In this document: in pieces, positions 1 through 64,000 of the stretch
How the letters are laid out: every line of letters starts with the position of its first letter
How positions within the stretch are numbered: the stretch's first letter is position 1
Assembly: GCA_031261605.1 (NCBI GenBank)
Contig: JAISJI010000055.1
Span: forward strand, 12,844-76,843
DNA length: 64,000 bases
Source of the DNA: Ignavibacteria bacterium
GTDB lineage: Bacteria; Bacteroidota; Ignavibacteria; Kapaibacteriales; UBA2268
Direction of reading: 5' to 3'
The notes under the pieces: generated by a model
Told to the model about the DNA's origin: nothing
Database searches by the model: none
Seen by the model: the letters and a program-made list of their open reading frames with translations, nothing else
Position numbers and translations under genes: made by a program

Positions 1-4
1 AGTT

Positions 5-277
5 GTGACGAGTCCTACATTCACTATCATCAATCAATACGAAGGAGTATTTAGGAATAATGACATTACCATATTCCATATAGATTTGTATAGAATAAAT
101 AAAGCAGATGAGTTATTAGAATTGGGCTTCTCAGAGTTGTTTGATACTCCCAATGCCCTGTTCTTTATTGAATGGGCAGAGAACGCTTTCGGTATGCTAC
201 CCGAGTATCAGCACAAGGTAACCATTACACCAAGAGAAAATGAAACAGAACGTATTATAGAAATAAATAGAGATTGA
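5..277 (+). CDS. tsaE: tRNA threonylcarbamoyladenosine biosynthesis protein TsaE (YjeE), C-terminal part; 5' end probably lies outside the window
   Basis: Translation ...HIDLYRINKADELLELGFSELFDTPNALFFIEWAENAFGMLPE resembles the TsaE C-terminus (DLYRL...EWPE motif); the ORF starts at the window edge. Confidence 0.5.
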   Translation: MTSPTFTIINQYEGVFRNNDITIFHIDLYRINKADELLELGFSELFDTPNALFFIEWAENAFGMLPEYQHKVTITPRENETERIIEINRD

Positions 278-849
278 ATATGAAAATACTTAAAATAATT
301 TTAATTATAGTTGCAGTAATCATCGCTGTCTGTATTGGAATAACCGCCTACTATGGTGGCTTTCATACAGTGGAATTTGCTACTTCAGAGCAAGGTGGTG
401 AGATACTTGTATATGAGGACTTTACCGGTGATTACAGCAGAACCGGCGAAGTTACAGGACGTGTCTATAATAAATTGAAGAATGACTTTGGTATAGAAAC
501 AACAAAAGGTTTCGGCTACTATTTTGATAATCCCGATTTGGTGGAAGCATCCAAGTGTCGTGCGCAAATCGGTTGTATCCTTAATCCATCCGATAGCGGA
601 AGGATTGAGGAACTATCCAAAGCGTTCAAGATTCGCATCTTCCCAAAAGGGCAATACACATTTACCGATTTCCCATACAAGGGAATGGCATCTATTTTCG
701 TTGGTATGATGAAGGTCTATCCGGAATATACAAAACTCGCAGACACAAGCAAAGCAGACCTCAAAGGTCCGCTAATGGAGATTTACGACGTTGCCAACGA
801 AACCATTACCTATCGCATTTGTCCGTGTGCAATGCTGGAAGTGGAATAA
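274..849 (+). CDS. hypothetical membrane-anchored protein (N-terminal TM helix; GyrI-like fold only a guess)
   Basis: 191-aa ORF with hydrophobic N-terminus [19 protein letters not shown]; no confident family assignment. Confidence 0.45.
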
Positions 850-866
850 TACGCTATACTAATAAG

Positions 867-1472
867 ATGATTCTACAAAATAAACTAAATATCAACGAGC
901 AAATAGAGCTACATCTGGCTGAAGAGAAAATTAGCAAGCAAAAAGCAAAACAACTCTTTGACACAGACGAGATAAACAATATTGAAGTTGGAACTTTTTG
1001 TGGATTGGCACAAATTCACTACTACTTATTTTGCGATATATATGATTTTGCGGGTAAAATAAGAGATGTCAATATATCTAAGGGAGATTTTCGCTTTGCT
1101 CCATTACTCTATCTGACCGAATCGCCCAAAAATATAGATAAAATGCCTCATAGGACTTTTGATGAAATCATTGAAAAATACGTGGAAATGAACATTGCAC
1201 ATCCATTTAGGGAGGGAAATGGTAGAGCAATGAGAATTTGGCTTGACCTGCTTTTGAAAAAAGAAATTAAACAAGTAGTTAATTGGAATTTAATAGATAA
1301 AGAGGATTATCTATCGGCAATGGAACGAAGCGTTGTTCGTTCCATTGAAATCAAGCACCTTTTGCATCAAGCATTGACCGATAAGATTAATGACCGAGAA
1401 ATATTTATGAAGGGAATCGATATAAGTTATTATTATGAAGGATATTACGAATATAAGACGGAGGAATTATAG
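867..1472 (+). CDS. Fic/Doc family protein (putative AMPylator)
   Basis: Canonical Fic motif [12 protein letters not shown]; the ATG at 867 is a likelier start than the ORF-track start at 819, which overlaps the previous gene. Confidence 0.8.
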
Positions 1473-1475
1473 AGT

Positions 1476-2522
1476 ATGAATCCATATTTAGAGCAAATAA
1501 AGAAAGAACTTGTAGGAACTACCGTCCCAATGGTTTCCGTTATCGTTCCGCTGTATAATTATCAGGAGTATGTGTTGGAGACCATTGAGTCGGTGGTGAA
1601 GCAGACGTATAAGGATTGGGAATTGATTATTGTGGATGATTGTAGCACGGATGATTCGTATAATATTGTGAAAGAGTATGTGCATAGCCATCCTCAATAT
1701 CCGATATGTCTTTGGCAGAATGAGCGAAATAGTGGGATATCTGCTACTCGCAATGTTGGTTTGAAGAAAGCAAAAGGAAAATATATTTTGCTATTAGATG
1801 CCGATGACAAAATAGCGGAAAAAGCATTGGAAAAATATATCTCTGCTATTGAAAGAGAAGATGCAGATATTTGCTATTCCCAAACCCAATTATTCGGAAC
1901 AGAGGATGGAATATGGGAACTTCCACCAGCAAATTGCTTTAAGTATAATCCTTGGGGCTGTTCTATAAATCCAACTTGCTTGTTCAAAAAAGCAATATTG
2001 GAAAAAGTGGGCGGATTTGCAGAAGATATGCGAGCAGATGAGGATTGGCAATTTTGGGCAAGTTTCGTAATAAAAGGAGTTACAAAATATACAAAAATAG
2101 ATGAGCCGCTATTTTTATATAGGAAACACGGTAACTCTTTAACTCAGTTAGGCAAAACAGACCACACACTTCGCGCAAAATTAGTTTTACATAATAAGGA
2201 ATTTTATAATAAATATTATGTAATGTGGGCAAAAGGAATATTGGCTGATGAGCCCGATTGTATTTCCCTGATTAACGAATTTCATCATTTATTGCCAGAT
2301 TTTCTTACATTATTGGGCTATTTTGAAAGAGAAAATTGGGATTATATAAAGCAAGAATTAAATGAAAAGTTCTTGCCGATGGTTGCATCGGGTTGTATCC
2401 TCACACCAATTCCAGTTAATATGCCCGATGGCTCTACCATTGAATTAGAATATTTACCACACCACACATTAACCATTGGTCATAAGGCAAAGGCATCGAA
2501 CTCCATAAACTCTGCATTGTGA
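1476..2522 (+). CDS. family 2 glycosyltransferase
   Basis: N-terminal VSVIVPLYNYQEYVLETIESVVKQTYKDWELIIVDDCSTDDS matches the GT2 / GT-A DxD-type signature. Confidence 0.8.
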   Translation: MNPYLEQIKKELVGTTVPMVSVIVPLYNYQEYVLETIESVVKQTYKDWELIIVDDCSTDDSYNIVKEYVHSHPQYPICLWQNERNSGISATRNVGLKKAKGKYILLLDADDKIAEKALEKYISAIEREDADICYSQTQLFGTEDGIWELPPANCFKYNPWGCSINPTCLFKKAILEKVGGFAEDMRADEDWQFWASFVIKGVTKYTKIDEPLFLYRKHGNSLTQLGKTDHTLRAKLVLHNKEFYNKYYVMWAKGILADEPDCISLINEFHHLLPDFLTLLGYFERENWDYIKQELNEKFLPMVASGCILTPIPVNMPDGSTIELEYLPHHTLTIGHKAKASNSINSAL

Positions 2523-2601
2523 ATCTGGGCAGTTAGCGAAAAAGCCGTGATAGACAAAAAATACAATGGCATCTTTCCTACATAGGTCTCACATTTATTT
2601 G

Positions 2602-4077
2602 TTATCCAGCCATCCACTCGGATTTGTGTTGCAAAAAATACGATTTGGCTGCATCATATTCATTGGGAATAACTCCGTCAAGTATCGCATTCTCTATATT
2701 CGTCTTTATTATTCCAACCAATTTGCTTGGAGGAATATTGCATGTCTCCATAATCTCCTCACCACGCACCGGCGACTGAAACTCCCTCAACTTGTCCTTC
2801 TCCTGCACGTCAATTACCTTCTGAGCCACTATGTCGTAGTTGTTAAGATACTTTTGCGTTAGATTGGGATTCTTAGATGTGATGTCGCATCGGCAGAGCA
2901 AAAACAAATCCTCCAATGCATCGCCAGCACTCACCGCAAGCCGTCTAACCGCAGAGTCAGTAACTTCGCCATCCACTAATTGCATTGGTCGCAAATGCAA
3001 ACGAATAAGTTTTTTTATATAGTCAATGTGGTCAAGTGGCAGTTTAAGTTTGCGAAAAATTGGCTCTACCATTCGTGCGCCTCTCTCCTCGTGTCCGAAG
3101 AAATGCCAGCCACTTCCTTCTATGAATCGCTTGGTTCGCGGCTTTGCGATGTCGTGAAACAGCGCAGCGAAACGCAACCATAAGTTATCCGATTTCTCCG
3201 ATATGTTATCCAACACCTTGAGAGTATGGTAAAATACGTCCTTGTGAGCGAGCAGTTGTCCCTGATTGTCTTCTTTGGATTCTACGCCAACAAGAGCGGT
3301 GAGTTCAGGGAATACGTGCTGCAATACGCCCGTTTTATAGAGTATATGAAAGCCGATGCTTGGCTTGCTGGTAGCCATTATTTTCATTAACTCATCGCAT
3401 ATTCGCTCTTGGGATATGATGGAAATTCTATTGCACATTGATGTAATAGCATCTATTGAGGAAGGCGCAAGTTCAAATTGAAGTTGTGCTGCAAACCTCG
3501 CAGCACGCATCATACGCAACGGGTCATCGGAGTAAGTGATTGTAGGGTCGAGCGGAGTGAGCAGTTTCTTATCGTTGATATGTTGATAGCCATTGAATAG
3601 GTCTATGATTTCGCCGATACGTCCGTTGTTGATACTTGCAGCCATTGCATTGACGGTAAAATCTCTACGCTTCAAATCGTCTTCTAACGTGCCATCGGTA
3701 GTAATTGGATTGCGTGAATCCGGCAGATACTCCTCTTTGCGAGTGCCAACAAATTCAATGTTGGTGCCACCAATTGGCACAAGTGCAGTGCGAAACCTTT
3801 CGTAGATTACCGCTTTGGAGTGAAAATGCTTCGCAACCACTTTCGCAAATTCAATTGCATCACCGACAACAGTGCAATCAATATCTGTGCGTATCTTACC
3901 TAACAAAGCATCACGGACATAGCCACCAACAACATATACCTCTATGTTGTGCTTATCTGCAAGTTTGCCTATTTCAAGGAGAATGGGTTCGGTTATTTCT
4001 ATTTTGTGTTTAATCAATTTTAAATAATTCCAATTAATTATATCTGCCGATGGTGAAGAGTAGATTGCGTCGAGCAT
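2602..4077 (-). CDS. CCA tRNA nucleotidyltransferase / poly(A) polymerase family protein with HD domain
   Basis: GGYVRDALLGKIRTDIDCTVVGD nucleotidyltransferase head motif; HD-like HDIAKP / HEERG region in the C-terminal half. Confidence 0.8.
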   Translation of the reverse strand: MLDAIYSSPSADIINWNYLKLIKHKIEITEPILLEIGKLADKHNIEVYVVGGYVRDALLGKIRTDIDCTVVGDAIEFAKVVAKHFHSKAVIYERFRTALVPIGGTNIEFVGTRKEEYLPDSRNPITTDGTLEDDLKRRDFTVNAMAASINNGRIGEIIDLFNGYQHINDKKLLTPLDPTITYSDDPLRMMRAARFAAQLQFELAPSSIDAITSMCNRISIISQERICDELMKIMATSKPSIGFHILYKTGVLQHVFPELTALVGVESKEDNQGQLLAHKDVFYHTLKVLDNISEKSDNLWLRFAALFHDIAKPRTKRFIEGSGWHFFGHEERGARMVEPIFRKLKLPLDHIDYIKKLIRLHLRPMQLVDGEVTDSAVRRLAVSAGDALEDLFLLCRCDITSKNPNLTQKYLNNYDIVAQKVIDVQEKDKLREFQSPVRGEEIMETCNIPPSKLVGIIKTNIENAILDGVIPNEYDAAKSYFLQHKSEWMAG

Positions 4078-5332
4078 TAAGATAGACGTATGTTGCCGTA
4101 ATTTTGTTTATTTGAGCAGTGATGAATTGCGTGTTCGCCGTAATGTAATCGGTAATGGTAGCAATGCCGGTATTAACTTTCTCCTTGTTTGACTCGAAGT
4201 TCTGTGCAGCAGCAGTAAGCGATGTCTCTGATATTTGCAATGCCTTCTCCGATGATTGCAAATTGAAATATGCCGTCTGGACTTCCGCTTTAATGCTCTG
4301 TTCCAATTTCAATATCGCAGTGTTTTGTCGTTGATAACTCAGTTCATATTGCTGTGATTGTAGGTCAGTATTGTAGTTGTTGAATATAGGAACATTGAGT
4401 GAGATACCAACTGAACCGCCAAGGTTATCCGAAAAATCATCGAAGTTATAAGCACTCCAACCATAGTTTAGAGATGCCGATAAAGTAGGATAATAAGAGC
4501 CATCGGCTGCACTCTTAGACAACTCCGCATTATGCTTAGCGGTCTGCTCGCTGGAGTAGTCAATGCGGTTCTTGAATGCAAGCGAAATGGAGTTCTGCAA
4601 ATCGCCAATGTTGCTTCTGAATGCTGACACATCCGCATCGTCAATCTCACTTGGTATCGTCTCATCTGCGAATTCAGCATCAGCCGATGGGTCTTGTCCC
4701 ATAATGGTAAGAAGTGTTTGCTTGGAGGTATTGACATCAATCTCCGCATAGAGCAGTTGTATCTCCTTATTGCCGAGTTCTGCTGCCTGAGACAGCACCA
4801 TATCAACGGCTATTACGCCAGCTTCATATCTTGCTTGCATATTTGCGAGTTGTATCTTACTTGACTCAATGTCTTCCTTGCGTGCCTTTACGATTTCTTG
4901 CTGGCGAATAATATTGACAAATTGAGTATAGACACTGAGCTTTAGTTGCTCGGCGAGGTATTGTGTTTGCAACTCCGTGAGTTTGGCTGAGTTGTCTGCT
5001 ATGTCGTGGTTGGCTTCACGCTTTCCTCCATCATAGATGAGCATATTGGCTTGCAACTGCATTGAATAGTTATTGAGATAGGGAGAGTCCTGATTAGTAA
5101 TAGTGCGGCTATATCCAGCGCTACCACTGAGCGAAGGTAGATATGCCCCGAAGGCACTCTTCTGCAATACTGCATCATAATCCTTTTGATATGTTTGGAA
5201 CAGCAGGTCGTAATTGTTACGCAACGCCGATTCTATGCAATCGTTAAGAGAGTATTTAGTTTGTGAGTAAAGAAAAGCATTGGTAGCCACTGCCAGCAAT
5301 AGCATTATTGTTATTTGTAATTTTGCTTTCAT
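4034..5332 (-). CDS. TolC-like outer membrane efflux protein
   Basis: Signal peptide, 432 aa, two-repeat coiled-coil / beta-barrel OMP-like composition typical of outer membrane factor proteins. Confidence 0.65.
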   Translation of the reverse strand: MKAKLQITIMLLLAVATNAFLYSQTKYSLNDCIESALRNNYDLLFQTYQKDYDAVLQKSAFGAYLPSLSGSAGYSRTITNQDSPYLNNYSMQLQANMLIYDGGKREANHDIADNSAKLTELQTQYLAEQLKLSVYTQFVNIIRQQEIVKARKEDIESSKIQLANMQARYEAGVIAVDMVLSQAAELGNKEIQLLYAEIDVNTSKQTLLTIMGQDPSADAEFADETIPSEIDDADVSAFRSNIGDLQNSISLAFKNRIDYSSEQTAKHNAELSKSAADGSYYPTLSASLNYGWSAYNFDDFSDNLGGSVGISLNVPIFNNYNTDLQSQQYELSYQRQNTAILKLEQSIKAEVQTAYFNLQSSEKALQISETSLTAAAQNFESNKEKVNTGIATITDYITANTQFITAQINKITATYVYLNARRNLLFTIGRYN

Positions 5333-5556
5333 ACATTAAGGTAATAGAAATATAAAGTGCAAAAATACGTTATTTTAGTGGAAAAATAGCAATATTGGGC
5401 AATAAAAGAAAATAGTGGATAAAAAAAAGAGCAAATAGTTTGTTATTATCCGAATTATTTGTATTTTTACGCACGTGATAAAGGGAGTTTCCCCAAAATT
5501 ATGCGATAAATTTTAACACATATATTTTATAAACAAATTAACGGAGTAATCTTTTA

Positions 5557-6330
5557 ATGAAAAGATTCACAAATGTAATCATCATAATACTCGCTTTAAT
5601 AGTGGCGGTATTATTCTTCAACCTTGTTCTAGGTGCGCCCGGCAACTTTAACGATGTAGACAAAGCAGAACCAATTAATGCACTCGGTATGGTTCACACA
5701 GGTGGTCCGCTTGTAGCACTGCTCATCAGCTTTATCATCATTGCAGTTGTTTATTTCATCGAACGCTTTTTGTCTATCAACAAAGCAAAGGGCAAGAACG
5801 ACCCAGTTCAGTTTATCCGCAAAACACTCGGAGAACTTGAGAAAGGCAACTTAGAAGTTGCACTCAAAGAATGCGATAACCAACGCGGCTCTGTCGCAAA
5901 CGTATTACGTGCTGCTATCGCTCGTTTCAAAGAAATTGAAACAGACGAAAATTATGGTCCAGAAAAGAAAATGGGCGAAGTTCAACGTTCTATCGACGAA
6001 GCATTGAACTTAGAAACCCCACTTCTTGAAAAGAACCTCGTAATTCTCTCAACCGTTGCATCTATCGCAACAATGATTGGACTTTTAGGAACAACACTCG
6101 GTATGATTAGAGCGTTTCGTGCATTGGCAGATAGTGGAACAGTATCCGCTACGCAACTATCTATCGGTATCTCTGAGGCATTGTATAATACCGCTGGCGG
6201 TCTTATTGCAGCTGTTATCTCAATCGTATCCTACAACTTCTTTACAACAAAAGTTGATAGTTTTGTCTATATGATTGACGAAGCAATCCTCAATGTTACA
6301 CATATCTTCACAAACAAAATTAAGAAATAG
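5557..6330 (+). CDS. exbB: MotA/TolQ/ExbB proton channel protein (ExbB)
   Basis: 257 aa, 3 TM helices, conserved ExbB C-terminal region LSIGISEALYNTAGGLIAAV; followed by exbD and tonB. Confidence 0.85.
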   Translation: MKRFTNVIIIILALIVAVLFFNLVLGAPGNFNDVDKAEPINALGMVHTGGPLVALLISFIIIAVVYFIERFLSINKAKGKNDPVQFIRKTLGELEKGNLEVALKECDNQRGSVANVLRAAIARFKEIETDENYGPEKKMGEVQRSIDEALNLETPLLEKNLVILSTVASIATMIGLLGTTLGMIRAFRALADSGTVSATQLSIGISEALYNTAGGLIAAVISIVSYNFFTTKVDSFVYMIDEAILNVTHIFTNKIKK

Positions 6331-6394
6331 TATTTCATAACGGAATACATTCCTAATCGTGAAGAAGTTTTTTACATTAATTATAGGAAAATAA

Positions 6395-6910
6395 ATGTCA
6401 AAGAAAGTAAAAGTAAAACGTCTGGGCTTTGCAATAGATATGACCCCGCTCGTTGATATTACATTCTTGTTGCTTACATTTTTTATGTTCACGGCTACTT
6501 TTAAGTCGGCTGCTGAAAGCGAGCAGAAGTTCGTAATCAGACGCCCAGCGACTACCCCAGTGGATTCCAGTAAGTTGCCAGACCGCGACCTCGCTACCAT
6601 CAAAGTAGCGATAGATACCCTCACTCTTGATACCATATACTTCTACGAAGTAGTAAACGAGAATGATAGAAATGTGGTATGGCAAAATACGCCGGGTATC
6701 CCCCCTGAGCTTCTAACCAAAGCCCAGTTGCCCTGTAGCAAAGAACTACTAAACGAACTTGTTCGCAACACGAGAATGGCAAATCCGACAACGTCATTCG
6801 CAATAGATGCTGACCAGCGATTGCGGTTTGAATGGATAAACGATGCGATGGATATTCTTCGCAAGAACCGCGCTACTGTATTCAGATATGTAACTGACAA
6901 AAAGCAGTAG
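6395..6910 (+). CDS. exbD: biopolymer transport protein ExbD/TolR (paralog 1)
   Basis: N-terminus FAIDMTPLVDITFLLLTFFMFT is the ExbD signature; paralogous to the ORF at 8671. Confidence 0.8.
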   Translation: MSKKVKVKRLGFAIDMTPLVDITFLLLTFFMFTATFKSAAESEQKFVIRRPATTPVDSSKLPDRDLATIKVAIDTLTLDTIYFYEVVNENDRNVVWQNTPGIPPELLTKAQLPCSKELLNELVRNTRMANPTTSFAIDADQRLRFEWINDAMDILRKNRATVFRYVTDKKQ

Positions 6911-6923
6911 GTCATTACCATTT

Positions 6924-6950
6924 CTTCCTCCACCGAAGTGGTGGAGGAGG
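6924..6950. other. strong GC-rich stem-loop (CTTCCTCCACC gaag GGTGGAGGAGG) directly after exbD-1; possible terminator or insertion boundary
   Basis: Near-perfect 11-bp inverted repeat read from sequence; no downstream T-tract. Confidence 0.5.
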
Positions 6951-6961
6951 GGAATTGGTGA

Positions 6962-8611
<1,650 letters not shown>

Positions 8612-8670
8612 GCAAAACAACACAACAACTATAAGAAACTTTTTATTATAAAATATACAGGAGATAAATT

Positions 8671-9246
8671 ATGTCAGGAGGCGGTGCTGCACTTGGCAGT
8701 GGCGGTGGAAAAGCCAAAAGAGGAAGTTCAAAACGCAAAAAAACAAAACGCGTAGGGTTCTCCCTCGATATGACCCCACTTGTGGATATAACATTTTTGT
8801 TGCTAACATTCTTTATGTTTACAACAACGATGGCTGCTCCCCAAGCATTGGATATGACAATCCCACCCGAAATTGACGTGGAAGTAGAAGTGCGAGAGTC
8901 CGAACTCTTGTCTATCTTTGTTCGCGCCGATAACAAACTATTCTGGGCAAAAGGTTCTGAAGACCCGAAACCACTTACTTTGAAAGAAGTAAAGGCACTT
9001 TCCACTAAAGAAAACTTAGACCCAGCTGTAAAAAACAAATTAATCGTTGCCCTAAAGACCTCAAAAGATGCAAGTTATGGTCTTATCGTTCAAATTCTTG
9101 ACCAGTTGAATCTCGCTGAAGGCGTTATTACTACTGAAATAGCCAAAGAATTGGACGCAAATGGACAACCAACTGCGCGTCAACGCAGATTTACCATTGC
9201 ACTTTTAACAGATGATGAAGTTACAAAATTAGAAGGAGCACAATAA
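8671..9246 (+). CDS. exbD: biopolymer transport protein ExbD/TolR (paralog 2)
   Basis: FSLDMTPLVDITFLLLTFFMFT signature; Gly-rich basic N-terminus. Confidence 0.8.
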   Translation: MSGGGAALGSGGGKAKRGSSKRKKTKRVGFSLDMTPLVDITFLLLTFFMFTTTMAAPQALDMTIPPEIDVEVEVRESELLSIFVRADNKLFWAKGSEDPKPLTLKEVKALSTKENLDPAVKNKLIVALKTSKDASYGLIVQILDQLNLAEGVITTEIAKELDANGQPTARQRRFTIALLTDDEVTKLEGAQ

Positions 9247-9247
9247 T

Positions 9248-10051
9248 ATGAGTAAAACAAAACCAGATACCGTAATCGCTATCGGTATGGATGAAGTGCC
9301 ATTACCGTCGCTTTACGGTGCCGCAGAACTGAAGTTCTTTATTAGGAAGAATACGTATAGAGGCGCAATCTATGCACTTATCATCTTGCTGCTGTTCTTG
9401 TTGTTCAATATCATACAAGGGCAAGTAGAGCGTGCTGCATTGGATGTAAAGGTTGCTCCTATTGTTAAGATGTCCATAGAGGATTTGCCGCCACCAGATG
9501 CAGACCAAGCCGATTTACCACCTCCACCAGAAGTGGTAATCAATACCGGTCCTGCAGCGAGAGCCGGTAATCCTATACCGGTTCCAGATGCACAAATCGC
9601 TCCCGATATGAAGGAGTTCGCTACTATTGATGTGGCAGACCGTGCATCATCACAAGGTGGTGATGGAATTGATGCTGGTGGCTTCGCAGGTAATATTGAC
9701 TGGAATAAAACAGAAACGAAAGTCGAAACTCTAAAAGAAAAAGAGCCAGACCCAGATGATTTTATTGCAGTTGAGAAAGACCCAGTTATTGATATTAAGA
9801 AATTGCAGGGATTAGTTATATATCCTGAAATGGCTAAGAAAGCAGGCATAGAAGGAACAGTTTATGTTCGCGCATTAGTCGATAAAAATGGCAAAATATC
9901 AAAAGCAATTATAGAGTCGTCAGATAATAAAGCACTGGACCCCGCTGCCATCAAAGCAATGATGGACTATGGCTATGCTACTCCTGCAGTAAATGGAGGT
10001 CAACCGGTAACTTGCTGGATAACCGTTCCAATTAAGTTCCAACTACGATAA
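9248..10051 (+). CDS. tonB: energy transducer TonB
   Basis: N-terminal TM anchor, Pro-rich linker (PPPDADQADLPPPPE), TonB C-terminal domain GIEGTVYVRALVDKNGKISKAIIESS. Confidence 0.8.
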   Translation: MSKTKPDTVIAIGMDEVPLPSLYGAAELKFFIRKNTYRGAIYALIILLLFLLFNIIQGQVERAALDVKVAPIVKMSIEDLPPPDADQADLPPPPEVVINTGPAARAGNPIPVPDAQIAPDMKEFATIDVADRASSQGGDGIDAGGFAGNIDWNKTETKVETLKEKEPDPDDFIAVEKDPVIDIKKLQGLVIYPEMAKKAGIEGTVYVRALVDKNGKISKAIIESSDNKALDPAAIKAMMDYGYATPAVNGGQPVTCWITVPIKFQLR

Positions 10052-10071
10052 GCACACACTTCACTTTAAGA

Positions 10072-10104
10072 AAGGGCGTATATCTGATATGCGTCCTTTT
10101 TTTA
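10072..10104 (+). terminator. rho-independent terminator after tonB
   Basis: Hairpin GGGCGTATATCTGATATGCGTCC followed by TTTTTTT. Confidence 0.6.
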
Positions 10105-10354
10105 CAATAAGTAAAAAAATATAAGATTTAAACTATAGTTTTAAACTTTTTTGCCGATATTGTAAGAAAACTAATGAGTATAAAAATATTTGGTGGTTTC
10201 ATAAAAAAATATTAGTTTAGTAGTGAAACATAAATAGAAAATATACGTTAAATATTTAATGACGCAAAAGGAGTTGCACAAAGTCATTAATGGGAGGACT
10301 CATTGAGAACTCCAAAAAACAGCAAAATGGGTATGCTGTATAATATTGTAGGGT

Positions 10355-10375
10355 AGACGGACAAGGATATATCTA
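10355..10375 (+). promoter_or_regulatory. conserved upstream element AGACGGACAAGGATATATCTA (candidate flagellar promoter) for flagellin 1
   Basis: Near-identical 21-mer (one mismatch) 87 bp before the flagellin-1 ATG and 78 bp before the flagellin-2 ATG, each preceded by TATAATATT. Confidence 0.4.
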
Positions 10376-10461
10376 CTCAATAACCCTAGGAAAAAAGAAA
10401 ACGACAGGATGTCCACAAAATTTTATTCACGTTGCTTAATTTTAGAAACACGGAGGTTACT

Positions 10462-11616
10462 ATGGCAACTGCAATTTATAGTGGCGCAAGAGTACGCACA
10501 AACATCCCAGCAGAAAACGCTTATAATGCTTTAACAGCAGCTGGACAAAAGATCGCTACAGGTCAATTACGTTTATCAACAGGCAAGAGAATTAACTCAG
10601 CAGCAGACGATGTCGCTGGTTATATCACTTCCAAATCACTATCAGCTAGAAATGGCTCCTTAAAAGCTGCAAAACAAGCAGCCGGTGACGCTAAAAACGT
10701 AACTGCTATTGCTCAAGATTCACTTGAACAAATTAACGATTTAATGACTCAAATCAAAGATGCAACTGCACAAGCTTCAGCAGGCGCATTAGGCACAGAC
10801 GAAAAGATTTCCCTTGCAAAGGGCGCTTTCCGTTTGGCTCAACAAATCCAGTTTATCACTGATTCAACTGTATTTGGCGGACAACAATTACTACAAGGTA
10901 ATTACTCAGGTAACTGGGTAACTGGCTATTCAGCAGTAAATGATTTAATGACTATCGGTATTGACCTCGACTTCAAAGAAGCCGGCGCTAAAAATGGTGG
11001 CTCATTTGGTACCGCTGGCGGCACAGGTTCTGCGAGCAAAAACGACAGTTTGTATAATATCCAAACTGGCGACGAGGCTTATTTTGATTTGAATGCTACA
11101 CACGACCAGCTCTATACCAACTTGGACGTTACTGACCCAACTGCAAATGCTAATGGATTGGATAATAATCCTGATGCAATAGTAAATGGTCAGGCCTCAC
11201 CTGGTGGACCTTCTTACTCTTATGGTAAGTTTGGCTCAACAGGTCTTGGAACAGGACACTTTGCTGGTATCACTGGTTTGAACTTAGGAGATTTAGACCT
11301 CGTAAGTACTGAAAATTTAGGTATCTTCAGTTCAGACAGAGTTCAAACTACGATGAAGAGCATTACAGAAGCAATTAACAATGTAAACAAAGTAGCAACT
11401 TATCTTGGTGGAATCCAAGTTAGATTGACTTCTCAGGAAGAAACTCTAACTAGCCAGATAACGAATTACAAAGCTGCAATCTCCAGAATTGAAGATGCAG
11501 ATGTTGCCGCAGAACAAATGGGCTTGATACAAGCACAGTTCTTACAAAGCGCATCATTAACTTCGTTAGCTCAAGCAAACCAGAATCCAAGTGAGTTCTT
11601 GCAATTACTACGTTAA
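10462..11616 (+). CDS. fliC: flagellin (paralog 1)
   Basis: N-terminal LRLSTGKRINSAADDVAGY and C-terminal ISRIEDADVAAEQMGLIQAQFLQSASLTSLAQANQNPSEFLQLLR are flagellin D0/D1 signatures; start at the ATG at 10462 after GGAGG. Confidence 0.9.
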   Translation: MATAIYSGARVRTNIPAENAYNALTAAGQKIATGQLRLSTGKRINSAADDVAGYITSKSLSARNGSLKAAKQAAGDAKNVTAIAQDSLEQINDLMTQIKDATAQASAGALGTDEKISLAKGAFRLAQQIQFITDSTVFGGQQLLQGNYSGNWVTGYSAVNDLMTIGIDLDFKEAGAKNGGSFGTAGGTGSASKNDSLYNIQTGDEAYFDLNATHDQLYTNLDVTDPTANANGLDNNPDAIVNGQASPGGPSYSYGKFGSTGLGTGHFAGITGLNLGDLDLVSTENLGIFSSDRVQTTMKSITEAINNVNKVATYLGGIQVRLTSQEETLTSQITNYKAAISRIEDADVAAEQMGLIQAQFLQSASLTSLAQANQNPSEFLQLLR

Positions 11617-11949
11617 TAGCGTTTCGGATGTTGTAATAACTATTAACAACGGATTGTTGGGTTATTACATATACTAAAACAACAGCAGGTAACTCACATT
11701 ATTTGAAAAGATAACGTGTGATACCTGCTGTTTCTTTTTGTATCACTTTTGCAAACTAATTTTTGAAGTTTAGTATTGCATTGAACTTTGAAAATTTGTG
11801 CCACGCACTATAAATTATCTATACTTTGTTTGCACCCGCTTATAAAGTATATTCACTTGAGCTGGTAGATTCACTAACAGGATGTCACCCAAAATCTCCA
11901 GAGCAACTCAAGAGTGCATAATGGGTATTGCACTATAATATTATCATTT

Positions 11950-11970
11950 AGACGGATAAGGATATATCTA
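11950..11970 (+). promoter_or_regulatory. conserved upstream element AGACGGATAAGGATATATCTA (candidate flagellar promoter) for flagellin 2
   Basis: Second copy of the 21-mer; the core CGGATAA is one mismatch from the sigma-28 -10 consensus GCCGATAA. Confidence 0.4.
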
Positions 11971-12047
11971 AATGACAATCTTAGGATAACATAACGGCAG
12001 GAGCCCAATCATTAACGTTGTAAATTTCTTAGAACACGGAGGTTACT

Positions 12048-13085
12048 ATGGCAACGGCAATTTATAGTGGCGCACGAGTACGCACTAATATTCCAGCAGA
12101 GAACGCATACAATGCACTATCATCGGCTGGACAAAAGATCGCAACCGGTCAATTACGTCTTTCCACAGGAAAGAGAATCAATTCAGCAGCAGACGATGTT
12201 GCTGGTTACATTACATCCAAATCATTAGCGGCAAGAAATGGTTCGCTAAAGGCAGCAAAGACCGCAGCCGGCGATGCAAAGAATGTAACAGCTATTGCAC
12301 AAGATTCATTAGAGCAAATTACAGATTTGCTTACACAGATTAAGGATTCCGCAGCACAAGCAAGTGCTGGTGCATTAGGCACAGACGAAAAGATTTCCCT
12401 CGCAAAAGGTGCTTTCCGTCTTGCACAACAGATACAGTTTATTACTGACTCTACCGTATTCGGCGGTCAGCAATTACTACAAGGCAACTACTCGGGTAAC
12501 TGGGTAACAGGTTATAGCGCAGTAAATGACTTAATGACTATTGGTGTAGACCTTGCGTTTGCAACTGGTGGTGCTAAAAATGGTGGTTCATTTGCTGATT
12601 CTTCCAAAAAGAACGATAGTTTGTATAATATACAAACCGGCACTGCAGCATTCTTTGACTTAAATGCTACATACGACCAGCTTACTACTAACCTTGGTTC
12701 TCCCACCACAGTTGTTGGCTCAAATCACTTTGGTGGTATCACCGGATTGAACTTAGGAGAATTAGATTCTGTTTCATCTTCAAACCTAGGCATATTCAGT
12801 TCAGACAAAGTTCAGACAACAATGAAGAGTATCACAGAAGCAATCAATAACGTAAACAAAGTAGCGACTTATCTTGGTGGCATTCAAGTGAGATTAAACT
12901 CACAGGAAGAAACTTTGACAAGCCAGATAACTAACTACAAGTCAGCAATCTCCAGAATAGAGGATGCAGACGTAGCATCAGAACAAATGAGTTTAATTCA
13001 AGCACAATTCTTACAAAGTGCTTCATTAACTTCATTAGCACAAGCGAACCAGAATCCAGAGCAATTCTTGCAATTGCTACGATAG
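12048..13085 (+). CDS. fliC: flagellin (paralog 2)
   Basis: Same conserved termini as paralog 1; variable central region. Confidence 0.9.
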   Translation: MATAIYSGARVRTNIPAENAYNALSSAGQKIATGQLRLSTGKRINSAADDVAGYITSKSLAARNGSLKAAKTAAGDAKNVTAIAQDSLEQITDLLTQIKDSAAQASAGALGTDEKISLAKGAFRLAQQIQFITDSTVFGGQQLLQGNYSGNWVTGYSAVNDLMTIGVDLAFATGGAKNGGSFADSSKKNDSLYNIQTGTAAFFDLNATYDQLTTNLGSPTTVVGSNHFGGITGLNLGELDSVSSSNLGIFSSDKVQTTMKSITEAINNVNKVATYLGGIQVRLNSQEETLTSQITNYKSAISRIEDADVASEQMSLIQAQFLQSASLTSLAQANQNPEQFLQLLR

Positions 13086-13107
13086 TATCAATGAAATTGA
13101 ATTTGTA

Positions 13108-13130
13108 GGGGTTCAAAATTTTGAGCCCCT
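13108..13130 (+). terminator. stem-loop / terminator after flagellin 2 (GGGGTTCAAAATTTTGAGCCCC)
   Basis: Inverted repeat read directly; weak T-tract. Confidence 0.5.
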
Positions 13131-13166
13131 GCAATATTCGTAATTTATATTAGAAGGTAAAATATT

Positions 13167-14174
13167 ATGGCATCAGCAATGTATAGTGGCGGCAGAGTCC
13201 GCACAAATATGCCAGCAATGAACGCCTACAATGCTTTGATAAAAGCAGGACAGGATATTGCGATGGCACAATTACGCTTATCTACCGGAAAGCGTATCAA
13301 TTCAGCTGCTGATGATGTGGCTGGATATATAACATCACGTTCATTAATGGCTCGCAATGGTTCATTAAGAGTGGCTAAGCAAGCAGCAGGTGATGCAAAA
13401 AATGTAACAGCTATTGCACAGGATTCACTGGAACAAATTGGAGACATACTTACACAGATTAAGGATTCAGCCGCACAAGCAAGTGCAGGTGCATTAGGCA
13501 CAGACGAAAAAATCTCTTTGGCAAAGAGCGCCTTCCGTTTAGCACAACAAATCCAATTTATTACTGATTCTACTGTATTCGGCGGACATTCGCTGTTGGA
13601 TGGGAATTTCAAGGGAGATTGGGTGACAGGTTACTCTGCCAACAATAATATAATGACCATCGGTATAGACCTGAATTTCAATAATGCAGGTAGTTACGGT
13701 AGTGTATCGGCAAAGAATAATAGTATGTATAATGTTGTAAGTGGAAGTGCCAATCCGTTCAGTTTGAATGCTACAGGCGACCAATTAGGTAGCAATGCTA
13801 CTGCGTCTGGTTCATTTGGTGGCGTTACCGGATTAAACTTAAAGGATTTAGATAGTGTGTCAGCGGATGACCTTGGAATATTCTCTGCAGAGAATATTCA
13901 GACAACGCTTAAGAGTTTGAGTATAGCAATTAACAACGTAAATAAAGTAGCAACATATTTAGGAGGTATACAAGTGAGATTGGATTCACAGGAACAAACC
14001 CTAACAAGCCAGATAACAAATTATAAATCGGCTATTTCACGTATAGAAGATACCGACATAGCGGAAACTCAAATGAAATTGATACAAGCGCAATTCTTAC
14101 AAAATGCTTCATTAATATCATTAGCACAAGCGAATCAAAATCCGAATGATTTTTTGTCGCTATTACGTGGATAA
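13167..14174 (+). CDS. fliC: flagellin (paralog 3)
   Basis: LRLSTGKRINSAADDVAGY ... LAQANQNPNDFLSLLRG; more diverged N-terminus (MASAMYSGGRVRTNMPAMNAY). Confidence 0.9.
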   Translation: MASAMYSGGRVRTNMPAMNAYNALIKAGQDIAMAQLRLSTGKRINSAADDVAGYITSRSLMARNGSLRVAKQAAGDAKNVTAIAQDSLEQIGDILTQIKDSAAQASAGALGTDEKISLAKSAFRLAQQIQFITDSTVFGGHSLLDGNFKGDWVTGYSANNNIMTIGIDLNFNNAGSYGSVSAKNNSMYNVVSGSANPFSLNATGDQLGSNATASGSFGGVTGLNLKDLDSVSADDLGIFSAENIQTTLKSLSIAINNVNKVATYLGGIQVRLDSQEQTLTSQITNYKSAISRIEDTDIAETQMKLIQAQFLQNASLISLAQANQNPNDFLSLLRG

Positions 14175-14213
14175 AATAATAAATACTTAAAACAACAATA
14201 ATTTAAATTTAAA

Positions 14214-14249
14214 TGGGGTTCAAAATAATTTTGAACCCCATTATTTTTG
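14214..14249 (+). terminator. rho-independent terminator after flagellin 3 (GGGGTTCAAAATAATTTTGAACCCC + T-tract)
   Basis: Perfect 11-bp stem, followed by ATTATTTTT. Confidence 0.7.
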
Positions 14250-14273
14250 TGAGTGATATTGAATTGCATTTAA

Positions 14274-15731
14274 TTATGCGTGATATGCTTCCAATTCTTT
14301 TATAAGAGTGGATATTTCCTGCATTTTATCTGCTATTTCTATATCTTGCGGGCATTTAGGTAAGCATTCTCTACAGAAGGTGCATTTTACTGCTTGCTGC
14401 TTGGCTGGTATTTTATTCATCTTACCGAGATAGATTCTACGGCTTCTTTCAAACTCTTTTTTATCTCTGCTGCTGTTGCGCAAATCATCTAAGTTAGGGA
14501 GATTGCCTTCGGTAATACATTCGTTATGCACGCGAAAAACTTCGGCAATGTGTATGCCTGCAGGGCAAGGTGGAGAGACGCAATAGTCGCAATATGTGCA
14601 AGGAATTGGTGATGTCTTGTTATACGCAGCGAGTGCAGTTTCAATCACCTTTCTATCTTGCTCTGATAATTCTTTGAAGTCGGACATCGTTTTTACATTA
14701 TCCACAACTTGCTCCATAGTAGACATACCGCTTAGCACATTCAATGTATTTGGCAGAGAGGCACACCAACGAATAGCCCAAGATGCAACACTCATATCGG
14801 GAGCAGCATCGGTAAATACTTTGCACGCTTGCGGAGTAAGAGTGGCTAGCATTCCTCCACGAACTGGCTCCATATAAATGGCTTGGATACCGCGTTTATT
14901 TAATTCGTCATATAGGAATTTTCCATCAATGCTCCAATCGTAATAGTTGTTCTGTATCATACAGAAGTCCCATTTGTATTGGTCTGCTAGTGCCGGAAAT
15001 TCTTCTGCTGGTCCGTGGAATGAGAAGCCGAGACGCTTGATGCGTCCATTTGATTTTTCACTAATTAAGTATTCCAATCCGCCGGTATCTTTATATGATT
15101 CTGTGAATTGCGCGAGCGAACGCAATGAATGCAGGAAGAAGAAATCAATATATTCAACTTGACATCTCTGCAACTGCAATGCAAATATTTCTTTTGTGCG
15201 TTCCAGTGGGTCAGTGCTTTTGACTAATCCATTTGGGTCTGTTCCGAGTATCGCCGGAGTTGGCATCTTTGTAGCGAGGTAAAAACTTTCTCTTGGATAA
15301 CGCTTCAATGCTTTGCCGACAAATGGTTCAGACATACCTTTATGGTAGAACCACGCTGTATCGAAGTAATTCACGCCATTTTTGTATGCGTAGTCAATCA
15401 TATCCAATGCAAGCGGTTCATTGATGCTTCCTTTGTCGTTTTCATCCAATATAGGAAGTCGCATATTGCCGAATCCGAGTAGCGATATTTGAGCATCACT
15501 TACTTTGTCCTTGCGTTTAATTACGGATAGTAGCGTGGATTTTTCTAAATCTGCTTTTTCTCCGAGTGGAGTAAATTTCACTCCGCAATACACAGCAGCA
15601 ACACCGACAGCACCAATACCGAGGTATTTTAGAGCGGAGCGACGAGACATTTTTTTGTCATCAGCACTTTTGTTATTATCGGCTTGGCTATCAGAATTAT
15701 TATTGTTATTGTTTTCGTCCATATTTGTCAA
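14274..15731 (-). CDS. Tat-signal aldo/keto reductase family oxidoreductase with C-terminal 4Fe-4S dicluster domain
   Basis: Twin-arginine motif SRRSALKYLGIG near the N-terminus; AKR-like core; two CxxCxxCxxxCP motifs (CTYCDYCVSPPCP, CTFCRECLPKCP). Confidence 0.7.
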   Translation of the reverse strand: MTNMDENNNNNNSDSQADNNKSADDKKMSRRSALKYLGIGAVGVAAVYCGVKFTPLGEKADLEKSTLLSVIKRKDKVSDAQISLLGFGNMRLPILDENDKGSINEPLALDMIDYAYKNGVNYFDTAWFYHKGMSEPFVGKALKRYPRESFYLATKMPTPAILGTDPNGLVKSTDPLERTKEIFALQLQRCQVEYIDFFFLHSLRSLAQFTESYKDTGGLEYLISEKSNGRIKRLGFSFHGPAEEFPALADQYKWDFCMIQNNYYDWSIDGKFLYDELNKRGIQAIYMEPVRGGMLATLTPQACKVFTDAAPDMSVASWAIRWCASLPNTLNVLSGMSTMEQVVDNVKTMSDFKELSEQDRKVIETALAAYNKTSPIPCTYCDYCVSPPCPAGIHIAEVFRVHNECITEGNLPNLDDLRNSSRDKKEFERSRRIYLGKMNKIPAKQQAVKCTFCRECLPKCPQDIEIADKMQEISTLIKELEAYHA

Positions 15732-15759
15732 TAAATTATGTTTTTAATATTTGTTTTGT

Positions 15760-16896
15760 TTATAATAGGAATGCAAAAACTGCATCTACTAGCACTATTA
15801 GAAAGATAGATGTAACAACGCTTGATGTCGTATATCTACCGACGCTTTCAGCCCCCCCACTCACTTGGAAGCCCTTGAAGCAGCCGACTACAGCAATGAT
15901 ACCGCCGAAGATGAAGCTTTTGAATATTCCACCAAGCACATCGGCATAAGATAGTGAGGAGTCAAGTAGTTCCATTTGGAATTCGGCGAAGTTAATGTTT
16001 AGCACAGCATTCCCGGCAAAGTAGCCACCGATAATACCGGCAATATTGCAGATGCTTACCATTAGCGGTAACGATATGATTGTGGCTATAAGACGTGGGA
16101 ATACTAAGAAATACTGTTTATCGAATCCGAAGGATGTTAGCGCATCCACTTCATCAGATACACGCATCGTTCCGATTTCCGCAGTGAAGGCAGAGCCGGT
16201 TCTACCAGCAATGATAATGCCAACCATCAGTGGAGATAGTTCGCGTGTAACAGCAATGCCGACAAGTGAAGCGAGGAATGAGCCAACCCCAAAGCGTGAG
16301 AGTTGCAAAGCACCGACATAGCCAATGATTATGCCGATGAGGAACACTATTAGCAAGCATATACCGATGGAATTAACGCCTACGCGGATGAGGAAGTTTG
16401 GCAATTCTGTCCATCTAACTTGCGAGAAGTTTTTCGGTAATGTTACAATGTGAATAGCGACATCGCCAATAAATTCTACGAATTTGAGTAAGTCGCTACA
16501 TACTGTTTTGGCACTGTTTCCAAGTCCTTCAAAAAATGCGGTGAATATATTTTTCTTTTCTTTGCGTAACTTTCCTGGTTTGTGGGATGCTAAGTATGAT
16601 TGGTAACTATCAAAGAATTCGTTTTCACTAACGACAACGAGATGGATAGAGTTCATCTTGCAATACTGTTTCAATTGCTCTACCATTATGTATAGGAAAC
16701 TATCGAAAATTAATTTGCTATCTATTTTCACAGATAGAGAAGACAAGCCGGCGAATTCTTTATTGTAATCGAATAGGTTAAAGTAACCGCTATTGGAATA
16801 TGTAGCCGGAGCCACAATATCAATAGCAGCAGTATCGCCCATTCTATTAAATAGAATGTAATCGCTTACGTTTACTTTCTTTTTATTAATTTTCAT
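15760..16896 (-). CDS. MlaE-family ABC transporter permease with N-terminal STAS-like domain
   Basis: C-terminal half is polytopic with the MlaE/Ttg2B-like conserved region; overall architecture is inferred. Confidence 0.6.
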   Translation of the reverse strand: MKINKKKVNVSDYILFNRMGDTAAIDIVAPATYSNSGYFNLFDYNKEFAGLSSLSVKIDSKLIFDSFLYIMVEQLKQYCKMNSIHLVVVSENEFFDSYQSYLASHKPGKLRKEKKNIFTAFFEGLGNSAKTVCSDLLKFVEFIGDVAIHIVTLPKNFSQVRWTELPNFLIRVGVNSIGICLLIVFLIGIIIGYVGALQLSRFGVGSFLASLVGIAVTRELSPLMVGIIIAGRTGSAFTAEIGTMRVSDEVDALTSFGFDKQYFLVFPRLIATIISLPLMVSICNIAGIIGGYFAGNAVLNINFAEFQMELLDSSLSYADVLGGIFKSFIFGGIIAVVGCFKGFQVSGGAESVGRYTTSSVVTSIFLIVLVDAVFAFLL

Positions 16897-16988
16897 AACT
16901 TTAAATTTACTAATTTTATTGCAAATAACTATTATTGTTCACTAATTATTTATCTTTGTTATATAATTTATTAAAAAGAAACAAATAA

Positions 16989-19127
16989 ATGCAATTAGAA
17001 GAACAAATAATAGAAATACTTACATCGGCAACTGATTTAGTTAGATTGTTAGATATATCTAAAGCACTGCATATAAAGTCGGATACTCCGGAATATGATG
17101 AGTTAGTAGCAACGCTGAACTCGCTGGCTGAGGATGGAATAATAGAGAGACATAGTCGCAGACGCTTCTCTATATCGGAAGTGCCACAAGCAAAGCAAAC
17201 TCAAACATTTGCAAATGGGATTATTGGCATTCTACATTTAGCAGAGAATTCTGGTATAGTGGAAACCGAAGATGCGGATTATCCATCTATCGTTATACCA
17301 AATAAACTCCTTAACACTGCCCTTGATGGCGATGAAGTGAGAGTGAAATTAATTTTACAGAAGCAAAAGAAAACTCCTCGCGGAGAAATCATTGATGTTG
17401 TTAATCGCAACAATAGGACTATTGCTGGAACGGTGGAATTTGATGGCGACTTCTACTTCCTTGTGCCGGATAACGATTCGCTTGATATTGACTTCCTTAT
17501 TCCAATGAAAGACCTACTTGGTGCAAGGAATGGCGATAAAGCGATTGCGGAATTCGTTCGGTGGGATAATCCAAATAAGAATCCACAAGTTCGGATACTT
17601 GAAATTATTGGCAGAGCCGGCGAGCCGGTTGTAGAATACGAAACAATTCTTATAGAATATGGATTAGTAGAAGCATTTCCTAATGATGTATTGCACGAAA
17701 TTAAGAATGTAAAACAGCCGAACAATAAGGAAGTGCCCGATAGATTGGATTTGCGGAATGAAGCAGTTATTACCATTGACCCAGTAACAGCAAGGGATTT
17801 TGATGATGCGCTTTCGTTACAACAATTGGAGAATGGCAATTACCAAATTGGCGTTCATATTGCCGATGTCAGCTACTATGTAGGTGAAGGAACAGCACTC
17901 GACAAAGAAGCGTATAGACGTGGAAATAGCGTCTATCTTGTGGATAGAGTTGTGCCTATGCTTCCTGAGAAATTGAGCAATGAAATATGCTCTCTCAATC
18001 CGGATGTAGTGCGTTATACGTTCACTGTGCTGATGGAATTGGATGACAATTTAGAAGTGGTTGCGTATAACATTACGCCATCTATGATTAAGAGTTGTCG
18101 TAGATTTGATTACGATGAGGTGCAGGATATTATAGATACCGGTGTGGGTGATTGTGCCGAATTAGTTTTGTCGCTACATAACCTCACAAAGCGCATCAGA
18201 GAAAAACGTATCGCTACCGGAAGTATCAACTACGATACCAAAGAAATTAAATATATACTTGGAAACGATAAGTATCCGATAGATGTAGAAATACATAAGA
18301 CCACTGAATCTACGGCACTTGTAGAGGAATGTATGCTTCTTGCAAATAAAACGGTAGCGATTCATATTAAGAAAATATCCAAGCAGATGGGATTGTCTGA
18401 TACACTTCCATTTCTCTATCGTATCCACGATAAGCCAAAGGAAGAGTCGCTTGTTGCGGCATTTGATTTCATTAAATTGCTCGGCTATAATGTGAGTAAG
18501 AATAATATTACACCTGCTTCTATCAATGCGATATTGGATGAGGTTCGCTGGACACCATATAACTCCGTAGTCAATCAGGTGTTGATTCGTTCAATGGCGA
18601 AAGCCGTGTATTCCCCAATAAACATTGGTCATTACGGATTAGGTTTCTCCTATTATTCTCATTTCACTTCACCAATACGCCGTTATCCCGACCTTGTAGT
18701 GCATCGCTTGTTGCGAGAATACGCTACTAGTAAGCCCGATGCTAAGCGAATACACCAACTTACATCTATGTTGCCAAAAGTTGCGGAGCATACAACACAA
18801 ACAGAACGCACTGCAATGGAAGCAGAACGCGCCTCCAATAAATTAGCCGCAGTAATTTATGCGTCATCTATGGTTGGCGAGGTCTTTGAGGGAACGATTA
18901 CAGGAGTGGTGCAATATGGAGTGTTTGTTCTGCTTGATTCTATATATTGCGAAGGTCTATTGCACACGCGAGATATGAAAGATGACTATTATCAATTTGA
19001 TGAGAAGAGGATGCGGATAACCGGCAGACATACCAAGCAAACGTATTCGCTTGGTGGGAATGTCAGAGTTAAGATAACGAAAGTCAGTATGGACAAGCGT
19101 GTAATTGATTTAGAAATGGTTGTGTAG
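16989..19127 (+). CDS. rnr: ribonuclease R (RNB family exoribonuclease with C-terminal S1 domain)
   Basis: 712 aa; RNB catalytic region (ITIDPVTARDFDDALS, YRIHDKP, HFTSPIRRYPDLVVHRLL) and C-terminal S1-like domain. Confidence 0.9.
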   Translation: MQLEEQIIEILTSATDLVRLLDISKALHIKSDTPEYDELVATLNSLAEDGIIERHSRRRFSISEVPQAKQTQTFANGIIGILHLAENSGIVETEDADYPSIVIPNKLLNTALDGDEVRVKLILQKQKKTPRGEIIDVVNRNNRTIAGTVEFDGDFYFLVPDNDSLDIDFLIPMKDLLGARNGDKAIAEFVRWDNPNKNPQVRILEIIGRAGEPVVEYETILIEYGLVEAFPNDVLHEIKNVKQPNNKEVPDRLDLRNEAVITIDPVTARDFDDALSLQQLENGNYQIGVHIADVSYYVGEGTALDKEAYRRGNSVYLVDRVVPMLPEKLSNEICSLNPDVVRYTFTVLMELDDNLEVVAYNITPSMIKSCRRFDYDEVQDIIDTGVGDCAELVLSLHNLTKRIREKRIATGSINYDTKEIKYILGNDKYPIDVEIHKTTESTALVEECMLLANKTVAIHIKKISKQMGLSDTLPFLYRIHDKPKEESLVAAFDFIKLLGYNVSKNNITPASINAILDEVRWTPYNSVVNQVLIRSMAKAVYSPINIGHYGLGFSYYSHFTSPIRRYPDLVVHRLLREYATSKPDAKRIHQLTSMLPKVAEHTTQTERTAMEAERASNKLAAVIYASSMVGEVFEGTITGVVQYGVFVLLDSIYCEGLLHTRDMKDDYYQFDEKRMRITGRHTKQTYSLGGNVRVKITKVSMDKRVIDLEMVV

Positions 19128-19133
19128 TTTGTA

Positions 19134-19358
19134 ATGAACAGAGCGAGCGTATGGATGGGAGACAATTTAAAAGTATTGCGAGCGGTTAATGGCGATAAGA
19201 TAAGATTTGAAGAATACTATGGAAATCCGATTAATTTTGATAACTTATTACATAGAATAGATTTTGGTAATAGAATAAGTGGAGAAGGATTTATTAGTGT
19301 AGTGGTTGACGATAAGAACGCAAGGATTGCAGCAAAGATGCAAAAAATGGGGTATTAA
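19134..19358 (+). CDS. small hypothetical protein
   Basis: 74-aa ORF immediately after rnr; no recognisable family. Confidence 0.3.
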   Translation: MNRASVWMGDNLKVLRAVNGDKIRFEEYYGNPINFDNLLHRIDFGNRISGEGFISVVVDDKNARIAAKMQKMGY

Positions 19359-19686
19359 ATTTGGTAGTTTCATAAAAAACTATTATACTGTGTTTTGTTT
19401 AACTAATCATATTATGGATTATGAAAAAATTATTACCATCACCAATATTATTAATTATTGCTACTATACATGCTATTATATTCGGGCGGAGGATAGACCC
19501 ATTAACAATGGCAAATTGGTCGGAAAGACATTTGACGAGACGTGAAAGAAGGTTATTTTTCTTTTGTCGGAGGATGGTGCTCCGTCGGAGGGCGATGCAC
19601 CCAATCAGACGAATTAGTTGTTGGTGTATTTTGAGAATTCCTAATTTTAAAATATAGAAAATAAATAGATAAACTGGGGAGTATAA

Positions 19687-19718
19687 TATACTCCCCATAT
19701 TTTATTTTACAAGAATAT
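19687..19718. terminator. bidirectional-looking terminator hairpin GGGGAGTATAATATACTCCCC + T-tract
   Basis: Perfect 9-bp stem with T-rich tail; lies between convergent genes. Confidence 0.6.
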
Positions 19719-19792
19719 AACCTTGCGAAATCCACCTATTCAAATCGGCTTCAAACGTAACTCCCCAGAAGTGCTTGCTCTGAAGCGGAAAT

Positions 19793-20860
19793 TTACAATG
19801 ATGTAGGGCTATAGATTTGGTTGTAAATTAGGATTAAATTCTCTTGTTCTTTGGCAGTTGCTAATTCATCTGCAAGCGCAATTAATTTCGCAAATCTGTT
19901 AAGAGCATCGGCATAAAACTTGAAAAGCGGATTTTTAGTATACTGCAAAAGCGCCGGTAATACAAGATTAGATGTGTTACCGGACACAATAGAATTTGGG
20001 ATTTCCTTTTTTATATAGAAACTAATGGTCTCCTCAGTTGCAACACTATAATCCTTATAATGATATGCAGTTGCAATTTCTTCATAAGTCCTATTATTTA
20101 TGATATAACTATTTTCATTTGGAATAAGTAGGAATGCACTAAACGCTTCCAATGGATGCGAACGAATGTCATCATAGAGCATTGTAAGTATCTGCACCAT
20201 ATCATAACCAATACATTCCGAAATACGTTGCGGGTTGTTATCAAATTCTTTTTGTAAATCTTTATTATACTTGAGGCGTTCGAATACAGGAAAAATAAAT
20301 AGCGACAAGTTTTTCAATCTATCGTAATACTTCATTTTGAATTGGTAACTGGAATCATCAAAAGTTGGCTTGCCGGCTGGAGTGTTTGTTTGTCTAATTG
20401 TAGGAGGTTCTCTTTTGGGTAATTCATTTCCATACGGCTCAGCCGGCTTGCTATTAAGGATTTTACCATTGAGGATTTTTTTATTTTTCTCTACCATTAC
20501 CTCGAAATCGTCTTTAGACATACACAAATACTTAATGCCATTAATAATACCAATGAATGCAGGGATGCCAGTCCAGCAGAATAACAAATACGGAGAACCT
20601 TCATCACAAAGATAATACTTATGAATGCCGAACGAGCCAAATAGAAAAGCCAGCACCGCTGCTTTCGTTTTTGACTTATTGTTATCAATATTATTCATAG
20701 AATATTTATCTAATGCTTCAGCAATTACAGCAAAGCACATTATTGCAACAATTATGAATATAATGATTCCAATAACAGATGGGGTATCGCCATAATATAT
20801 AGAAAAAATCATATATGACGTATAACAAATGAAGCATACTGCAACCAAAAAGTTTTTCAT
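19793..20860 (-). CDS. TM2-domain membrane protein
   Basis: Central region LAFLFGSFGIHKYYLCDEGSPYLLFCWTGIPAFIGIINGI resembles the TM2 domain; N-terminal TM helices. Confidence 0.5.
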   Translation of the reverse strand: MKNFLVAVCFICYTSYMIFSIYYGDTPSVIGIIIFIIVAIMCFAVIAEALDKYSMNNIDNNKSKTKAAVLAFLFGSFGIHKYYLCDEGSPYLLFCWTGIPAFIGIINGIKYLCMSKDDFEVMVEKNKKILNGKILNSKPAEPYGNELPKREPPTIRQTNTPAGKPTFDDSSYQFKMKYYDRLKNLSLFIFPVFERLKYNKDLQKEFDNNPQRISECIGYDMVQILTMLYDDIRSHPLEAFSAFLLIPNENSYIINNRTYEEIATAYHYKDYSVATEETISFYIKKEIPNSIVSGNTSNLVLPALLQYTKNPLFKFYADALNRFAKLIALADELATAKEQENLILIYNQIYSPTSL

Positions 20861-20897
20861 AATGAATTAATCTCGCAATAGAAATTCCAATAAAAAA

Positions 20898-21641
20898 TTA
20901 TACTGTCATACCGCCATCTACACTTAGGACAGTTCCGTTTATGTAAGATGCCTCCGATGAAGATAGGAATAGGTAAGCAGCGGCAATGTCTTCCGGTGTT
21001 CCTAATCTTGCAACAGGAACTTTAGCAACCATAGATTTAATAACATCTTCCGGCATTTTAGCAACCATTTCGGTATTGATAAATCCGGGAGCAATCGCAT
21101 TTACAGTTATTCCTTTGCGACCAAGTTCTCTAGCCCATGTTTTAGTCATACCGATGAGACCGGACTTCGTAGCAACATAGTTCGTTTGCCCGAAATTACC
21201 ATACAGCCCAACGACAGAAGAAGCATTTACAATTCTGCCGTAGCTATTTTTTAGCATATAGTCGGAGATAATTTTTGTGCAGTAGAACACTCCAGTTAGA
21301 TTGACATCAATGACTTGCTGCCATTGCTCTATGGTCATTTTTTTGAGTGTGCTATCGCGAGTAATGCCGGCGTTATTGATAAGGATGTCGATAGCACCAA
21401 ATTTGTCAAATACATTTTTGGCAGCGAGTTCAATCTCATCATACTTGGCTGTATTGACTTTTGCGAAAGAGGCGTTAAGTCCTTTGGCTGTAAGTTCATT
21501 AGCGAATTCGTTGCCACGGGTTTCGTCTAAATCCCAGATAACAACTTTTGCACCTTCATTAGCAAAGAGGGATGCAGTTGCCTTGCCGATACCAGCAGCA
21601 CCGCCAGTAATAATAGCGACTTTATTTTCTAATCTTTTCAT
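20898..21641 (-). CDS. fabG: 3-oxoacyl-[acyl-carrier-protein] reductase (SDR family)
   Basis: VAIITGGAAGIGKA Rossmann motif, catalytic YxxxK (YVATKSGLIGMTK), 247 aa. Confidence 0.85.
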   Translation of the reverse strand: MKRLENKVAIITGGAAGIGKATASLFANEGAKVVIWDLDETRGNEFANELTAKGLNASFAKVNTAKYDEIELAAKNVFDKFGAIDILINNAGITRDSTLKKMTIEQWQQVIDVNLTGVFYCTKIISDYMLKNSYGRIVNASSVVGLYGNFGQTNYVATKSGLIGMTKTWARELGRKGITVNAIAPGFINTEMVAKMPEDVIKSMVAKVPVARLGTPEDIAAAYLFLSSSEASYINGTVLSVDGGMTV

Positions 21642-21768
21642 AGTATTGGTTATTTAATTATTGATACAATATTAGTTATATGCAATTTACAAAAATAATT
21701 CGTATTATTTATAATATAGATACAAAATAGTATGATAATTTTTCCACATAATTTAGTTAATTTGCAGT

Positions 21769-23100
21769 ATGGATATATTTGATAGTAGTGAAAATTTACA
21801 ATTGCAAAAAACACGCCCACTAGCAGAACGTATGCGTCCTAATACACTTGATGATGTTGTAGGACAGTCGCATCTTGTTGGTGAAGGTAGCCCGTTGCGT
21901 ATTTTTTTCCAATCCGGCAACTTCCCATCCATTATACTTTGGGGACCGCCCGGAGTTGGAAAGACAACTTTTGCACAACTCATTGCAAATATCGCTAACT
22001 ATACGTTTTTTCAACTATCTGCAATAGATGCCGGAGTGAAAGAAGTTCGTGCAATTATTGCATCTGCTCAAAATCAAAATTTCAAAGGCAAGCAATGTTT
22101 GTTGTTTATTGATGAGATTCACCGATTTAATAAATCGCAACAGGATGCATTGCTTAAAGCAGTGGAAAAAGGTATAGTTATACTAATTGGTGCTACTACA
22201 GAGAACCCATCTTTTGAAGTGAATGCTGCATTGCTGAGTCGTTGTCAAGTGTATCATTTGAAATTGCTGGGCGATGATGAAATTGTTAAAATTATTGATA
22301 ACGCTATTAAAACCGACTACTTACTGAAACAATACGAAATAACTATAGAGGATTACGATTTCATTTGCAAACTATCTGGTGGAGATGCAAGAGCAGCACT
22401 CAATGCTTTGGAATTAGCGACTAAGTTGTATATAAATAATGCAGATAGGGATATTCGTTCATTTATATTAACACATAGCGATTTTGAAAAGGCATTGCAA
22501 CAAAAGACAGCCCAATACGATAAAGCAGGCGAGTCGCATTACGACACTATCTCTGCATTTATAAAGTCGTTACGAGGTTCTGACCCGGATGCTGCAATGT
22601 ATTGGATGGCTAAAATGCTTGATGCTGGCGAAGACCCGAAATTTATAGCTCGGCGGATGGTAATTTTTGCAAGCGAAGACATTGGTAATGCAGACCCATT
22701 TGCTCTATCTCTTGCAATATCAGTGTTTAATGCAGTTCAGTTAATTGGTATGCCGGAGTGCAGAATTAATTTGGCTCAAGGTGTTACATATCTCGCATCT
22801 TGTGCAAAATCAAATGCTTCCTATATGGCGTTAGAGGCAGCAATGGCAGATATACGTGGTGGTAGTTCGTTATTTGTGCCGTTACATTTGCGGAATGCTC
22901 CTACTAAGTTGATGAAGGAGGAGGGCTATGGTAGTGAATATAAATACCCGCATAACTTTGAAAATCATTTTGTTAGCGAGAATTACTTTCCGCCGGATAT
23001 AGAACCGAAAGTGTATTATTATCCGGGAGAATTTGGCAAAGAGAAAGTATTTGGCGATAGATTAAAATTTTTTTGGAAAAACAAAAAACATTATGAATAA
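21769..23100 (+). CDS. rarA: replication-associated recombination protein A (AAA+ ATPase RarA/MgsA)
   Basis: Walker A GPPGVGKTT, Walker B LLFIDEIHRFNK, RarA C-terminal region MYWMAKMLDAGEDP. Confidence 0.9.
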   Translation: MDIFDSSENLQLQKTRPLAERMRPNTLDDVVGQSHLVGEGSPLRIFFQSGNFPSIILWGPPGVGKTTFAQLIANIANYTFFQLSAIDAGVKEVRAIIASAQNQNFKGKQCLLFIDEIHRFNKSQQDALLKAVEKGIVILIGATTENPSFEVNAALLSRCQVYHLKLLGDDEIVKIIDNAIKTDYLLKQYEITIEDYDFICKLSGGDARAALNALELATKLYINNADRDIRSFILTHSDFEKALQQKTAQYDKAGESHYDTISAFIKSLRGSDPDAAMYWMAKMLDAGEDPKFIARRMVIFASEDIGNADPFALSLAISVFNAVQLIGMPECRINLAQGVTYLASCAKSNASYMALEAAMADIRGGSSLFVPLHLRNAPTKLMKEEGYGSEYKYPHNFENHFVSENYFPPDIEPKVYYYPGEFGKEKVFGDRLKFFWKNKKHYE

Positions 23101-23107
23101 CAGATAC

Positions 23108-24040
23108 TTAGCAGCAATCCTTTACTAAATTACATTCCTCCGTCTCGTATTCAATTTCCATCGTAATATGCTGTATGTGCATCTCAGCGAGTTCCTCTTT
23201 AATGTTGTGTTTCAATGCTATTATTTGCTCAGCCGTGTAATCCTTTGCGATGACAATGTGAATGGATAGGATATTATACTTGCCATCCATAGTCCATAAG
23301 TGCAAGTCATGTATGGACTTAATACCATTTATATGGCTTAGCGATTCCTCTACATCCTCGTATGAAATATCATCGGGCGTTCCTTGCAGCACAATATGCA
23401 ACGCATCCTTAACATTCCCATAAATGTTATACAAAATAAAGCAAGCAATGCCCAGCGACATAATTGGGTCAAGTATAGGCACATCTACAAATATCATCAC
23501 AATGCTACCAACAAGCACTGCCGCCCAGCCAAGCACATCTTCTAGCAAATGCAAACTAACAGTGCGTTCATTGATAGAACTACCTTTTCGTAGTCGCAAC
23601 ATCGCAATACCATTAATCGCAATGCCGATAACCGCCAGTAATAGCATACCCTTAGCATCTGCTTGCTGTGGATTAGCCAGTCGTTCAATACTTGATACAA
23701 TTACAAAAACAGAGCCGGCAAGTAGCACAATAGAATTGATAAACGCACCAAGTAGCGAAAATCTACGATAGCCATAAGAATACTTAGCATCGCGTTTCTT
23801 CTTTGATACTTTCTCAAAATACCAAGCCAGAGCAAGCGAAAAACTATCGCCAAAATCATGCAAAGCATCCGATAGAATGGCTATGCTATTGGTAAGAAAG
23901 CCGCCAATCAATTCAATAATGCTGAATGCCAAATTAAGAAAAAATGCTACTTTAATATTCTCATTTGACTCGTGATGATGGTGGTGATGGCTATGTCCAT
24001 GGCTGTGGCTATTATTATGGTTATGCTCGTGATTTTCCAT
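23108..24040 (-). CDS. cation diffusion facilitator family metal (Zn/Co/Cd) efflux transporter
   Basis: His-rich N-terminus (HSHGHSHHHHHHE), six TM helices, CDF signature region and C-terminal cytoplasmic domain. Confidence 0.85.
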   Translation of the reverse strand: MENHEHNHNNSHSHGHSHHHHHHESNENIKVAFFLNLAFSIIELIGGFLTNSIAILSDALHDFGDSFSLALAWYFEKVSKKKRDAKYSYGYRRFSLLGAFINSIVLLAGSVFVIVSSIERLANPQQADAKGMLLLAVIGIAINGIAMLRLRKGSSINERTVSLHLLEDVLGWAAVLVGSIVMIFVDVPILDPIMSLGIACFILYNIYGNVKDALHIVLQGTPDDISYEDVEESLSHINGIKSIHDLHLWTMDGKYNILSIHIVIAKDYTAEQIIALKHNIKEELAEMHIQHITMEIEYETEECNLVKDCC

Positions 24041-24068
24041 ATAATTTGTTATTAATTACGTTTTTATT

Positions 24069-25793
24069 TTAATTTTTCTCTCGCCACCACTCTAACTGCA
24101 ACTCTGGGAATACGGAATTTCGCTTCTCTGTTGCTTCCAAATAATTCATTGATTCTTTCGGTAAGTTCTTGTCTATTCTAAACTTAAGGAACATATCACA
24201 CAATTTATTGAAATCGGTATGGTGGAATGAGAAACGTTGTTCGGCGTAATCCTTTGCACTATTGGTATATATGAGGAACTGCCAATCGGACGATTGGAGC
24301 AACATCAACTCACGCAATGCTTGTGTTAATATGCGTCTTTCTGTTGAATCAAATTCTTCTATCGGATTATTTTCCAATATGTTATTCAATTTCAATTCGT
24401 CATCATAAATGTATTGCCAAGTCCAATTATTTCCTTTATTAGACCATACATCGTGATTATTGTTTTCACCCCAGCTACCTTCTGGTAAATGAACTGTTTG
24501 TCGTGGTTTCATCAAGAATAATTGGTCGGATGCAGTGGACATATTTACCCACGGCGAACTATTTAGTCCTTGGCACAATTTGCGAATAAATTCCGGTCCT
24601 TCGAACCACCAATGCCCAAATAATTCTGTATCAAATGGCAAGCAAACTGTTCCTTCTTTTCCGGTTAAGTTCTTGTAATAGTTGGATGTATTTTCTATTT
24701 GATGGATGAAATGATTAACTTGTAAATCTAATTTATCCCAAATCCAATCAGGATGATACAGCGTTTTATACATCATATCTGCTTTGGAATCTGTCACTCG
24801 CCAATAGCGGATGCGTGATGGATAATGCGTTTTATGGAAATCCAAATAATCGGCTTCGGCAGGATAACCGATGCTTCCGCTCCACACTTGCATTGCAATT
24901 CCTACGTGGCGAGTGAATGCAACAGCCGTCCCGTATTCCACTTTCTCACTTGAACTTACTTCATACAAATTCAGTGGTGATTTATCAAAATTCCATGGTT
25001 CTGGAGTAAAATCAGTCGATTTTATATGAACAAACTGTTCTTTATTATTATCTTTGAATATTCCAATTGGAGAACTACGCATTAGCAAATCCTCATCAGT
25101 GACGAAATAAAATATTTCGTTATCGGCAAGTATCTGCTCAACACCACGTCTGAGATGCTTCTGATTAAATGGAGCAACAGGTATAAGCGATTGCCATTCA
25201 TAGCTGCTACGATAAGCACACTCCGGCAACCACGTGCCACGTGGCTTTCTACCAAAATGTTTATGATAATTTTCCACTGCTGCCTTCATTTGCAAATTCA
25301 CGCTCTTGTCATATCCTAATAGCGGGAAATATCCGTGAGTAGCACCGCAAGTCATTATCTCAATCGCACCTTTATCTTGCAACTCTCGCAAGCCACCAAT
25401 TACGGACTTGTTATACTTATTTATGAAATCATTTTTGCGAGCAGTATACCAATCCGACCACCACTTCGCCATATAGATATGATGAGGGTCGTAATTCCAA
25501 TTTTTGAAATTAGTATGGTCTTCAGCAGCTGCTTCTGCTTTTTTATCGCAATATTTGATAAACAATTCCTTTGTATCAGGATGTTCCAATTGCTCGCAAA
25601 GGACAGGCGAAATATCCAACGTAATTTTTGGGAAAATACCATCTCCAACTAATTCGTTGAATACATTAAGCAGTGGTATATAACATTCTGCTATTGCTTC
25701 GGTAAGCCAATCTTCGCCGTGAGGCCAAGTGCCGTGGTGCAGAACCCAAGGTAAGTGTGTGTGTAGTATTAGAACTAAATTTCCTGAATGCAT
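24069..25793 (-). CDS. glycoside hydrolase family 57 protein (putative 1,4-alpha-glucan branching enzyme)
   Basis: N-terminal LVLILHTHLPWVLHHGTWPHGEDWLTEA matches the GH57 catalytic-region signature; 574 aa. Confidence 0.8.
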   Translation of the reverse strand: MHSGNLVLILHTHLPWVLHHGTWPHGEDWLTEAIAECYIPLLNVFNELVGDGIFPKITLDISPVLCEQLEHPDTKELFIKYCDKKAEAAAEDHTNFKNWNYDPHHIYMAKWWSDWYTARKNDFINKYNKSVIGGLRELQDKGAIEIMTCGATHGYFPLLGYDKSVNLQMKAAVENYHKHFGRKPRGTWLPECAYRSSYEWQSLIPVAPFNQKHLRRGVEQILADNEIFYFVTDEDLLMRSSPIGIFKDNNKEQFVHIKSTDFTPEPWNFDKSPLNLYEVSSSEKVEYGTAVAFTRHVGIAMQVWSGSIGYPAEADYLDFHKTHYPSRIRYWRVTDSKADMMYKTLYHPDWIWDKLDLQVNHFIHQIENTSNYYKNLTGKEGTVCLPFDTELFGHWWFEGPEFIRKLCQGLNSSPWVNMSTASDQLFLMKPRQTVHLPEGSWGENNNHDVWSNKGNNWTWQYIYDDELKLNNILENNPIEEFDSTERRILTQALRELMLLQSSDWQFLIYTNSAKDYAEQRFSFHHTDFNKLCDMFLKFRIDKNLPKESMNYLEATEKRNSVFPELQLEWWREKN

Positions 25794-25923
25794 AGTGGTG
25801 TATTTTATATTTTGAAAAAAATCTCTGGATTATAATACTTTAATATAGCACTTTATTTACACTAATCATTAAAATAGTTTTCCACAACGAAAAAATAATT
25901 CGTAATTCAGTGAATTCTACAAA

Positions 25924-25956
25924 CAAAAAAAAGCAGACATAACTAAGGTCTGCTTC
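25924..25956 (-). terminator. rho-independent terminator downstream of infB
   Basis: Hairpin GCAGAC...GTCTGC followed by a U-tract on the minus strand (A-run 25924-25932 on plus). Confidence 0.65.
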
Positions 25957-25982
25957 TTTAATATGTATGATACCATCAATTA

Positions 25983-28900
25983 CTACTTGCTGGCATCTAA
26001 TGTGCGTTTTACTTCTATGAGTTTGAAGCATTCAATTATATCGCCTTCCTCAAATGTATTGAAGCCGGAGATTTGGATACCGCATTCATAGCCAGTATCA
26101 ACTTCGCGAACATCGTCCTTTACACGTTTCAATGATGATATAACGCCAGAATAAATTGGGAAACCATTGCGTAATACTCTAATCTTATCGTTTCGCGTAA
26201 CCTTACCACTCGCAACATAGCAACCGGCGATTTGTCCAACTTTACTAATCTTAAATATCTGGCGAACCTCAATGGTAGCCGATACTTCCTCTTTAATATC
26301 TGGTCTCAACAGCCCTTCAAGAGCAAGTTTAATTTCGTCAATACATTCGTAAATAATGTTATAGCGGCGAATATCTACCGACTCTATCTCTGCAAGTTTT
26401 GCTGCTTGTGGAGATGTGCTTATGTTAAAGCCAATTAGAACAGCATTGGATGCGGAGGCAAGCATAACATCGGATTCCGTAATAATACCAGCCGCCTTGT
26501 AGATAATATTCACTCTAACTTCTTGCGTAGAAAGTTCCAATAATGAATCGCTTAACGCTTCTATCGAGCCGGCAACATCTGCTTTGATAATCAAATTGAG
26601 GTCTTTCACACCGCCAATAGCGATTTGTGAAGATATGTCATCCAAAGTTGTATGGCGAACTTTACGCATCTCTTGTTCTCTGCGTAACTGTCTGCGTTTA
26701 TTGGCTATTTCTCGAGCATCGCTTTCGGATGACATTACTGTGAAGGTATCGCCAGCATCTGGCAAGCCATCAAAGCCAATAACTACAACTGGTTGCGATG
26801 GAAGAACATCTTCTACTTTATTTCCACGCTCATCCAATAATGCACGGATTTTTCCATAATGTGCGCCCGATACAAAGTAGTCCTGTAAATTCAACGTTCC
26901 CTTCTGTATAATTACAGAAGCAACATTTCCCCATCCCTTTGTCATCTTTGACTCTATGATTACACCTTGTGCATTTCTATTAGGATTTGCTTTCAAATCA
27001 AGCATCTCTGCTTCTAACAATATTTTATCGAGTAAGACATTGACATTTGTTCCCTTCTTTGCGGAAATCTCTGCACATTGGAATTTACCGCCCCAACTCT
27101 CAACCTGAACGCCTTGGTCTGATAATTGTTGTTTAATTCTATCAATATTGGAATCCGGCTTATCTATCTTATTAATTGCTACAACCATTGGCACATTGGC
27201 TGCTCTTGCGTGGCTTATTGCCTCAATGGTTTGTGGCATCACGCTATCATCAGCAGCCACAACAAGCACAACAATATCAGTCACTTGTGCTCCTCTTGCA
27301 CGCATCGCAGTAAATGCTTCGTGTCCAGGAGTATCAAGAAATGTTATGGACTTGCCGTTTTTGAGCACAACTCTATATGCACCAATATGTTGTGTAATTC
27401 CTCCGGCTTCTCCAGCAACTACATTTGCATTGCGTATATGGTCTAATAGAGATGTCTTACCGTGGTCTACGTGTCCCATAATTGTTACAATCGGCGGACG
27501 TGGCAACAGTGTTTCTTCGCTATCTTCTGCTTCCTCAATAACATCTTCAAAATCTTGGTCTTCTATAAATTCTACTTCAAATCCGTAATCATCCGCAATG
27601 AGTTGTATTGTATCTTTATCAAGTCGTTGATTTATAGTAACCATAAGACCAAGTTGCATACATTTCAGTATAATTTCGCTTGACTTAATATTTACAAGTG
27701 CTGCAAGGTCGCTTGTAGTCACAAATTCAGTAAGTTTCAACGTTTTCTCCTCTCTTGCAATAATTTCCTGTTGTTTAGCTTCTTTTTCCTCACGAACAGC
27801 TTTCTTCTTTTGCTTAATCTTTGCTTTTTTGCTATTTATACCAGAATCTTCCATTCCGATAAGTGTAGCGTGTATCGCTTTATTTACATCAAAATCGGAT
27901 GCTCCAATTTCGCGTAACGGCTTGCGTTTCTTACGCTTATCGTCATAACTGAAGTTGCGAGTTCCCTTTGGTGGTGCATCATTTGTGAATGCACGTTTTT
28001 CGCCAATTTTACCGGTAGCAACGTATTCGCTTTTTTGACGTGAATACTCGGAAGTGCCTGTTTTTTCTTTGTTTGTCTTATCTCTATCCTTTCCACCGAA
28101 GTTAGTATGGTAAGTGCCTGTTTTTCCTTCACCATCTCTTCTTCCATCTGCTCGTCTATCTGGTCGTCCATCATTTCGTCTATCTCCACCTTGCTCATTA
28201 TTCTTCTTACGCGATTTGAAACTGCGGTCAGCATACGGCTTCTTTTCCTCTTCCGGTTTCTTAACTATTTCAATCTTTCCAAGAACAGTAAGCCCTTTCA
28301 AATTAGGGTTTTCGCCGGGCACACGCACATCTATTTGGCGTGTTCTTTTAATTCTACCCGGTCCATCGCTCTTACTATCTCTTCTATCTCTATCTGAATC
28401 TCTGCCCTTTCTTGTCTCTTGTGTATCTTGCTTATTTTGAGGAGGACGCTGTGTAGTAGCTCGTCTTTCAGCATCTTTTTCATTTTTTTGACGCTGTTCT
28501 AAAGCGGCTTTTTGTTCTAATCTTTGCTTCTCATCTTTTGCGGCTGCGGCTTCTTTCAGGCGACGTGCGTATTGCGATAAGTCCGTCTTAGGAATAGCGG
28601 CAAAATCAATATCTATTTTTGCAATATGTTTGAGAGAAACTTTGGTGACGCCTTGGTCTTCCGTCTTTTTTGTTTCACGTACTTTCGGTTTTACAGCAAC
28701 ACCACCAAGTTTATCCTCTTGTTTCTTACTCCTATTCTTTCCATCTTTTTGCTTTTGTTCGCTGGTTAAATCTCTTTTCTGTTTCGCCTCCACTTTGCCA
28801 CGGGAATTTGGTTTGGAGTCAGATTTTGGCTTTGAGTCAGATTTAGATTTGGAAGCAGATTTTGATGTATCTGTTTTTTTAGATGTGGATTTTTTTTGTT

Positions 28901-29561
28901 TTTGTGCAGAAGCAGAATCTTTTGTGATGCGAATTACCTGTCCCACTTTCGGCAAGCCATCAACGGATGATACTTTCAGTGCTGGAATTTCTACCTTTGG
29001 TTTCTTTACTTCCGCTACAATTTGAGGTTGTTCTACGACCTCAACTATTTCAATTGGCTCTGACACTTCTGGTTCAGAATGCTCTTCAACATAGTCGGGA
29101 ATCGGCTCATCATACACCTCTGGCTCATCGGCTACATAGTCATCTTCGTAGGCATCGCTAACAACTTCTTCTGCAACGTATTCTGGCACATCAAAGATAG
29201 TTGGCGCGTCTATATGGTGCTTGATAGGAGTAAATACTGCATTATTATCAATATCAATGCTTGGACTAATATCCTTTGAGGTGTGCTTCGGTGTATCACT
29301 TGCTGGGTGTTCATCTTCTATTGAGATATGTGATACTGTGCCTTTTTTTGCTTTTTGCTTCTGGATTTTTTCCCGTTGGTTATCTGCTTCTTTTTTTTCT
29401 AAGCGAAACTTATCATAAACAACTTGCGCCATCTGTTCAGACAAAACAGTGGTGGGTTTGTTTACTATTTTAAAGCCACGTGAAACCAAGTAATCAACGA
29501 TAGTATCTTTACCGATGTTTATTTCTGAAGCTATTGTAATTAGTCGTATACTTTCGGACAT
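25983..29561 (-). CDS. infB: translation initiation factor IF-2 with very long low-complexity N-terminal region
   Basis: G-domain [29 protein letters not shown]; 1192 aa with a Lys/Asp/Arg-rich repetitive N-terminal half. Confidence 0.9.
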
Positions 29562-29610
29562 AAATTGGGGATTATTTTATAAAATTAGAAAATAGAAATG
29601 TTTACTTAAC

Positions 29611-31098
29611 TTAAGCATTTTCATTCTCCGAAGAAACTTCGTCATCTAAAACAGATGCATCTGTATCCTCATTATTTTCTACTACAATATTATTATTGTT
29701 TATTTCTGCACTTGTTGTTCTTTCTGAATCATTTGATTCAACAGCATCTTCTCGTGCAATAGATTCGTTTATTGCATCTATTGTATTTGATGCGGCAACT
29801 AGTGAATTTATATATTCTTCGTTTTCGTTCTCGTCAAATTCGAGCAACATTATCCTACGATTTTCTAAAATCAAATTATAGGTAATACCAACTCTTTTCA
29901 ATAACAGAAGGGGTTCTGCTTCTAAGAAGTCGCGTGCAGTAAAGATTTTCGCTTCCTTCAAACGTATCAGCATATCATTGCCGAGCTCGCTCTCAAATTC
30001 GTCTATCTCTATATCTTCACTTCCTTCTTTGAGCACTTTCAGGTCATAACCAGTAAGCATTGACGCTAAACGGACGTTCTGTCCATTTCTACCAACGGCT
30101 ATGGCTACTTGTTCCTCGCTAACTATAACGGTAGCGGATTTTGTCTCTGGCGATACAATTACTTCCTTTACTTTGGCTGGAAGTATTGCTTTCTCTATCA
30201 TTCTACTTGTATCTTCCATCCATGGAATAAGGTCTATGTTCTCATTACCGAGTTCGCGAATAATTGAATTAATACGAATACCTTTAAGACCAACACAAGC
30301 ACCTACCGGGTCTATCTTATCTACAACAGAGAATACCGCTACTTTCATTCTTTCGCCGGCTTCTCTTGCTATTGCTTTTATTTGAACTATGCCATCGCCC
30401 ACTTCTGGAATCTCCGACTCGAACAACCGCATAACAAATTGGTCTGATTTGCGGGATAATAGTATCTCTGGAACACCACTACCTTGCGTTCTATCTACTG
30501 ACTTAACAACGGCTTTAATTGGCTTATTTTTCTTCTGGAAAATCATATCGTTTGGTATCTGGTCTTCACGCAACAATTTCATCTCTACACCATTGTGCAT
30601 AACCGAAATCATATACGAACGCTTTGAGAAAACCTCGCCTACAATCAACTCGCCCACTTTGGAACTATAATCGTGGAATACATTATCGCGTTCTACTTCG
30701 TGTATTTTTTGGCTCATTATTTGTGATGCAAATGATACGAGACGCCTACCAAAACTATCCGCTATATTATCTAATGTTATCTCTTCTATAAATTCGTCGC
30801 CTAATTGTAGCGGCTCTACGCTATACAAGTTGGCTTCTTCAAGCGTAATTTCTACTTCAGGGTCTTCAACTTCCTCTACCACTTGTTTAATGAGGTAAAT
30901 TTCGAGGTCGCCCTTTTGCATATTTACTACAATTTCGAAATCAGAGTTGTTCCCGTATTTCTTCTTAACTATCATAGATAGCGTTTCTTCTACAATTCCT
31001 TGTAGCAAGTCCTTATCTATGTTCTTTTCGCGTGCCATCTCTGCAAAGGCATCGATTATCATCTTTTTATCAATTTTTGGCTTACTTTTTTTTGCCAT
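29611..31098 (-). CDS. nusA: transcription termination/antitermination factor NusA with acidic C-terminal extension
   Basis: NusA N-terminal domain, S1 and KH regions; immediately upstream of infB (conserved nusA-infB operon). Confidence 0.9.
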   Translation of the reverse strand: MAKKSKPKIDKKMIIDAFAEMAREKNIDKDLLQGIVEETLSMIVKKKYGNNSDFEIVVNMQKGDLEIYLIKQVVEEVEDPEVEITLEEANLYSVEPLQLGDEFIEEITLDNIADSFGRRLVSFASQIMSQKIHEVERDNVFHDYSSKVGELIVGEVFSKRSYMISVMHNGVEMKLLREDQIPNDMIFQKKNKPIKAVVKSVDRTQGSGVPEILLSRKSDQFVMRLFESEIPEVGDGIVQIKAIAREAGERMKVAVFSVVDKIDPVGACVGLKGIRINSIIRELGNENIDLIPWMEDTSRMIEKAILPAKVKEVIVSPETKSATVIVSEEQVAIAVGRNGQNVRLASMLTGYDLKVLKEGSEDIEIDEFESELGNDMLIRLKEAKIFTARDFLEAEPLLLLKRVGITYNLILENRRIMLLEFDENENEEYINSLVAASNTIDAINESIAREDAVESNDSERTTSAEINNNNIVVENNEDTDASVLDDEVSSENENA

Positions 31099-31387
31099 AA
31101 TGAGTATCCACTTCGTTGATTATATAAAAAAATATGCTTCCGAGCAAAAGCAATAAAATATAAAAAATGGGCTACTTGTAGCCCATATTCACGTAACTAT
31201 TCTACAAAATTAAGCATTTTTTCGCAAATAACAAAACAATTTAACAGATATTGCAATTTTTATGCTTATTCATACCTTGCTAAGACATTATGCTCTATTT
31301 ATTTATACTCTTTTTGAATCTATACTATAATAAACATAAATATATTTATTATATTTGTAGATACATACAAAATAACAAATAAGGGAT

Positions 31388-31897
31388 ATGAGTGAAACTA
31401 CTACCACCTCGCTCTCTATGCGCAAATTCCAAAAGGTCTGCGACATATTAGAGAACTACGAGTATAACAATTCTAAACTAGTTCCTATTCTACAGGAGAT
31501 ACAAGAAGAATACCGCTACCTACCTGAAGATATTATGACTTTCGTCGCATCTTCATTAGATGTCCCGCCTGCTAAGGTGTTCGGCGTTGCTACATTCTAC
31601 GCACATTTCGCGCTACAACCCAAAGGAAAATATGTCATCAAAGTATGCGATGGCACTGCTTGCCACGTCCGCCATTCTTCTGCTCTACTTGATGCAATTC
31701 AAGAAAAATTGGGACTTTCCGATAGAAAGACAACCACCGATGACCTACTATTCACATTAGAAACCGTGTCATGCCTAGGCGCATGCGGACTTGCGCCTGT
31801 TGTCGTAATCAATGATGATGTGTATGGTGGTCAAACTCCCGACTCTGTTGTCATAGCAATAGAAAATATTCTTACTAAGGAGGCACACAATGAATAA
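31388..31897 (+). CDS. [FeFe]-hydrogenase-associated NADH dehydrogenase subunit, NuoE-like 2Fe-2S (HydC/HndA)
   Basis: NuoE-family pattern VCDGTACHVRHSSALLDAIQEKLG...SCLGACGLAPVVVIND. Confidence 0.85.
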   Translation: MSETTTTSLSMRKFQKVCDILENYEYNNSKLVPILQEIQEEYRYLPEDIMTFVASSLDVPPAKVFGVATFYAHFALQPKGKYVIKVCDGTACHVRHSSALLDAIQEKLGLSDRKTTTDDLLFTLETVSCLGACGLAPVVVINDDVYGGQTPDSVVIAIENILTKEAHNE

Positions 31898-33797
31898 TAC
31901 AATGAACATAGATACATTAACGCAAATAGCCGATAAATACAAATCGCAAATGACTAAAATAACTCGTAGAGTGACTATCTGCGGTGGCACCGGCTGTATT
32001 GCTAATGGCTCGCAAAACGTCTATGACGAATTAGTAAAGCAATTAGCCCTTACTAACATTGACGCTGTCGTCGATTTGAAGTTCGAGGATAACAAAGACC
32101 ACACCTACGTTATGCACTCCGGATGTCAGGGCTTCTGCCAGATGGGACCGCTCGTTACTATTGAGCCGGATAACATACAATATGTAAAGGTAAAGCCGGC
32201 AGATGTCTCCGAAATTGTCCTCAAAACATTAGCCGGAAATTCCATTGTAGAACGACTGCTCTACCACGACCCAGTTACCGGTCAGAAGTTCAATGGCACA
32301 AAAGATATTCCATTCTACGCAAGACAAAACAGAACGGTATTGAAAAATATCGGACACATTGACCCAGCAGATATTAAAGCATACATCGGACAAAAAGGAT
32401 ACTTCTCTGCTTATAATGCTTGGACTAATATGACAGATGAAGATATATGCAATGATATGATTACCTCTGGACTACGTGGACGCGGCGGTGGTGGCTTCCC
32501 TACTGGACGCAAATGGAATTTAACTCGCATTGAAAAAAATGAAAAGAAGTATATAATCTGCAATGCTGATGAAGGCGACCCGGGTGCTTTTATGGACAGG
32601 TCAATACTTGAAGGCAACCCACATTCTGTTGTTGAAGGAATGATGATTGCTGCTCGCGCTATTGGTGCAAACGAAGGATACATCTACGTTAGAACAGAAT
32701 ATCCACTCGCCTGCAAACGCATAAAACAAGCAATCAATGATGCGAAGAATATCGGAATACTTGGCGATGATGTTTTCGGCACAAGCAATGGCTTCAAAAT
32801 TACAGTAATGGAGGGTGCTGGTGCATTTGTATGTGGAGAAGAGACCGCCCTCATTGCATCCATTGAAGGAAAGCGTGGTATGCCAAGACCCAAGCCACCA
32901 TTCCCCGCTCAAGCCGGATTATTCGGTAAGCCAACTTGTATCAATAACGTTGAAACACTTTCAGCTGTTCCATTAATATTCCAAAACGGACCAACGTGGT
33001 TCAAAGCAATTGGCACGGAAAAATCAGCAGGCACAAAAACATTCGCAGTTACTGGTAATGTCGCAAACACCGGACTGATAGAAGTTCCATTCGGCACTAC
33101 ACTTCGCGAAATTGTAGAAAACATCGGCGGTGGTGTTCTTACCGAAGATGGTAAAGTAGATATGGATGCTTTCAAAGCCGCACAAATTGGCGGTCCAAGC
33201 GGTGGATGTCTTACCAAAGAGCATTTAGATATGCCATTGGATTACGAGACATTGACCGCTATGGGTGCTATGGTTGGCTCCGGCGGACTTGTAGTGATGA
33301 ACGACCAAACTTGTATTGTGCAAATCGCCCGCTTCTTTATGAGATTTACTCAGAACGAAAGTTGCGGTAAATGCACCATTTGCCGTGAAGGAACGAAGCA
33401 AATGCTCGCTCTATTAGATGATATTATAGAAGGCAATGCTACATTGCAAACTATAGATTTGCTTGAGGAATTGGCTCACTCTGTGAAAATTGGCTCACTC
33501 TGTGGTCTGGGCAAAACCGCTCCTAATCCCGTGCTTGCTACTTTGAAATACTTCCGCACCGAATACGATGAGCACGTAATAAATAAACGTTGCCCGACCA
33601 AGAGATGCAAAGCCCTTACATCTGCTGAAATTCTTGCTGACAAATGCAAAGGATGCCGCGTATGTATTAAAGTATGCCCTGAGGGTGCTATTACCGGTGA
33701 ATTAAAGAAACCACATACGATTAACAAAGCATTATGTATTAAATGTGGTGCTTGTGCGCAAGCATGCAAGTTCAACGCTATCACCGGAGTTGCATAA
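31890..33797 (+). CDS. NADH-binding NuoF-like subunit with Fe-S clusters (HydB/HndC)
   Basis: FMN/NADH-binding GRGGGGFPTGRKW, SLBB and 4Fe-4S ESCGKCTICREG, C-terminal ferredoxin CxxCxxCxxxCP repeats. Confidence 0.85.
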   Translation: MNNTMNIDTLTQIADKYKSQMTKITRRVTICGGTGCIANGSQNVYDELVKQLALTNIDAVVDLKFEDNKDHTYVMHSGCQGFCQMGPLVTIEPDNIQYVKVKPADVSEIVLKTLAGNSIVERLLYHDPVTGQKFNGTKDIPFYARQNRTVLKNIGHIDPADIKAYIGQKGYFSAYNAWTNMTDEDICNDMITSGLRGRGGGGFPTGRKWNLTRIEKNEKKYIICNADEGDPGAFMDRSILEGNPHSVVEGMMIAARAIGANEGYIYVRTEYPLACKRIKQAINDAKNIGILGDDVFGTSNGFKITVMEGAGAFVCGEETALIASIEGKRGMPRPKPPFPAQAGLFGKPTCINNVETLSAVPLIFQNGPTWFKAIGTEKSAGTKTFAVTGNVANTGLIEVPFGTTLREIVENIGGGVLTEDGKVDMDAFKAAQIGGPSGGCLTKEHLDMPLDYETLTAMGAMVGSGGLVVMNDQTCIVQIARFFMRFTQNESCGKCTICREGTKQMLALLDDIIEGNATLQTIDLLEELAHSVKIGSLCGLGKTAPNPVLATLKYFRTEYDEHVINKRCPTKRCKALTSAEILADKCKGCRVCIKVCPEGAITGELKKPHTINKALCIKCGACAQACKFNAITGVA

Positions 33798-33894
33798 ATG
33801 GAAACTCAAAGAATACTCGAAGAAATGAAGGAATAGTAGATACACTTAACAATACACTTTATATTTACAATTTTTGAATAAAACATAAAATAAT

Positions 33895-35904
33895 ATGAAA
33901 TCATTAACCATAGATAATAGAATAGTAAGCTTCGAAAACGAAAGGAATTTGCTCGAAGTTATAAAGAAAACCAATATAGAACTGCTTACCTTCTGCTACC
34001 ACTCAGAACTTAGCATCTACGGTGCGTGTCGTCTCTGTATCGTTGAAATAGATGGCAGAGGTATACAAACCGCCTGCACTACCAAGCCAGAAGAAGGTAT
34101 GGTCGTTCATACTAACACCAAAACATTACGCAATATACGCAGGACAACGGTGGAACTATTGCTTTCCAGCTATAATCACAACTGCACGACTTGCCAAAAG
34201 AATACCAAATGCCGTCTGCAAAGTATTGCAAAAAATCTTGGTATCACTAATGTTCGCTTTAAGAAATCTTCTGCAATTCCTAAGCCAATAGACCTTAGTT
34301 CTTACGCTATTCAGCGTAACCCCAATAAGTGCATTCTATGTGGCGATTGTGTGCGTGCGTGCAATGAAATACAAGGCATTGGCGCTATTGATTTTGCTTA
34401 TAGAGGTGCAAATTCACAAGTAATTCCTGCTTTTGGTAACAACATTGCTTCGGTGGATTGCGTAGATTGCGGACAATGTAGCCGCGTATGTCCTACTGGT
34501 GCTATAATTCCACGCTCCGAAATAGGTGGAGTATGGAAAGAATTGGACAACCCCAATAAAGTAGTGGTAGCACACTTCGCTCCATCCGTTAGAGTAGCCA
34601 TCGGCGAAGAATTTGGTATGCCGTCCGGTTCTATCGTTCCCGGGCAAATAGTAAGTGCTTTGCGTATGCTTGGCTTTGATAAAGTATTTGATACATCATT
34701 TACTGCCGACCTCACTATCGTTGAAGAGGCAAATGAATTCATTAAACGCAAAGAGGAAGGTGGAGTATTCCCAATGTTCACATCCTGCTGTCCAGCGTGG
34801 GTGAAATTTACAGAACAACATTATCCTGAATTGCACCAAAACCTATCTTCGTGCCGTTCTCCACAAGCAATGTTCGGTTCTATATCTAAAAAGTATTTGC
34901 CGGAAATGCTAAAAATTGACCCGAAAAATTTAGTAGTGGTATCCATAATGCCTTGCACAGCAAAGAAGATGGAGGCACGCAGAGAAGAATTCAAAACAGA
35001 TGGAATGCAAGATAATGACTATGTGCTAACTACACAAGAGTTCGCCACAATGATAAAACAATGCGGTATCCAATTCAATACACTTCAACCGGATTCCTTT
35101 GACCCTCCATTTGGACATAAAACAGGTGCTGGCGTAATATTTGGAAACAGTGGTGGTGTGACAGAAGCAGCTCTACGCTATATCGTGGAAAAAGTTGAGA
35201 ACAAGCCATTGGAACGCATAGAATTTGCAGAAGTTCGCGGAGAAGCAGGTATCCGAGCAGCATCTTTAACCATTGCTGGCGAGCCAGTGAAAATCGCTGT
35301 CATCCACGGCTTACGTAATGCACGCCAAGTAATAGAAAGAATTAAATCTGGTGAAATACATTACGACTTCATTGAAGTAATGTCTTGCCCGGGAGGATGT
35401 ATCGGTGGTGCTGGGCAACCAGTTTACTTTAAGCCAGAGACCCGCAAAAATAGAGCAGCCGGTCTATATAATGCTGATAAAATGCTCCAACAGCATAAAT
35501 CACAAGATAACCAATACATCAAAGACCTTTATAAAGACCATATTGGCGAAATCGGCGGCGAAGAAGCGCATAAGGTATTGCATACTCACTTCCATAACCG
35601 CAAACGCATCTTCCACGAAGGCGTTTCCATCATTGATACCAATACAGCAAAGCTCACCGTTAGCATTTGCGTTGGAACTAATTGCTTCGTTAATGGGGCG
35701 CAAGATATTATGAAGCAAATGCTAAATTATGTTACTGAACATAGTTTAGAAAATATTGTTGATGTAAAGGCGAACTTCTGTATGGAGAATTGTGACCACG
35801 GTCCAAGCGTCAGCATCGGAACGGAAGTTATTACAAAAGCAAATGCTAAAAAAGTAATTTCAGAATTAGAAGCCCAATTAGAGCAAATTACTGAAATGGC
35901 ATAA
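33895..35904 (+). CDS. hydA: [FeFe] hydrogenase catalytic subunit HydA
   Basis: All three H-cluster motifs: FTSCCPAWV (L1), MPCTAKKME (L2), EVMSCPGGCIGGAGQP (L3); N-terminal 2Fe-2S and 4Fe-4S ferredoxin domains. Confidence 0.9.
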   Translation: MKSLTIDNRIVSFENERNLLEVIKKTNIELLTFCYHSELSIYGACRLCIVEIDGRGIQTACTTKPEEGMVVHTNTKTLRNIRRTTVELLLSSYNHNCTTCQKNTKCRLQSIAKNLGITNVRFKKSSAIPKPIDLSSYAIQRNPNKCILCGDCVRACNEIQGIGAIDFAYRGANSQVIPAFGNNIASVDCVDCGQCSRVCPTGAIIPRSEIGGVWKELDNPNKVVVAHFAPSVRVAIGEEFGMPSGSIVPGQIVSALRMLGFDKVFDTSFTADLTIVEEANEFIKRKEEGGVFPMFTSCCPAWVKFTEQHYPELHQNLSSCRSPQAMFGSISKKYLPEMLKIDPKNLVVVSIMPCTAKKMEARREEFKTDGMQDNDYVLTTQEFATMIKQCGIQFNTLQPDSFDPPFGHKTGAGVIFGNSGGVTEAALRYIVEKVENKPLERIEFAEVRGEAGIRAASLTIAGEPVKIAVIHGLRNARQVIERIKSGEIHYDFIEVMSCPGGCIGGAGQPVYFKPETRKNRAAGLYNADKMLQQHKSQDNQYIKDLYKDHIGEIGGEEAHKVLHTHFHNRKRIFHEGVSIIDTNTAKLTVSICVGTNCFVNGAQDIMKQMLNYVTEHSLENIVDVKANFCMENCDHGPSVSIGTEVITKANAKKVISELEAQLEQITEMA

Positions 35905-35934
35905 CTTATGCCAATATAATCACATAATACAATT

Positions 35935-37521
35935 ATGCCTAATTACCTAAAACATACCGCAATAAACTTCTTTTGGCTTGCCGTGTGTATTTTGTTGCTA
36001 ATAGGATGCGAAAGCAATTCCACCGCAACGCAAAACCCTATTGGCAAAAAAGTTGCCATTATCCTCCATACTAACGATGTGCATGGAGCATACTCATTTG
36101 TGGATGCAATTAGTGGAGGACCAACTTCTGCCATTGGACACGACTATATTGCAGGCGTTTATGATGCTTTTAAGCAAAAATATAATGTCCCTGTTTTCTT
36201 GCTCGATGCGGGAGACGCAACACAAGGCATATACTTCGTTGCTCAAAGCAAGGGACAATCTGCAATAGAGATAATGAATTCAACAGGTTACGATGCTATG
36301 ACTCTTGGTAATCACGAATTTGATTACGGCTGGCTGCATCTTATAGAAAATTCCAAAAAAGCGAATTTTGCGTGGCTCACTCAAATTGCAGAAGCCAATA
36401 ATACCAATAACTTATATCATTACATTGTCCTACAACGAGATAGCATTCGGCTTGGCGTTTTCGGCATCACAACGCCAGAGACACAATTCACCAGCGAAGG
36501 TGGATTTGATATAACATTCGGTTCGGTTAATGATTTAATCCAATATTCTAAGCAAATGGTTGCATTACTTAGAGATAGTTTTTATGTAGATTATGTTGTG
36601 TGTCTGTCCCACTTGGGCATTAATGACTTCGGATACGGCACAAGTTATAATATACGCGATAACGTGGAAGGCATTGATATTATTATAGATGGACATAGCC
36701 ATACCGAATTGAAAGATATAGTTAATGTGTCGGGAAAAACTCCTATAACATCTACCGGCACAGCAAGTGTTCAACTCGGCGTAGTCAATTTGTTTGACGC
36801 AGGAATTCCGGAAACGCTGAATATGCCGAAAAATGAATGTTTTACATATACCCCACGAGCAAGCGTTACTGATGTAATTGGCAAATGGATTGCCATTGTT
36901 AAAAACGAAGGTAGCGTTATTGTCGCAACCTTACCATTTGATATTACAACACTTAAAGCAAATGAACGCACAAGAGAAACCATAATGGGCAACATCATTA
37001 CCGATGCTATGCGTATAGCATCCGGTGCCGATATTGCAATTCAAAATGGTGGTAGCATCAGAGACCAGCAATTAAAAGCTGGACAAATCACTAAATCTCA
37101 ACTAATTAACATTATGCCTTATGGTAATATTTTGCAAAAAGCAACTATAAGCGGAAAGATATTGCTTGAAGTATTAGAGCAATCTGTTTCGCTCTATCCA
37201 TCGGAAAATGGTGGCTTTATGCAATGTTCCGGTATGACTTATACCTTTAACCCAAATAAACCCGTAGGTAGCAGAATTATAAAAGTAACTATCGCCGGTA
37301 AGCCATTAGATACCAATGCGTTATATACGCTTTGCACTAATGACTACATAGCCAAAGGTGGCGATAACTACAAAATGCTCATTTCCACATTCAAAAATCA
37401 ACAATCGCTTGCAATACCAGAACTTGCATTGATGGAAGAAGCAGTGATTTGGTATCTTAAAGCGAACCAGACCACTATTAGCCCAAATTTAGAAGGCAGA
37501 ATAATAGTAATTAACGAATAA
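35935..37521 (+). CDS. bifunctional metallophosphatase/5'-nucleotidase (UshA-like), probable lipoprotein
   Basis: Signal/lipobox LLIGCES; calcineurin-like region HTNDVHGA...DAGDATQG...GNHEFD; 5'-nucleotidase C-terminal domain. Confidence 0.8.
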   Translation: MPNYLKHTAINFFWLAVCILLLIGCESNSTATQNPIGKKVAIILHTNDVHGAYSFVDAISGGPTSAIGHDYIAGVYDAFKQKYNVPVFLLDAGDATQGIYFVAQSKGQSAIEIMNSTGYDAMTLGNHEFDYGWLHLIENSKKANFAWLTQIAEANNTNNLYHYIVLQRDSIRLGVFGITTPETQFTSEGGFDITFGSVNDLIQYSKQMVALLRDSFYVDYVVCLSHLGINDFGYGTSYNIRDNVEGIDIIIDGHSHTELKDIVNVSGKTPITSTGTASVQLGVVNLFDAGIPETLNMPKNECFTYTPRASVTDVIGKWIAIVKNEGSVIVATLPFDITTLKANERTRETIMGNIITDAMRIASGADIAIQNGGSIRDQQLKAGQITKSQLINIMPYGNILQKATISGKILLEVLEQSVSLYPSENGGFMQCSGMTYTFNPNKPVGSRIIKVTIAGKPLDTNALYTLCTNDYIAKGGDNYKMLISTFKNQQSLAIPELALMEEAVIWYLKANQTTISPNLEGRIIVINE

Positions 37522-37552
37522 AAGATTTTATAACCTATATATAAATAAAGAT

Positions 37553-37855
37553 ATGAACGTAACAATTTCAAACGGAAATGAAACCATTATAAAGGTATCC
37601 GGTCGTCTTGACGTAGGAAGCGCCGGCGAATTTGAAAAAGAAATTCAGCCGCTATTAACGGGACAAATGTCTAATATCACCATAGATTGCAGTGAATTAG
37701 AATACATAAGCAGCGCCGGACTTCGCTCACTTATGATTCTAAATAAAGCGTCTGCAGCCAAAGGCGAGCAAATTTTCATAAAATCCATTTCACCAATTGT
37801 CAAAGATGTCTTTGATATGACTGGATTTTCCTCATTATTTAACTTCATAGAGTGA
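37553..37855 (+). CDS. STAS-domain anti-sigma factor antagonist-like protein
   Basis: 100 aa, SpoIIAA-like pattern with conserved Ser in ISSAGLRSL. Confidence 0.65.
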   Translation: MNVTISNGNETIIKVSGRLDVGSAGEFEKEIQPLLTGQMSNITIDCSELEYISSAGLRSLMILNKASAAKGEQIFIKSISPIVKDVFDMTGFSSLFNFIE

Positions 37856-37859
37856 TTTT

Positions 37860-40850
37860 ATGCACCAACATTCAACCAAAATTAAACTTGACTTATTTGT
37901 ATTGCTTATCGCCATTATCCTTATTTCTTGTAGCAACAAGGAGGACAATGGATTGCAACTGAGGTCTGTAGATGACTTGCAAGACAAGCGCATCGGTGTT
38001 GTGGTCGGCTTCGTTTACGACAAATACGTAAAAGATAACTTGCCAGGAGCAAAAGTGCTGTATTTAGACCAGTTACCCGATATTATAAAAGCATTGGAAG
38101 ATGGTAAATGCGATGCAACTTTTGCAACGAGCGATATGCTTCCTTATATAATTAAGGAACACCCAACCATTGGTATATTACAAGAAAGATTAATGTCAAG
38201 TGGAGTTGGCTTTGGTTTCAATTTCAATAATCCCGAACTACTTCTTCAATTTAACGAGTTTCTTGCTGAACTTAGAAAAAAAAATGAATTAGAAACAATA
38301 TACGAACTATGGACAACAGACCCAGATAATGCTCCTATTCCTGTCCTTGGTGGCGATGGCTCTAGTGGCACTTTACGGTTCGGTACTACCGGCATAGAAC
38401 GTCCAATTTCATTTGTGCGAGATGGACAACCTGCCGGATATGATATAGATTTGTTTTATAGATTTGCTACAAAGTATAACTATAAAGTTAAAATACAAAA
38501 TACCAGCTTCGGCGGATTAATCGCAGCGATAGAATCAGGTAAAGTAGATGTAATCGGCTGCAATATTTTTATTACGCCCGAACGAGAGAAACACGTTGCG
38601 TTTTCAGATCCATATGCAACAATATTAGTTTATGCCATTGCACTAAAAAAGAATATTGCTTCTTCCTACTCCAAAGATGATAAAGGATTCAAATCAGCTG
38701 CCGACCTTGCAGATAAGCGTATTGGTGTGCTTGTCGGCTCCGTATATGAAAATTACGCTATTTTGCATTATCCCAAAGCAATCGTTAGTTATTACGACAC
38801 TCGCCCGGATGTTCTTGTCGCAATTGAAAATGGTAAGTGCGACGGTGCTATGTTCCCTGATGATATGGTCCCCACTATATTGAGAGAGCATCCCAACATT
38901 TCTATTTTGGAAGACAACTTAATATATGATGACTTGGGCTTTGCATTTGCAAAATCTAATAAGAAGTTATTAGAACAATTTAACACATTCATAAGAGAAC
39001 TACAATCCCAAGATGAACTAAAAAATATATATGATGGCTGGCGTAATAATTTTAATACAATGCCTGACCCAGTATTGAAAGGTGACGGCAGTGCTGGAAC
39101 AATTATATTAGGCACTACCGGCATTGATATTCCAAATTCCATCGTTAGAAATGGTGTCCTTGTCGGCTACGATATAGATATTTTTTATCGCTTTGCAAGC
39201 AGATACAATTACAAAGTCGTAGTAGAGAAAATTAATTTCGGCGGACTAATTGCTGCTCTTACTTCCGGCAAAATTGATGTCATTGGTAGCGGTATGATTA
39301 TCACTCCTGAACGCTCTAAAATGGTCAATTTTTCCGAGCCATATGCAAAGAAGCGCATTGCTATGTTGGCATTAAAGAAAAATATTGTTAGAACTAAGGT
39401 CGCTCCTTCAGTAATGTCTATAGATTATTTTAAGGATAAAACTATGGCTGTATTGTCTGGCTCTATTTACGAAAAATGGACTAGCGAATACTTGCCAAAT
39501 GCAAAAACCCTCTATTTTGATGAATTACAAGATGTATTGATAGCATTAAAGAACCATAAAGCTGACGCTACATTTGTAGATGAAGGTGACCGCGCTATTA
39601 TTATGGGACTACACCCAGAAATAGTGGTCTATGTTCCTAATATTATGGAATTAAAGTATGGAATTGGCATAAATAAAAATAATAATCAATTATTAGAGTC
39701 AATAAACGAATACATTAGTGATATAAAAGCAAATGGAGAATTAGAAAAAATAAATGACAAATGGTTAAACTATATCACAAAAGACGTTCCCGCTCCAAAA
39801 GCAACAGGAAAGGGAGATGTATTACGTATCGGAGTGGTCGGCACAATGCCACCATCTGGTTTCATAAAAAATGACTCACTTGCTGGCTATGACATAGAAA
39901 TTTTATATGGCTATGCCAATACACATAATCTAAAAGTGGAAGTTTTAAAAATGAACTTTGCATCGTTAATGCCAGCGTTGGTATCGGGCAGAGTAGATGC
40001 TATTGCAGCAGGTATTTCTATCACTCCGGAACGAGAGAAACAGATTGCTTTTACTATCCCATATATGACATCTATCACTTCTATTGTTGGATTGAAAGAA
40101 AATATTGCTGGTTATGGCACTAATACCGATGAAGAAATAGAGGAAAAATCATTCTTTGTAGAATTAAAAGAAAGTGTTACAAACAACTTAATTGCAGAAA
40201 ATCGCTATCTGCTAATTGTAAAAGGATTAAAAATAACATTTATCATTTCCATATTATCAACAATACTCGGCACGCTACTTGGAGCCATTGTCTGCTATAT
40301 GAAAATGAGTAGCAACTCAGTATTAAAGGGCATCTCTAATGTCTATATAACAATACTGCGTGGTACCCCGATACTTGTCCTACTAATGATAATGTATTAC
40401 GTGATTTTCGCAAAAGTGGATTTAAGTGCTATTATCGTTGCAATCATTGCCTTCGCAATGAATTTTGCTGCATACGTATCGGAAATGTTCCGCACCTCAA
40501 TAGAAAGCGTAAATAAAGGACAAACAGAAGCCGGTATCGCTATGGGCTTCACAAAAGCAAAAACATTTCTGTATATTGTAATGCCACAAGCAATACGCCG
40601 TGTATTACCAGTATATAAGGGCGAATTTATATCATTGGTAAAAAGCACTTCCATTGTGGGATACATAGCAATAGAGGACTTAACCAAAGCCAGCGATATT
40701 ATACGTAGTCGCACATTTGATGCGTTCTTTCCTCTAATATTAGTTGCACTCTTTTACTTCGCATTAGCATATCTATTTTTGTTCATTCTAAATAGAATTG
40801 AGATAAACACTGATTCCAAACACAAACTAATGAAAAGGAGTAAAGCATAA
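37860..40850 (+). CDS. polar amino-acid ABC transporter: four tandem substrate-binding (PBP type 3) domains fused to permease domain
   Basis: Four internal repeats of about 230 aa each (RIGVxVGxxYxxY...GKxDxxxxxxxITPER...F(S/T)xPY) followed by a His/Glu/Gln-type permease with the EAA-like loop [21 protein letters not shown]. Confidence 0.8.
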
Positions 40851-41959
40851 TGATAAGAGTTGAACATCTTGCAAAAAAATATGGAACCCTTTTTGTCCTG
40901 CGTAATATTAATGCAGTGATTAAAAAAGGAGAGGTTATATCTATTATCGGACCATCTGGCGCTGGTAAAAGCACATTCTTGCGAGCATTGAATTTACTTG
41001 ATGCCCCCACTAGTGGCAATATCTTCATTGATGATGTTAATATCCTCTCTATCGATGCAAATGTGAATGCACTACGACAAAAAATGGGTATGGTATTCCA
41101 AAATTTCAATTTATTTGACCATCTTACTGCGTTAGAAAATCTTACCATCGGTCCTATTAAACTACTTCAACGTAGCAAAGCAGATGCCGAAGCACGTGGT
41201 AGAGAATTACTAAAAATGGTAGGTCTGGCTGAAAAAGAAGATAGTTTCCCGGATGAATTGTCTGGTGGTCAAAAGCAACGTGTAGCCATTGCTCGTTGTC
41301 TATCTATGGAGCCGGAAATAATATTGTTTGACGAGCCGACATCCGCATTAGACCCAACTATGGTCAGCGAGGTACTTGGCGTTATTCGCAAATTAGCAAA
41401 GGATGGTATGACTATGGCTATCGTTACTCACGAGATGAAATTTGCCCGTGATGTGTCCAGCCGTATTTTCTATATGGATGATGGTATTATTTATGAAGAA
41501 GGAACGCCGGAAGAAATATTTGATACCCCCAAGAAGGAGAAGACGCGTGCATTTATCAATCGCATTCGCAGTTTGAATTTTCACATTGCCAATGTAAATT
41601 ACGACCACTATTCGATGGTGGCTCAGATAGAATTATTTTGCGAAAAGCATATATTCACAGAACGCAGACGCAACAGCATTATGCTCTTAGTAGAGGAGGT
41701 TATACAACTTTGCTTTGCCGATACCGATAAAGAAGAGCGAAACAATGCGATTATTGCTGCTGGCGGAATAGACCTTATGCTTTCGTATTCCGAAAAGAAC
41801 GATACGGTTGAAGCGATTTTTAGTTGTAATGAATCGCTGGAAAGCATTGTAAATAGTGATGATGAACTTAGTATGATGATTGTAAGCAACCTCTCAAAAA
41901 CTAGGGAAGATAATGTTGTAAATGATATTCGTTCATTGCGAATATGTTTGAATGACTAA
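40850..41959 (+). CDS. amino-acid ABC transporter ATP-binding protein with about 120-aa C-terminal extension
   Basis: Walker [10 protein letters not shown], signature [15 protein letters not shown], Walker [12 protein letters not shown]; start overlaps the permease stop (ATAATG). Confidence 0.85.
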
Positions 41960-42020
41960 TTTTTACCACCCAGCAAATGCGTCTAATGTTTGTCTATAAA
42001 TTGTTTGGAATAGTCGCATT

Positions 42021-42548
42021 ATGCCTTTTTTTATTATTTTTTGCAATATGAAATCAAAACTTTATTTATTTATTTTGACGCTTCTGCTTGCTGGGATTTT
42101 CCCAAGTGTATGCAAAGCGATAACAGAAGTAACACTTCTAACAGTGAATCTTTATGATGGAACAGAACAATCCTTTATCGTAGAGGAGACGGGCAGGATG
42201 TATCTCACGGATTCTCTATTGTTTATAAAGGTAGCCGATACATCGGAAGCAGTTGGTATAGTTCGGATACATATTGCGAAGATGACTTGTGTAAATGATT
42301 TTATTCTGGACTTGGATGTGGCGGAGGACTTGCCGGTTGATGGAGACATCCATTTGCTCGCTAACATTCTTACAATTCAAGGATTTGAGAACGAATGGAA
42401 TAGGATAGAAATATTTTCCATTATGGGGCAGCAAGTTTATAAGAATGAATTCCTTGGTTCTAATTGGCAAGTGGATGTAAGTACTTTCTTATCAGGGACT
42501 TACTTTGTTCGGCTTAATTCTTCCATTTATAAATTTCAAAAGATATAG
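42021..42548 (+). CDS. secreted hypothetical protein with T9SS-type C-terminal sorting domain
   Basis: Signal peptide; C-terminus ...VSTFLSGTYFVRLNSSIYKFQKI resembles Por_Secre_tail. Confidence 0.5.
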   Translation: MPFFIIFCNMKSKLYLFILTLLLAGIFPSVCKAITEVTLLTVNLYDGTEQSFIVEETGRMYLTDSLLFIKVADTSEAVGIVRIHIAKMTCVNDFILDLDVAEDLPVDGDIHLLANILTIQGFENEWNRIEIFSIMGQQVYKNEFLGSNWQVDVSTFLSGTYFVRLNSSIYKFQKI

Positions 42549-42555
42549 GTGAAAT

Positions 42556-44238
42556 ATGAGAACAATTTACATTTTTGTTATAATCACATTGTTGTCTGTT
42601 TTGCCGGCGTATTCGTTGGTTGAGTATATGAATGTATGGACAATAGGCGGTGCAAAGCAAAGTATAGATATTAATATAATAGATACTATCATATTCAAAA
42701 ATAAGCAGATGCAGATGTTTTATAAAGATTTATCGAGCGACGCTATTGAAGTAGATAATATTGATAGCATTACATATTCGGTCGATGCAACAACACGCTT
42801 CGAACATATTCAATATCTCTTAAATCAATCTAAGAATAGCAATATAAAGAGTTATTACGTTTCTTTGCAAGGTAATGATTACTCTGGCGATGGCTCACTG
42901 AGCAAGCCGTGGAAGAGCGTTAAGTTTGCTATCAATACCGTTCCGGATGATTCTTGCGTAATTAGAGTGATGCCCGGCGAATATGAATCTGTCGGATATT
43001 TGACACGAAAGTTTAGCAAAAAAATACTAATAATTGCGGAGACAGCATATATTAAGATGAAAGGTGGAACGGATGCTCATAGAATATTCTTTTTTGATAA
43101 AGCAGAGAATTATATAGTTGCGGGCTTTGAGATTACAGGTAATCCGAATGTGAATAATTGGGAGGAGAAATACTCGCATTTAATACAGATTTCGGAATCA
43201 AATCACATTACATTTGAGAATTGTATTATCCACGATTGCTATAACAATGATAATATTAAAATAAATCTATACAGCACCGATATTGTGTTTAGAGGAAATG
43301 CTATATATAATCAATGTCAGAATGAAAATTCTGGCGACCAGCATTACGATGTTGTCGGTGGGAATGATTTGGTAATAGAAGACAATATATTTTTCAATGA
43401 CTTCAAGGCGTCGGGACGTCCGGAGATTAACAATGGCTCGGCATCATTCATAATGATAAAGTGCTTCAATGTTCCTAATCCTCCATCTAAGAATATATAT
43501 ATTGCGCGAAATGTATTTTTGAATTGGTGGGGAAAGGCAGACCAATCAATGCTTCTACTAGGAGAAAACGGCTTTCCACTGCACAATGTAGAGGGAGCAT
43601 TGATAGAGAATAACCTTTTCATCGGTAATACAGAAAATCGTATGTCGGGCGTGATTTCTCTTAAAGGAGCAAAAGATGTCACTATTCGTGCAAATACAAT
43701 TACTGGCTTTGTAAAACACGGCTGGGGCTGGAACCCGGGTGAAGGAAATTTTGGCTATGGCATTAGAGTTCAATGCGAAGGACAAAATCCACCACACGAA
43801 AATATTAACGTATATAACAATATATGGTCAGACCCAACAGGACGTATGCTATTCTTTTCCGCTCACAGCAAAGCGAATATGGCGAGTGGCGAATTAATGA
43901 ATAACTTGTTCTATAACAATGGAAATACGATAGAAGAGAAGCCAAATAATTGCTTTACTCCTGCAATGGATACACAAAAAATAGTAGCCGACCCGTTGCT
44001 TGAAACGGACTATAGCAAGGTTGTCACACCGGTATGGAATGCGACTCTGAAGCAATTTGGCGGAGGTGCAAAGAGTGTAGAGGAAGCGAGAGTGATGCTA
44101 ATAGAGACCTTTGGTAAATTCAAATCCTCATCTTCACCGGCAATAAATGCAGCATCGCCAGAGCAAATGCCAGCCAACGACATATTATTCAGGCATAGAA
44201 CAGATGGCAAGCCAGACATAGGGGCATTCGAGGAATAA
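42556..44238 (+). CDS. secreted right-handed parallel beta-helix (pectate-lyase-fold) repeat protein
   Basis: Signal peptide; recurring NxxIxxN / beta-helix rung patterns (ITFENCIIHDC, VFRGNAIYN, IEDNIFFND, IENNLFIGN, IRANTITG). Confidence 0.6.
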   Translation: MRTIYIFVIITLLSVLPAYSLVEYMNVWTIGGAKQSIDINIIDTIIFKNKQMQMFYKDLSSDAIEVDNIDSITYSVDATTRFEHIQYLLNQSKNSNIKSYYVSLQGNDYSGDGSLSKPWKSVKFAINTVPDDSCVIRVMPGEYESVGYLTRKFSKKILIIAETAYIKMKGGTDAHRIFFFDKAENYIVAGFEITGNPNVNNWEEKYSHLIQISESNHITFENCIIHDCYNNDNIKINLYSTDIVFRGNAIYNQCQNENSGDQHYDVVGGNDLVIEDNIFFNDFKASGRPEINNGSASFIMIKCFNVPNPPSKNIYIARNVFLNWWGKADQSMLLLGENGFPLHNVEGALIENNLFIGNTENRMSGVISLKGAKDVTIRANTITGFVKHGWGWNPGEGNFGYGIRVQCEGQNPPHENINVYNNIWSDPTGRMLFFSAHSKANMASGELMNNLFYNNGNTIEEKPNNCFTPAMDTQKIVADPLLETDYSKVVTPVWNATLKQFGGGAKSVEEARVMLIETFGKFKSSSSPAINAASPEQMPANDILFRHRTDGKPDIGAFEE

Positions 44239-44300
44239 AATAGCAAAAAAAACAATAATTTTATATTATATAATTGTTTCATTAATTATACTAATCTTTT

Positions 44301-46379
44301 ATGGTAATTACACCTATTCTTACTCTTGCTATCATTATAGCAATTTTTGTTCTTGTCCTATTATTCAATGCGTTTGCTATCGTCAAATCTGATGAGTTAG
44401 CCACTATAGAACGCCGTTATCTTGGTAAAGAGATGCCTAATGAACGGACTGTTGCCCTACGAGGCGAGGTCGGTATTCAGGCAAATCTTTTCGGTCCCGG
44501 TCTCCATTTCCTAATCCCCTTTGTTCAAAAGGTAAAGAAGTATAAGTACTTCGTTATCAATGAAGGAGAGATAGGTTGTGTAGAAGCAATTACAGGTACT
44601 CCTATCAAATCTGGTAACGTTATGGCTTCCAAAGTGGAATGTGATATGTTCCAAGATGGAGAAGCATTCCTCTTAAATGGCGGACAGAAAGGTCCTCAAT
44701 TAGATGTTCTTCCTCCAGGAGAGTATCGCATCAATCCACATCTTTTCATTCTCCATAAGTTCTCTGAGGTTAATGTGGAAAATGGACATCTTCGTGTTGT
44801 TTCTGCTATTGATGGCGGGAAGTTAAAAGACGGAAGAATCTTGGCGGATTCTGTCTCTGGTCATTGTAACTTCCAAAAGGCAGATGAGTTTTTAAAGAAT
44901 GGCGGACAAAGAGGTCAGCAGATTGACTTCTTAATGCCAGGTACTTATCGTATAAATCTCTTAATGTTTCAAATCTCTGATAATATCCAGTGGGTATCTA
45001 TTGACTCAAAACATATTGGTGTTGTAACTACAAAAGAAGGTCATCCTATTTCTAATCCTAACGCTATTGCTGCTAAAGAGTTTAATCTGGAGAGACATTC
45101 TAATTTCCAAGACGCCTCTAAATTCTTAGAAATTGGTGGTGAGAAGGGATTACAACCTTATGTCTTGAGACCTGGTCAGTATGCTATCAACCCATTCTTC
45201 GCTTCTGTTTCATTAGAGGAGATGGTAGAGATAGATATAGGTCAATGTGCAGTAGTAACATCTTATGTAGGACAGGAATATGAAGCACCTGCTGAAGATA
45301 GTAAATCTCATAATGTTAATGCTAAGTTAGTCCCTACTGGATACAAAGGTATATGGAATGTTCCGTTAGGACCTGGTATGCACCCTCTTAACCCGAGAAC
45401 CTGTTCATGGTCTATTGTTCCTACTACTCAGGTTGTTTTAAGTTGGGCTAATGCTAAATCCTCTGCTTATGATTACGATAAAAACTTAAAGACCATTACG
45501 TTAAGGACCTCTGATGCCTTTGATGTTAATATGGATGTTCAAGTGATGTTCCATATCCCTATGGATAAAGCACCTGCTGTTGTTGCTGACCTTGGTTCTA
45601 TACAAGATTTAATCACACAAGTACTTGAACCTGCTGTTAGTTCCCATTTTAGGAATGCTGCTCAAGAGGTCAAAGCACTTGATTTATATACACAACGTGC
45701 GGGGCTTGCATCTAGGGCGAAGTCCCAGATAGCAGATGTTCTTGGTCTCTATCATATTGAATCTCGTGATGTTATGATAACTGATGTTATTCTACCCGAA
45801 GAGATTGTTGCTCCTGTTAAGTTGGCTGCTATTGCTATTGAAGATAAAAAGAAGTTTGAGAACCAGGAAGTTGCTCAAAATGCTAGAAAGAGCTTAGAGT
45901 TTGCTAAGAAGCAGGCGGATATGCAGGAAGCGCTTGTTGCATCACAGCGTGAGATTGAAATCTCTGATAATAAAGCGAAATCTGTTGCAAAAACTGCTGA
46001 AGGTGAAAGAAATGCCAGCATTTTTAGAGCAGAAGCTGAAGCGAAACAAATAGAGTTAAAAGCTACAGCGGATGCTATGCAGATAAAACTTATTGCTGAT
46101 TCTCAATCAGAGAGTATTCGTAAGGTCGGTCTGGCCGAGGCAGAAATCATTATGGAGAAAGGTAAATCACAGGCGGAAGCATATAAACTATCGCAGGAAG
46201 CACTTGGCGATGATTATGCGAAATTGCAAATGGTTGAATCTCTTGGTTATAATCAAGTAAAACTTATCCCTGACAATATCATTATCGGTGGTTCGGAGGG
46301 TGGTAGTTTGATTAATCAGTTTATGGCTATTGAAATGGCTGAGAAGGTAACGGGTAAATCTTGGAATACTTCTAAATAG
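44301..46379 (+). CDS. flotillin-like SPFH/band-7 protein with three N-terminal NGGQxGxQ repeats
   Basis: N-terminal TM helix; three tandem repeats (NGGQKGPQLDVLPPGEYRINP / NGGQRGQQIDFLMPGTYRINL / IGGEKGLQPYVLRPGQYAINP); SPFH core; flotillin-like Ala/Glu-rich coiled-coil C-terminus. Confidence 0.7.
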   Translation: MVITPILTLAIIIAIFVLVLLFNAFAIVKSDELATIERRYLGKEMPNERTVALRGEVGIQANLFGPGLHFLIPFVQKVKKYKYFVINEGEIGCVEAITGTPIKSGNVMASKVECDMFQDGEAFLLNGGQKGPQLDVLPPGEYRINPHLFILHKFSEVNVENGHLRVVSAIDGGKLKDGRILADSVSGHCNFQKADEFLKNGGQRGQQIDFLMPGTYRINLLMFQISDNIQWVSIDSKHIGVVTTKEGHPISNPNAIAAKEFNLERHSNFQDASKFLEIGGEKGLQPYVLRPGQYAINPFFASVSLEEMVEIDIGQCAVVTSYVGQEYEAPAEDSKSHNVNAKLVPTGYKGIWNVPLGPGMHPLNPRTCSWSIVPTTQVVLSWANAKSSAYDYDKNLKTITLRTSDAFDVNMDVQVMFHIPMDKAPAVVADLGSIQDLITQVLEPAVSSHFRNAAQEVKALDLYTQRAGLASRAKSQIADVLGLYHIESRDVMITDVILPEEIVAPVKLAAIAIEDKKKFENQEVAQNARKSLEFAKKQADMQEALVASQREIEISDNKAKSVAKTAEGERNASIFRAEAEAKQIELKATADAMQIKLIADSQSESIRKVGLAEAEIIMEKGKSQAEAYKLSQEALGDDYAKLQMVESLGYNQVKLIPDNIIIGGSEGGSLINQFMAIEMAEKVTGKSWNTSK

Positions 46380-46409
46380 ATTTGTGCTATTGTAGATAAA
46401 CTATAGAAT

Positions 46410-46676
46410 ATGGAGAATGATATTATAACAAAGGAATGGCTTAATGCTAATTTTGTTTATGATGAGAATCTTAAAATGTGGAGAGCATCATCAGATGTTG
46501 ATGGGAAATGGTATATTAAGAGATATTCATATGAACCTGACACATTTGCATTATATCTTCGTTTATTTGATGCTCCTCACTTACGTGATTTATATGCCAT
46601 TATTTATAAGGGAACTTCTATACAAGAACTTCTTAAGCACCTATCTGGTTTGGATGATGGTTCAAAATCTTCGTGA
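46410..46676 (+). CDS. small hypothetical protein (AT-rich islet)
   Basis: 88-aa ORF with no recognisable family; first gene of the AT-rich segment upstream of the CRISPR array. Confidence 0.35.
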   Translation: MENDIITKEWLNANFVYDENLKMWRASSDVDGKWYIKRYSYEPDTFALYLRLFDAPHLRDLYAIIYKGTSIQELLKHLSGLDDGSKSS

Positions 46677-46721
46677 ACTATAACTTTTAGAATTTCTTTT
46701 CGTAGTTGCATTTACTTTTAT

Positions 46722-46750
46722 GTTGTAAATTGGTCTCAATTTTGTTATTT
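46722..46750 (+). repeat. solitary partial CRISPR repeat (29-nt 5' half GTTGTAAATTGGTCTCAATTTTGTTATTT, identical to the array repeat)
   Basis: Exact match to positions 1-29 of the 46-nt repeat, about 2.3 kb upstream of the first canonical repeat. Confidence 0.8.
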
Positions 46751-46859
46751 ATACTATTAGTAGTAATGGTATTATCTAGTGCTACACTGCAAGCCACTAT
46801 CACTATTTAACATTTTACATATAATGGTGTTCCTTTAAGAAGATTTGTTTGTTTTGATA

Positions 46860-47084
46860 GATGAATTAGATTTAGATGATTCAACCTCTTATACTGCTAT
46901 TACATCGTGGTCTTCAAAATCAGCAAAAGGCTATATAACACTATATCTGAATGAAAAAATGCAAATTTGTGTCAGCTATACAGATTATAATGGCGATGTT
47001 GTTTATGATAAACAACATCCGGACGAGGATGTATATGAAGACGGAGGAGATTATGATGGATATGGAGAAGATTATGATGAATAA
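46860..47084 (+). CDS. small highly acidic hypothetical protein (C-terminus DEDVYEDGGDYDGYGEDYDE)
   Basis: ORF 46845..47084 with a likelier start at the ATG at 46860; strongly acidic, Tyr/Asp-rich tail. Confidence 0.4.
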   Translation, partial: DELDLDDSTSYTAITSWSSKSAKGYITLYLNEKMQICVSYTDYNGDVVYDKQHPDEDVYEDGGDYDGYGEDYDE

Positions 47085-47092
47085 TGTAAATA

Positions 47093-47800
47093 ATGCTTCA
47101 CAAGACAGAACTAAATATGAAGATAATTGATAAAAACAAAGATTATTATGATTACTTACAAGGCATAAATGGAATAGACCCTCAAGTTACTTTTGATAGG
47201 AGAGGTTCATTTATGCCTTCTATAAACTGGTTAAATAGTTTCATTATACCTTATCAAGAACCTGATAAATATCTTTTTCCTAACATAAACAAAAGCAAAA
47301 TAGTATTAGAAGTAGGGTTTCAACACTACATATTAGAGATAGAAAGAATGAAAGATGAAACTTGCAAATATAAATTGCATTCTCAGAGTAGAGATGAACA
47401 TTGTGGAGCATCTGTTATAGGAATATATCGCTTATCTTATTATTCAAGAGATGATAGGTGGAAAGTAACTAAAGAAACTCATATTCCGACTATTTTAGTA
47501 TCTGATAGTGAAACTAAAAGTAATATAGAATATGATGTTGTTATGACCCCTTGTTTCAAATGTTTATCTTCTGATACAGAAAATGTTAGACAATCTCCAT
47601 ATCTAAACCCAATATTAAAAGATACATTCATTCCTTCTATTATAGATGCACAAACTATCTGGAACAACATATATGAATATATTAGTTTTACTAATGAACC
47701 TTTAATAACAGATAGTATGACAGATAAAGAAAAATTAGAATCGAAAGGGTTTGATAACAAAAGTTCATTTAGACATCCGGTAAAATACGTTATGATTTGA
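47093..47800 (+). CDS. hypothetical protein; 3' end overlaps a degenerate CRISPR repeat
   Basis: 235-aa ORF; the last codons (..YVMI*) are encoded by repeat variant GTTATGATTTGA... Confidence 0.4.
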   Translation: MLHKTELNMKIIDKNKDYYDYLQGINGIDPQVTFDRRGSFMPSINWLNSFIIPYQEPDKYLFPNINKSKIVLEVGFQHYILEIERMKDETCKYKLHSQSRDEHCGASVIGIYRLSYYSRDDRWKVTKETHIPTILVSDSETKSNIEYDVVMTPCFKCLSSDTENVRQSPYLNPILKDTFIPSIIDAQTIWNNIYEYISFTNEPLITDSMTDKEKLESKGFDNKSSFRHPVKYVMI

Positions 47801-47833
47801 TTACATTTTAGTATATTTGTGGTGATACACAAC
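47789..47833 (+). repeat. degenerate CRISPR repeat (GTTATGATTTGATTACATTTTAGTATATTTGTGGTGATACACAAC)
   Basis: Shares termini GTT.TG...ACAAC and the central TTTGT.GTGGAT/A.ACAAC block with the canonical repeat; nearly identical to the variant at 48783. Confidence 0.75.
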
Positions 47834-47919
47834 CAAACTATTGCTTGATATTTCTACGAGATACAAGGAATTACAGAGTTGAACAAGGCGAAGGCATATT
47901 ATAATTTTATATAACAATT

Positions 47920-48477
47920 ATGAAAACTTACAATGATTATAAAGATTTGTTATTACAAATCAATTCATATCTAAATGAATCAGTTGATTTTAGTTTAAAT
48001 TTTAAGAGAAAATTAACTGATGATTTGTTAAAATTAAGCTATGTATTAGATGAATTTTATAATAATATTTTAACAGATAAAAATGGAAATATACATAATA
48101 GAAATACTGAAAGTTTTTATGTACATATTCATAAACCTGGAAAACATTTAGCAAAAATAAGAATCAGTGAATATGCACCTTTGTCATTCAATAAAATTGT
48201 AAATGATATTGTAAAAAATAAATATCAATATTATTATATCATAAATTTAACAGGGACAGAATGGAATAGTGTATTTAGTAAATTTTTTTTAAGACAATGT
48301 GTACTTCAAGCTGATGTATCAAATTTAACCCAAGTTGATTATGTATCCAAATCTATCATAAGTAATGATGTAAACAAACTGGTTATTAATATTATGGATA
48401 CTATATTGACATATTTACAAACCAACAACATAATTATATCAGGTTTAGAAATAGATTGGAACATATCAAAAATATAA
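47920..48477 (+). CDS. hypothetical protein (AT-rich, Asn/Tyr/Lys-rich)
   Basis: 185-aa ORF between two degenerate repeats; no family recognised. Confidence 0.4.
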   Translation: MKTYNDYKDLLLQINSYLNESVDFSLNFKRKLTDDLLKLSYVLDEFYNNILTDKNGNIHNRNTESFYVHIHKPGKHLAKIRISEYAPLSFNKIVNDIVKNKYQYYYIINLTGTEWNSVFSKFFLRQCVLQADVSNLTQVDYVSKSIISNDVNKLVINIMDTILTYLQTNNIIISGLEIDWNISKI

Positions 48478-48482
48478 ATATT

Positions 48483-48794
48483 ATGAAAAATTATCAAACA
48501 TACAAAATACTATCACTTATGGACAAAGTGCCTGTAGTAGATATGGCTACCTATATAGGTAAAATTTCACCATCTCTGTATGGTGAAGGTAAGGTTAAAC
48601 TCAAACAGAGAGATTGGTTCTACAATTTATCTACTGATGGAGGTGGTTATGTATATTACCATCATAAACAAGCATTATATGAGATAGTGGATAGAGACCT
48701 AATACTTTGTAAGAATATTGATTATAATTTGATACATCTGGTGATTGACAACTTCAGCAACTCAGTTCCCAATATATGGCACGTTATGATTTGA
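48483..48794 (+). CDS. hypothetical protein; 3' end overlaps a degenerate CRISPR repeat
   Basis: ORF 48456..48794, probable start at the ATG at 48483; ends ..HVMI* inside repeat variant GTTATGATTTGA, mirroring the gene at 47093. Confidence 0.35.
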   Translation: MKNYQTYKILSLMDKVPVVDMATYIGKISPSLYGEGKVKLKQRDWFYNLSTDGGGYVYYHHKQALYEIVDRDLILCKNIDYNLIHLVIDNFSNSVPNIWHVMI

Positions 48795-50042
48795 TTACAT
48801 TTTCGTTATATTTGTGGTGATACACAACAACTACTACTGCATTAACTACTGCTAATACGTTGTGATTTGCGTTCTTTTTCGTTATATTTGTGGTGATACA
48901 CAACACACGAAAAAAGCACGTCATTTGTCTTGAAGTTGTGATTTGCGTTCTTTTTCGTTATATTTGTAGTGGATTACAACTCCAAGCAGCGTTAGTATTG
49001 AATCTCTTCAGTTGTAAATTGGTCTCAATTTTGTTATTTTTGTAGTGGATTACAACTCTGTTGCCTCTCTGGGTCTTAATGCACGGTTGTAAATTGGTCT
49101 CAATTTTGTTATTTTTGTAGTGGATTACAACCTTGTTCTTTCCATACTTTATTTCAATGAAGTTGTAAATTGGTCTCAATTTTGTTATTTTTGTAGTGGA
49201 TTACAACTAATTATTATCTAACGCGTCGCACGGAATGGTTGTAAATTGGTCTCAATTTTGTTATTTTTGTAGTGGATTACAACATACCGATCAAATGAAT
49301 CGTTCGGAACGATGTTGTAAATTGGTCTCAATTTTGTTATTTTTGTAGTGGATTACAACTTCATTAACAATAAATTTACCACTATTTTGTTGTAAATTGG
49401 TCTCAATTTTGTTATTTTTGTAGTGGATTACAACAGTTGGTGGCTTTGTATCAGTGCCTGCTGTGTTGTAAATTGGTCTCAATTTTGTTATTTTTGTAGT
49501 GGATTACAACTTTTTAATATAATTTTCAATATATTCACCTGTTGTAAATTGGTCTCAATTTTGTTATTTTTGTAGTGGATTACAACCGTCTAAATTTGGG
49601 ATACCAACAAACGATTGTTGTAAATTGGTCTCAATTTTGTTATTTTTGTAGTGGATTACAACTATTGATGGCAACACAACGAGCAAAGAGTTGTTGTAAA
49701 TTGGTCTCAATTTTGTTATTTTTGTAGTGGATTACAACAATATGTTCGCTCATATCGTATTCTATATAGTTGTAAATTGGTCTCAATTTTGTTATTTTTG
49801 TAGTGGATTACAACTATAAGTATAGCGTATGTCTTGGCTCTGCCGTTGTAAATTGGTCTCAATTTTGTTATTTTTGTAGTGGATTACAACTTTCCTGGAT
49901 TGACTAATATTTATTATTTAGTTGTAAATTGGTCTCAATTTTGTTATTTTTGTAGTGGATTACAACGATTCTGAAGTGGATATTTATAGCAGCGGCGTTG
50001 TAAATTGGTCTCAATTTTGTTATTTTTGTAGTGGATTACAAC
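48783..50042 (+). CRISPR. CRISPR array: 17 repeats of 46 nt (14 canonical GTTGTAAATTGGTCTCAATTTTGTTATTTTTGTAGTGGATTACAAC from 49011, plus 3 progressively degenerate repeats at 48783, 48859, 48935), 16 spacers of 29-30 nt
   Basis: Repeat starts read directly: 48783, 48859, 48935, 49011, 49086, 49162, 49238, 49314, 49389, 49465, 49541, 49617, 49693, 49769, 49845, 49921, 49997. The repeat has the 7-bp terminal inverted repeat GTTGTAA / TTACAAC. Confidence 0.95.
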
Positions 50043-50094
50043 ATTCCCACTGCAACACTCGCAATAACAGTAACTTATACTAAACACTACGAAT

Positions 50095-50145
50095 GAAAAA
50101 AGAGCGAGCTTTTGAAATAGAAAGCCCGCTCTTTTGTTTTTTTGC
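50095..50145. terminator. bidirectional terminator-like hairpin (AAAAAA AGAGCGAGC...GCCCGCTCT TTTGTTTTTTT) between array and tracrRNA
   Basis: Stem flanked by an A-tract and a T-tract, so it can act on either strand. Confidence 0.55.
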
Positions 50146-50248
50146 AATCTTGCAGATAAAAAAATATCTGATAACAATATATTCAAATTATTTTTGTATA
50201 TTGCGTTCTCTTGTATTGCGATTTAAGTAATCTAAGTATAATCCGTTT

Positions 50249-50345
50249 AAAAAACAGAAACCCAACATAAATGCTGGGCTGCCGTGATGTTTTCACAACG
50301 GAATAATCCTTATTGTAAATTGTTCTCAATTTTGAATTACAAATA
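50249..50345 (-). ncRNA. predicted tracrRNA (anti-repeat + hairpins + intrinsic terminator), transcribed on the minus strand toward the array
   Basis: Plus-strand 50312-50342 ATTGTAAATTGTTCTCAATTTTGAATTACAA is a diverged repeat copy. Its minus-strand transcript UUGUAAUUCAAAAUUGAGAACAAUUUACAAU pairs with repeat positions 1-23 (about 22 bp, one mismatch). It is followed by stem-loops (CCGUUGUGAAAACAUCACGG; CAGCCCAGCAUUUAUGUUGGGUUUCUG) and UUUUUU. Confidence 0.6.
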
Positions 50346-50366
50346 TAACTATATTTTTGTTAACTA
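50331..50366 (+). promoter_or_regulatory. putative Bacteroidetes-type promoter for cas9 (-33 TTTG at 50331, -7 TATTTTTG at 50352-50359)
   Basis: TAnnTTTG-type -7 element 28 nt upstream of the cas9 ATG; -33/-7 spacing of 17 nt is slightly shorter than the 19-21 consensus. Confidence 0.35.
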
Positions 50367-50387
50367 CCAAATATTATCAAAATTATT

Positions 50388-53300
50388 ATGAAAAAAGTTT
50401 TAGGTTTAGATTTAGGAACGACTTCTATTGGCTGGGCATTGGTAAATAGAGCCGAAACAAAAGAAGAACGCTCAAATATTATTAAATTAGGTGTTAGAGT
50501 TGTGCCATTGTCTGTTGATGAAAATCTGAACTATGGCAAAGGGAAACCTATAACTACCAATGCTGGCAGACGGTTAAAGCGTGGAATGCGCCGAAATCTC
50601 CAGAGGTATAAGTTGCGTAGAGAAAATCTAATAGAAATTCTTAAAGACAATAAGTTCATTACAGATGATACTTTTCTCTCGGAAGAAGGTAAAGACACTA
50701 CATTTGAGACATATACACTGCGGGCAAAGGCAGTAACCGATGAGATTGCACTAGACGAATTGGCAAGAGTATTGCTGATGATTAATAAGAAACGTGGCTA
50801 TCGGAGTGGTAGAAAGGTAACAAACGATGAAGATGGCCAATCTGTTGATAGTATGGAGGTCGCTAAGAATTTATATCAAGATAATCTAACCCCAGGTGAA
50901 TTCAGTTTAAATCTGCTAAAGCAAGGTAAAAAAGAACTACCGGATTATTATCGCACTGATTTAAAAGCTGAAATAGATAAAATATGGGAATACCAACGAG
51001 AATATCACTCAGAAATACTTACAGACGAACTTAAAATACAACTTGAAGGAAAAGGACAAAAGGCAGCTGCACAACTATTCTTTGCTAAGTATGGATTTAA
51101 TACCGCAGATGTGAAAGGCAGTAAAGAAGCACAAAAACTGAAAAAATATGAATTGCGAGTGGATGCCTTGACAAAGGAGTTGGATAAAGAGGAACTTGCA
51201 CTTGTAATTTCAAATATTTGTGGTGAAATTAATAGTTCGAGTGGATACTTGGCAGCGATAAGCGATAGAAGTAAGGAACTGGAATTTAATAACCAAACTG
51301 TTGGTCAGTATTTTATGGAGCAATTAGCAAAAAATTCACATTTCAGTGTCAAAAATAAGATCTTCTACAGACAAGATTATATTGACGAATTTGAAAAGAT
51401 ATGGTCGACGCAAAGTAAATTCCATACAGAACTAACTAACGAATTGAAATCAAAAATTAGAGATGTGATTATTTTTTATCAACGAAGATTGAAGAGTCAA
51501 AAAGGGCTGATTAGTTTCTGCGAGTTCGAAAGAAGAGAAGTTGAAATAGAGATTGACGGCAAAATAAAGGAGAAGGTAGTTGGCTCAAGAGTCGTGCCTA
51601 AATCTTCTCCTTTATTTCAAGAATTTAAAATATGGCAAATCCTTAATAATATTCAGGTTACAACACATAAGCAGACGGGCGAATATTTTGAATTAGAGCA
51701 AGACCAAAAGGAATACTTAGCACAGGAATTGAGTATTAGAACAAAATTATCTGCCACAGAAGCATTAAAGCTACTATACCCCAAAGAAGACAAAGATTAT
51801 GATTTGAATTACAATATATTGGAAGGAAATAAGACGCAAGCAGAGTTATTTGATGTATACAAAAAAATTATAGTGGAAAGTAATAGATTAAGCGACCACG
51901 ATTTTTCAAAAATGAATGCAAAGCAAACAATAGAGGCGGTAGCAGAAATATTTGACGACTTGGGATACAGCACGGATATTTTGGAATTTGATTCTTCTTA
52001 TGAAGGAGATATTCGCCAGCAGCCGATGTATAAATTGTGGCATATATTATATTCGTATGAGGGTGATAGTGGAAATGAAAAATTAGAAAAGAAATTAACC
52101 GACTTATATGGATTTGCGCAAGAAACTGCTAAACGTATTGCAAATATTTCTTTTTCGTTGGATTACGGAAACTTAAGCGCGAAAGCAATTAAAAAGATAC
52201 TGCCATTTCTAAAAAGTGGCTCACGCTATGATGAATCTGTAGAAAAAGGAGGATATGATAGACATTCTAAGAGTTCGCTGACAAAAGAAGAAATTGATAA
52301 TAAGATATTGAAAGATAAATTAAAAAACCTTCCTAAAAATTATTTACGTAATCCAGTTGTAGAGAAGATTTTAAATCAAATGGTAAATGTAGTAAATGCT
52401 ATTATTGATACTTACGGCAAACCAGATGAAATAAGCGTTGAACTTGCGCGAGAATTGAAAATGAATGCAAAAGAGAGAGAAAATAAAACGAAAGCAATAT
52501 CCAAATCTAACAAAAACAACGAAGCAATAAAAAAACGTTTGAAGGATGAATTTAGTATCAGTAATGTAAGTCATAATGATATATTGCGTTATAAGTTATA
52601 TCAGGAACTGAAAGATAATGCCTATAAGACACTTTATTCAAATCAATATATCCCGCAGGAAAAATTATTTAGCAAAGAAATTGACAGAGACCATATTATT
52701 CCGCAATCCCGTTTATTTGATGATTCATTCTCCAATAAAATATTGGAATATAAAAGCGTTAATATTGAAAAAGGAAATGAAACCGCTTATGATTATGTTC
52801 TAAATAAATATGGAAAAGAGAAAATTGATGATTATTTATCAAAAATAAATAAATTGTATGCCAACAAATCCATATCCAAGACGAAATACAATAAATTGAA
52901 AATGAAAGGCATAGACATCCCAGATGATTTTATTGAAAGGGACATAAAAGATACTCAATATATTGCAAAAACAGCCAAAAATATGTTAGAGGAAATTGTA
53001 AATGTTGTCATTTCCACTTCAGGGGAAATAACAAGCAAACTACGTGAGGATTGGGGATTAGTAGATATAATGAAGGAATTGAATTGGGATAAATACAGCA
53101 AACTTGGATTAACAGAAGTGATAGAAAATGAAGAAGGACATAAAATAAGCAAAATTAAAGATTGGAATAAGCGTAACGACCATCGCCATCACGCAATGGA
53201 TGCTCTAACCGTTGCATTTACTACGCGTAGCCATATCCAGCACCTCAATACATTGAAATCTAATTCTGAATCTGACTTAATTTATAAGGACAAGAGAAAT

Positions 53301-54494
53301 AAAAAGAAGTTCTCGCCACCTATCCCGGAAAAAGATTTTAGAGCCGAAGCAAAAGAGCATTTAGAAAACACCTTAATTTCAATTAAAGCAAAAAATAAAG
53401 TAGCAACCATAAATACTAATAAAACTAAAACAAATACAAAAAATAATTTCAAAGAAACTAAACAACTCACCCCACGCGGACAACTGCATAACGAGACAAT
53501 ATATGGAAGTATTCAACAAAATATTGTGGTTTTCGAAAAAATTGGTAGTTCATTTGATGCAGATAAAATAAATAAAGTAACAAAACCTGCATATAAAGAG
53601 GCGTTATTAGAACGTCTACATAAGTTTAATGATGACCCAAAACTTGCTTTTACTGTGAAAAATAGTTTATCAAAAAATCCGATATACTTAAATGATTTGC
53701 AAACTAATAAGGTACCAGAAAAAGTAAAAATAGAAAAAATAGAAACAATTTATACTATTCGTAAAGATATTAAGCCAGATTTAAACGTAGAAAAAGTAGT
53801 CGATTCTAAAATCCGTAAGTTATTGGAAAAGCGTATCAAAGAATATAATAACGACCCTAAAAAAGCATTCGAAAATTTAGATGAAAATCCTATTTGGCTT
53901 AATGAGAAAAAATGCATATCTATCAAGCGTGTTACCATACGTGGCGTTAGTAATACTGAGCCACTGCATAGCAAAAAAGATAAAGATGGCAAATTATTAT
54001 TAGATGGAAGCGGACAAAATATACCTATTGATTTTGTTCAAACCGGTAACAATCATCACGTGGCTATGTACAAGGATCAAGATGGAGATCTGCAAGAAAA
54101 TGTGGTCTCTTTTTACGAGGCAGTTTTGCGTAAAAATGATAAATTGCCAATAATGGATAAGAATTTTAATAGCGAACTTGGTTGGCAGTTTATGTTTTCT
54201 ATGGAGCAGAACGAATATTTTATTTTTCCAAATGAACAAACAAGATTCAATCCCAATGAAATTGATTTATTAGAACCAAATAATTATCATCTAATTAGCC
54301 CAAATTTATATAGAGTGCAAAAACTTGCTACAAAAAATTATATGTTTAGACATCATTTAGAAACAGATGTTCAGGAAAGAAAAGAACTTAAAGGTATTTC
54401 ATATAAATTGATACAAAGTACAAAATACTTAGAAGACATTGTAAAGGTTCGTACGAATCACCTTGGACAAATTATATCTGTTGGAGAATACTAA
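50388..54494 (+). CDS. cas9: type II CRISPR-associated endonuclease Cas9 (1368 aa)
   Basis: RuvC-I MKKVLGLDLGTTSIGWAL; RuvC-II ISVELARELKMNAKER; HNH DRDHIIPQS...NKILEYKSVNIEKGN; RuvC-III HHAMDALTVAF; Arg-rich bridge helix GRRLKRGMRRNLQRYKLRR. Confidence 0.95.
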   Translation: MKKVLGLDLGTTSIGWALVNRAETKEERSNIIKLGVRVVPLSVDENLNYGKGKPITTNAGRRLKRGMRRNLQRYKLRRENLIEILKDNKFITDDTFLSEEGKDTTFETYTLRAKAVTDEIALDELARVLLMINKKRGYRSGRKVTNDEDGQSVDSMEVAKNLYQDNLTPGEFSLNLLKQGKKELPDYYRTDLKAEIDKIWEYQREYHSEILTDELKIQLEGKGQKAAAQLFFAKYGFNTADVKGSKEAQKLKKYELRVDALTKELDKEELALVISNICGEINSSSGYLAAISDRSKELEFNNQTVGQYFMEQLAKNSHFSVKNKIFYRQDYIDEFEKIWSTQSKFHTELTNELKSKIRDVIIFYQRRLKSQKGLISFCEFERREVEIEIDGKIKEKVVGSRVVPKSSPLFQEFKIWQILNNIQVTTHKQTGEYFELEQDQKEYLAQELSIRTKLSATEALKLLYPKEDKDYDLNYNILEGNKTQAELFDVYKKIIVESNRLSDHDFSKMNAKQTIEAVAEIFDDLGYSTDILEFDSSYEGDIRQQPMYKLWHILYSYEGDSGNEKLEKKLTDLYGFAQETAKRIANISFSLDYGNLSAKAIKKILPFLKSGSRYDESVEKGGYDRHSKSSLTKEEIDNKILKDKLKNLPKNYLRNPVVEKILNQMVNVVNAIIDTYGKPDEISVELARELKMNAKERENKTKAISKSNKNNEAIKKRLKDEFSISNVSHNDILRYKLYQELKDNAYKTLYSNQYIPQEKLFSKEIDRDHIIPQSRLFDDSFSNKILEYKSVNIEKGNETAYDYVLNKYGKEKIDDYLSKINKLYANKSISKTKYNKLKMKGIDIPDDFIERDIKDTQYIAKTAKNMLEEIVNVVISTSGEITSKLREDWGLVDIMKELNWDKYSKLGLTEVIENEEGHKISKIKDWNKRNDHRHHAMDALTVAFTTRSHIQHLNTLKSNSESDLIYKDKRNKKKFSPPIPEKDFRAEAKEHLENTLISIKAKNKVATINTNKTKTNTKNNFKETKQLTPRGQLHNETIYGSIQQNIVVFEKIGSSFDADKINKVTKPAYKEALLERLHKFNDDPKLAFTVKNSLSKNPIYLNDLQTNKVPEKVKIEKIETIYTIRKDIKPDLNVEKVVDSKIRKLLEKRIKEYNNDPKKAFENLDENPIWLNEKKCISIKRVTIRGVSNTEPLHSKKDKDGKLLLDGSGQNIPIDFVQTGNNHHVAMYKDQDGDLQENVVSFYEAVLRKNDKLPIMDKNFNSELGWQFMFSMEQNEYFIFPNEQTRFNPNEIDLLEPNNYHLISPNLYRVQKLATKNYMFRHHLETDVQERKELKGISYKLIQSTKYLEDIVKVRTNHLGQIISVGEY

Positions 54495-55394
54495 ATGCTC
54501 AAACAAACCCTCTACTTCGGCAACCCCGCTTATTTATCTGTGAAAAATAAACAACTCGTTGTTAAATTGATAGATAGCGATGAGATAATCACTCGCCCAA
54601 TCGAAGACATCGGTATCGTTATTTTAGATAATTGGCAAATCACTATAACCCAAAACGTTATCGCATCTCTCCTCGAAAATAACGCCGCTATTATACATTG
54701 CAATAATGCACATCTCCCTGTCGGTCTTGTCCTTAATTTAGATGGTAATACCTTGCAATCCCAACGCTTTAAGACACAAATAAATGCTTCCGAACCACTA
54801 AAAAAACAACTCTGGCAACAAATAATTAAAGCAAAAATAGAAAATCAATCGCTGCTCCTAAAAAGCCAAAATAAAGATATTAAACGACTCCAAGTTATGC
54901 TCCGCAATCTTAAAACAGGCGATACAGATAATTATGAAGCACAAGCGGCAGCGTATTATTGGAAAAATATTTTTAGCAACTATCTCCCTAATTTTAAGCG
55001 AGATAGAGAAGGTGACCAGCCGAATAATTTGCTAAATTATGGTTATGCAATTTTGCGTGCAGCAGTTGCACGAGCACTTGTTGGCTCTGGTTTATTGCCA
55101 ACTCTGGGCATTTTTCACCGCAACCAATATAACGCATATTGTTTAGCAGATGATATTATGGAACCATATCGTCCATTTGTGGATAGAGCCGTTTTTAATT
55201 ACTTAAAAGAAAATAAATATTGCGATTTCTTGGATACAGAAGCGAAAAAATATTTATTCCAAGTAATGCAAGACGATGTGATGTTTGGAAAAGAGCGAAG
55301 CCCTTTATTTGTTGGACTTACAACGACAACTGCTTCACTTGTAGCGTGCTTTGAAGGCAAAAAGCGAAAAATAAAATATCCAACAATCTGCTAA
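54495..55394 (+). CDS. cas1: CRISPR-associated endonuclease Cas1 (type II)
   Basis: 299 aa; NLLNYGYAILRAAVARALVGSGLLPTLGIFHRNQYNAYCLADDIMEPYRPFVD; start overlaps the cas9 stop (TAAATG). Confidence 0.95.
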   Translation: MLKQTLYFGNPAYLSVKNKQLVVKLIDSDEIITRPIEDIGIVILDNWQITITQNVIASLLENNAAIIHCNNAHLPVGLVLNLDGNTLQSQRFKTQINASEPLKKQLWQQIIKAKIENQSLLLKSQNKDIKRLQVMLRNLKTGDTDNYEAQAAAYYWKNIFSNYLPNFKRDREGDQPNNLLNYGYAILRAAVARALVGSGLLPTLGIFHRNQYNAYCLADDIMEPYRPFVDRAVFNYLKENKYCDFLDTEAKKYLFQVMQDDVMFGKERSPLFVGLTTTTASLVACFEGKKRKIKYPTIC

Positions 55395-55443
55395 ACTAAT
55401 TCATTAATTATAGTATATATCCGATAATTTTAGAATATTATCT

Positions 55444-55785
55444 ATGTATATTATGCAACGACTTAGTGAGTATAGAATTATGTGGGTTATGGTTTTATTT
55501 GACTTGCCGACAGAAACCAAAGTTGACCGCAAGCGATACACACAATTCCGCAAAGAATTACTGAAAGATGGATTTGATATGTTTCAGTTTTCTATTTATG
55601 TCCGACATTGTGCCAGCAGAGAAAATGCACAAGTCCATATAAAACGTGTCAAAGATAAAATGCCACAATTCGGACAAATCGGACTAATGACTATTACCGA
55701 CAAGCAATTCGGGCAGATAGAAATTTTCTGTAATCGCAAAGTTGTCGAACCATCTCACGTTCAGATGCAATTAGATATGTTTTGA
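55444..55785 (+). CDS. cas2: CRISPR-associated endoribonuclease Cas2
   Basis: About 100-113 aa; VLFDLPTETKVDRKRYTQFRKELLKDGFDMFQFSIYVRHC is a typical Cas2 core; exact start uncertain (several in-frame ATGs). Confidence 0.9.
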   Translation: MYIMQRLSEYRIMWVMVLFDLPTETKVDRKRYTQFRKELLKDGFDMFQFSIYVRHCASRENAQVHIKRVKDKMPQFGQIGLMTITDKQFGQIEIFCNRKVVEPSHVQMQLDMF

Positions 55786-55805
55786 GTGAATTGGAAAACT
55801 ATCCT

Positions 55806-55995
55806 TATTTCTTAATAAATTTCTCTACTTCATTACTCTTGCCATTTTTCAAACGAACAAAATACGTTCCAACAGTGAAATTGCTCATATCTATTGCGGT
55901 CTCAAGCATTCCATCTGTTGTTTGTTTAACTTCTGGAGACAATGAACCATACTCTCCTTGTTTAGACAACTTTGTAGATGTTTCCAGCGGTAAGC
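55806..55995 (-). pseudogene. orphan fragment encoding a T9SS-type C-terminal domain remnant (...GTYFVRLKNGKSNEVEKFIKK*)
   Basis: Minus-strand reading frame immediately downstream of cas2 preserves the GTYFVRL motif also seen in the T9SS CTD of the protein at 42021-42548; only about 38-62 codons with no upstream domain. Confidence 0.3.
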
Positions 55996-56018
55996 CATAA
56001 TTTTAAGTAAAAAATCAC

Positions 56019-58658
56019 CTAATACTTAATAACTGATTTTACTATACGCCGACCATTAACAACCATAGTTATATAATATACACCTGCAGGAAAATTATAC
56101 AAATCAAAAGATTGTGAAAAAATTCCGGCAACCGCTTTATTATCATAAACTTGCATTACTTCTCTGCCTAGTATATCATTAATTGTAATTGTTAAACTTG
56201 CATCAACTTGCAAATTCAGAACAATATTCGCTTTATCATTTATCGGATTCGGGTAGATTAATATGTTTTCATTGGAATAGTTATCTGCTTCAATAGCAGT
56301 AGGATATGGTGTTTTCAACCGAAAGACGCTAGCACCACTAGTGCTAACATAAATCATAGTTGAATCAAATGGGTCTTCTTGTATGCTAGCCACAGAATGA
56401 AATAGAAAGCCCGGAACTTCACACCAGTCGTCGGGCATTGTATTTGCTCCCTTGAAGGAAACAAGCACCTGACCGATGCCATTCCCAAGATACAAAACAT
56501 CAGCGTTACGACTATCCACGTGAATAGCATTTGTAGTTATAGTATCAGGATAAATCTCACGCCAAGCATTTCCGCCATCCGTAGATACATAAGCACCACT
56601 ATTGAAGTAATGTATATTTTCGCCCCATTCTCCAGCAGAATGCCGATATCCCGTTGTATAAATTGTATTATTATTGCTATTTGGAGCAACAGATATGCTA
56701 TTGAGCATCGTTACGCTATTGTTATTTGGATAGTTAGCCAATTTAATCCATTGTGTCGCATTTTTATCTAAATAGTAAGTGGAACTCTCTGCCGATGATT
56801 TTTCATTGGAAGAAAATAGGCAATATAAGCGGGAATAATCCGGAGACCACACAAATTTTGATGTATGATATCGTGTTTCATTCATTCCGTCATTAAATTT
56901 CGTGAAAGTTTGTCCGCCATCCGTAGATTTATATACACCATAGCCAAAGCAAGTGACATACACAACACGCTGAGCAGGATTTGTGGGACTATTCGGGTCA
57001 ATAGTTATAGAAGTGCAGATAGCGTGGTCGGGTAATCCGCTAACTCCATCGTTGTCTGTGTAAGATGTCTTATCAGAGTTAGGATTAATAGGAATCCAAT
57101 TCTTACCGCCATCAATGCTTCTTGCAACTCCACCAATATATGAGCCAGAATGATTTTCCACAAGATTGATAGCAGCTGCCACATCTTTGCTGTGCATATT
57201 GCTCCAAGCAGAAAGAATAAAGTCCCTATTATCTTTGTCAAATGCAATGTCATAACAAGTATTTAGCCAGCCAGAGGGAATACCATTTTTACTCCAATTC
57301 CAACTCTTGCCACCATCTTTTGACTCCATTAGAAATATATCCGTATAGCAAATGAATTGATGTAGCGAATCAAAAGGGTCTACATAATATCCATGATTAC
57401 AAGTGACCCATAATCCACGACTTGAATATGTATTAGTAGTAGAGTCATAATCATTAGAAATGGACTCCCAAGTGTCGCCTCCATCCCTAGTAATAAGGGC
57501 ATCACCCATATTTGTCATTATAGCAATATTCGGGTCCGAGAGCGATGCAGAAAGCCCAGAACTTGTGCCACTCCAACCAAATTCCCCTACCCAAACATCT
57601 ACATAATACGGATTATTAATGTTGGATAACGACCAGCCCTTCAATCCAATTTTCCAAGACGCTCCTCCATCGAATGTCCTTGCTACTCCCATATCCATTC
57701 CTCCTGTTTTGCTATCCAAAGTATCGCCGAAGCATACATAAATATCATTTAACGAACTAACAGCAAGTTGTTTAAATATTCGCTTCCCGTTTGAATTTGG
57801 CTCACCAGTATTCCAATGCAGCCAGCGTTCGGAAAATGTTGTTGTAATTGGCAACCAAGTAATTCCACCATCATTGGAACGACTAACTTGATTAGCAAAT
57901 TTATCTACACCAGTTGTTGCTGATTCTATAATGAAGAAGTAATTCTTATTCGTTTGCTTGTCATAGTATATTGCACCCGATTTATTTGCTCTTAACAATA
58001 TTGTATCTACCTTGCCGTTATCGCTAACTTTGAATACCCCTTTGGCAGATAATATATCTAATTTGCGAGAACCAACTGGCGATGTCGGGTCTATCTGAAA
58101 GCCAGCATAAGAATCACCAAGGTCAGGGAATAACTTATTCGCTAACGATGCGATAACTTTCCAATTCTCACCATTATCTGTTGATTTATAGATAGTTGGC
58201 TTAGGTTCCCACTGCGCATCATAGTAGCCCGACGTTACAAAATACATTGTATTGCTATCTGCCGGGTCCATTACCATACCAATAATCTTTCCCTCGTGAA
58301 CGGTCAGATTCGCAATATTACTCGTATCTTTTGGGAAAATTATCTTAAATGTCTCTCCACCATCGGTAGAAAGGGAAAGATAAGTATTCAACGCAAATAC
58401 TTTCTTTGCATTATGCGGTGAACAGTAGAACCTGCCTCTATTCTGAAACTTATGCAACTTAAAGTTTTTGCCACCATCTCTACTACTAAAAGCACTCGAC
58501 ATATCGCAAAATATAAAGATATTATCATTATTCAATGAATTGATTAGAGGAAAAAGCATCCGTCCGCCGCCGCCAGGACCAAGTGCCTCTTTGGAGAAAA
58601 GATTGTTTGTTGCTACTGTCATAGTAGCAAGAACGAATAGTAGTAATAGTTTTTTCAT
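56019..58658 (-). CDS. secreted BNR/Asp-box (sialidase-like / Sortilin-type) repeat protein with T9SS C-terminal sorting domain
   Basis: Signal peptide; at least 9 Asp-box repeats (STDGGETF, STDNGENW, SNDGGITW, TFDGGASW, TRDGGDTW, SKDGGKSW, SIDGGKNW, STDGGQTF, STDGGNAW); C-terminal YPNPINDKANIVLNL...GVYYITMVVNGRRIVKSVIKY. Confidence 0.8.
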   Translation of the reverse strand: MKKLLLLFVLATMTVATNNLFSKEALGPGGGGRMLFPLINSLNNDNIFIFCDMSSAFSSRDGGKNFKLHKFQNRGRFYCSPHNAKKVFALNTYLSLSTDGGETFKIIFPKDTSNIANLTVHEGKIIGMVMDPADSNTMYFVTSGYYDAQWEPKPTIYKSTDNGENWKVIASLANKLFPDLGDSYAGFQIDPTSPVGSRKLDILSAKGVFKVSDNGKVDTILLRANKSGAIYYDKQTNKNYFFIIESATTGVDKFANQVSRSNDGGITWLPITTTFSERWLHWNTGEPNSNGKRIFKQLAVSSLNDIYVCFGDTLDSKTGGMDMGVARTFDGGASWKIGLKGWSLSNINNPYYVDVWVGEFGWSGTSSGLSASLSDPNIAIMTNMGDALITRDGGDTWESISNDYDSTTNTYSSRGLWVTCNHGYYVDPFDSLHQFICYTDIFLMESKDGGKSWNWSKNGIPSGWLNTCYDIAFDKDNRDFILSAWSNMHSKDVAAAINLVENHSGSYIGGVARSIDGGKNWIPINPNSDKTSYTDNDGVSGLPDHAICTSITIDPNSPTNPAQRVVYVTCFGYGVYKSTDGGQTFTKFNDGMNETRYHTSKFVWSPDYSRLYCLFSSNEKSSAESSTYYLDKNATQWIKLANYPNNNSVTMLNSISVAPNSNNNTIYTTGYRHSAGEWGENIHYFNSGAYVSTDGGNAWREIYPDTITTNAIHVDSRNADVLYLGNGIGQVLVSFKGANTMPDDWCEVPGFLFHSVASIQEDPFDSTMIYVSTSGASVFRLKTPYPTAIEADNYSNENILIYPNPINDKANIVLNLQVDASLTITINDILGREVMQVYDNKAVAGIFSQSFDLYNFPAGVYYITMVVNGRRIVKSVIKY

Positions 58659-58848
58659 TCTTTTTTATAAATAATTTTATTAAATAAACATTTTTACTCT
58701 ACAAAAATAAGAATATTTATTTAATATATACTTGTATGTGTGCAAAGTTATTTATCTAAGTAGGCATAATGAGAAAGAGAAAAAAACTACATCAGCAATA
58801 AATAATGAATTATACAAAGAAACTTGCTAAATATTCGTATATTGCACA

Positions 58849-59742
58849 ATGTTTGAATATCTACTCTTTCCGATACTAACTTCACTTTTTTGGGCAATCT
58901 CGCCATACTTCTTCACTTTGGCAGAAAACGAAATCGGAGTCAACCAACTAAATGTGGATAGATTGCTTGTTGCCTCTATTATCATTGGCATCATACTGCT
59001 TTGCTTTCCCATCGATTTAAGCGTATCTACAGAGCAATTTAATTGGTTAGTGTTGAGCGGTATTTTAGGTCTGGTATTTAGCGATTTCTTTCTGTTCACA
59101 TCTTATGGAAAGATAGGACCACGCTATTCTATGCTGATAATGTGCATTGCTCCAGCATTTTCCATCCTCGGCGGACACATATTCTTTTCGGAATACCTTG
59201 GACTTATATCCATTATTGGTATTGGAGTTGCTATGCTTGGAATCGGATTTGTGGTGGGAACTAGGAGCGAAAGCAATATCAAAATAAAACTGCGCAATAT
59301 ACATCCTAAATTGTTAATTTATGCAGTGTTAGCGGCATTTGGACGTGCTGCTGGCTTGCTTGCAATTAAGCAAGCCATTTTACTCGGAGAAATTAGCAGC
59401 ATATTCACTTCATTCATCCGCGAAAGCACAGCCGCCGTAATAATGATTATAGTGCTATTAATAGTAAAAAAATATAAAAATCCTGTTAGTTTATATGCGA
59501 AGAACAAAACAGCACTCAAATGGGTTGTGTTAGGTGGATTTTTCGGACCTGTCCTTGGCGTTACGTGTAGCATTATCTCGCTACAACACGTTCCGGTATC
59601 CATAGCACAAACGATTTTTGCAACATCTCCAGTGTTTATGCTGCCTATTTCTCATTTTTTATTCCACGACAGTGTCTCTATAAAATCAATTATTGGTGTA
59701 ATCATAGTAACTATTGGTGTAGCAATGATTTACTGCTACTAA
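58849..59742 (+). CDS. EamA/DMT-family transporter
   Basis: 297 aa, about 10 TM helices in two internal repeats. Confidence 0.75.
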   Translation: MFEYLLFPILTSLFWAISPYFFTLAENEIGVNQLNVDRLLVASIIIGIILLCFPIDLSVSTEQFNWLVLSGILGLVFSDFFLFTSYGKIGPRYSMLIMCIAPAFSILGGHIFFSEYLGLISIIGIGVAMLGIGFVVGTRSESNIKIKLRNIHPKLLIYAVLAAFGRAAGLLAIKQAILLGEISSIFTSFIRESTAAVIMIIVLLIVKKYKNPVSLYAKNKTALKWVVLGGFFGPVLGVTCSIISLQHVPVSIAQTIFATSPVFMLPISHFLFHDSVSIKSIIGVIIVTIGVAMIYCY

Positions 59743-59760
59743 TATTTCTTTTGAATGGAA

Positions 59761-60890
59761 TTACACATCAAAAAATCCCAAGGCATCTAAATTACCAATA
59801 AATTTGCGGAGATAGTTATCTTCAATAAGGGGCAAATTGAAATCCAAATGCAGTAGCACATCCATAGTATAGCGATTTTCTGCAATTATATCTTTCACTA
59901 CATCACGAGAGACGAATTATAGGCGATGAGCGGCGACAAGTATTCGGCTTTATCACCACGCAAAGCTTCAGCAAATTCTCCCTTTGCGACGGCTTCAAGC
60001 ACAAGCCGTTCAGCAATAAACTTACTATGCACATACTTATTAGAAACATCTTGTCCGAAGTAGAGCATCTTTTCTGTAAGGCGAGTATCAGATGGAGGAT
60101 TACCGTTAATACTTGCTCCTCCAACGCTTGCCGTAGAAATCTGCAACCCTTATTTTTACAAAATGCAATGCCATTTTTCACTCCACCAATATTTATATCC
60201 TCAATGTCCGTTCCACGTGAGAAGTGCTTTACATTTGCTGCACTATTTATCATAGTATCTATTGGCAAATCAATAAATGCATCAAAGGCAGATGTAGAGG
60301 TCACATCGCCTTCTACTATCTGAATTCGCTTTCCAAATTCAGTTTCGAATGTATCGGAGAAGTAATAGCTAATTTCAGATAGGCAGTTGGCACCATATAT
60401 GCAGTAAGTGTTTTCGCCATTTGGTCGTGTATTTCGGATGGCATTACCTCTCTATCGGTGGTAAACCACACGCAAAGATGGTCTTGATTATTTAACTTGC
60501 GAACTTTTACAACGCCTTGCAGGACGCCCGTCACAGAGTTAAGAGCATTTTCTATTTCACCAAGTTCTATACGGAGTCCGCGGAGTTTAACTTGATTGTC
60601 GTTGCGTCCAAGGATAATAACTTCGCCCGCTTCCGTCCATTTTGCAATATCTCCTGTGCTACATAGATAATCGCCACCAGTGCGTGCAAAAAGTTCAGCA
60701 AGTGGAGCGGATTTTTTGCTTCATTGTCATTTGCCATTATAAGCAATAGACCATTGCAGTTGCATTGAGAGACAGTGTAAAGAGTCAATAGGAATAAAGC
60801 AGCCGCCGACTTTCAGAATTCCCCAAAGCGCCACAAACACACGACTATCGCGTGGTAAAATGAAGGAAATCTCATCTCCTTTAAATGAAA
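59761..60890 (-). pseudogene. decayed NRPS-like gene remnant (adenylation domain fragments + thioester-reductase domain), several frameshifts and internal deletions
   Basis: Minus-strand frames contain FKGDEISFILPRDSRVFVALWGILKVGGCFIPID (A3-like), then ARTGGDYLCSTGDIAKWTEAGEVIILGRNDNQVKLRGLRIELGEIE (A8-A10-like) only about 130 nt later. After frame shifts come reductase-like NSAANVKHFSRGTDIEDINIGGVKNGIAFC and NKYVHSKFIAERLV (YxxxK). Confidence 0.5.
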
Positions 60891-61009
60891 AAAAACGTCA
60901 TAAATATACTATTTTTGTACCAACAAATTTATAAGTTATTATATACAAATAAGTTGCATTATTTTTGTTGTTATAAAAGTATCAAATTAGCAACAAGAAC
61001 TATCGATTT

Positions 61010-61243
61010 ATGACTGACCAAACCATTCTACGTATAGCAACCTGCGATGCGATTAAGCATCTTGCTACCACCCACAACATCACCCAAACGGATGCCTGCC
61101 GTAAATTCTATAACACCGTAAGGAAGAAGCATATTCCTTGTGGTTTTAATCTTATCAATTTTTCACAATTTCATAGTTCGTTTCGCCGATACAAAAATAC
61201 GAATAAACAACTACTTTTCAACATAAAAACCGAACAAAATTAA
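61010..61243 (+). CDS. small hypothetical protein
   Basis: ORF only. Confidence 0.25.
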   Translation: MTDQTILRIATCDAIKHLATTHNITQTDACRKFYNTVRKKHIPCGFNLINFSQFHSSFRRYKNTNKQLLFNIKTEQN

Positions 61244-61529
61244 AAATTTTATCTTTATATTTTTTAATTAGTTACGGCTACTTCCTAAAAGAAGCCCTCT
61301 CCAAATCGGGCATAGTATATAGAGACATCATAATTTTTAACTTGTATGATAGACAAAATATTATCATTAGACGCATTGGACGAAGTCCGTATGGAAGAAT
61401 ATCTACACGATGTTCGTCTCCAGCGCACACTCAAACATTACGGCATAAACTACAAGCCCGTTAATTACAGACAATTTGGGATGCGTTTGAGGGACAAATA
61501 AATTAATAAGAAATAAAAAAGGAATATAA

Positions 61530-61724
61530 ATGAGTTGTAATTGTTCAAAACCAGCGGTGCTTGGTGACTACACAGTAAAAGCGGATGGCTGGAGTTCAAA
61601 GACCGCATACGAGCAGCAGAACATTTTTAAGCAGATGCAATATCAGCAGAAACTTGCGGCTATTGGAGCATTGAGCGGGGTGTTATTAATGGCGGCTGGA
61701 TTAAAAATAGCACATAAGATATAG
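61530..61724 (+). CDS. small hypothetical membrane protein (C-terminal TM helix)
   Basis: 64 aa; RBS-like AAAAGGAA upstream; hydrophobic segment AAIGALSGVLLMAAGL. Confidence 0.35.
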   Translation: MSCNCSKPAVLGDYTVKADGWSSKTAYEQQNIFKQMQYQQKLAAIGALSGVLLMAAGLKIAHKI

Positions 61725-62438
61725 ATGTTATCAGGATTTGGAGAATATTTTAATTGGGCAGTAGATAAAGTTTTAGGCGTATCGGATGACGAGTATTTTC
61801 AAGCGGTAGAGAATTGTTATTCTGCACTGTGCTGGAATAAATACGGTAGCGGTTGGGCTGGCTGTCCATACGAGAGTAATGATGTAGGGCGAGTAATCAC
61901 CGCTTACGTTTTTTATTTTACAACCCACCCTGAGCCAGACCACTGTAAATATTACTACGATGAATTTTCGGATAGAAGCGACCCATATCGCAAGCAATTA
62001 GTGAGTATTATAGCCCAGATGGCAAGCGTAGATAAGTCGTTATCACCTGCTTTTGTGAATGATGTTTTGAGTTATTTGTATTGGGGAGAGAAGCGAGGTA
62101 AGGTTGCCTACGGCATTCTCAAGCCCTTGCAGTGTCAGCGTTTCAAAGATGTTTATTGGTATAGAAACGGTATTTGGAAGGTAACTTTACAGATTACTGA
62201 AGCGGTCATCTCTTTTTTCAAAAAGGTATTAGATGCGGTGGGACATATAATAATTGCTACAGGGAACTTAGTAAATGGTGTTGCAAATGGTGCTGCTGAC
62301 CTACTAAATGTAACGGGCTCTGCGTTCAGTTATTTACCATATATTTTATGTTGTGGAGTAGCATTAGTGGCGGGATTTGAGGTTTATCATTACCGAAAGA
62401 ATGGAAAAATATATGTTCCACAGATGGATAATAAATAG
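61725..62438 (+). CDS. hypothetical protein (Cys/Tyr/Trp-rich, C-terminal TM helix)
   Basis: 237 aa, start abuts the previous stop (TAGATG); no recognisable family. Confidence 0.4.
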   Translation: MLSGFGEYFNWAVDKVLGVSDDEYFQAVENCYSALCWNKYGSGWAGCPYESNDVGRVITAYVFYFTTHPEPDHCKYYYDEFSDRSDPYRKQLVSIIAQMASVDKSLSPAFVNDVLSYLYWGEKRGKVAYGILKPLQCQRFKDVYWYRNGIWKVTLQITEAVISFFKKVLDAVGHIIIATGNLVNGVANGAADLLNVTGSAFSYLPYILCCGVALVAGFEVYHYRKNGKIYVPQMDNK

Positions 62439-62446
62439 GTAGGAAT

Positions 62447-63145
62447 ATGAAAATAACAACAGCAATACGTGAAAAGGTTATGGAGGATATGTGGCAGAAT
62501 TCAACAAACACGTTTTATACTCCAGATGATATAAACAAGGTCTTAGATATGTTAAGTTGGGCTGAGGTTAATTCCGGTGCCGATGCTTGCAGTAATAATG
62601 TAGCGGTAGCGAAGTCATTGCTGACTAACCAACGGGCATTAAAACTGAGCAAGACCTATGCACAATGTCATATTCAGGCGATATTAAGTGTTGCAAAGAA
62701 TTATGCTTGCCAGCAAGGTGATGCGATTATCCCACCAGATGCAAGTATAACTCCAGGAACTACTACTCAAACAGAGATAGAGATAAAGAAAACAACGGCA
62801 ACTCCTACCAATATGAGCGAATCGGTAAAGAATAATATAAATATAGTTCCAGAAGCGGGCGAAGCGTTTATTTCGCAATACAAGGTTCCGTTAATAGTAG
62901 CGGGCGTATGTGTTGTTTCTATTGGTTATATGTATTTCAAATGTAATAACAAGTCATCAAAAAAAGGATTAAAATTGAGTGATTACTATCAGAAATACAG
63001 GACCAAATGGGATATGGGTAGTGATTGCAAGTATGCTCACCAATGCCCGGCGACTAATAACTGCTATGCTTGCAAGGATAATAATTGCTATGGAGATTAT
63101 TACAAACGCAATAAAGAGGAGGAGGAGTTTGAGTATTCTGAATAA
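62447..63145 (+). CDS. hypothetical membrane protein with Cys-rich C-terminal tail
   Basis: TM helix VPLIVAGVCVVSIGYMYF; tail CKYAHQCPATNNCYACKDNNCYGDYY. Confidence 0.4.
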   Translation: MKITTAIREKVMEDMWQNSTNTFYTPDDINKVLDMLSWAEVNSGADACSNNVAVAKSLLTNQRALKLSKTYAQCHIQAILSVAKNYACQQGDAIIPPDASITPGTTTQTEIEIKKTTATPTNMSESVKNNINIVPEAGEAFISQYKVPLIVAGVCVVSIGYMYFKCNNKSSKKGLKLSDYYQKYRTKWDMGSDCKYAHQCPATNNCYACKDNNCYGDYYKRNKEEEEFEYSE

Positions 63146-63428
63146 CGAACTAACTACTTACAGCCCGAAACTGAACGACCTCAGTGGCACATTTGACGAC
63201 TTAGGACAACTTATCGCATATATGCGAGACCTAACGAAATCACTGGTTCCGCTCTCAGATGCACTAACAGATACGATAGAAAACTTGCCAGCAAAGGTTA
63301 GCAAGTTCGTAGACAATAACCCCGGACTAATGCTATTTACGGGCGTTGGCGCAGTTTTAATAGGTGGAGCATTGGCGACCACAATAATAAATAATTGTAT
63401 GCAGATTAGGAATAATTGGAGAAAATAA
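63139..63428 (+). CDS. small hypothetical membrane protein (possible TTG start after AGGAGGAGGAG)
   Basis: 3' portion of ORF 62979..63428; a strong RBS precedes the TTG at about 63139; one TM helix. Confidence 0.3.
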
Positions 63429-63429
63429 A

Positions 63430-64000
63430 ATGGATAATACGCCAATTAATACGACTTGCGATGTTGCAAAGATTGGGATGGTGGATTTTACAAAAGAACA
63501 TATAGTAGAAATTGCTGGAATAGCAATATCCGCAGGCATTGTTGGGTTTTTAGCAGGAAATAGAGGTTCTAACAAGAAAAAAGGATTGAGCGATGTGATA
63601 AAACCCGAGTGGTCAGATGACATAAAGAAGCGAATACGCCAGAAAGAGGACTATTTGGATGCTTGGTATAATGAGTTTGAGGAGTTTGATAAGAAACTGT
63701 TTGTGGATTTAGTCCGAATGCACTTTCCGCAATTTGGGGATGGCGGTTGGGATACCACTTGTTACTTGGCAGCCCTTAATCTTCCGAACGAATATGAACG
63801 TTGTTTAGACGTGCAGATAGAGGTTCTGACAAAGGTATTGTGGTTGTCATATCCTGATTATAAAGATAAAGGTGTCGGGTTAGAGGATGGTAATAACGAC
63901 AAATACTATGAGTTGAGTCGGCTTTTGAACAGATTAGAGGCAGTTATACCAAGGAACAAATGGGATGATTATCTTCGTGCCGTCCGTAAGAATAACAGAG
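63430..64000 (+). CDS. hypothetical protein (runs past the window end)
   Basis: Open frame from the ATG at 63430 (MDNTPINTTCDVAKIGMVDFTKEHIVEIAGIAISAGIVGFLAGN...) through 64000 with no stop. Confidence 0.35.
   Translation, partial: MDNTPINTTCDVAKIGMVDFTKEHIVEIAGIAISAGIVGFLAGNRGSNKKKGLSDVIKPEWSDDIKKRIRQKEDYLDAWYNEFEEFDKKLFVDLVRMHFPQFGDGGWDTTCYLAALNLPNEYERCLDVQIEVLTKVLWLSYPDYKDKGVGLEDGNNDKYYELSRLLNRLEAVIPRNKWDDYLRAVRKNNR

Follow-up and report, generated by a model that had tools for sequence, protein, structure and literature searches.

The window analysed here (the whole 64,000-nucleotide stretch of a metagenome-assembled contig) carries cas9 (50388-54494), cas1 (54495-55394) and cas2 (55453-55785) on the + strand. 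Cas9 matched TIGR01865 with 522 bits, and Cas1 and Cas2 matched their Pfam families. Neither csn2, cas4 nor a downstream array was found at this locus, which was therefore assigned to type II-C; no other ORF of at least 50 aa was present between the array and cas9 or between cas2 and the next gene. A putative tracrRNA was located on the - strand (50249-50336); its anti-repeat spans 50334-50312, and a T-run follows its terminator hairpin (50280-50259). The anti-repeat matches the canonical repeat at 21 of 23 positions, as is proper to a type II-C system, and a tracrRNA-type element lies around 100 nt upstream of cas9 in relatives too. The active canonical array (48981-50042) is read in the crRNA sense on the + strand and comprises one spacer followed by 14 perfect copies of the 46-nt repeat GTTGTAAATTGGTCTCAATTTTGTTATTTTTGTAGTGGATTACAAC (49011 to 50042, period 75-76 nt) and 13 spacers of 29-30 nt.

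To the left of the perfect repeats, a preliminary description had reported relics whose identity fell stepwise, together with an exact 29-nt half-repeat at 46722. Both observations were reproduced: in gapped alignments the copies at 48935, 48859, 48783 and 47789 match the canonical repeat at 39/46, 36/46, 34/46 and 33/45 positions, respectively, and the half-repeat occupies 46722-46750. Repeats and relics at these positions are far above chance, since their patterns were absent from dinucleotide-preserving shuffles of the window. However, the proposal that they represent a trailer decaying over 2 kb did not hold. They consist of a distinct repeat type (hereafter var), a chimeric joining repeat and, on the far side, half of a canonical repeat. 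Specifically, the canonical 5′ 23-mer occurs 15 times without mismatches, 14 times in intact repeats and once in the orphan at 46722, while the canonical 3′ 18-mer also has 15 copies, 14 in intact repeats and one at 48963-48980. The unpaired fifteenth copies therefore indicate that one canonical repeat was split at positions 29/30. Its positions 1-29 form the left junction on the + strand and do not contain the TAnnTTTG motif. Its absent 3′ part (positions 29-46) is provided at the right junction by the chimeric repeat (48935-48980, + strand), in which positions 1-28 are of var type, 34-46 are canonical and 29-33 are common to both types. The left and right breakpoints coincide (repeat position 29 versus 28-34). 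The junctions share TTT at most, and the T count does not suit a clean conservative recombination. One canonical repeat is thus broken by a 2,212-bp AT-rich block (46751-48962), with a GC content of 0.279 versus 0.387 in the upstream host DNA (28% versus 39%).

From left to right on the + strand, the block contains long insert A (46751-47788; 1,038 bp, GC 0.29), the 45-nt var4 repeat (47789-47833), long insert B (47834-48782; 949 bp, GC 0.255), the var3 repeat (48783-48828) and a stretch (48829-48934) made of a 30-nt spacer, the var2 repeat (48859-48904) and a second 30-nt spacer. Its right end amounts to two and two-thirds var units with normal 30-nt spacers. The repeats at 48783, 48859 and 48935 keep the regular array spacing of 76 nt, and those at 47789 and 46722 are off-period, with gaps of 949 and 1,038 nt. 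The stepwise change along the repeats, described earlier as decay, turned out to be block-wise, as in a mosaic, and not gradual: the chimeric repeat and var2 differ in the 3′ 13 nt only, and var2 and var3 at positions 4-17 only, the 5′ part of var3 being degenerate relative to var2. The var4 and var3 copies, nearly a thousand nucleotides apart, share 44 of 45 positions. Their likeness runs around 13 nt beyond the repeat (9/12 matches; p of about 0.01 by our own estimate), which agrees better with recombination by way of a repeat-spacer unit than with Cas1-Cas2 chemistry.

The var repeats also differ in their predicted pairing with the tracrRNA. Duplex energies were -28.8 kcal/mol for the canonical repeat, -17.5 for the chimeric repeat, -15.4 for var2, -7.5 for var3 and -8.5 for var4. 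With predicted values between -15.4 and -7.5 kcal/mol, the var repeats do not appear to be usable by the resident Cas9-tracrRNA pair; working guides from var units are therefore unlikely here, and the poor pairing indicates that these repeats came from another II-C system. The sole Rfam match among them was that of the 47789 copy to CRISPR-DR49 (+ strand, 28.5 bits, below the 41-bit threshold). In the window, the var units adjoin the chimeric junction, which would suit units brought along from a previous host, but no donor array, phage or genome with var-type repeats was found in the searches. A different course of events is an array swap. Had a var-type II-C array been the original at this site, and had the horizontally acquired cas9-tracrRNA-canonical module recombined with it within a repeat, the long inserts and the var units would be the trailer of that old resident array. 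Such a crossover would leave a chimeric repeat like that at 48935. Moreover, the var 5′ end (GTTGTGATTTGC..., in crRNA sense) is the usual repeat 5′ end among the Cas9 relatives, the GC content of the entire CRISPR-cas island is below that of its flanks, and Cas9 has its nearest relatives in Bacteroidales, despite the Ignavibacteria label of the MAG. This array swap, however, explains neither the exact 29-nt canonical half-repeat far to the left of the var units nor the matching breakpoints of the half-repeat and the chimeric repeat, and neither a tracrRNA of var type nor a further cas set is present in the window. We regard it as unlikely.

Five ORFs of 79-235 aa (O1-O5), all on the + strand, occur in this region. 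The longest ORF in 1000 shuffles averaged 46 aa (maximum 109), and none of the 1000 contained five ORFs of at least 79 aa. All five show GC1>GC2>GC3, and the longest - strand ATG ORF is 63 aa. These coding statistics, together with the homologues found, reject the suggestion that the ORFs are spurious. They had been placed between the relics; all five exist, but only four lie there, as O1 (46410-46676, 88 aa, annotated LBO69_06600) is to the left of the leftmost relic, between an SPFH/YqiK gene and the array end. O1 is an orphan that forms a singleton cluster, had no homologues in the phage set or the PDB and, because it lies outside the repeat relics, may be a gene of the flank and not part of the insertion.

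Insert A holds O2 and O3, and insert B holds O4 and O5. Each phage-type piece of about 1 kb carries a pair of genes on one strand and ends in a copy of the terminal repeat of var type. O2 (46845-47084) encodes a very acidic protein of 79 aa (pI 4.05) from a TTG start with no ATG nearby. It was also called as a gene in the Logan and JGI assemblies, and it may be either 5′-truncated or a small DNA-mimic-like protein. O3 (47117-47800, 227 aa, or 235 aa from the alternative start at 47093) is a full-length member of a phage family, phrog_4243 (E=3e-13). It has 96 homologues in phage-like gene neighbourhoods, it has BFVD structural matches to phage proteins, and its family is present at 72 IMG/VR loci, mostly on contigs of 100-670 kb. 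O4 (47920-48477, 185 aa) belongs to a rare family with four remote homologues of 194-202 aa in phage-like contexts. O5 (48483-48794, 103 aa, or 91 aa from an alternative start) is an orphan whose last codons and stop lie inside the 48783 repeat. The absence of recognisable domains, as first reported, therefore does not apply to O3. For O2 and O5, no homologues were detected. As to whether relatives are phage borne, a point raised in the same description, the O3 family is found mainly in large phages and the O4 homologues have the contexts given above. Its suggestion of an ancient mobile element as one possible explanation was supported in that foreign mobile DNA has been captured in the array, but not in the age, given that the block still keeps its low GC and O3 its full length.

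Two of the genes end inside repeats. The natural C-terminus of the O3 family, ...SFRHP(V/I)K, falls exactly at the repeat junction, and the repeat at 47789 supplies four extra residues (YVMI) and the stop codon. As had been noticed, O3 (...KYVMI*) and O5 (...WHVMI*) terminate in near-identical repeats, both through GTTATGATTTGA of the copies at 47789 and 48783. From this, either a duplicated gene-plus-repeat module or recombination between repeats had been proposed. Recombination between repeats is supported, but the two genes are unrelated, and only the repeat, possibly with some 13 nt more, is duplicated.

Since the source is a MAG contig, the block might be an artefact: a contig of phage or plasmid origin could have been linked to the array through repeat k-mers common to both during metagenome assembly. 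The interior of the block, with both var copies, is independently confirmed by a Logan contig (L007) that matches 46721-48888 at 100% identity. This contig, built with k=31, ends exactly at repeat k-mers (46721 and 48888), and the joins are therefore ambiguous at small k. Nevertheless, the shared stretches measure only 29-46 nt and can be spanned by ordinary reads, and the right side is chained by unique spacers and the unique chimeric repeat, making an assembly chimera very improbable.

Another question is whether O2-O5 were kept for a function. In such a scenario, the genes would act on CRISPR or phages, as anti-CRISPR, superinfection exclusion or a CRISPR-guarded toxin, and would be expressed from repeat-embedded promoters. 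The ORFs are intact and co-directional with the crRNA, O2 is small and very acidic, and TAnnTTTG is preserved in the var repeats immediately before O4-O5. In addition, three of the four insert boundaries spare the genes, as they fall between genes or at the end of one, and this placement hints at a selection or site preference that a simple remnant model does not cover. On the other hand, O1-O5 gave no match below E=0.1 to PDB sequences, including solved Acr and other structures, and none to defence or NCBI family models. No homology to known Acrs and no aca linkage were found, a Pfam search revealing no HTH (aca-like) partner gene. Within the window, spacers and repeat-adjacent 30-mers gave only chance-level matches of at most 15 nt as candidate pseudo-spacers for a promoter, which argues against a CreA-like or mini-array logic. 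Conservation is uninformative for O2 and O5 because they are orphans, and the long inserts of relatives are truncated gene fragments in antisense to the crRNA. Retention as functional cargo is quite improbable, and an anti-defence role for O2-O5 would be a guess.

Those relatives provided a wider comparison. Thirty of the Cas9 relatives retain an intact array end, and in three of these the last repeats are separated by mobile-element gene fragments of 610-630 bp that match LPD3, Phage_tail_S and CdiA_C. In L081 and L086, fragments of about 0.6 kb cut through genes and are bordered on both sides by full-length repeats. Altogether, six long inserts were counted in four arrays (the window, L031, L081 twice and L086), all at the oldest positions. 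One way of reading them is that Cas1-Cas2 took in untrimmed kb-sized phage fragments early in the life of the array and duplicated the repeat. The exact ends of inserts A and B at a repeat start, the near identity of var4 and var3, as repeat duplication would yield, the gene-cutting fragments of L081 and L086 and the presence of O3 relatives in large, probably lytic phages are all compatible with giant spacers. What weighs against them is that the outer junction falls inside a repeat (29/30) and not at its border, that the similarity between the var4 and var3 contexts exceeds the repeat, and that leader-end acquisition at random times does not predict six out of six inserts at the oldest positions. 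We know of no case in which type II Cas1-Cas2 integrated kb-long spacers, and a literature search for long spacers returned nothing evidently relevant among the top 15 titles. This origin seems distinctly unlikely to us. We give similarly little credence to a broader possibility, namely that arrays of this Cas9 clade share an unrecognised terminal-repeat capture of 0.6-1 kb of phage or plasmid DNA, sometimes with whole genes. If this were true, promoter-bearing repeats could express the captured genes, and the array's oldest part would in effect serve as a small platform for capturing genes instead of holding inert memory.

The reading we favour, with a probability of about one half, is a nested foreign insertion in the oldest II-C repeat, in which mobile or phage DNA bearing repeat-spacer units recombined with the array and was later trimmed by deletion. 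The phage-derived O3 lies between the two parts of one repeat, as expected from a phage entering a repeat. The incoming element would already have carried repeat-spacer units from another II-C host before it met this array. The crossover would have taken place within a repeat, where the TAnnTTTG motif has its T-run, and would have given rise to the chimeric repeat at the right junction. Most of the element would then have been lost in a deletion that had one of its ends in the hybrid repeat on the left, leaving accessory genes. O2-O5 would be passengers, co-directional with crRNA transcription, and transcription from the array may extend into O4-O5, which lie directly 3′ of a repeat with the promoter-like TAnnTTTG preserved. 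Several findings speak against this insertion. No recombinase domain was detected in O1-O5, and neither an integrase nor a clear att core is present, an absence that later deletion could account for. The phages in which most O3 relatives occur are very large and presumably virulent, a kind that does not integrate, and the left junction requires the additional deletion step. Neither the source element, a genome with var repeats nor a close relative of this organism was found, and the order of events is for that reason deduced from one sequence.

A CRISPR array is commonly regarded as an ordered series of 30-nt memories that does no more than erode at its old end. At this locus, the old end appears instead as a recombination target that received foreign repeat units and intact phage genes via a chimeric repeat. 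This suggests that mobile DNA can enter CRISPR arrays by recombination through repeats and that repeat-spacer units travel between hosts with different repeat types. The insertion of phages into CRISPR repeats has so far been demonstrated experimentally for one type II-A streptococcal phage, and the present case would extend repeat insertion by phages or mobile elements to type II-C systems of Bacteroidota type. In practical terms, trailers of this kind would be misread by array finders and by host-virus linkage based on spacers, and O2-O5, four small phage proteins inside an array, are reasonable candidates for Cas9-inhibition screening.

Four kinds of known system come closest to the locus. 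Ordinary trailer erosion also leaves non-consensus repeats at the oldest, cas-distal end, where the degenerate repeat of the Cas9 relatives is likewise found, but it yields point-mutated repeats at normal spacing, whereas here the differences are block-wise and gaps of about 1 kb contain intact foreign genes. Insertion sequences in arrays, such as the IS66-type element of the relative L028, also interrupt the array with mobile DNA and leave partial repeats on both sides; unlike them, the block has no transposase domain, its ends are not inverted repeats by eye, and at most 1 nt is duplicated as a target site. Isolated CRISPR-like repeats adjoin phage genes in the solitary repeat units encoded by phages as RNA anti-CRISPRs (Racr; PMC10651486) and in cr-like mini-arrays (bioRxiv 10.1101/2023.03.03.530964) as well. 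In contrast to Racr, the var repeats are poor mimics of the host repeat and lie in a host array, not in a virus, and, unlike in mini-arrays of the CreTA kind, the search for a partial target of a regulatory guide was negative. The locus would rather mirror the PhiAP1.1 prophage of Streptococcus pyogenes, whose integration sites are type II-A CRISPR repeats, in natural genomes mostly the terminal one, and which takes repeat-spacer units from its former host into a new array, giving rise to mixed arrays (Varble et al., bioRxiv 10.1101/2020.10.09.333658). In both, phage DNA is found in a CRISPR repeat, preferentially the terminal one, with a partial repeat kept on one side. The present locus differs in being type II-C in a Bacteroidota/Ignavibacteriota-type genome, in retaining 2.2 kb without integrase or clear att core, in carrying repeats of another type than those of the host, and in the extra repeat copy between the gene pairs.

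The CRISPR-Cas locus lies on a 76,843-bp contig of a MAG labelled 'Ignavibacteria bacterium' (locus tags LBO69_0659x-066xx) and belongs to type II-C. It carried cas9 (50388-54494; TIGR01865 match, 522 bits), cas1 (54495-55394) and cas2 (55453-55785), with neither csn2 nor cas4 in the window's cas locus and no array 3′ of cas2. The canonical array, located upstream of cas9 (49011-50042), consisted of 14 perfect 46-nt repeats with spacers of 29-30 nt. A repeat-like 23-mer with two mismatches to the canonical repeat (50312-50334), together with the hairpin and T-run that come after it on the - strand (50280-50259), constituted a putative tracrRNA on that strand, so that crRNAs would be read from the + strand. 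Every full repeat of both the canonical and a second, variant type (49011-50042 and 47789-48980) contained at position 24/25 a crRNA-oriented TAnnTTTG motif, the Bacteroidetes -7 promoter consensus, and TATATTTG preceded the putative tracrRNA (50347-50340, - strand). These motifs suggest that the repeats may hold internal promoters, like those of other II-C systems. Directly past the last repeat we observed a GC-rich hairpin between A-runs and T-runs (AAAAAAGAGCGAGC...GCCCGCTCTTTTGTTTTTTT, 50093-50140), which gave no call in a simple terminator scan and may be a bidirectional terminator separating the array from the tracrRNA.

A preliminary description had placed degenerate repeats and a half-repeat to the left of this array, and each listed element was found where it had been placed. 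Specifically, the elements at 48935-48980, 48859-48904 (var2), 48783-48828 (var3) and 47789-47833 (var4) showed gapped identities to the canonical repeat of 39/46, 36/46, 34/46 and 33/45, respectively, while the half-repeat at 46722-46750 was an exact 29-mer of it. A 23-mer and a 20-mer specific to the variant type (GTTGTGATTTGCGTTCTTTTTCGTTATATTTGTGGTGATACACAAC) were present in two and three copies in the window, whereas shuffles practically never contained them. Identity did drop in steps, as described, although the change was block-wise and not gradual: the repeat at 48935 equalled var2 at positions 1-33 and the canonical repeat at positions 29-46, differences between var2 and var3 were confined to positions 4-17, and var3 and var4 differed by a single substitution and a one-base deletion. 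We rejected gradual divergence within one repeat lineage, because the step from the variant to the canonical type would take 11 changes at once in the part that pairs with the tracrRNA. The predicted duplex with the resident anti-repeat was -28.8 kcal/mol for the canonical repeat, -17.5 for the chimeric repeat at 48935, and -15.4, -7.5 and -8.5 for var2, var3 and var4; the variant units resembled array units, yet are predicted to fail to fit the resident tracrRNA. Given the blockwise differences and the weak predicted duplexes, we take the variant repeats to come from another II-C system, linked to the array through the chimeric repeat. Exact-pattern scans of viral and metagenome collections found neither the variant repeat (3′ 22-/24-mers and both 5′ halves) nor the canonical one.

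The canonical 5′ 23-mer and 3′ 18-mer were each present 15 times, 14 of each within intact repeats. The extra 5′ piece was the orphan at 46722 (positions 1-29) and the extra 3′ piece lay inside the chimeric repeat at 48963-48980 (positions 29-46). One canonical repeat is split at position 29/30, in the T-run of the TAnnTTTG motif, by 2,212 bp (46751-48962; hereafter the block). Recombination of a resident variant array with an incoming canonical module would account for the chimeric repeat, but such a swap is unlikely, as it does not explain why a canonical half-repeat lies beyond the variant units. That the block results from an assembly error joining a phage or plasmid contig to the array is highly improbable, since the shared stretches are shorter than one read and the right side is linked through unique spacers. 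Moreover, a Logan contig (run SRR14710919) was 100% identical to 46721-48888, so the interior was independently assembled, and it stopped exactly where 30-mers recur in other repeats, as expected of a k=31 graph.

Within the block, insert A (46751-47788, 1,038 bp) contained two ORFs, O2 (46845-47084) and O3 (47093/47117-47800), and was followed by var4; insert B (47834-48782, 949 bp) came after var4 and contained O4 (47920-48477) and O5 (48483-48794). Next came var3, a spacer, var2, a spacer and variant positions 1-28, which formed the right end. The GC content of the block was 0.279; the upstream 46 kb had 0.387 and the cas genes had 0.331. All five ORFs reported between the degenerate repeats exist, but O1 (46410-46676), to the left of the orphan half-repeat, is not one of those enclosed by them. 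As reported, O3 and O5 both read into GTTATGATTTGA and end in ...VMI*. The suggestion that the ORFs are spurious was ruled out: all five were on the + strand with GC1>GC2>GC3, 1000 shuffles of the region gave a longest ORF of 46 aa on average (maximum 109) and never five ORFs of at least 79 aa, and the longest ATG ORF on the - strand was 63 aa. No signatures of a transposon or integron were present in the block, and such an origin was rejected.

The proteins had been described as lacking recognisable domains, and none of the five passed the Pfam threshold; O3, however, matched phrog_4243 (E=3e-13). None of them matched PADLOC, NCBIfam or PDB sequences and therefore none matched a solved anti-CRISPR. 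When the 2.6-kb segment and the array were compared by BLASTN with 50,697 phage records, no match emerged. The 96 homologs of O3 (about 200-230 aa) were surrounded by many small same-strand genes, DNA methylases, a sigma factor, DHFR and NUDIX, neighbourhoods that are typical of phage. In IMG/VR the family occupied 72 loci, mostly on contigs of 100-670 kb, and tblastn and structure matches were to uncharacterised proteins of Acidovorax phage ACP17, Cellulophaga phages and uncultured phages. Family members end in ...SFRHP(V/I)K or ...SFRHRK; O3 keeps this end and then continues into YVMI* from the repeat, so the phage DNA ends within one codon of the natural stop. We also looked in O3-family phage loci for repeats or homologs of O1, O2, O4 or O5, and none were found. 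For O4 there were four remote homologs that equalled it in length (E 1e-7 to 3e-4); the two whose surroundings were looked up sat among small unannotated genes, one of them adjoining RtcB and a TnpB-like gene. In a search of 5.8 billion proteins O4 and O5 each matched only themselves, O1 and O5 gave no tblastn match in phages, and O5 had no PDB homolog. O2, very acidic (pI 4.05) and with no ATG close to its start, matched nothing in family libraries or PDB. Structure models of O3 (pLDDT 70) and O4 (pLDDT 73) yielded no convincing functional assignment. A role as functional cargo, which would be compatible with other explanations, is favoured by intact genes in the crRNA direction, by insert boundaries that spare them and by a promoter-like TAnnTTTG in var4 upstream of O4-O5; we consider it very doubtful, given that there is no homology, no aca-like partner and no regulatory pseudo-spacer. 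Comparison of the spacers with the window also led us to reject self-targeting spacers and regulatory pseudo-spacers. The 3′ end of one spacer (CGTCTAAATTTGGGATACCAACAAACGATT, 49587-49616) matched 19/20 nt at 7581-7600 of two IMG/VR contigs (180 kb and 66 kb) that both encode an O3-family protein, within a conserved gene encoding ...YGIPTKD..., which hints, though weakly, that phages of the O3-carrying kind may be among its targets.

The Cas9 clade comprises at least 592 loci in GTDB, of which we compared 80 (54-62% identity), nearly all labelled Bacteroidota and mostly Bacteroidales. The nearest relatives of the window's Cas9 were all Bacteroidota, whereas the MAG is labelled Ignavibacteria, and the CRISPR-cas island (46380-55785) had a GC content of 0.28-0.33 versus 0.38-0.39 in the flanks, a sign either that the island was horizontally transferred or that there is a problem with binning or labelling. 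Flank and cas proteins fell only into singleton or two-member clusters, from this contig or its Logan duplicate; there was therefore no orthologous locus in which to look for the same genes without degenerate repeats. Where relatives had a detectable array, it usually followed cas2 in antisense to it (except in L036, with an upstream array), unlike the window array, upstream of the tracrRNA and cas9 and in the same sense as cas9; the cas block thus appears inverted relative to the array. The degenerate terminal repeat of the relatives marked the cas-distal end, and by analogy the left end of the window array would be the old (trailer) end, in agreement with the preliminary description. Among 30 relatives whose array far end was not cut by the contig, three had one or two long gaps between the last repeats holding fragments of mobile-element genes, all at the oldest positions: L031 (18494-19135, 630-640 bp) with an LPD3 domain fragment, L081 (17057-17666, 610 bp) with a Phage_tail_S/tail-completion gene cut by the terminal repeat and a second gap (17713-18139, 427 bp) before a partial repeat, and L086 (7388-8017, 630 bp) with a CdiA_C-like C-terminal fragment whose 5′ end was cut by the repeat. 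A search for the sources of these inserts found none. Trailer-end inserts thus recur in this II-C clade, perhaps through one mechanism, and the window, where complete genes and repeats of foreign type are involved, is the extreme example.

Two further kinds of insertion were seen in the relatives. In L028 (Massilibacteroides vaginae) an ordinary IS66-family element with transposase and accessory ORFs (17935-20536) lay mid-array, splitting one repeat into parts 1-23 and 13-46. In three Bacteroidales loci, L064 (17071-17182), L079 (18063-18174) and L058 (13522-13640, 13669-13784 and 13817-13933), homologous inserts of ~62-70 nt, rich in hairpins (for example ...AGAAGATTGGCGGCGCCTCGGCAATCCAAGCAAGCTTGATTGCCCTCATCTTGCACAATCTT...), interrupted trailer-end repeats at one and the same repeat position. 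They had no Rfam match and may represent small structured RNAs or miniature elements aimed at terminal repeats.

The simplest reading of the block, to which we give a probability of about 0.5, is that the array recombined through its repeats with mobile DNA in which variant repeat-spacer units were already present. A crossover within the shared GTTAT.TTTGT stretch would have produced the chimeric repeat on the right, and the left junction, where canonical positions 1-29 meet unrelated sequence, would then require a deletion beginning in the reciprocal hybrid repeat, by which the greater part of the element was lost. Alignment of the var4 and var3 contexts extended their likeness ~13 nt past the repeat (9/12 matches; p ~0.01 by our own estimate). 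If real, insert B would be flanked by a duplicated repeat-plus-spacer-start, which fits homologous integration of a circle with a repeat-spacer unit and does not fit repeat duplication by Cas1-Cas2. Capture of long fragments by Cas1-Cas2 agrees with the full repeats flanking insert B and with the lytic-phage flavour, but is quite unlikely, as it accounts neither for a junction that falls within a repeat nor for the strict confinement to the trailer. Recombination between repeats has weak points as well: the block has no integrase or clear att core, most relatives of O3 belong to very large phages that are probably not temperate, and viral and metagenome scans and phage BLASTN did not find the donor.

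A comparable process is known from the S. pyogenes phage PhiAP1.1, which integrates into repeats of the II-A type, the terminal repeat being the usual site in natural genomes, and whose aberrant excision carries repeat-spacer units along and deposits them in the array of a new host (bioRxiv 10.1101/2020.10.09.333658). That II-C arrays take up kb-sized foreign DNA by a capture route specific to the trailer is, in our view, quite unlikely. The block is not an IS, an integron-like cassette array, a known Acr locus, a Racr or a regulatory mini-array. It works like the remnant of a repeat-targeting integrative element, although we do not class it as one because the integrase and att core are missing. 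Altogether, mobile DNA inserted in CRISPR repeats, with transfer of repeat-spacer units, is already known, and we regard the locus as a variant thereof.

Follow-up and report, generated by a model that had tools for sequence, protein, structure and literature searches.

Gene content of the locus

The window, i.e. the whole 64-kb stretch of DNA analysed here, carries a complete type II-C CRISPR-Cas locus with an array, a tracrRNA gene and cas9, cas1 and cas2 as its only cas genes (Table 1). A preliminary description of this DNA had delimited the locus to positions 48783-55785 and assigned it to subtype II-C; the locus is real, these coordinates are exact and the assignment is borne out. To this can be added the location of the tracrRNA on the minus strand and two further repeat copies beyond that interval, namely an orphan repeat of what we term the old type and a partial copy comprising nt 1-29 of the canonical repeat.

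The Cas9 protein matches the profile TIGR01865 with 522 bits and contains the Pfam domains HNH_4 (PF13395) and RuvC_III (PF18541). Its translation displays the motifs GLDLGTTSIGWA (GLDLGT), ISVELAREL, DRDHIIPQS and HHAMDAL, and both translation and profile matches agree with the earlier reading of an intact enzyme with all RuvC and HNH motifs. A crRNA:tracrRNA duplex would be expected to load this protein, whose RuvC and HNH domains would then cut PAM-flanked targets. The absence of csn2 and cas4, likewise proposed before, is upheld in that the six flanking ORFs (46410-48794 and 55782-56000) yielded neither gene and no match in Pfam, NCBIfam or PADLOC, the ORFs of the AT-rich block upstream of the array included. 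Beyond these six ORFs lie genes for an SPFH protein and a T9SS-sorted protein.

Table 1. Features of the type II-C locus and of the block upstream of its array (positions in the window)
Feature	Position	Strand	Description
Partial canonical repeat	46722-46750	+	Exactly nt 1-29 of 46, followed by unrelated sequence
AT-rich block	46751-48963		About 2.2 kb, 23-31% GC, between the halves of an apparently split canonical repeat
o235	47093-47800	+	235 aa, phage-like origin; stop codon inside the orphan repeat
Orphan old-type repeat	47789-47833	+	45 nt, near-duplicate of R1
o185	47920-48477	+	185 aa, rare family
o103	48483-48794	+	103-aa orphan; stop codon inside repeat R1
Divergent repeats R1, R2 and hybrid R3	48783-48828, 48859-48904, 48935-48980	+	With spacers S1 and S2
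Active-looking array	48981-50042	+	Spacer S3; 14 identical 46-nt repeats alternating with 13 spacers (S4-S16)
Leader-like stretch and terminator	50043-50140	+	55 nt, then hairpin GAGCGAGC...GCCCGCTC and T run
tracrRNA gene	50249-50335	-	About 87 nt, predicted ends; anti-repeat, core, terminator hairpin, U run
Back-to-back promoter-like elements	50340-50372	- (tracrRNA side) and + (cas9 side)	Sequence motifs
cas9	50388-54494	+	1368 aa; RuvC I/II/III and HNH motifs intact
cas1	54495-55394	+	299 aa, type II subtype; TIGR03639 cas1_NMENI, 309 bits
cas2	55444-55785	+	113 aa; PF09827 and TIGR01573

The array and its spacers

The array as a whole (48783-50042) comprises 17 repeats of 46 nt, three of them divergent, and 16 spacers, with the plus strand as the crRNA sense. 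The canonical repeat, GTTGTAAATTGGTCTCAATTTTGTTATTTTTGTAGTGGATTACAAC, is present in 14 identical copies at 49011-50042 (14 matches versus 0 expected in shuffled sequences). Fourteen of the 16 spacers measure 30 nt and the other two 29 nt; the thirteen spacers previously counted between canonical repeats are indeed there, but the length of 30 nt ascribed to all of them applies to 11. The third divergent repeat, R3, is a hybrid in which nt 1-29 of the old type are joined to nt 30-46 of the canonical repeat.

The relatives share with the window the order of last repeat, a stretch of 60-80 nt in their case, and hairpin; in relatives and window alike, degenerate repeats are found at the cas-distal end. 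The leader-like stretch sits at the cas-proximal end, presumed to be the acquisition end, and Cas1 and Cas2 would insert spacers where the array adjoins it.

The preliminary description had hoped to derive the PAM from spacer matches, and searches of INPHARED, PLSDB and IMG/VR recovered no protospacers. Against the INPHARED phages the array as a whole had no match at E<=1, against the PLSDB plasmids the matches were spurious only (E 0.1), and five spacers (S16, S14, S12, S9 and S7), compared with IMG/VR by their 3' 22-24 nt, returned 0 matches each. No spacer matched elsewhere in the window at <=7 mismatches. A search for sister arrays with the canonical 23-mer found none in the metagenome contigs.

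The tracrRNA and the promoter-like elements

The tracrRNA begins with the anti-repeat CAAAAUUGAGAACAAUUUACAAU, continues into the conserved core AAGGAUUAUUCCGUUGUGAAAACAU and has a predicted terminator at 50280-50259; its fold has a z-score of -4.0. The anti-repeat (50334-50310 on the minus strand) and the canonical repeat are predicted to form a 22-bp duplex with one mismatch (-24.5 kcal/mol), and the anti-repeat would thereby pair with the first ~23 nt of each canonical repeat. With the divergent, old-type repeats the resident tracrRNA is predicted to form a duplex of merely -6.7 to -10.5 kcal/mol. This weak predicted pairing does not bear out mimicry of the host repeat of the kind expected from an RNA anti-CRISPR, and the window holds no second tracrRNA matching the old-type repeats.

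The window shares an unchanged core with all 43 relatives in which it was located, each with its own hairpin and T run after it. The repeat and anti-repeat, on the other hand, form a private variant in which the two have co-varied, which suggests that their pairing has been under selection in this lineage. Rfam recognised no tracrRNA or other family at the gathering score, and as a literal string the core had 0 matches in the main texts of papers, being present in a supplementary table only.

Back-to-back promoter-like elements lie between the tracrRNA and cas9. On the minus strand TTTG (50371-50368) is followed, after 20 nt, by TATATTTG (50347-50340), and this TTTG-N20-TATATTTG element would serve as the tracrRNA's own promoter, with transcription divergent from cas9. 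The plus-strand element, TATTTTTG at 50352-50359, lies 36 nt before the ATG of cas9. These boxes have the form TAnnTTTG, and a TAnnTTTG box also precedes the anti-repeat in the relatives compared. The same motif recurs in the repeats: the canonical repeat carries TATTTTTG at nt 25-32, every repeat variant in the window has, as a sequence motif, TATTTTTG or TATATTTG at nt 24-32, and the repeats of 34 out of 39 relatives have an exact TAnnTTTG at nt 23-27. We propose that crRNAs are made from the plus strand, probably started by this Bacteroidota-type -7 box in every repeat, and that transcription runs to the variable end, which is the cas-proximal one. A similar scheme, with promoters inside the repeats and transcripts that run to the variable end, has been put forward for Flavobacterium II-C arrays (PMC10309648). 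Since the box ends 14 nt before the spacer, the primary crRNAs would carry a repeat-derived 5' tag in need of trimming. TAnnTTTG boxes are also found 35-56 nt upstream of several host genes, and the sequence suggests that the host RNA polymerase uses promoters of this type.

Phyletic affinities of the locus and its host

The nearest relatives of the window Cas9 are 60-63% identical to it and belong to a large Bacteroidia clade, with all named relatives coming from Bacteroidia. The nearest relatives of the IF-2 encoded in the window are instead from Ignavibacteria/Kapabacteria (67-79% identity), and the window carries three flagellin genes; the host is hence, as had been surmised, a flagellated member of the FCB group outside the Bacteroidia. 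The locus is held in a low-GC island at ~46.4-55.9 kb whose flanks are of higher GC. Horizontal acquisition of the locus from Bacteroidia by an Ignavibacteria/Kapabacteria-like genome is most likely. Such a cross-class transfer would have brought both a II-C system of Bacteroidia type and its promoters into an Ignavibacteria-like host.

An unusual arrangement of array and cas genes

The gene order, which the preliminary description had singled out as unusual, is indeed so. An array was detected in 48 related loci: in 47 it follows cas2 and runs antisense to cas9, and in the remaining one it lies upstream, again antisense. The arrangement in the window, upstream and sense, is matched by none. 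We suggest that the tracrRNA-cas9-cas1-cas2 block has been inverted relative to the array-leader-terminator module, for which a single inversion would suffice. No convincing inverted repeats or other scars were found flanking the cas block. A route in which the anti-repeat recombined with an array repeat was considered and rejected, because the tracrRNA still sits beside cas9 in its normal divergent position. An inversion of this kind would imply that the cas module is invertible relative to the array while the array-leader-terminator unit stays intact.

An apparently split repeat and the block between its halves

Upstream of the array, the partial canonical repeat appears to be the left half of a split terminal canonical repeat: it comprises exactly nt 1-29, and the complementary nt 30-46 are found inside the hybrid repeat R3. 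Between the two halves lies the AT-rich block, which contains a small ORF (o79), o235, the orphan repeat, o185, o103 and two old-type repeats with spacers S1 and S2, together with the 5' part (29 nt) of an old-type repeat. The join of the left flank (to 46720) and the partial repeat is seen in a single MAG assembly, while an independent Logan contig (L086) starts at the partial repeat and is 100% identical to 46721-48888.

Among the ORFs that the block carries, o235 matches phrog_4243 (E 3e-13) and has homologues of 28-34% identity on IMG/VR contigs of 120-295 kb, on which we found neither synteny with the block nor repeats. The family of o185 has four weak relatives of similar length among 1.84 billion representatives, and its AF2 model (pLDDT 73) has no significant fold match, while the sole database match of o103 is itself. 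The small ORFs adjoining the array in the window are absent from all of the Bacteroidia loci that we compared (L001-L080). The orphan repeat has a weak, sub-threshold match to the Rfam family CRISPR-DR49 (28.5 bits) and keeps TATATTTG (47812-47819), facing o185. The old-type 21-mer was absent from IMG/VR and JGI metagenome contigs, where no donor of this repeat was thus found.

These features are consistent with the cas-distal terminal repeat having been split at nt 29/30 by the ~2.2-kb block, probably via repeat-repeat recombination. An origin of the split by Cas1-Cas2 integration was rejected, because the break falls at nt 29/30 and not at the repeat border. Neither an integrase nor terminal repeats or convincing flanking inverted repeats were found for the block, and no tRNA gene was found as a possible mark of an integration site. 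If this account holds, an old array end can trap foreign DNA together with a second repeat type.

Alternative explanations

We regard it as likely that the locus is a type II-C CRISPR-Cas9 adaptive immunity system of a kind common in Bacteroidota (probably clade X of Gasiunas et al. 2020), with the mechanism and history proposed above; it is apparently intact and a variation on a known theme rather than a new system. Other accounts of its upstream part deserve consideration. The divergent and upstream repeats might be no more than the decayed trailer of a single old array, with no insertion and with spurious ORFs. Degenerate cas-distal repeats are normal and present in relatives, AT-rich DNA yields chance ORFs, and both o103 and o185 are nearly without relatives. 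Decay, however, does not leave an exact canonical 29-nt half 2.2 kb away from the exactly complementary 17 nt in the hybrid, and the intervals between these upstream repeats are 1038 and 949 nt as opposed to the usual ~30 nt. Moreover, o235 is represented by genuine homologues in large viral contigs in addition to its PHROG match, and o185 combines its four relatives of similar length with a confident-enough predicted fold; decay of this sort thus strikes us as rather improbable. A more elaborate and speculative possibility, to which we give little weight, is that the block is a fragment of a phage or mobile element which had its own II-C-like mini-array or solitary repeats along with small anti-defence genes (o185 and o103) and which entered by repeat-repeat recombination, with the promoter in the orphan repeat now driving these two genes. 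The old-type repeats do lie in a low-GC block beside a phage-related ORF. Were this correct, the block would preserve a natural trace of a mobile element having recombined with a type II-C array, and a CRISPR repeat would have been co-opted as a gene promoter.

The layout, the split repeat or both could also be artefacts of assembly, the true order being cas9-cas1-cas2-array. CRISPR arrays often break or scramble short-read assemblies, the 29 nt of the partial repeat correspond to a small k-mer size, and the Logan contig begins and ends exactly in sequence common to other repeat copies; neither repeat type was found in the other public contigs searched, where it could have confirmed the junctions. 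Nevertheless, unique sequence flanks the array on both sides in a single 64-kb window, the tracrRNA is adjoined by an intact unit of last repeat, leader-like stretch and hairpin terminator, and repeat-like sequence is absent downstream of cas2. The Logan contig reproduces the junction of partial repeat and block, and at the switch point in R3 the two repeat types share ~5 nt, an overlap too short to allow a k-mer misjoin. We hence consider an artefact very unlikely. The genuine locus might yet be an inactive relic of its transfer, with promoters that the host does not use or with activity silenced or inhibited, for instance by products of the block. The lack of a protospacer for any spacer tested, the foreign composition of the island and the small ORFs sitting in the array beside a phage-like one would fit such a state. 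It is at odds with three full-length cas ORFs with catalytic motifs, with 14 perfectly identical repeats and unique spacers that suggest recent turnover, with an anti-repeat that has co-varied with the private repeat, and with the occurrence of TAnnTTTG boxes upstream of host genes, and we accordingly deem it unlikely.

Comparison with known systems

The closest characterised systems are the clade X orthologues Cme1 (from a compost metagenome), Phi (Prevotella histicola), Psp (Parabacteroides sp.) and Ffr (Flavobacterium frigidarium), whose sgRNAs and PAMs have been determined biochemically (Gasiunas et al. 2020; PMC7606464 supplementary file 4). In the first ~400 residues, for which truncated published sequences were compared, Cme1, Phi and Psp show 58-60% identity to the window Cas9, i.e. 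they are as close as its nearest database neighbours, and Ffr shows 50%; with 1368 residues the protein is similar in size to these orthologues (1345-1424 aa), and the repeats of the clade are similarly of 46-47 nt and start with GUUGU. A 30-nt stretch of the tracrRNA core, ACAAUAAGGAUUAUUCCGUUGUGAAAACAU, recurs unchanged in Cme1, Ffr and Psp and one base off in Phi, and the scaffold AAGGAUUAUUCCGUUGUGAAAACAU is the same as that of Cme1, Ffr, Psp, Orh and Wvi; the tested clade X sgRNAs use this same scaffold (PMC7606464 supplementary file 4). The differences lie in the host, which is neither of Bacteroidia nor of Flavobacteriia, and in the repeat, whose 5' handle is GUUGUAAAUUGGUCUCAAUUUUG in place of the usual GUUGUGAUUUGCUUUC, with several co-varied positions that extend to the anti-repeat.

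Against this background, the earlier statement that the Cas9, tracrRNA and PAM are probably uncharacterised is unsupported as it stood, and the novelty of the Cas9 was overstated, the exact protein being already present in NCBI as the Cas9 of an Ignavibacteria MAG. The same description had named a Cas9 inside a well-characterised clade with identical repeat and tracrRNA as a finding that would speak against it; the clade is indeed characterised and the tracrRNA scaffold identical, but the repeat is not. The PAMs of clade X vary by orthologue (NARNCCN, NARTC and NRTTTT), so none is transferable to the window Cas9. Judged from sequence, the characterisation of clade X would cover all but the PAM of this orthologue and the private repeat/anti-repeat variant, and the locus leaves the current understanding of type II systems unchanged. 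In practical terms it adds a further Cas9 orthologue, probably of a characterised clade, for which an sgRNA is designable directly from the published scaffolds, and the private pair of repeat and anti-repeat could prove orthogonal to the guides of other clade X members.

The Bacteroidia II-C loci (from Paludibacter, Tannerella, Prevotella and Bacteroides heparinolyticus, among others in L001-L080) encode Cas9 proteins with 54-62% identity over the full length. They resemble the window in their content of cas9, cas1 and cas2, in a divergent tracrRNA gene immediately before cas9 that is preceded by a TAnnTTTG box, in TAnnTTTG within the repeats and in degenerate cas-distal repeats, and they differ in the position and sense of the array. 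The best match of the window Cas9 by sequence in the PDB is the Chryseobacterium CbCas9 (8iyq, E 5e-64), which is also a large Bacteroidota II-C protein and the closest solved structure; it is nonetheless distant, and the stretches that align are mainly those of HNH and RuvC-III. An accessory protein, PcrIIC1, acts together with CbCas9, and no accessory gene was recognised in the window.

In Flavobacterium columnare and F. psychrophilum (Fp2Cas9), a TAnnTTTG promoter has been proposed for cas9, and their II-C loci have been remodelled by IS982 and IS256 insertions and recombination (PMC10309648). Remodelling there involves IS elements and cas9 replacement, whereas in the window it would consist of an inversion of the cas block and of a non-IS block inside a repeat. 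A further parallel is provided by the II-C system of Neisseria meningitidis, in which each repeat has its own promoter (cited in PMC10309648). Nme1Cas9 belongs to the same subtype but, at ~1080 aa, is far smaller and shows only distant similarity (PDB 6jdq, E 1e-42), and its system has a different tracrRNA scaffold and a different type of promoter.

Gene content of the CRISPR-Cas locus

The preliminary description had proposed a complete type II-C system; we re-found the array and the cas genes at exactly the positions it reported, and the gene content bears out the subtype. The array, with a period of 75-76 nt, contains 14 identical copies of a 46-nt canonical repeat, GTTGTAAATTGGTCTCAATTTTGTTATTTTTGTAGTGGATTACAAC (search of the window; none expected from shuffled sequences), to the left of which lie three divergent repeats. 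The 16 spacers (S1-S16, left to right) are 30 nt long in 14 cases and 29 nt in two, with the canonical handle following each of the 14 spacers S3-S16. Downstream of the array come cas9, cas1 and cas2. The Cas9 translation has the complete catalytic set, namely the RuvC-I (GLDLGTTSIGWA), RuvC-II (ISVELAREL), HNH (DRDHIIPQS...N) and RuvC-III (HHAMDAL) signatures. Neither csn2 nor cas4 was found, since the six small flanking ORFs match no family in Pfam, NCBIfam or PADLOC. The nearest recognisable genes encode an SPFH/Band-7 protein to the left and, to the right, a T9SS-sorted BNR protein. A 560-aa ORF that weakly matches a PHROG tail-protein family lies immediately ahead of the SPFH gene and the CRISPR island.

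Positions of features in the window
Feature	Position	Remarks
Methylase-Mrr fusion	6992-8611	539 aa
Flagellin gene 1	10432-11616	394 aa; Flagellin_N + Flagellin_C
Flagellin gene 2	12048-13085	345 aa; Flagellin_N + Flagellin_C
Flagellin gene 3	13167-14174	335 aa; Flagellin_N + Flagellin_C
IF-2 gene	25983-29561
Hydrogenase-like cluster	31388-37521	neighbour ORFs 31388-31897 and 35935-37521
NuoF-like subunit	31890-33797
Fe-only hydrogenase large subunit	33895-35904
560-aa ORF	42556-44238	no Pfam match; phrog_4577, E 3e-6
CRISPR island	~46.4-55.9 kb	GC 23-37%
Partial canonical repeat	46722-46750	exact nt 1-29, then unrelated sequence
Putative inserted block	46751-48963	2213 bp; GC 23-31%
o235	47093-47800	phrog_4243, E 3e-13
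Orphan repeat	47789-47833	45-nt near-duplicate of R1; TATATTTG box at 47812-47819
o185	47920-48477	rare family
o103	48483-48794	orphan; stop codon within R1
Tandem array	48783-50042
R1	48783	divergent; GTTATGATTTGATTACATTTTCGTTATATTTGTGGTGATACACAAC
R2	48859	divergent, old type; GTTGTGATTTGCGTTCTTTTTCGTTATATTTGTGGTGATACACAAC
R3	48935	divergent, hybrid
Leader-like stretch	50043-50097
Array terminator	~50097-50140	hairpin
Extra TATTTTTG box	50189-50196	plus strand
Predicted tracrRNA	50335-50249	minus strand; ~85-90 nt
Folded tracrRNA segment	50240-50345	106 nt
Repeat near-copy	50310-50334	plus strand; ATTGTAAATTGTTCTCAATTTTG
Putative tracrRNA promoter box	50347-50340	minus strand; TATATTTG
cas9	50388-54494	1368 aa; TIGR01865, 522 bits; Pfam HNH_4 and RuvC_III
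cas1	54495-55394	cas1_NMENI match, i.e. type II Cas1
cas2	55444-55785
T9SS-sorted proteins	56019-58658

The tracrRNA and the crRNA strand

Just upstream of cas9, the plus strand holds a near-copy of nucleotides 1-23 of the canonical repeat; a minus-strand transcript would therefore bear an anti-repeat, CAAAAUUGAGAACAAUUUACAAU, followed in order by AAGGAUUAUUCCGUUGUGAAAACAU, a GC-rich hairpin (CCCAGCAUUUAUGUUGGG) and a U run that stops at 50249. Paired with the canonical repeat, the anti-repeat gives a 22-bp duplex (-24.5 kcal/mol) that has a single internal mismatch, and the tracrRNA segment folds better than 200 of 200 shuffles (z = -4.0). The Bacteroidota -33/-7 promoter consensus is TTTG-N19-21-TAnnTTTG, with which the region upstream of the tracrRNA agrees: on the minus strand a TTTG lies 20 nt upstream of its TATATTTG box. 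The TAnnTTTG element is also cited as a Bacteroidetes promoter motif in PMC10309648. The opposite strand has a separate TATTTTTG for cas9, 36 nt ahead of its ATG. The minus-strand location of the anti-repeat makes the plus strand, as for cas9, the predicted crRNA sense, with the tracrRNA divergent from cas9. A candidate sgRNA for this Cas9 would be GUUGUAAAUUGGUCUCAAUUUUG-GAAA-CAAAAUUGAGAACAAUUUACAAUAAGGAUUAUUCCGUUGUGAAAACAUCACGGCAGCCCAGCAUUUAUGUUGGGUUUCUGUUUUUU.

The extra box, situated past the array terminator and before the 3' end of the tracrRNA gene, faces cas9, and a transcript from it would run antisense across the tracrRNA gene. Further, in all 23 aligned tracrRNAs the 3'-terminal nucleotides of the anti-repeat (UCACAAU; in the window UUACAAU) are able to pair with GUUGUGA further down in the conserved core (in the window, 50312-50287 on the minus strand), a possible alternative hairpin in the free tracrRNA that would mimic the start of the crRNA repeat.

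Relatives and gene order

An identical Cas9 is found in NCBI on a 76.8-kb contig as 'type II CRISPR RNA-guided endonuclease Cas9 [Ignavibacteria bacterium]'. Other matches reach at most 63% identity, with more than 6000 proteins at E<=1e-20, and those that are named come from Bacteroidia such as Prolixibacteraceae, Paludibacter, Dysgonomonas and Mediterranea. Scanning one genome per GTDB species yielded 80 related loci at 54-62% identity; several have phylum-level labels only, and the informatively titled ones are from Bacteroidia with one exception. This locus, L013 (CAYVPJ010000098.1), is on a 6-kb contig labelled Oscillospiraceae (Firmicutes) and is probably mis-binned. We located the tracrRNA in 43 of the 80 loci, 46-261 nt upstream of cas9 and on the opposite strand, preceded in the relatives displayed by a TAnnTTTG box. 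Its core, ACAATAAGGATTATTCCGTTGTGAAAACAT, is nearly invariant across these 43 and identical in the window, while the 3' hairpin varies in sequence with its pairing kept by compensatory changes. The repeat/anti-repeat pair of the window is a private, co-varied variant, distinct from those of the relatives.

The preliminary description had called the gene order unusual, and for this clade it is. Of the 80 loci, 48 have a detected CRISPR array, which in 47 is placed downstream of cas2 and has a crRNA sense antisense to cas9, and in the remaining one (L029) is upstream, yet antisense. None combines, as the window does, an upstream array with the sense orientation. As in the window, the relatives have degenerate repeats at the cas-distal end, and past the cas-proximal end of the array come about 55-80 nt ahead of a hairpin terminator. 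The standard layout would turn into that of the window if the tracrRNA-cas9-cas1-cas2 block were inverted once while the array-leader-terminator unit stayed in place. No inverted repeats or other scar were found at the presumed breakpoints, and this inversion is thus one that we infer.

In the four relatives checked in this respect (L001, L002, L027 and L048), the 60-80 nt that separate the last repeat from the terminator include the last ~10-12 nt of the locus's own repeat in inverted form, possibly a leader recognition element; nothing clearly equivalent was seen in the leader-like stretch of the window. In L001, L005, L028, L056 and others the array begins 1-3.6 kb past the expected end of cas2 rather than directly after it, leaving room for extra genes.

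Characterised orthologues

Clade X orthologues with experimental PAMs and working sgRNAs are available from Gasiunas et al. 2020 (supplementary file 4; PMC7606464).

Clade X orthologues and their PAMs (PMC7606464)
Name	Source	Length (aa)	PAM
Cme1	compost metagenome	1399	NARNCCN
Ffr	Flavobacterium frigidarium	1345	NAR(A>G)TC
Phi	Prevotella histicola	1380	begins NAR
Psp	Parabacteroides sp.	1424	NR(A>G)TTTT
Orh	Ornithobacterium rhinotracheale	1535	NNAAAR(G>A)
Wvi	Weeksella virosa	1440	HHAAATD

Their tracrRNAs share ACAAUAAGGAUUAUUCCGUUGUGAAAACAU with the window, Phi differing at one base (PMC7606464). In the stretch of ~400 N-terminal residues given there, identity to the window Cas9 is 60% for Cme1, 59% for Phi, 58% for Psp and 50% for Ffr, a distance matched by its nearest neighbours in the databases. 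Among solved structures, Chryseobacterium CbCas9 (8iyq, E 5e-64) comes closest. Given the published sgRNAs and PAMs, the shared scaffold and the Cas9 identity, the clade and its guide scaffold are characterised. Hence, the earlier suggestion that the Cas9, tracrRNA and PAM are probably uncharacterised fails for the clade and the scaffold (PMC7606464; GenBank Cas9 annotation) and stands for the orthologue's own PAM and its private repeat/anti-repeat variant, to which the uncharacterised part is limited. No protospacers were found in INPHARED, PLSDB, IMG/VR (five spacers searched in the last) or the window itself, so the PAM is not inferable from the spacers. The locus appears to be a member of a very large, biochemically sampled Bacteroidota Cas9 clade; its presumed inverted cas module, its co-varied private repeat and a terminal repeat apparently split by a foreign block with a second repeat type are of local evolutionary interest and constitute no new kind of system.

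An apparently split terminal repeat

Outside the interval of the preliminary description lie two further repeat-derived elements, the partial canonical repeat and the orphan repeat, the latter 949 nt upstream of R1; these and the array are separated from one another by ~1-kb stretches with ORFs. In the hybrid R3, nucleotides 1-29 are of the old type, identical to R2, and nucleotides 30-46 are canonical (TTGTAGTGGATTACAAC). The canonical pieces of 29 and 17 nt together make one repeat of 46 nt; on the simplest description, the AT-rich block split the terminal canonical repeat at nucleotides 29/30. The right junction of the block is in register within the old-type repeat, with the crossover inside a TTTGT common to both repeat types, the expected product of recombination between repeats; no homology was found at the left junction. 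A Logan contig (L086) from an independent assembly (SRR14710919) carries 46721-48888 at 100% identity, and both its ends are repeat sequence common to other repeat copies. It supports the junction of the partial repeat with the block and fits the presence of both R2 and R3 in the reads; the join of the left flank to the partial repeat lies beyond it.

Three ORFs of the block, o235, o185 and o103, occur in none of the 80 related loci. For o235, relatives were detected only on IMG/VR contigs of 120-295 kb (28-34% identity). Between the orphan repeat and R1 lie o185, with four weak relatives in 1.84 billion representatives and an AlphaFold model (pLDDT 73, pTM 0.74) without significant structural match, and o103. 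One might picture that a piece of a mobile element recombined into the array, bringing a mini-array of its own and candidate anti-defence genes; we consider this unlikely. Neither repeat type was found in IMG/VR or JGI metagenome contigs, and searches for an integrase, a tRNA gene, terminal repeats or synteny with phages found none.

The old-type repeats pair weakly with the resident tracrRNA (-10.5 and -6.7 kcal/mol) and the window has no second anti-repeat, which makes S1 and S2 probably non-functional with the window Cas9.

Possible promoters within the repeats

Every repeat variant of the window has a TAnnTTTG box (TATTTTTG or TATATTTG) at nucleotides 24-32, 14 nt from the repeat 3' end and facing the downstream spacer. 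In the relatives' repeats the motif is exact at nucleotides 23-27 in 34 of 39 and has one mismatch in the other five, being conserved although it is outside the tracrRNA-pairing part of the repeat. Flavobacterium II-C arrays are probably transcribed inside the array, towards the variable end, by repeat-encoded promoters (PMC10309648, resting on Hoikkala et al. 2021 and Zhang et al. 2013). The window is in keeping with this: the predicted transcription is on the plus strand, the variable end adjoins the leader-like stretch (50043), and the old end is at the left. Moreover, the only TAnnTTTG upstream of o185 is the box in the orphan repeat, which suggests that a CRISPR repeat may act as promoter of the o185-o103 pair. 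Several host genes have a TAnnTTTG 35-56 nt before the start codon (28 upstream regions examined), which is suggestive of this promoter type being used by the host polymerase.

Host and origin of the locus

The host had been taken for a flagellated member of the FCB group, and the contig agrees. The three flagellin genes are in tandem on one strand, consistent with a motile Ignavibacteria/Kapabacteria-like host; T9SS-sorted proteins are also encoded. The best named matches of the conserved 593-residue C-terminal part of IF-2 are Ignavibacteria and Candidatus Kapabacteria MAGs (67-79%). The host markers and the Cas9 thus point to different lineages, the simplest reading of which, judged from these sequence affinities, would be horizontal gain of the locus from Bacteroidia. 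The island is poorer in GC (23-37%) than its flanks (38-40%).

Two other gene sets deserve mention. The methylase-Mrr fusion combines N6/N4 DNA methylase and Mrr-type restriction endonuclease domains, resembling a Type IIG-like restriction-modification enzyme, and would be the second defence gene of the contig. The hydrogenase-like cluster resembles an electron-bifurcating [FeFe] hydrogenase and hints at a fermentative or anaerobic lifestyle.

Follow-up and report, generated by a model that had tools for sequence, protein, structure and literature searches.

Whether the repeats of a CRISPR array can each act as a promoter, and for which kind of sigma factor, is the question raised by a locus in the 64,000-nucleotide stretch of DNA analyzed here (the window), the source of which is labeled as an Ignavibacteria MAG and whose IF-2 is nearest to Kapabacteria. 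In II-A systems of the S. pyogenes type a single leader promoter beside the newest spacer gives rise to one long pre-crRNA. Repeat-embedded crRNA promoters, on the other hand, are said to have been described for the Neisseria meningitidis II-C system by Zhang in 2013 in Mol Cell. In C. jejuni such repeat-borne promoters have been demonstrated by dRNA-seq and primer extension, with an extended -10 element, GGTAAAAT, at the 3' end of the repeat and a start at spacer position 5 (PMC3656092). The reading that best explains the present locus as a whole, to which we assign a probability of roughly 0.7, is that every repeat combines a handle for tracrRNA pairing with a promoter at which transcription would initiate separately. 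The features on which the argument draws are as follows.

46722..48782, + strand: copies of the repeat beyond the regular array, interspersed with genes
48783..48980, + strand: three diverged repeats with 2 spacers between, at the transcription-upstream, presumably old, end of the array
49011..50042, + strand: main CRISPR array, 14 identical repeats (exact copies) and 13 spacers
50043..50094, + strand: leader-like segment, from last repeat to terminator
50095..50145, both strands: bidirectional intrinsic terminator (A-run, hairpin, T-run)
50249..50335, - strand: predicted tracrRNA of ~87 nt (fold z -4.2, terminator, family module)
50340..50347, - strand: -7 box TATATTTG of the predicted tracrRNA promoter, TTG 20 nt upstream
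50352..50359, + strand: TATTTTTG box; the cas9 start codon lies 36 nt downstream
50388..54494, + strand: cas9 (1368 aa)
54495..55394, + strand: cas1
55444..55785, + strand: cas2

The cas genes are recognized by strong profile matches (Cas9 TIGR01865, E 4e-156; cas1_NMENI, E 2.5e-92; cas2, E 3e-18), and a cas9-cas1-cas2 set lacking csn2 and cas4 makes this a type II-C locus. No Cas matches were found among the neighboring ORFs at 46410-48794, 44301-46379, 55782-56000 and 56019-58658 with NCBIfam and/or Pfam, both libraries having been used for the three ORFs nearest the array (47093-48794) and for 44301-46379. The possibility that the window is a phage carrying CRISPR-Cas, suggested by nearby PHROG matches, was rejected, as IF-2, RNase R, an Fe-hydrogenase and an ABC transporter are encoded around the locus. 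No record of this exact Cas9 sequence was found, the closest relative in the genomes and metagenomes searched being 62% identical, and metagenome contigs yielded no exact counterpart of the repeat's 5' half.

An exact-string search of the window returned the 14 identical 46-nt repeats, GTTGTAAATTGGTCTCAATTTTGTTATTTTTGTAGTGGATTACAAC, all on the + strand, and no minus-strand copies. The spacers of the main array are 29-30 nt long and each is unique; a blastn comparison of the array with 50,697 phage records gave no protospacer match, nor did three spacer 3' segments match IMG/VR. Each main repeat can be divided in the following manner.

Positions 1-23: tracrRNA-pairing segment
Positions 2-4: TTG, the candidate -33 element
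Positions 25-32: TATTTTTG, the candidate -7 element
Positions 33-46: 14-nt tail ending in ACAAC

Positions 25-32 are an exact TAnnTTTG and positions 1-4 read GTTG, with 20 nt between G4 and T25. The composite TTG-N20-TAnnTTTG is present on the + strand in 17 of 17 repeats, 14 with TATTTTTG and the three variants with TATATTTG, so that motif, 20-nt spacing and strand are all as the earlier note on this DNA had claimed. On the minus strand of the repeats the composite, with N18-20 allowed, occurs 0 times in 17, and only 2 further examples exist on both strands of the remaining 60.3 kb of the window. The spacing falls inside the range of the published Bacteroidota-type promoter, TTG-N17-23-TANNTTTG (bioRxiv 10.1101/172254). 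A GTTG start is common among CRISPR repeats and is not creditable to promoter function alone. The box by itself is less discriminating: the window holds 121 instances of TAnnTTTG where 83 +/- 8.7 would be expected, with 17 of these sites belonging to array repeats and 1 to a solitary copy at 47789-47834, and, because the repeat is T-rich, 9.7% of shuffled main repeats contain the box, while 0.5% contain the composite. Judged from this window alone the promoter signal thus makes a modest case that is suggestive.

The same box recurs in the remainder of the window. A sigma-70 promoter scan shows no enrichment (21 found, 18.4 expected). TAnnTTTG is 2.7-fold enriched in non-coding relative to coding sequence, a gene-directed box is present in 6 of 6 divergent intergenic regions, and the promoter of one such region, at 58709 (-), has the 12-mer TTATTTTTGTAG in common with the repeat. 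As judged from these sequences the host uses TAnnTTTG promoters in its own intergenic regions, and each array repeat holds, on the crRNA strand, a consensus element of the host primary sigma factor. The earlier note spoke of a Bacteroidetes-type promoter; the host does not belong to the Bacteroidetes proper, although the same box serves its intergenic regions. The box at 50352-50359 is likely the cas9 promoter.

That the signal in the repeats would not be due to chance is decided by its conservation across relatives, which makes a strong case. The comparison set was drawn from 98 Cas9-related loci, at 54-62% identity, and comprises 82 distinct repeats of 44-50 nt. The earlier note had proposed comparing the repeats of relatives for conservation of the box, and the comparison bears it out: exact TAnnTTTG is found on the crRNA strand, starting at positions 23-27, in 72 of the 82 distinct repeats, where shuffling predicts 5.3%, and on the opposite strand in 2 of the 82. 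No block of the repeat is better conserved than the -7 box, which has 1.4-2.0 bits per position as compared to 0.1-0.5 bits over the next 11 nt; its pairwise identity is 0.93, that of the first 12 nt 0.91 and that of the 11 nt 3' of the box 0.375. Since its start varies between positions 23 and 27, from 13 to 17 nt remain on its 3' side. The distance from TTG to the box is 18 nt in 19 of the relatives' repeats, 19 nt in 33, 20 nt in 11 and 21-22 nt in 9. Deviations at a constrained box position, mostly to TTAG, are seen in 10 of the 82 repeats. The free (n) positions are nearly fixed, as TATCTTTG in 63 of 72, and the bases just 5' of the box are conserved as well, with G at -1 in 33 of 40 and T at -3 in 36 of 40. 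In the tracrRNA promoters of related loci the n positions vary freely, and their tighter restriction in repeats may point to some further constraint, or one of another kind. An artefact of repeat orientation in the family alignment is excluded by the tracrRNA module, which is present in 75 of 75 loci.

The assignment of the crRNA to the + strand is secure because the predicted tracrRNA, with its anti-repeat, lies on the minus strand. The anti-repeat, the complement of 50312-50334, pairs in silico with repeat positions 1-23 at 21 of 23 positions, the exceptions being one G-U and one mismatch, and is followed by a nexus, AAGGATTATTCC, a hairpin, GTTGTGAAAACATCACGG, a terminator at 50280-50259 and then a U-run. 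Within these parts the module AAGGATTATTCCGTTGTGAAAACAT is invariant in the family, being found here and in 75 of 75 relatives, 69 of which also have the terminator. The orientation advanced in the earlier note thus agrees with the tracrRNA, with its minus-strand anti-repeat to positions 1-23, module and terminator. In the relatives the anti-repeat alignments stop at repeat positions 22-27, leaving the box outside the duplex, and the notion that the box is part of the tracrRNA duplex was rejected for this reason.

The tracrRNA also provides a calibration for the repeat promoter. Its predicted start, 50335, is one nt ahead of the anti-repeat, and exact TAnnTTTG is found in 72 of 83 distinct tracrRNA upstream regions of the relatives, with 4 nt between the G of the box and the first anti-repeat base in 42 of these 72. 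TTG is enriched 18, 19 and 20 nt upstream of the tracrRNA box (8, 22 and 15 cases), so the spacing in repeats (18-20 nt) matches that of the 72 tracrRNA promoters of the same loci, the family mode being 19 nt in both. The direction of transcription is in keeping with published data as well, in that the 47-nt II-C array of B. fragilis is transcribed toward the cas genes in gut metatranscriptomes (PMC4911918) and toward-cas is the box-bearing direction in 97 of the 98 relatives.

A further view of what is retained in the repeat comes from the diverged copies upstream of the main array. The three at 48783-48828, 48859-48904 and 48935-48980 (+) differ from the main repeat at 13 of 38 non-box positions and have changed 1 of the 2 free (n) positions, yet they keep 6 of 6 constrained box positions, with TATATTTG intact and placed as in the main repeat. 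Their 5' half, GTTGTGATTTGC..., is of the canonical Bacteroidales type and, by manual comparison, mismatches the local anti-repeat (50312-50334) at 9 of 23 positions; the repeat at 48935 is a chimera in which a main-type 3' tail is joined to a variant 5' half. An Rfam scan of 47500-51500 gave sub-threshold matches only, one of which, CRISPR-DR49 at 47789-47833 (E 0.088), led to the solitary full variant repeat at 47789-47834, whose box, TATATTTG, is at 47812-47819. Farther out, positions 1-29 of the main repeat recur without change at 46722-46750, where the box is destroyed. The ORFs among these outlying copies are at 46845-47084, 47093-47800 (phage-like), 47920-48477 and 48456-48794.

At the other end of the array the bidirectional terminator that the earlier note placed directly after the last repeat is indeed present at 50095-50145. 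Its hairpin has 15 pairs, including one internal mismatch, and folds with -21.3 kcal/mol (z -4.97, 0 of 200 shuffles as good); since an A-run precedes it and a T-run follows, termination is possible in both directions. This hairpin was folded directly, having been missed by the terminator rule of the promoter/terminator scan. The same scan found no + strand terminator in 48000-50095 and the upstream ORFs (47920-48794) are on the same strand, so that read-through into the array is possible. Of 82 relatives, 69 have a hairpin and a following T-run no more than 140 nt beyond the last repeat, on the array's cas2 side; the T-runs are mostly at ~80-120 nt and, in most of the sequences inspected, an A-run is seen at ~50-60 nt, the hairpin region being located between array and cas2. 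The arrangement here differs: the relatives' array is downstream of cas2 and convergent (97 of 98), whereas the present one precedes tracrRNA and cas9 and has the same strand as cas9, and the window has no array remnant after cas2. By the analogy for II-C acquisition ends drawn from PMC8092290, the leader-like segment is presumed to be the end at which spacers are acquired, downstream with respect to transcription.

Taken together these elements suggest the following mechanism. The 5' half of the repeat (positions 1-23) would be the crRNA handle that pairs with tracrRNA and the 3' half a Bacteroidota/FCB-type promoter for the host primary sigma factor, with the TTG at the repeat's own positions 2-4 acting as the -33 element 20 nt upstream of the -7 box and with a 14-nt lineage-variable tail after the box. 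The published geometry places the box at -12 to -5 (PMC9723704), and, combined with the tracrRNA promoter calibration, this predicts a start at about repeat position 37 (a G), five nt past the G of the box; the start at 39-41 put forward in the earlier note is thus better moved to ~37, given that geometry and the 42 of 72 tracrRNA promoters. RNA polymerase would start there in every repeat to give nested + strand transcripts, each comprising ~10 nt of repeat tail, the spacer and the downstream units as far as the terminator, so that the crRNA would carry a 5' tag of 10 nt of repeat (GGATTACAAC). A 10-nt 5' extension of this kind, predicted from an in-repeat start, is absent in other II-C systems, which speaks against the scheme. 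The tracrRNA would be transcribed from its own TAnnTTTG promoter on the minus strand, starting at the anti-repeat, and its duplex with repeat positions 1-23 would be cut, presumably by RNase III, to generate crRNA 3' ends; that RNase III is dispensable for crRNA 5' processing, as the earlier note proposed, could be argued by analogy only. Because old repeats lie upstream and the leader-like segment and terminator downstream, transcription would proceed toward the end at which spacers are acquired, in line with other II-C systems, and repeat promoters would allow the newest spacers to be expressed without a promoter upstream of the array. Each guide RNA is, then, probably transcribed on its own from a repeat promoter.

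Other explanations of a conserved box can be envisaged. It might be retained for a role outside transcription, as a ruler or anchor for Cas1-Cas2 or as a signal in the pre-crRNA, with one precursor produced from a single promoter or by transcription running on from the ORFs at 47920-48794. Such a role would fit n positions that are TC in 63 of 72 repeats although the same loci's tracrRNA promoters leave them free, the conserved G (33/40) and T (36/40) 5' of the box, and upstream ORFs that are co-directional with the array, before which the terminator scan found no + strand terminator. We nevertheless consider it unlikely, as the motif is an exact sigma consensus on the crRNA strand (72 against 2 of 82) with its TTG spaced as in promoters of the same loci. 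A box whose place varies by +/-2 nt with respect to either end of the repeat is, moreover, a poor fit to a fixed ruler, and, lying outside the tracrRNA duplex, it would be removed from the mature crRNA. Nor is a shared upstream promoter context apparent, 97 of the 98 relatives having the transcription-upstream end of the array on the cas-distal side.

Repeat promoters that are real but weak or conditional are another possibility, in which most crRNA would derive from a long precursor with a start farther up, such as the boxes of the solitary or variant repeats (47812, 48807), and would be released by RNase III and tracrRNA as in II-A. Although the upstream repeat copies do carry the composite promoter, no terminator was found before the array and RNase III would normally accept the ~23-bp tracrRNA duplex as substrate, nothing explains why upstream copies should fire while 14 identical downstream copies stay silent; nor, if the first copy alone mattered, is it easy to see why the box has been kept in each unit throughout the family. 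We regard this scheme as rather improbable. It is scarcely credible, finally, that the motif arose by chance in a T-rich repeat and was multiplied as repeats were copied from one another. The 14 copies are non-independent and TAnnTTTG does arise in 9.7% of shuffles, but the TTG composite does so in only 0.5%, and 72 of 82 distinct repeats keep the place and strand of the box while the adjacent 11 nt have diverged to 37% identity.

The preferred reading, a handle and a promoter in each repeat, has counterparts in known systems. With the Campylobacter and Neisseria II-C systems the locus shares a minimal cas9-cas1-cas2 set, a promoter element per repeat on the crRNA strand, and a 3' processing site arising from tracrRNA pairing; its array may likewise be transcribed toward the leader/acquisition end without a leader promoter. 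Their elements, however, are of the sigma-70 extended -10 kind at the end of a 36-nt repeat, whereas here a -33 TTG and a -7 TAnnTTTG span 46 nt; the start in C. jejuni is inside the spacer, in contrast to the start ~10 nt before the spacer predicted here, which would leave a 5' tag of repeat, and promoter function has been shown there and is predicted here. Cas9, tracrRNA and a repeat:anti-repeat duplex as processing site are features in common with the II-A system of S. pyogenes, from which the locus differs in that its leader-like end is distal with respect to transcription and a promoter signal is present in each repeat. In the II-C systems of Flavobacterium columnare and F. psychrophilum the TTG of the repeat was proposed as a -33 promoter element (PMC8092290, PMC10309648): the logic is FCB-type in both cases, a TTG near the repeat start being taken as -33 and transcription as proceeding toward the variable end, but those papers name the TTG only, without an in-repeat -7 TAnnTTTG, and it is the -7 box that is the key element here.

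Relatives are also found in the Bacteroidetes subcluster of Cas9 systems with long repeats (Chylinski 2013, PMC3737331), for which the 47-nt array of B. fragilis 638R (PMC4911918) is an example and a Bacteroides tracrRNA alignment has been published (PMC6546382). The present locus resembles these in its 46-48-nt repeats, in a Cas9 that is 54-62% identical to Bacteroidales Cas9, in an identical tracrRNA nexus module and in the same mid-repeat box, and departs from them in a main-repeat 5' handle that has diverged (GTTGTAAATTGG here, GTTGTGATTTGC there) and in a host that is labeled Ignavibacteria. Earlier work on this group detected no repeat promoter in R. anatipestifer (PMC5006608) and neither leader nor promoter in B. 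fragilis (PMC5704556). The repeats of F. columnare are 36 nt long and II-C repeats elsewhere are ~11 nt longer, a difference left unexplained (Hoikkala 2021, PMC8092290). Repeat-borne promoters in II-C systems are thus known from Neisseria and Campylobacter, and what appears to be new is the conserved -7 box in long repeats of the Bacteroidota type; our literature search, in which most subscription journals were outside coverage, found no published report of TAnnTTTG inside II-C repeats, and a prior description is possible.

A broader proposal, which we put forward tentatively and at slightly less than even odds, is that the 46-48-nt repeats of the entire Bacteroidota-type II-C Cas9 clade are long because each is a tracrRNA handle plus a complete -33/-7 promoter, the latter being the most conserved part, that crRNAs are primary transcripts with a 10-12-nt 5' tag, and that escaped copies such as 47789-47834 are possible portable promoters of adjacent genes. 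If this is so, the repeats of the Cas9 clade, whose ~11 nt of extra length over other type II systems was noted in 2013 and 2021 without explanation, would be accounted for, and the 'no promoter' of Riemerella, the 'no leader/promoter' of B. fragilis and arrays transcribed toward cas genes would be reconciled. A crRNA with a 10-12-nt repeat-derived 5' tag would be a form undescribed for Cas9 systems, and the proposal yields a precise prediction, namely primary 5' ends five nt past the box in each repeat. Reprogramming of native Cas9 arrays in Bacteroides and related gut and environmental bacteria would be affected in that a single repeat-spacer-repeat unit would be self-expressing, and repeats inserted elsewhere would add promoters. 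The per-spacer promoter strategy of II-C systems would, in this clade, have been rebuilt with another sigma consensus and at another site in the repeat.

The CRISPR repeat, GTTGTAAATTGGTCTCAATTTTGTTATTTTTGTAGTGGATTACAAC, is 46 nt in length and occurs in 14 identical copies on the + strand, with spacers of 29-30 nt, every one of them unique. Repeat positions 25-32, TATTTTTG, are an exact match to TAnnTTTG, the −7 element (box) of the Bacteroidota/FCB primary-sigma promoter, and positions 1-4 are GTTG, with a gap of 20 nt between G4 and T25; an earlier note had described all of these features and exact-string search shows them to be accurate. The same note proposed that a promoter in every repeat drives transcription of crRNAs repeat by repeat, and we give promoter activity of the repeats a probability of roughly 0.7. 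The array limits that it gave hold for the main array, which is extended upstream by three diverged repeats, and the terminator that it placed after the last repeat is present:

49011-50042, + strand: main CRISPR array, from the start of the first repeat to the end of the last (exact-string search)
48783-48980, + strand: three diverged repeats starting at 48783, 48859 and 48935, an upstream extension of the array
50095-50145, bidirectional: terminator with A-run, hairpin and T-run (−21.3 kcal/mol, z = −5.0)
50388-54494, + strand: cas9 (1368 aa)

cas1 and cas2 come after cas9 on the + strand and no further cas genes were found at the window locus, so that the cas set is that of type II-C. Between the array and cas9, 50312-50334 matches the first 23 nt of the repeat at 21 of 23 positions; on the minus strand this stretch is the anti-repeat, followed by AAGGATTATTCCGTTGTGAAAACAT, another hairpin and a U-run terminator, a typical predicted tracrRNA of ∼87 nt. 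The 26-nt module TAAGGATTATTCCGTTGTGAAAACAT that follows the anti-repeat is invariant in 75/75 related loci, with a terminator in 69 of them. Because of the window tracrRNA and the conserved module and terminator in the relatives, the crRNA strand is the + strand, bearing out the orientation given in the earlier note.

TAnnTTTG is found 121 times in the window, as compared with 83 ± 8.7 expected, 17 of these boxes lying in array repeats and one in a solitary repeat copy (47789-47834). The composite TTG-N18-20-TAnnTTTG, where TTG is the −33 element, is present on the + strand of 17/17 repeats and never on the minus strand, the 14 repeat copies being non-independent observations, and occurs only twice in the remaining 60.3 kb (both strands). 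Shuffling the repeat, which is T-rich, gives a box in 9.7% and the composite in 0.5% of cases. Taken by itself, the window makes a moderate case that the box exceeds chance.

The comparison with relatives is considerably stronger. It is based on 160 loci, from species-representative genomes and metagenomes, with Cas9 54-62% identical to that of the window; the named relatives are nearly all Bacteroidales or Bacteroidia. Arrays were detected de novo, giving 98 loci with repeats of 44-50 nt (82 distinct sequences) that were oriented by tracrRNA evidence. Conservation of the box in relatives had been suggested as a check on the per-repeat promoter, and exact TAnnTTTG is kept on the crRNA strand of 72/82 distinct repeats, starting at position 23-27, with any TAnnTTTG on the other strand in only 2/82 and a box predicted by shuffling in 5.3%. 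Among the 10 exceptions are repeats that differ from it by a single base, such as TATCTTAG, and a few that have diverged further. When 40 distinct repeats are aligned on the box, the information content is 2.0, 2.0, 1.6, 1.4, 2.0, 2.0, 1.5 and 1.8 bits across the box and 0.1-0.5 bits at each of the eleven positions after it, and the mean pairwise identity of the relatives' repeats is 0.93 in the box, 0.91 in the first 12 nt, 0.375 in the 11 nt that follow the box and 0.75 in the last 5 nt. The box is therefore the best-conserved part of the repeat, adjoining a stretch that varies freely, and these comparative data are decisive evidence that it exceeds chance. The 11-nt stretch (positions 33-43) is near-random across lineages yet uniform within any one array. 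The position of the box varies by ±2 nt with respect to either end of the repeat and total repeat length is steady at 46-48 nt, with compensating length changes on both sides.

An internal promoter standard is provided by the tracrRNA upstream regions of the same loci (83 distinct). Exact TAnnTTTG is present on the tracrRNA strand in 72/83, ∼40-140 nt upstream of cas9, and in 42 of these 72 the gap from the G of the box to the first anti-repeat base is 4 nt; TTG is enriched 18 nt (n=8), 19 nt (n=22) and 20 nt (n=15) upstream of the box, 45/72 in total. Because of the uniform gap and the TTG spacing transcription of the tracrRNA seems to begin right at the anti-repeat, leaving no 5' extension; the window counterpart of this promoter is at 50335-50347. 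The geometry agrees with that published for Flavobacterium, where the box lies at −12 to −5 in F. psychrophilum (PMC9723704) and bioRxiv 10.1101/172254 cites TTG-N17-23-TANNTTTG as the consensus. The repeats have their terminal TTG (positions 2-4) 18 nt (n=19), 19 nt (n=33), 20 nt (n=11) or 21-22 nt (n=9) from the box, the same distribution as in the tracrRNA promoters, and the 20 nt of the window falls within it. Since local repeat:anti-repeat alignments stop at repeat positions 22-27, where the box starts, the box lies outside the tracrRNA duplex.

The three diverged repeats have a much altered 5' half, GTTGTGATTTGCGTTCTTTTTCG, and hold TATATTTG at the box position, unshifted relative to the main repeat. 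Changes are found at 13/38 non-box positions, at 0/6 constrained box positions and at 1/2 free (n) positions. Their 5' handle, GTTGTGATTTGC, is the canonical Bacteroidales one, that of the main repeat being GTTGTAAATTGG, and in the chimeric repeat at 48935 a variant 5' half is joined to a main-type 3' tail. Because the variant repeats mismatch the anti-repeat of the window locus at 9/23 positions, crRNAs derived from them are unlikely to pair with the tracrRNA encoded there.

It is unlikely, in our estimation, that the box is kept for adaptation or for a role at the RNA level, with the array transcribed by read-through from upstream. The near fixation of the free (n) positions, TC in 63/72 of the repeat boxes, would be in keeping with such a role, as would the ORFs upstream of the array that share its strand and our failure to find a + strand terminator before it. 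However, a box that moves relative to both repeat ends fits poorly with a fixed anchor for an integrase ruler, and its position outside the tracrRNA duplex argues against an RNA-level role. Both versions must also contend with a TTG-box spacing that equals that of tracrRNA promoters from the same loci and with the diverged repeats of the window, altered at many positions but at none of the constrained ones in the box. Somewhat less probable still is that repeat promoters are real and minor next to a long precursor. A chance origin of the box is contradicted by the data from relatives and is very improbable.

On the promoter reading, each repeat would join a tracrRNA handle at positions 1-23 to a primary-sigma promoter whose −33 TTG occupies positions 2-4 and whose −7 box occupies 25-32. 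Placing the box at −12 to −5 predicts initiation at approximately repeat position 37, which is G in 17/17 window repeats, and we have revised to this value the start at 39-41 proposed earlier. Every primary transcript would then begin with ∼10 nt of repeat tail, GGATTACAAC, followed by a spacer, and would run on across downstream units as far as the terminator at 50095-50145. The tracrRNA, starting at its anti-repeat, would pair with repeat positions 1-23 to create the 3' processing site. Transcription would proceed toward the acquisition end, with the diverged repeats upstream and a leader-like stretch of 52 nt (50043 on), directly after the last repeat, and the terminator downstream; this direction has been described for II-C systems (PMC8092290). 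The per-repeat promoter proposed in the earlier note is supported in part, strongly so by the comparison with relatives, and we infer initiation at each repeat and its precise start, cleavage by RNase III and the direction in which spacers are acquired.

In the window locus (48783-55785) the array precedes tracrRNA and cas9 and shares the strand of cas9, a placement unique among 99 loci. The array follows cas2 and converges on it in 97/98 relatives, the lone exception (L029) having it upstream and in opposite orientation; the window has no array remnant after cas2 (55786-56018). In 69/82 relatives the last repeat is followed, at no more than 140 nt, by a hairpin and then a T-run, most T-runs being ∼80-120 nt away, and most relatives whose sequences were inspected have an A-run ∼50-60 nt from the last repeat. 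This hairpin region sits between array and cas2 and is predicted to be a bidirectional terminator parting the two; the 'palindrome in the leader' of Riemerella (PMC5006608) probably corresponds to it. In the window the terminator parts the array from the tracrRNA. Several relatives have solitary full or partial repeats 140-630 nt past the cas-distal array end, recalling the interrupted array end of the window:

L024, 15136-15179
L074, 13667-13712
L079, 8018-8047
L051, 13817-13847
L067, 13616-13642

Upstream of the window array, repeat copies are interspersed with genes:

46722-46750: exact copy of main-repeat positions 1-29
47789-47834: full variant repeat, solitary
46845-47084, 47093-47800, 47920-48477 and 48456-48794, + strand: ORFs among or after the repeat copies (46722-48828)

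The ORF at 47093-47800 resembles phage proteins (phrog_4243), its distant homologues in Acidovorax phage ACP17 and in an uncultured phage of 642 kb being 27-29% identical to it. The ORF at 47920-48477 (185 aa) is identical to MDR0927423.1, a protein of a MAG labelled Ignavibacteria bacterium, and the sole consensus −7 box upstream of this ORF lies within the solitary repeat. Two upstream ORFs extend 12 nt into the next repeat, ending at one common TGA, and a contig from an independent Logan assembly (SRR14710919) is identical to 46721-48888. Repeat-bearing foreign DNA may have recombined with the upstream end of the array. The low-GC island is preceded directly by three genes (42021-46379) that may belong to a mobile element beside the CRISPR locus. 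They encode a small protein with a T9SS tail (42021-42548), a protein of 560 aa that weakly matches a phage tail PHROG (42556-44238) and a 692-aa SPFH/Band-7 protein (44301-46379, phrog_200).

The nearest named matches to the window IF-2 are from Kapabacteria (58-61% identity) and the locus is flanked by chromosomal genes (IF-2, RNase R, Fe-hydrogenase, ABC transporter, T9SS-tail proteins), placing the predicted host in the FCB group, outside Bacteroidia. Among named sources, the closest relatives of the Cas9 (≤62% identity) come from Bacteroidales or unclassified Bacteroidota, bar one MAG labelled Oscillospiraceae, and the GC content is 29-34% in the CRISPR island and 37-42% in the flanks. 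Horizontal acquisition of the system is plausible, and a low-GC island with a Bacteroidales-type Cas9 in an Ignavibacteria/Kapabacteria-like host suggests transfer between FCB classes or phyla. The host itself appears to use TAnnTTTG, which in the non-coding sequence of the window has 2.7x the density that it has in coding sequence. A box points at a gene in 6/6 divergent intergenic regions and, overall, 13 boxes are directed toward a gene start and 6 away; a minus-strand promoter at 58709 has the 12-mer TTATTTTTGTAG in common with the repeat.

Repeat-borne promoters are reportedly established in N. meningitidis. They are also established in C. jejuni, where each 36-nt repeat has an extended −10 box, GGTAAAAT, at its end and primary transcripts begin at spacer position 5 (PMC3656092). 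A repeat-encoded TTG (−33) has been proposed in Flavobacterium columnare and F. psychrophilum with weak RNA-seq support (PMC8092290; PMC10309648), and the unusual repeat length of the long-repeat Bacteroidetes group has been remarked on (PMC3737331; PMC8092290). For the 47-nt repeats of Riemerella no promoter was reported, with a non-Bacteroidetes predictor (PMC5006608), and for B. fragilis neither leader nor promoter (PMC5704556); in gut metatranscriptomes the 47-nt array of B. fragilis has the transcription direction predicted for the window, toward the acquisition end, being sense-dominant and 'face to face' with the cas genes (PMC4911918). We found no report of a −7 box inside long Bacteroidota-type II-C repeats in the full texts searched, which include few subscription journals. 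The likeness to Neisseria and Campylobacter drawn in the earlier note holds insofar as a promoter is predicted in each repeat. In contrast to that kind, the window element has neither an extended −10 at the repeat end nor a predicted start in the spacer, and differs in its consensus and mid-repeat site. It would produce crRNAs with a repeat-derived 5' tag, unlike those of the Neisseria/Campylobacter kind.

What the first reader, a model, noticed from the sequence alone, without database searches (positions are those of the whole stretch)
50249..50370. Predicted tracrRNA on the minus strand between array and cas9, with its anti-repeat overlapping the cas9 promoter
Plus-strand 50312-50342 is a diverged copy of the repeat's 5' half. 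Transcribed from the minus strand it gives an anti-repeat that forms about 22 bp with repeat positions 1-23, with one G-A mismatch at position 12. Downstream on the minus strand are two stem-loops and a U6 tract, with the terminator end near 50249. This fixes crRNA polarity as plus-strand. The same DNA carries the putative -33/-7 elements of cas9 on the plus strand. It also carries a TAATTTTG -7-like element for the tracrRNA on the minus strand at about 50378-50385. The arrangement could couple tracrRNA and cas9 expression.
Basis: seen in the sequence. Interest (0 to 1): 0.7.

Follow-up and report, generated by a model that had tools for sequence, protein, structure and literature searches.

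The report
tracrRNA gene of a type II-C CRISPR locus

Summary
Window 50249-50334 (minus strand) encodes a tracrRNA of about 86 nt. It has four parts:
- a 23-nt anti-repeat that pairs with repeat positions 1-23 (G1·U wobble, G12·A mismatch);
- a 25-nt Cas9-binding core, AAGGATTATTCCGTTGTGAAAACAT;
- a window-specific extra hairpin;
- a terminator hairpin followed by U6.

The core is identical in the window and was found in 76 of 80 related cas9 loci. A covariance model built without the window hits only this site (60.7 bits, E 5e-10). Repeat and anti-repeat co-vary from locus to locus. The crRNAs are therefore plus-strand, which fits the -33/-7 promoter motif found inside every repeat.

Two corrections are needed. 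The conserved tracrRNA promoter is TTTG-N20-TATATTTG at 50371->50340, so the start is near 50335. The cas9 -7 box (50352-50359) does not touch the anti-repeat; only a weak -33 candidate overlaps its first 4 nt.

Tightly interleaved divergent tracrRNA and cas9 promoters occur only in this window among 69 loci. Coupling is possible but untested. This is a new member of a known kind, of modest interest. No expression data exist.

The parts
50249..50334 (-). tracrRNA gene. Predicted primary transcript of about 86 nt, with the 5' end at 50335 +/- 3 and the 3' end in the U-tract at 50249-50254.
   Evidence: A model built from 67 relatives without the window hits 50334->50279 at 60.7 bits, E 5e-10; the next hit scores 16.5 bits. 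Fold z = -4.0.
50312..50334 (-). Anti-repeat. It pairs with repeat positions 1-23, with a G1·U wobble and a G12·A mismatch at the position where relatives have a 1-nt bulge.
50287..50311 (-). Conserved core AAGGAUUAUUCCGUUGUGAAAACAU: the nexus hairpin GGA-UUAU-UCC (50309-50300) plus the linker.
   Evidence: The core is exact in the window and is found with at most 4 mismatches in 76 of 80 related loci. Nexus pair 28-33 shows compensatory changes in L036 and L080.
50281..50299 (-). Extra hairpin specific to this window (GUUGUGA / UCACGGC). Its 5' arm is the conserved linker.
   Evidence: Predicted. It is not conserved: 63% of cells pair, and the central pairs are broken in 74 of 75 and 58 of 75 sequences.
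50249..50280 (-). Intrinsic terminator: a 9-bp hairpin at 50280->50259, then UUUCUGUUUUUU.
   Evidence: Nearly all of the 74 non-redundant tails (73 relatives plus the window) have a GC-rich hairpin plus a T-run 18-46 nt after the core (median 25); in 3 relatives an early T-run call hid the hairpin.
50340..50371 (-). tracrRNA promoter: -33 TTTG (50371->50368), a 20-nt spacer, and -7 TATATTTG (50347->50340).
   Evidence: The -7 box sits in the same register (28 nt from the core) as in relatives. It is exact in 70 of 77 upstream regions against about 2% expected, and TTG spacers peak at 19-20 nt. G is at -5 by the F. johnsoniae numbering (PMC6847099).
50331..50359 (+). Putative cas9 promoter: -7 TATTTTTG (50352-50359, 28 nt before the ATG) and a weak -33 candidate TTTG (50331-50334, spacer 17). 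Predicted +1 is near 50364.
   Evidence: In relatives with an identifiable cas9 box, it lies mostly 17-58 nt before the ATG (mode 25-26).
50378..50385 (-). It is an exact TAnnTTTG, but it has no -33 element and is not conserved. At most it is a secondary promoter for a long form.
49011..50042 (+). CRISPR array: 14 identical 46-nt repeats and 13 spacers of 29-30 nt. Each repeat carries TTG(2-4)-N20-TATTTTTG(25-32).
48783..48980 (+). Three variant or hybrid repeats at the transcription-upstream (old) end. They pair poorly with the tracrRNA.
   Evidence: One search gives -3.0 to -9.6 kcal/mol against -24.5 for the consensus repeat.
50095..50145 (.). Bidirectional terminator hairpin in the 205-nt region between the last repeat and the tracrRNA 3' end.
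   Evidence: z = -4.8 on the plus strand and -6.0 on the minus strand, with U-runs on both strands.
50388..55785 (+). cas9 (50388-54494), cas1 (54495-55394) and cas2 (55444-55785). There is no csn2 or cas4, so the locus is type II-C.
   Evidence: Catalytic-motif residues D8, H769 and D938 are invariant in the 15-sequence Cas9 alignment; naming them as catalytic rests on my knowledge.

Best explanation
Window 50249-50334 (minus strand) is the tracrRNA gene of a type II-C CRISPR-Cas9 system of the long-repeat Bacteroidota kind. The window's Cas9 is 100% identical to a protein that a database source names as from an Ignavibacteria MAG.

Inferred mechanism:
1. The primary sigma factor starts transcription near 50335 from a -33/-7 promoter (TTTG-N20-TATATTTG), so the RNA begins at its anti-repeat.
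2. Transcription ends at the hairpin plus U6 at 50249-50280.
3. crRNAs are made on the plus strand. They most likely start from the -33/-7 promoter inside each repeat (predicted +1 at repeat position 37) and run toward the cas9-proximal, newest end of the array. The bidirectional terminator at 50095-50145 stops them.
4. The first 23 nt of each repeat pair with the anti-repeat.
5. Cas9 binds the duplex together with the invariant nexus and linker (AAGGAUUAUUCCGUUGUGAAAAC).

What is shown and what is inferred:
- Shown by sequence and comparison: the pairing, family membership, the terminator, and conservation of the promoter motif.
- Inferred: the actual start sites, RNA processing, and Cas9 binding.
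For: - Uniqueness and strength of the anti-repeat.
- The 25-nt core is identical to that of relatives whose Cas9 is only 53-63% identical. It lies antisense to cas9 and, in all but two of those loci, 47-250 nt upstream of it.
- The leave-one-out covariance model gives 60.7 bits, E 5e-10, as the only hit.
- Compensatory changes occur in the nexus.
- Nearly all of 74 tails have a hairpin and T-run on the tracrRNA strand, although the stem sequences are unrelated.
- In 5 loci the whole unit is inverted and keeps its own promoter and terminator.
- Repeat and anti-repeat co-vary. Own pairs have a median of -25.9 kcal/mol against -17.6 for cross pairs. The window's repeat gives -24.5 with its own anti-repeat and at best -14.5 with any other.
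- The -7 box is conserved in register.
- Exact TAnnTTTG occurs in the crRNA sense in 37 of 43 repeats and in the reverse sense in 2.
- Published work reports that II-C arrays are transcribed from repeat promoters toward the variable end (PMC8092290, PMC12080349). The degenerate, poorly pairing repeats lie at the upstream end, as described there.
- cas9, cas1 and cas2 are intact.
Against: - There are no RNA data of any kind. The sequence is from a metagenome-assembled genome.
- The host's use of -33/-7 promoters is only weakly supported within the window: 10 of 41 ORFs have the motif upstream, against 10% at random positions.
- No protospacers were found, so the PAM side could not confirm polarity.
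- No sibling locus with the same repeat was found, so the acquisition end of the array could not be checked.
- Rfam has no matching family.
Confidence: 0.93

Rival explanations
1. The main tracrRNA species is a long form of about 124 nt, started from the reader's TAATTTTG (50385->50378). Its 5' leader is antisense to the cas9 promoter and 5' UTR, and it adds pairing with the middle of the repeat.
For: The site is an exact TAnnTTTG. The long form gives a stronger predicted duplex with the full repeat, -31.0 against -25.1 kcal/mol. From my own knowledge, S. pyogenes has long and short tracrRNA forms.
Against: There is no TTG 17-21 nt upstream. Relatives have no conserved counterpart; second minus-strand boxes are sporadic and at variable positions. 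The extra pairing arises only because the cas9 -7 box and the repeat -7 box are the same motif, TATTTTTG. The conserved box at 50347->50340 sits in the family register.
Confidence: 0.1
2. The site is a decayed orphan repeat left by array rearrangement, with no function as an RNA gene.
For: The locus is visibly rearranged. The array lies upstream of cas9, and there are variant and truncated repeats at 46722-48980.
Against: Only the first 23 nt resemble the repeat. These are followed by a 25-nt core identical to that of 76 other loci, and by a terminator. A promoter lies in the conserved register. The covariance-model hit has E 5e-10.
Confidence: 0.02
3. The polarity is opposite: crRNAs are read from the minus strand and the tracrRNA from the plus strand, running into cas9.
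For: Degenerate repeats lie at the left end, which in non-II-C systems would mark the leader-distal end.
Against: - The plus-strand RNA has no structure (z = +0.38) and no terminator.
- For a minus-sense crRNA, no good partner for the repeat's 5' end exists anywhere in the window.
- Repeat promoters point in the plus direction.
- Published work reports that II-C systems acquire spacers at the transcription-downstream end (PMC12080349, PMC8092290).
Confidence: 0.01
4. In addition to being a tracrRNA gene, the tightly interleaved divergent promoters make tracrRNA and cas9 transcription mutually exclusive or co-regulated.
For: The predicted start sites are about 29 bp apart. The -7 boxes are 4 bp apart on opposite strands. 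Each -33 element lies beyond the other promoter's start site.
Against: This arrangement occurs in only 1 of 69 loci. Where relatives have an identifiable cas9 promoter, it is separated from the tracrRNA promoter. The cas9 -33 spacing of 17 nt is atypical. A second plus-strand box at 50189 could also serve cas9. The argument rests on motifs alone.
Confidence: 0.2

Closest known systems
tracrRNAs of long-repeat (46-48 nt) Bacteroidota type II-C systems, for example Riemerella anatipestifer (anti-repeat TGAAAGCAATTCACAA upstream of cas9, PMC5006608), Flavobacterium psychrophilum (PMC10309648), and the 76 loci collected here
   Same: - The position, antisense to and just upstream of cas9.
- An identical 25-nt nexus and linker core.
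- A G1·U wobble.
- A distortion at repeat positions 12-15.
- A single terminator hairpin.
- A -7 box 24-30 nt upstream of the core.
   Different: - The repeat and anti-repeat sequences have diverged together (GTTGTAAATTGGTCTC against GTTGTGATTTGCTTTC).
- There is a mismatch where relatives have a 1-nt bulge.
- There is an extra hairpin formed with the linker.
- The array lies upstream of cas9 and on the same strand, not downstream of cas2 and antisense.
- The cas9 promoter is packed against the tracrRNA promoter.
- The host is labelled Ignavibacteria.
Neisseria meningitidis and Campylobacter jejuni type II-C systems
   Same: The gene set is cas9-cas1-cas2 only. crRNAs are transcribed from promoters inside each repeat, toward the end of the array where new spacers are added. 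The oldest repeat is often mutated in its tracrRNA-binding part (PMC12080349, PMC8092290, PMC3737331).
   Different: Those repeats are 36 nt long and carry a sigma-70 extended -10 element. Here the repeats are 46 nt long and carry a Bacteroidetes-type -33/-7 pair. The Cas9 is much larger (1368 aa).
Streptococcus pyogenes tracrRNA (type II-A)
   Same: The module order is the same: anti-repeat, then nexus, then 3' hairpin or hairpins and terminator. The nexus motif is similar, AAGG-N5/6-CCGUU (from my own knowledge of the SpCas9 guide sequence).
   Different: Rfam finds no match. The subtype differs. From my own knowledge, the S. pyogenes array is transcribed from its leader and the RNAs are processed by RNase III. 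No long form is evident here.
CbCas9 (PDB 8iyq), the closest Cas9 with a solved structure
   Same: It is a large Bacteroidota-type II-C Cas9 (E 4.6e-64).
   Different: It is only distantly related in sequence. I did not compare its guide RNA.

Membership tests
tracrRNA (type II CRISPR trans-activating RNA) | An anti-repeat complementary to the 5' part of the CRISPR repeat, lying outside the array | tested here: met
   22 pairs over repeat positions 1-23 at -24.5 to -25.2 kcal/mol. It is the unique best partner in 64 kb.
tracrRNA (type II CRISPR trans-activating RNA) | Encoded within or next to a cas9 locus | tested here: met
   The gene lies 54 nt upstream of the cas9 ATG and 207 nt from the last repeat.
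tracrRNA (type II CRISPR trans-activating RNA) | A Cas9-binding 3' part (nexus plus hairpin) followed by an intrinsic terminator, on the strand that makes the anti-repeat complementary to the crRNA | tested here: met
   The opposite strand is unstructured.
tracrRNA (type II CRISPR trans-activating RNA) | The RNA is expressed, pairs with crRNA, and is needed for Cas9 activity | not testable with these tools
   No transcriptome or biochemistry is available for this MAG.
Bacteroidota long-repeat II-C tracrRNA family (as defined here by 76 loci) | The core AAGGAUUAUUCCGUUGUGAAAACAU immediately 3' of the anti-repeat | tested here: met
   25 of 25 bases are identical. The model built without the window scores 60.7 bits, E 5e-10.
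Bacteroidota long-repeat II-C tracrRNA family (as defined here by 76 loci) | A TAnnTTTG -7 box 24-30 nt upstream of the core, with TTG about 19-20 nt further upstream | tested here: met
   TATATTTG lies 28 nt from the core, and TTTG has a 20-nt spacer.
Bacteroidota long-repeat II-C tracrRNA family (as defined here by 76 loci) | The anti-repeat co-varies with the locus's own repeat | tested here: met
Type II-C CRISPR-Cas | cas9, cas1 and cas2 only, with no csn2 or cas4 | tested here: met
   The next ORF is a BNR/T9SS-sorted protein on the other strand.
Type II-C CRISPR-Cas | A promoter inside each repeat, with transcription toward the acquisition end | tested here: inconclusive
   The motif is present in every repeat and is conserved in 37 of 43 relatives in the crRNA sense. 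Degenerate repeats lie at the upstream end. There are no start-site data and no sibling arrays to show which end is variable.

The most novel reading that the evidence does not exclude
Two readings remain open.

First, in this locus the tracrRNA and cas9 promoters are fully interleaved. The start sites are about 29 bp apart and each -33 element lies beyond the other's start site. RNA polymerase could then load in only one direction at a time, which would set the tracrRNA:Cas9 ratio by promoter competition.

Second, and more broadly, the roughly 10 extra bases of Bacteroidota II-C repeats may exist to hold a complete -33/-7 promoter. If so, the tracrRNA and every crRNA share one promoter grammar.
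Probability: 0.15. Interest if true: 0.45.

Novelty: new member of a known kind. Interest (0 to 1): 0.3.

Why it matters
The result fixes the guide-RNA design for an uncharacterised 1368-aa Cas9: crRNA sense, the 23-nt repeat handle, and a tracrRNA of about 86 nt. It also corrects the RNA's 5' end.

The comparative set has wider use. It gives a conserved promoter and start-site prediction for tracrRNAs of this Cas9 clade, which a recent Flavobacterium study listed as unresolved (PMC10309648). It also shows that the long repeats carry a full -33/-7 promoter, where one earlier analysis using E. coli-type tools found none (PMC5006608).

None of this changes how type II-C systems are understood.

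Tried and rejected
- Rfam scan with permissive thresholds over 48000-56500: only weak matches driven by the terminator, and no tracrRNA family.
- Protospacer search to get the PAM side as an independent test of polarity: the whole array against GenBank phages and three 20-mers from the newer-end spacers against IMG/VR all found nothing. No spacer matches elsewhere in the window.
- Search for sibling arrays to see which end varies: the repeat 23-mer is absent from the metagenome contigs. A tracrRNA-based pattern returned 5 loci, four of which are family members with different anti-repeats (L081 lacks the full core); no arrays were detected in any.
- Opposite-polarity model: rejected.
- The window's middle hairpin as a family feature: rejected.
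- A large prophage next to the array: rejected. The region 29.6-46.4 kb holds housekeeping genes.
- MAFFT cannot align the terminator hairpins, so I judged them per sequence instead.

Full report
**Layout**

The window holds a type II CRISPR locus.
- The array has 14 identical 46-nt repeats, GTTGTAAATTGGTCTCAATTTTGTTATTTTTGTAGTGGATTACAAC, at 49011-50042 on the plus strand. It has 13 spacers of 29-30 nt.
- A 205-nt spacer region follows. It contains a strong bidirectional terminator hairpin at 50095-50145 (z = -4.8 and -6.0).
- The flagged region comes next.
- Then come cas9 (50388-54494, 1368 aa; TIGR01865 E 4e-156), cas1 (type II form) and cas2.
- There is no csn2 or cas4, so the locus is type II-C.
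- To the left of the array lie three variant or hybrid repeats (48783, 48859, 48935). Further left are one more variant repeat (47786) and a truncated consensus half-repeat (46722-46750).

**Checking the observation**

- Plus strand 50313-50334 matches repeat positions 2-23 with one mismatch. It is the only repeat-like site outside the array region in the window, and none is expected by chance.
- As minus-strand RNA it pairs with repeat positions 1-23: a G·U pair at position 1 and an unpaired G·A at position 12, at about -25 kcal/mol.
- I scanned the whole window on both strands, using the 5' 24 nt of the repeat in either polarity. This site is the best partner. The runner-up scores -18.8 kcal/mol and is irregular, and nothing lies downstream of cas2.
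- Downstream on the minus strand are a small GGA/UCC hairpin, a second hairpin, and a 9-bp GC-rich hairpin at 50280->50259 followed by UUUCUGUUUUUU ending at 50249 (fold z = -4.0).

**What it is**

The window's Cas9 is identical to a protein that a database source names as from an Ignavibacteria MAG. Its nearest other relatives are about 63% identical and come from Bacteroidota, in a family of more than 6000 proteins. I fetched 80 related loci.

- The 25-nt block AAGGATTATTCCGTTGTGAAAACAT follows the window's anti-repeat directly. It is present with at most 4 mismatches (usually none) in 76 of 80 loci. It is nearly always antisense to cas9 and 47-250 nt upstream of it. It occurs once in the window.
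- In five loci the unit is inverted, yet it keeps its own upstream box and downstream terminator. This marks it as an independent, strand-specific gene.
- The aligned RNAs have an invariant nexus whose third pair changes compensatorily in two loci: GGG/CCC and GGC/GCC.
- Nearly all of the 74 non-redundant 3' tails, the window's included, are a GC-rich hairpin plus a T-run 18-46 nt after the core (median 25). In three relatives an early T-run call hid the hairpin. The stem sequences are otherwise unrelated.
- A covariance model built from 67 relatives, without the window, finds window 50334->50279 (minus) at 60.7 bits, E 5e-10. The next hit scores 16.5 bits.
- Repeat and anti-repeat co-vary locus by locus. 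Own pairs have a median of -25.9 kcal/mol and cross pairs -17.6. The window's repeat gives -24.5 with its own anti-repeat and no better than -14.5 with any other.
- Relatives have a 1-nt bulge (repeat GCTTTC against tracrRNA-side GCTTC) where the window has its G·A mismatch. The distortion is therefore a family feature at that position.

The identification as a tracrRNA gene is secure, short of expression data.

**Polarity**

Three lines of evidence agree on plus-strand crRNAs.
- Only in that sense does the repeat's 5' end meet the anti-repeat's 3' end next to the nexus. The plus-strand alternative 'tracrRNA' is unstructured (z = +0.38) and has no terminator.
- Every repeat carries TTG(2-4)-N20-TATTTTTG(25-32) on the plus strand. 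Exact TAnnTTTG occurs at positions 23-27 in the crRNA sense in 35 of 43 non-redundant repeats (37 of 43 at any position), and in reverse in 2. This is the -33/-7 promoter of the Bacteroidetes primary sigma factor (PMC7366714).
- The degenerate repeats lie at the transcription-upstream end and pair poorly with the tracrRNA, at -3 to -9.6 kcal/mol. This is the published II-C pattern: promoters in each repeat, transcription toward the variable end, acquisition at the last repeat, and the oldest repeat mutated in its tracrRNA-binding part (PMC8092290, PMC12080349).

The window differs from its relatives in array position. In the 46 related loci whose array could be oriented, crRNA sense is antisense to cas9, and in nearly all of them the array lies downstream of cas2. 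Here it lies upstream and on the same strand. In the window and in the typical downstream arrays, crRNA transcription points toward the cas genes; L022's upstream array points away from cas9.

*The promoter.*
- Exact TAnnTTTG ends mostly 24-30 nt upstream of the core in 70 of 77 non-redundant upstream regions (76 from relatives plus the window). The background rate of 0.001 per nt predicts about 2%. TTG or TTTG spacers peak at 19-20 nt.
- The window's equivalent is TTTG 50371->50368, N20, TATATTTG 50347->50340, 28 nt from the core.
- With G at -5 (PMC6847099), +1 falls at about 50335. The RNA therefore starts at its anti-repeat and is about 86 nt long.
A long form cannot be excluded, but nothing supports it.
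- The extra pairing that a long form would gain with the middle of the repeat arises only because the cas9 -7 box and the repeat -7 box are the same motif, TATTTTTG.

*The structure.* The middle hairpin is specific to this window. In the family that segment is an invariant single-stranded linker.

*The overlap.* The cas9 -7 box (50352-50359, 28 nt before the ATG) lies outside the anti-repeat. Only a -33 candidate with an unusual 17-nt spacer overlaps its first four bases.

**Coupling**

- The two predicted start sites are about 29 bp apart and divergent, with the -7 boxes 4 bp apart. The promoters therefore interleave, and simultaneous occupancy looks unlikely.
- The arrangement is specific to this locus. 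Among 42 loci with a long tracrRNA-cas9 interval, 29 have a separate cas9 box, nearly all 17-58 nt before the ATG. Among 27 with a short interval, only the window has one.
- Coupling is therefore a reasonable but untested idea for this locus, not a family design.

**Novelty**

tracrRNAs upstream of cas9 in long-repeat Bacteroidota systems have been noted before, for example the 16-nt anti-repeat of Riemerella, which belongs to this family (PMC5006608). Repeat-borne promoters in II-C systems are established. This is a new, somewhat diverged member in a rearranged locus.

The comparative by-products may be useful. They are the conserved tracrRNA promoter and start site, and the full -33/-7 pair in the long repeats. 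In the papers I could search, they are only partly anticipated. PMC10309648 says tracrRNA transcription is unresolved. PMC8092290 mentions only the TTG. PMC5006608 found no repeat promoters.

**Limits**

- There are no RNA data.
- No protospacers or sibling arrays were found.
- Evidence within the window that the host uses -33/-7 promoters is modest: 10 of 41 ORFs against 10% at random positions.

Noticed in passing
window 49011-50042 (each repeat, positions 2-32); related loci L002-L080: Every repeat holds a complete Bacteroidetes-type promoter in the crRNA sense: TTG, a 19-20 nt spacer, then TAnnTTTG. It is conserved in 37 of 43 non-redundant related repeats and almost never in reverse. The predicted start is repeat position 37, which would give a 10-nt repeat-derived 5' tag before each spacer. 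This could explain why these repeats are about 10 nt longer than the usual 36.
   Followed up: partly
window 46722-48980: A consensus repeat appears to have been split by about 2.2 kb. Its 5' 29 nt lie at 46722-46750 and still pair fully with the tracrRNA. Its 3' 13 nt lie at 48968-48980, in a hybrid repeat. Between them are variant repeats (47786, 48783, 48859) of a different II-C type and small ORFs. One ORF (47093-47800) matches phage family phrog_4243 (E 3e-13). Two ORFs (47093-47800 and 48456-48794) end with the same V-M-I-stop inside a variant repeat.
   Followed up: partly
window 42557-42570 (+): A 14-nt stretch identical to the tracrRNA anti-repeat (GAGAACAATTTACA, including its tracrRNA-specific base) covers bases 2-15 (codons 1-5) of a 560-aa ORF with a weak phage-tail match. 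My rough chance estimate is 0.01-0.02.
   Followed up: no
window 50095-50145: A strong bidirectional terminator hairpin lies between the last repeat and the tracrRNA 3' end. It would stop array read-through from running antisense into the tracrRNA and cas9, and would stop tracrRNA read-through into the array.
   Followed up: yes
window 50189-50196 (+): A further exact TAnnTTTG (TATTTTTG), with no -33 element, lies upstream of the tracrRNA 3' end. If it is active, it would transcribe antisense through the tracrRNA gene toward cas9.
   Followed up: no
window 50293-50299 and 50312-50318 (-); all related tracrRNAs: The invariant linker GUUGUGA equals the first 7 nt of the family repeat. It can pair with the 3' end of the anti-repeat around the nexus hairpin. 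Free tracrRNA may therefore mask that end of its anti-repeat. All variants seen are wobble-compatible, so covariation cannot test this.
   Followed up: no
L004, L005, L008-L010, L012, L014, L025, L052, L059, L070 and others: In 26 of 27 loci where the tracrRNA lies 90 nt or less from the cas9 ATG, there is no TAnnTTTG for cas9 between them. The tracrRNA -33 region then falls in or at the cas9 start. Where cas9 is transcribed from in these loci is unclear.
   Followed up: partly
L026, L030, L031, L035, L073; L075; L082: Five loci have the tracrRNA unit inverted, on the same strand as cas9. L075 has two tracrRNA cores. In L082 a tracrRNA core is preceded by the 3' part of a repeat, including its -7 box.
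   Followed up: no
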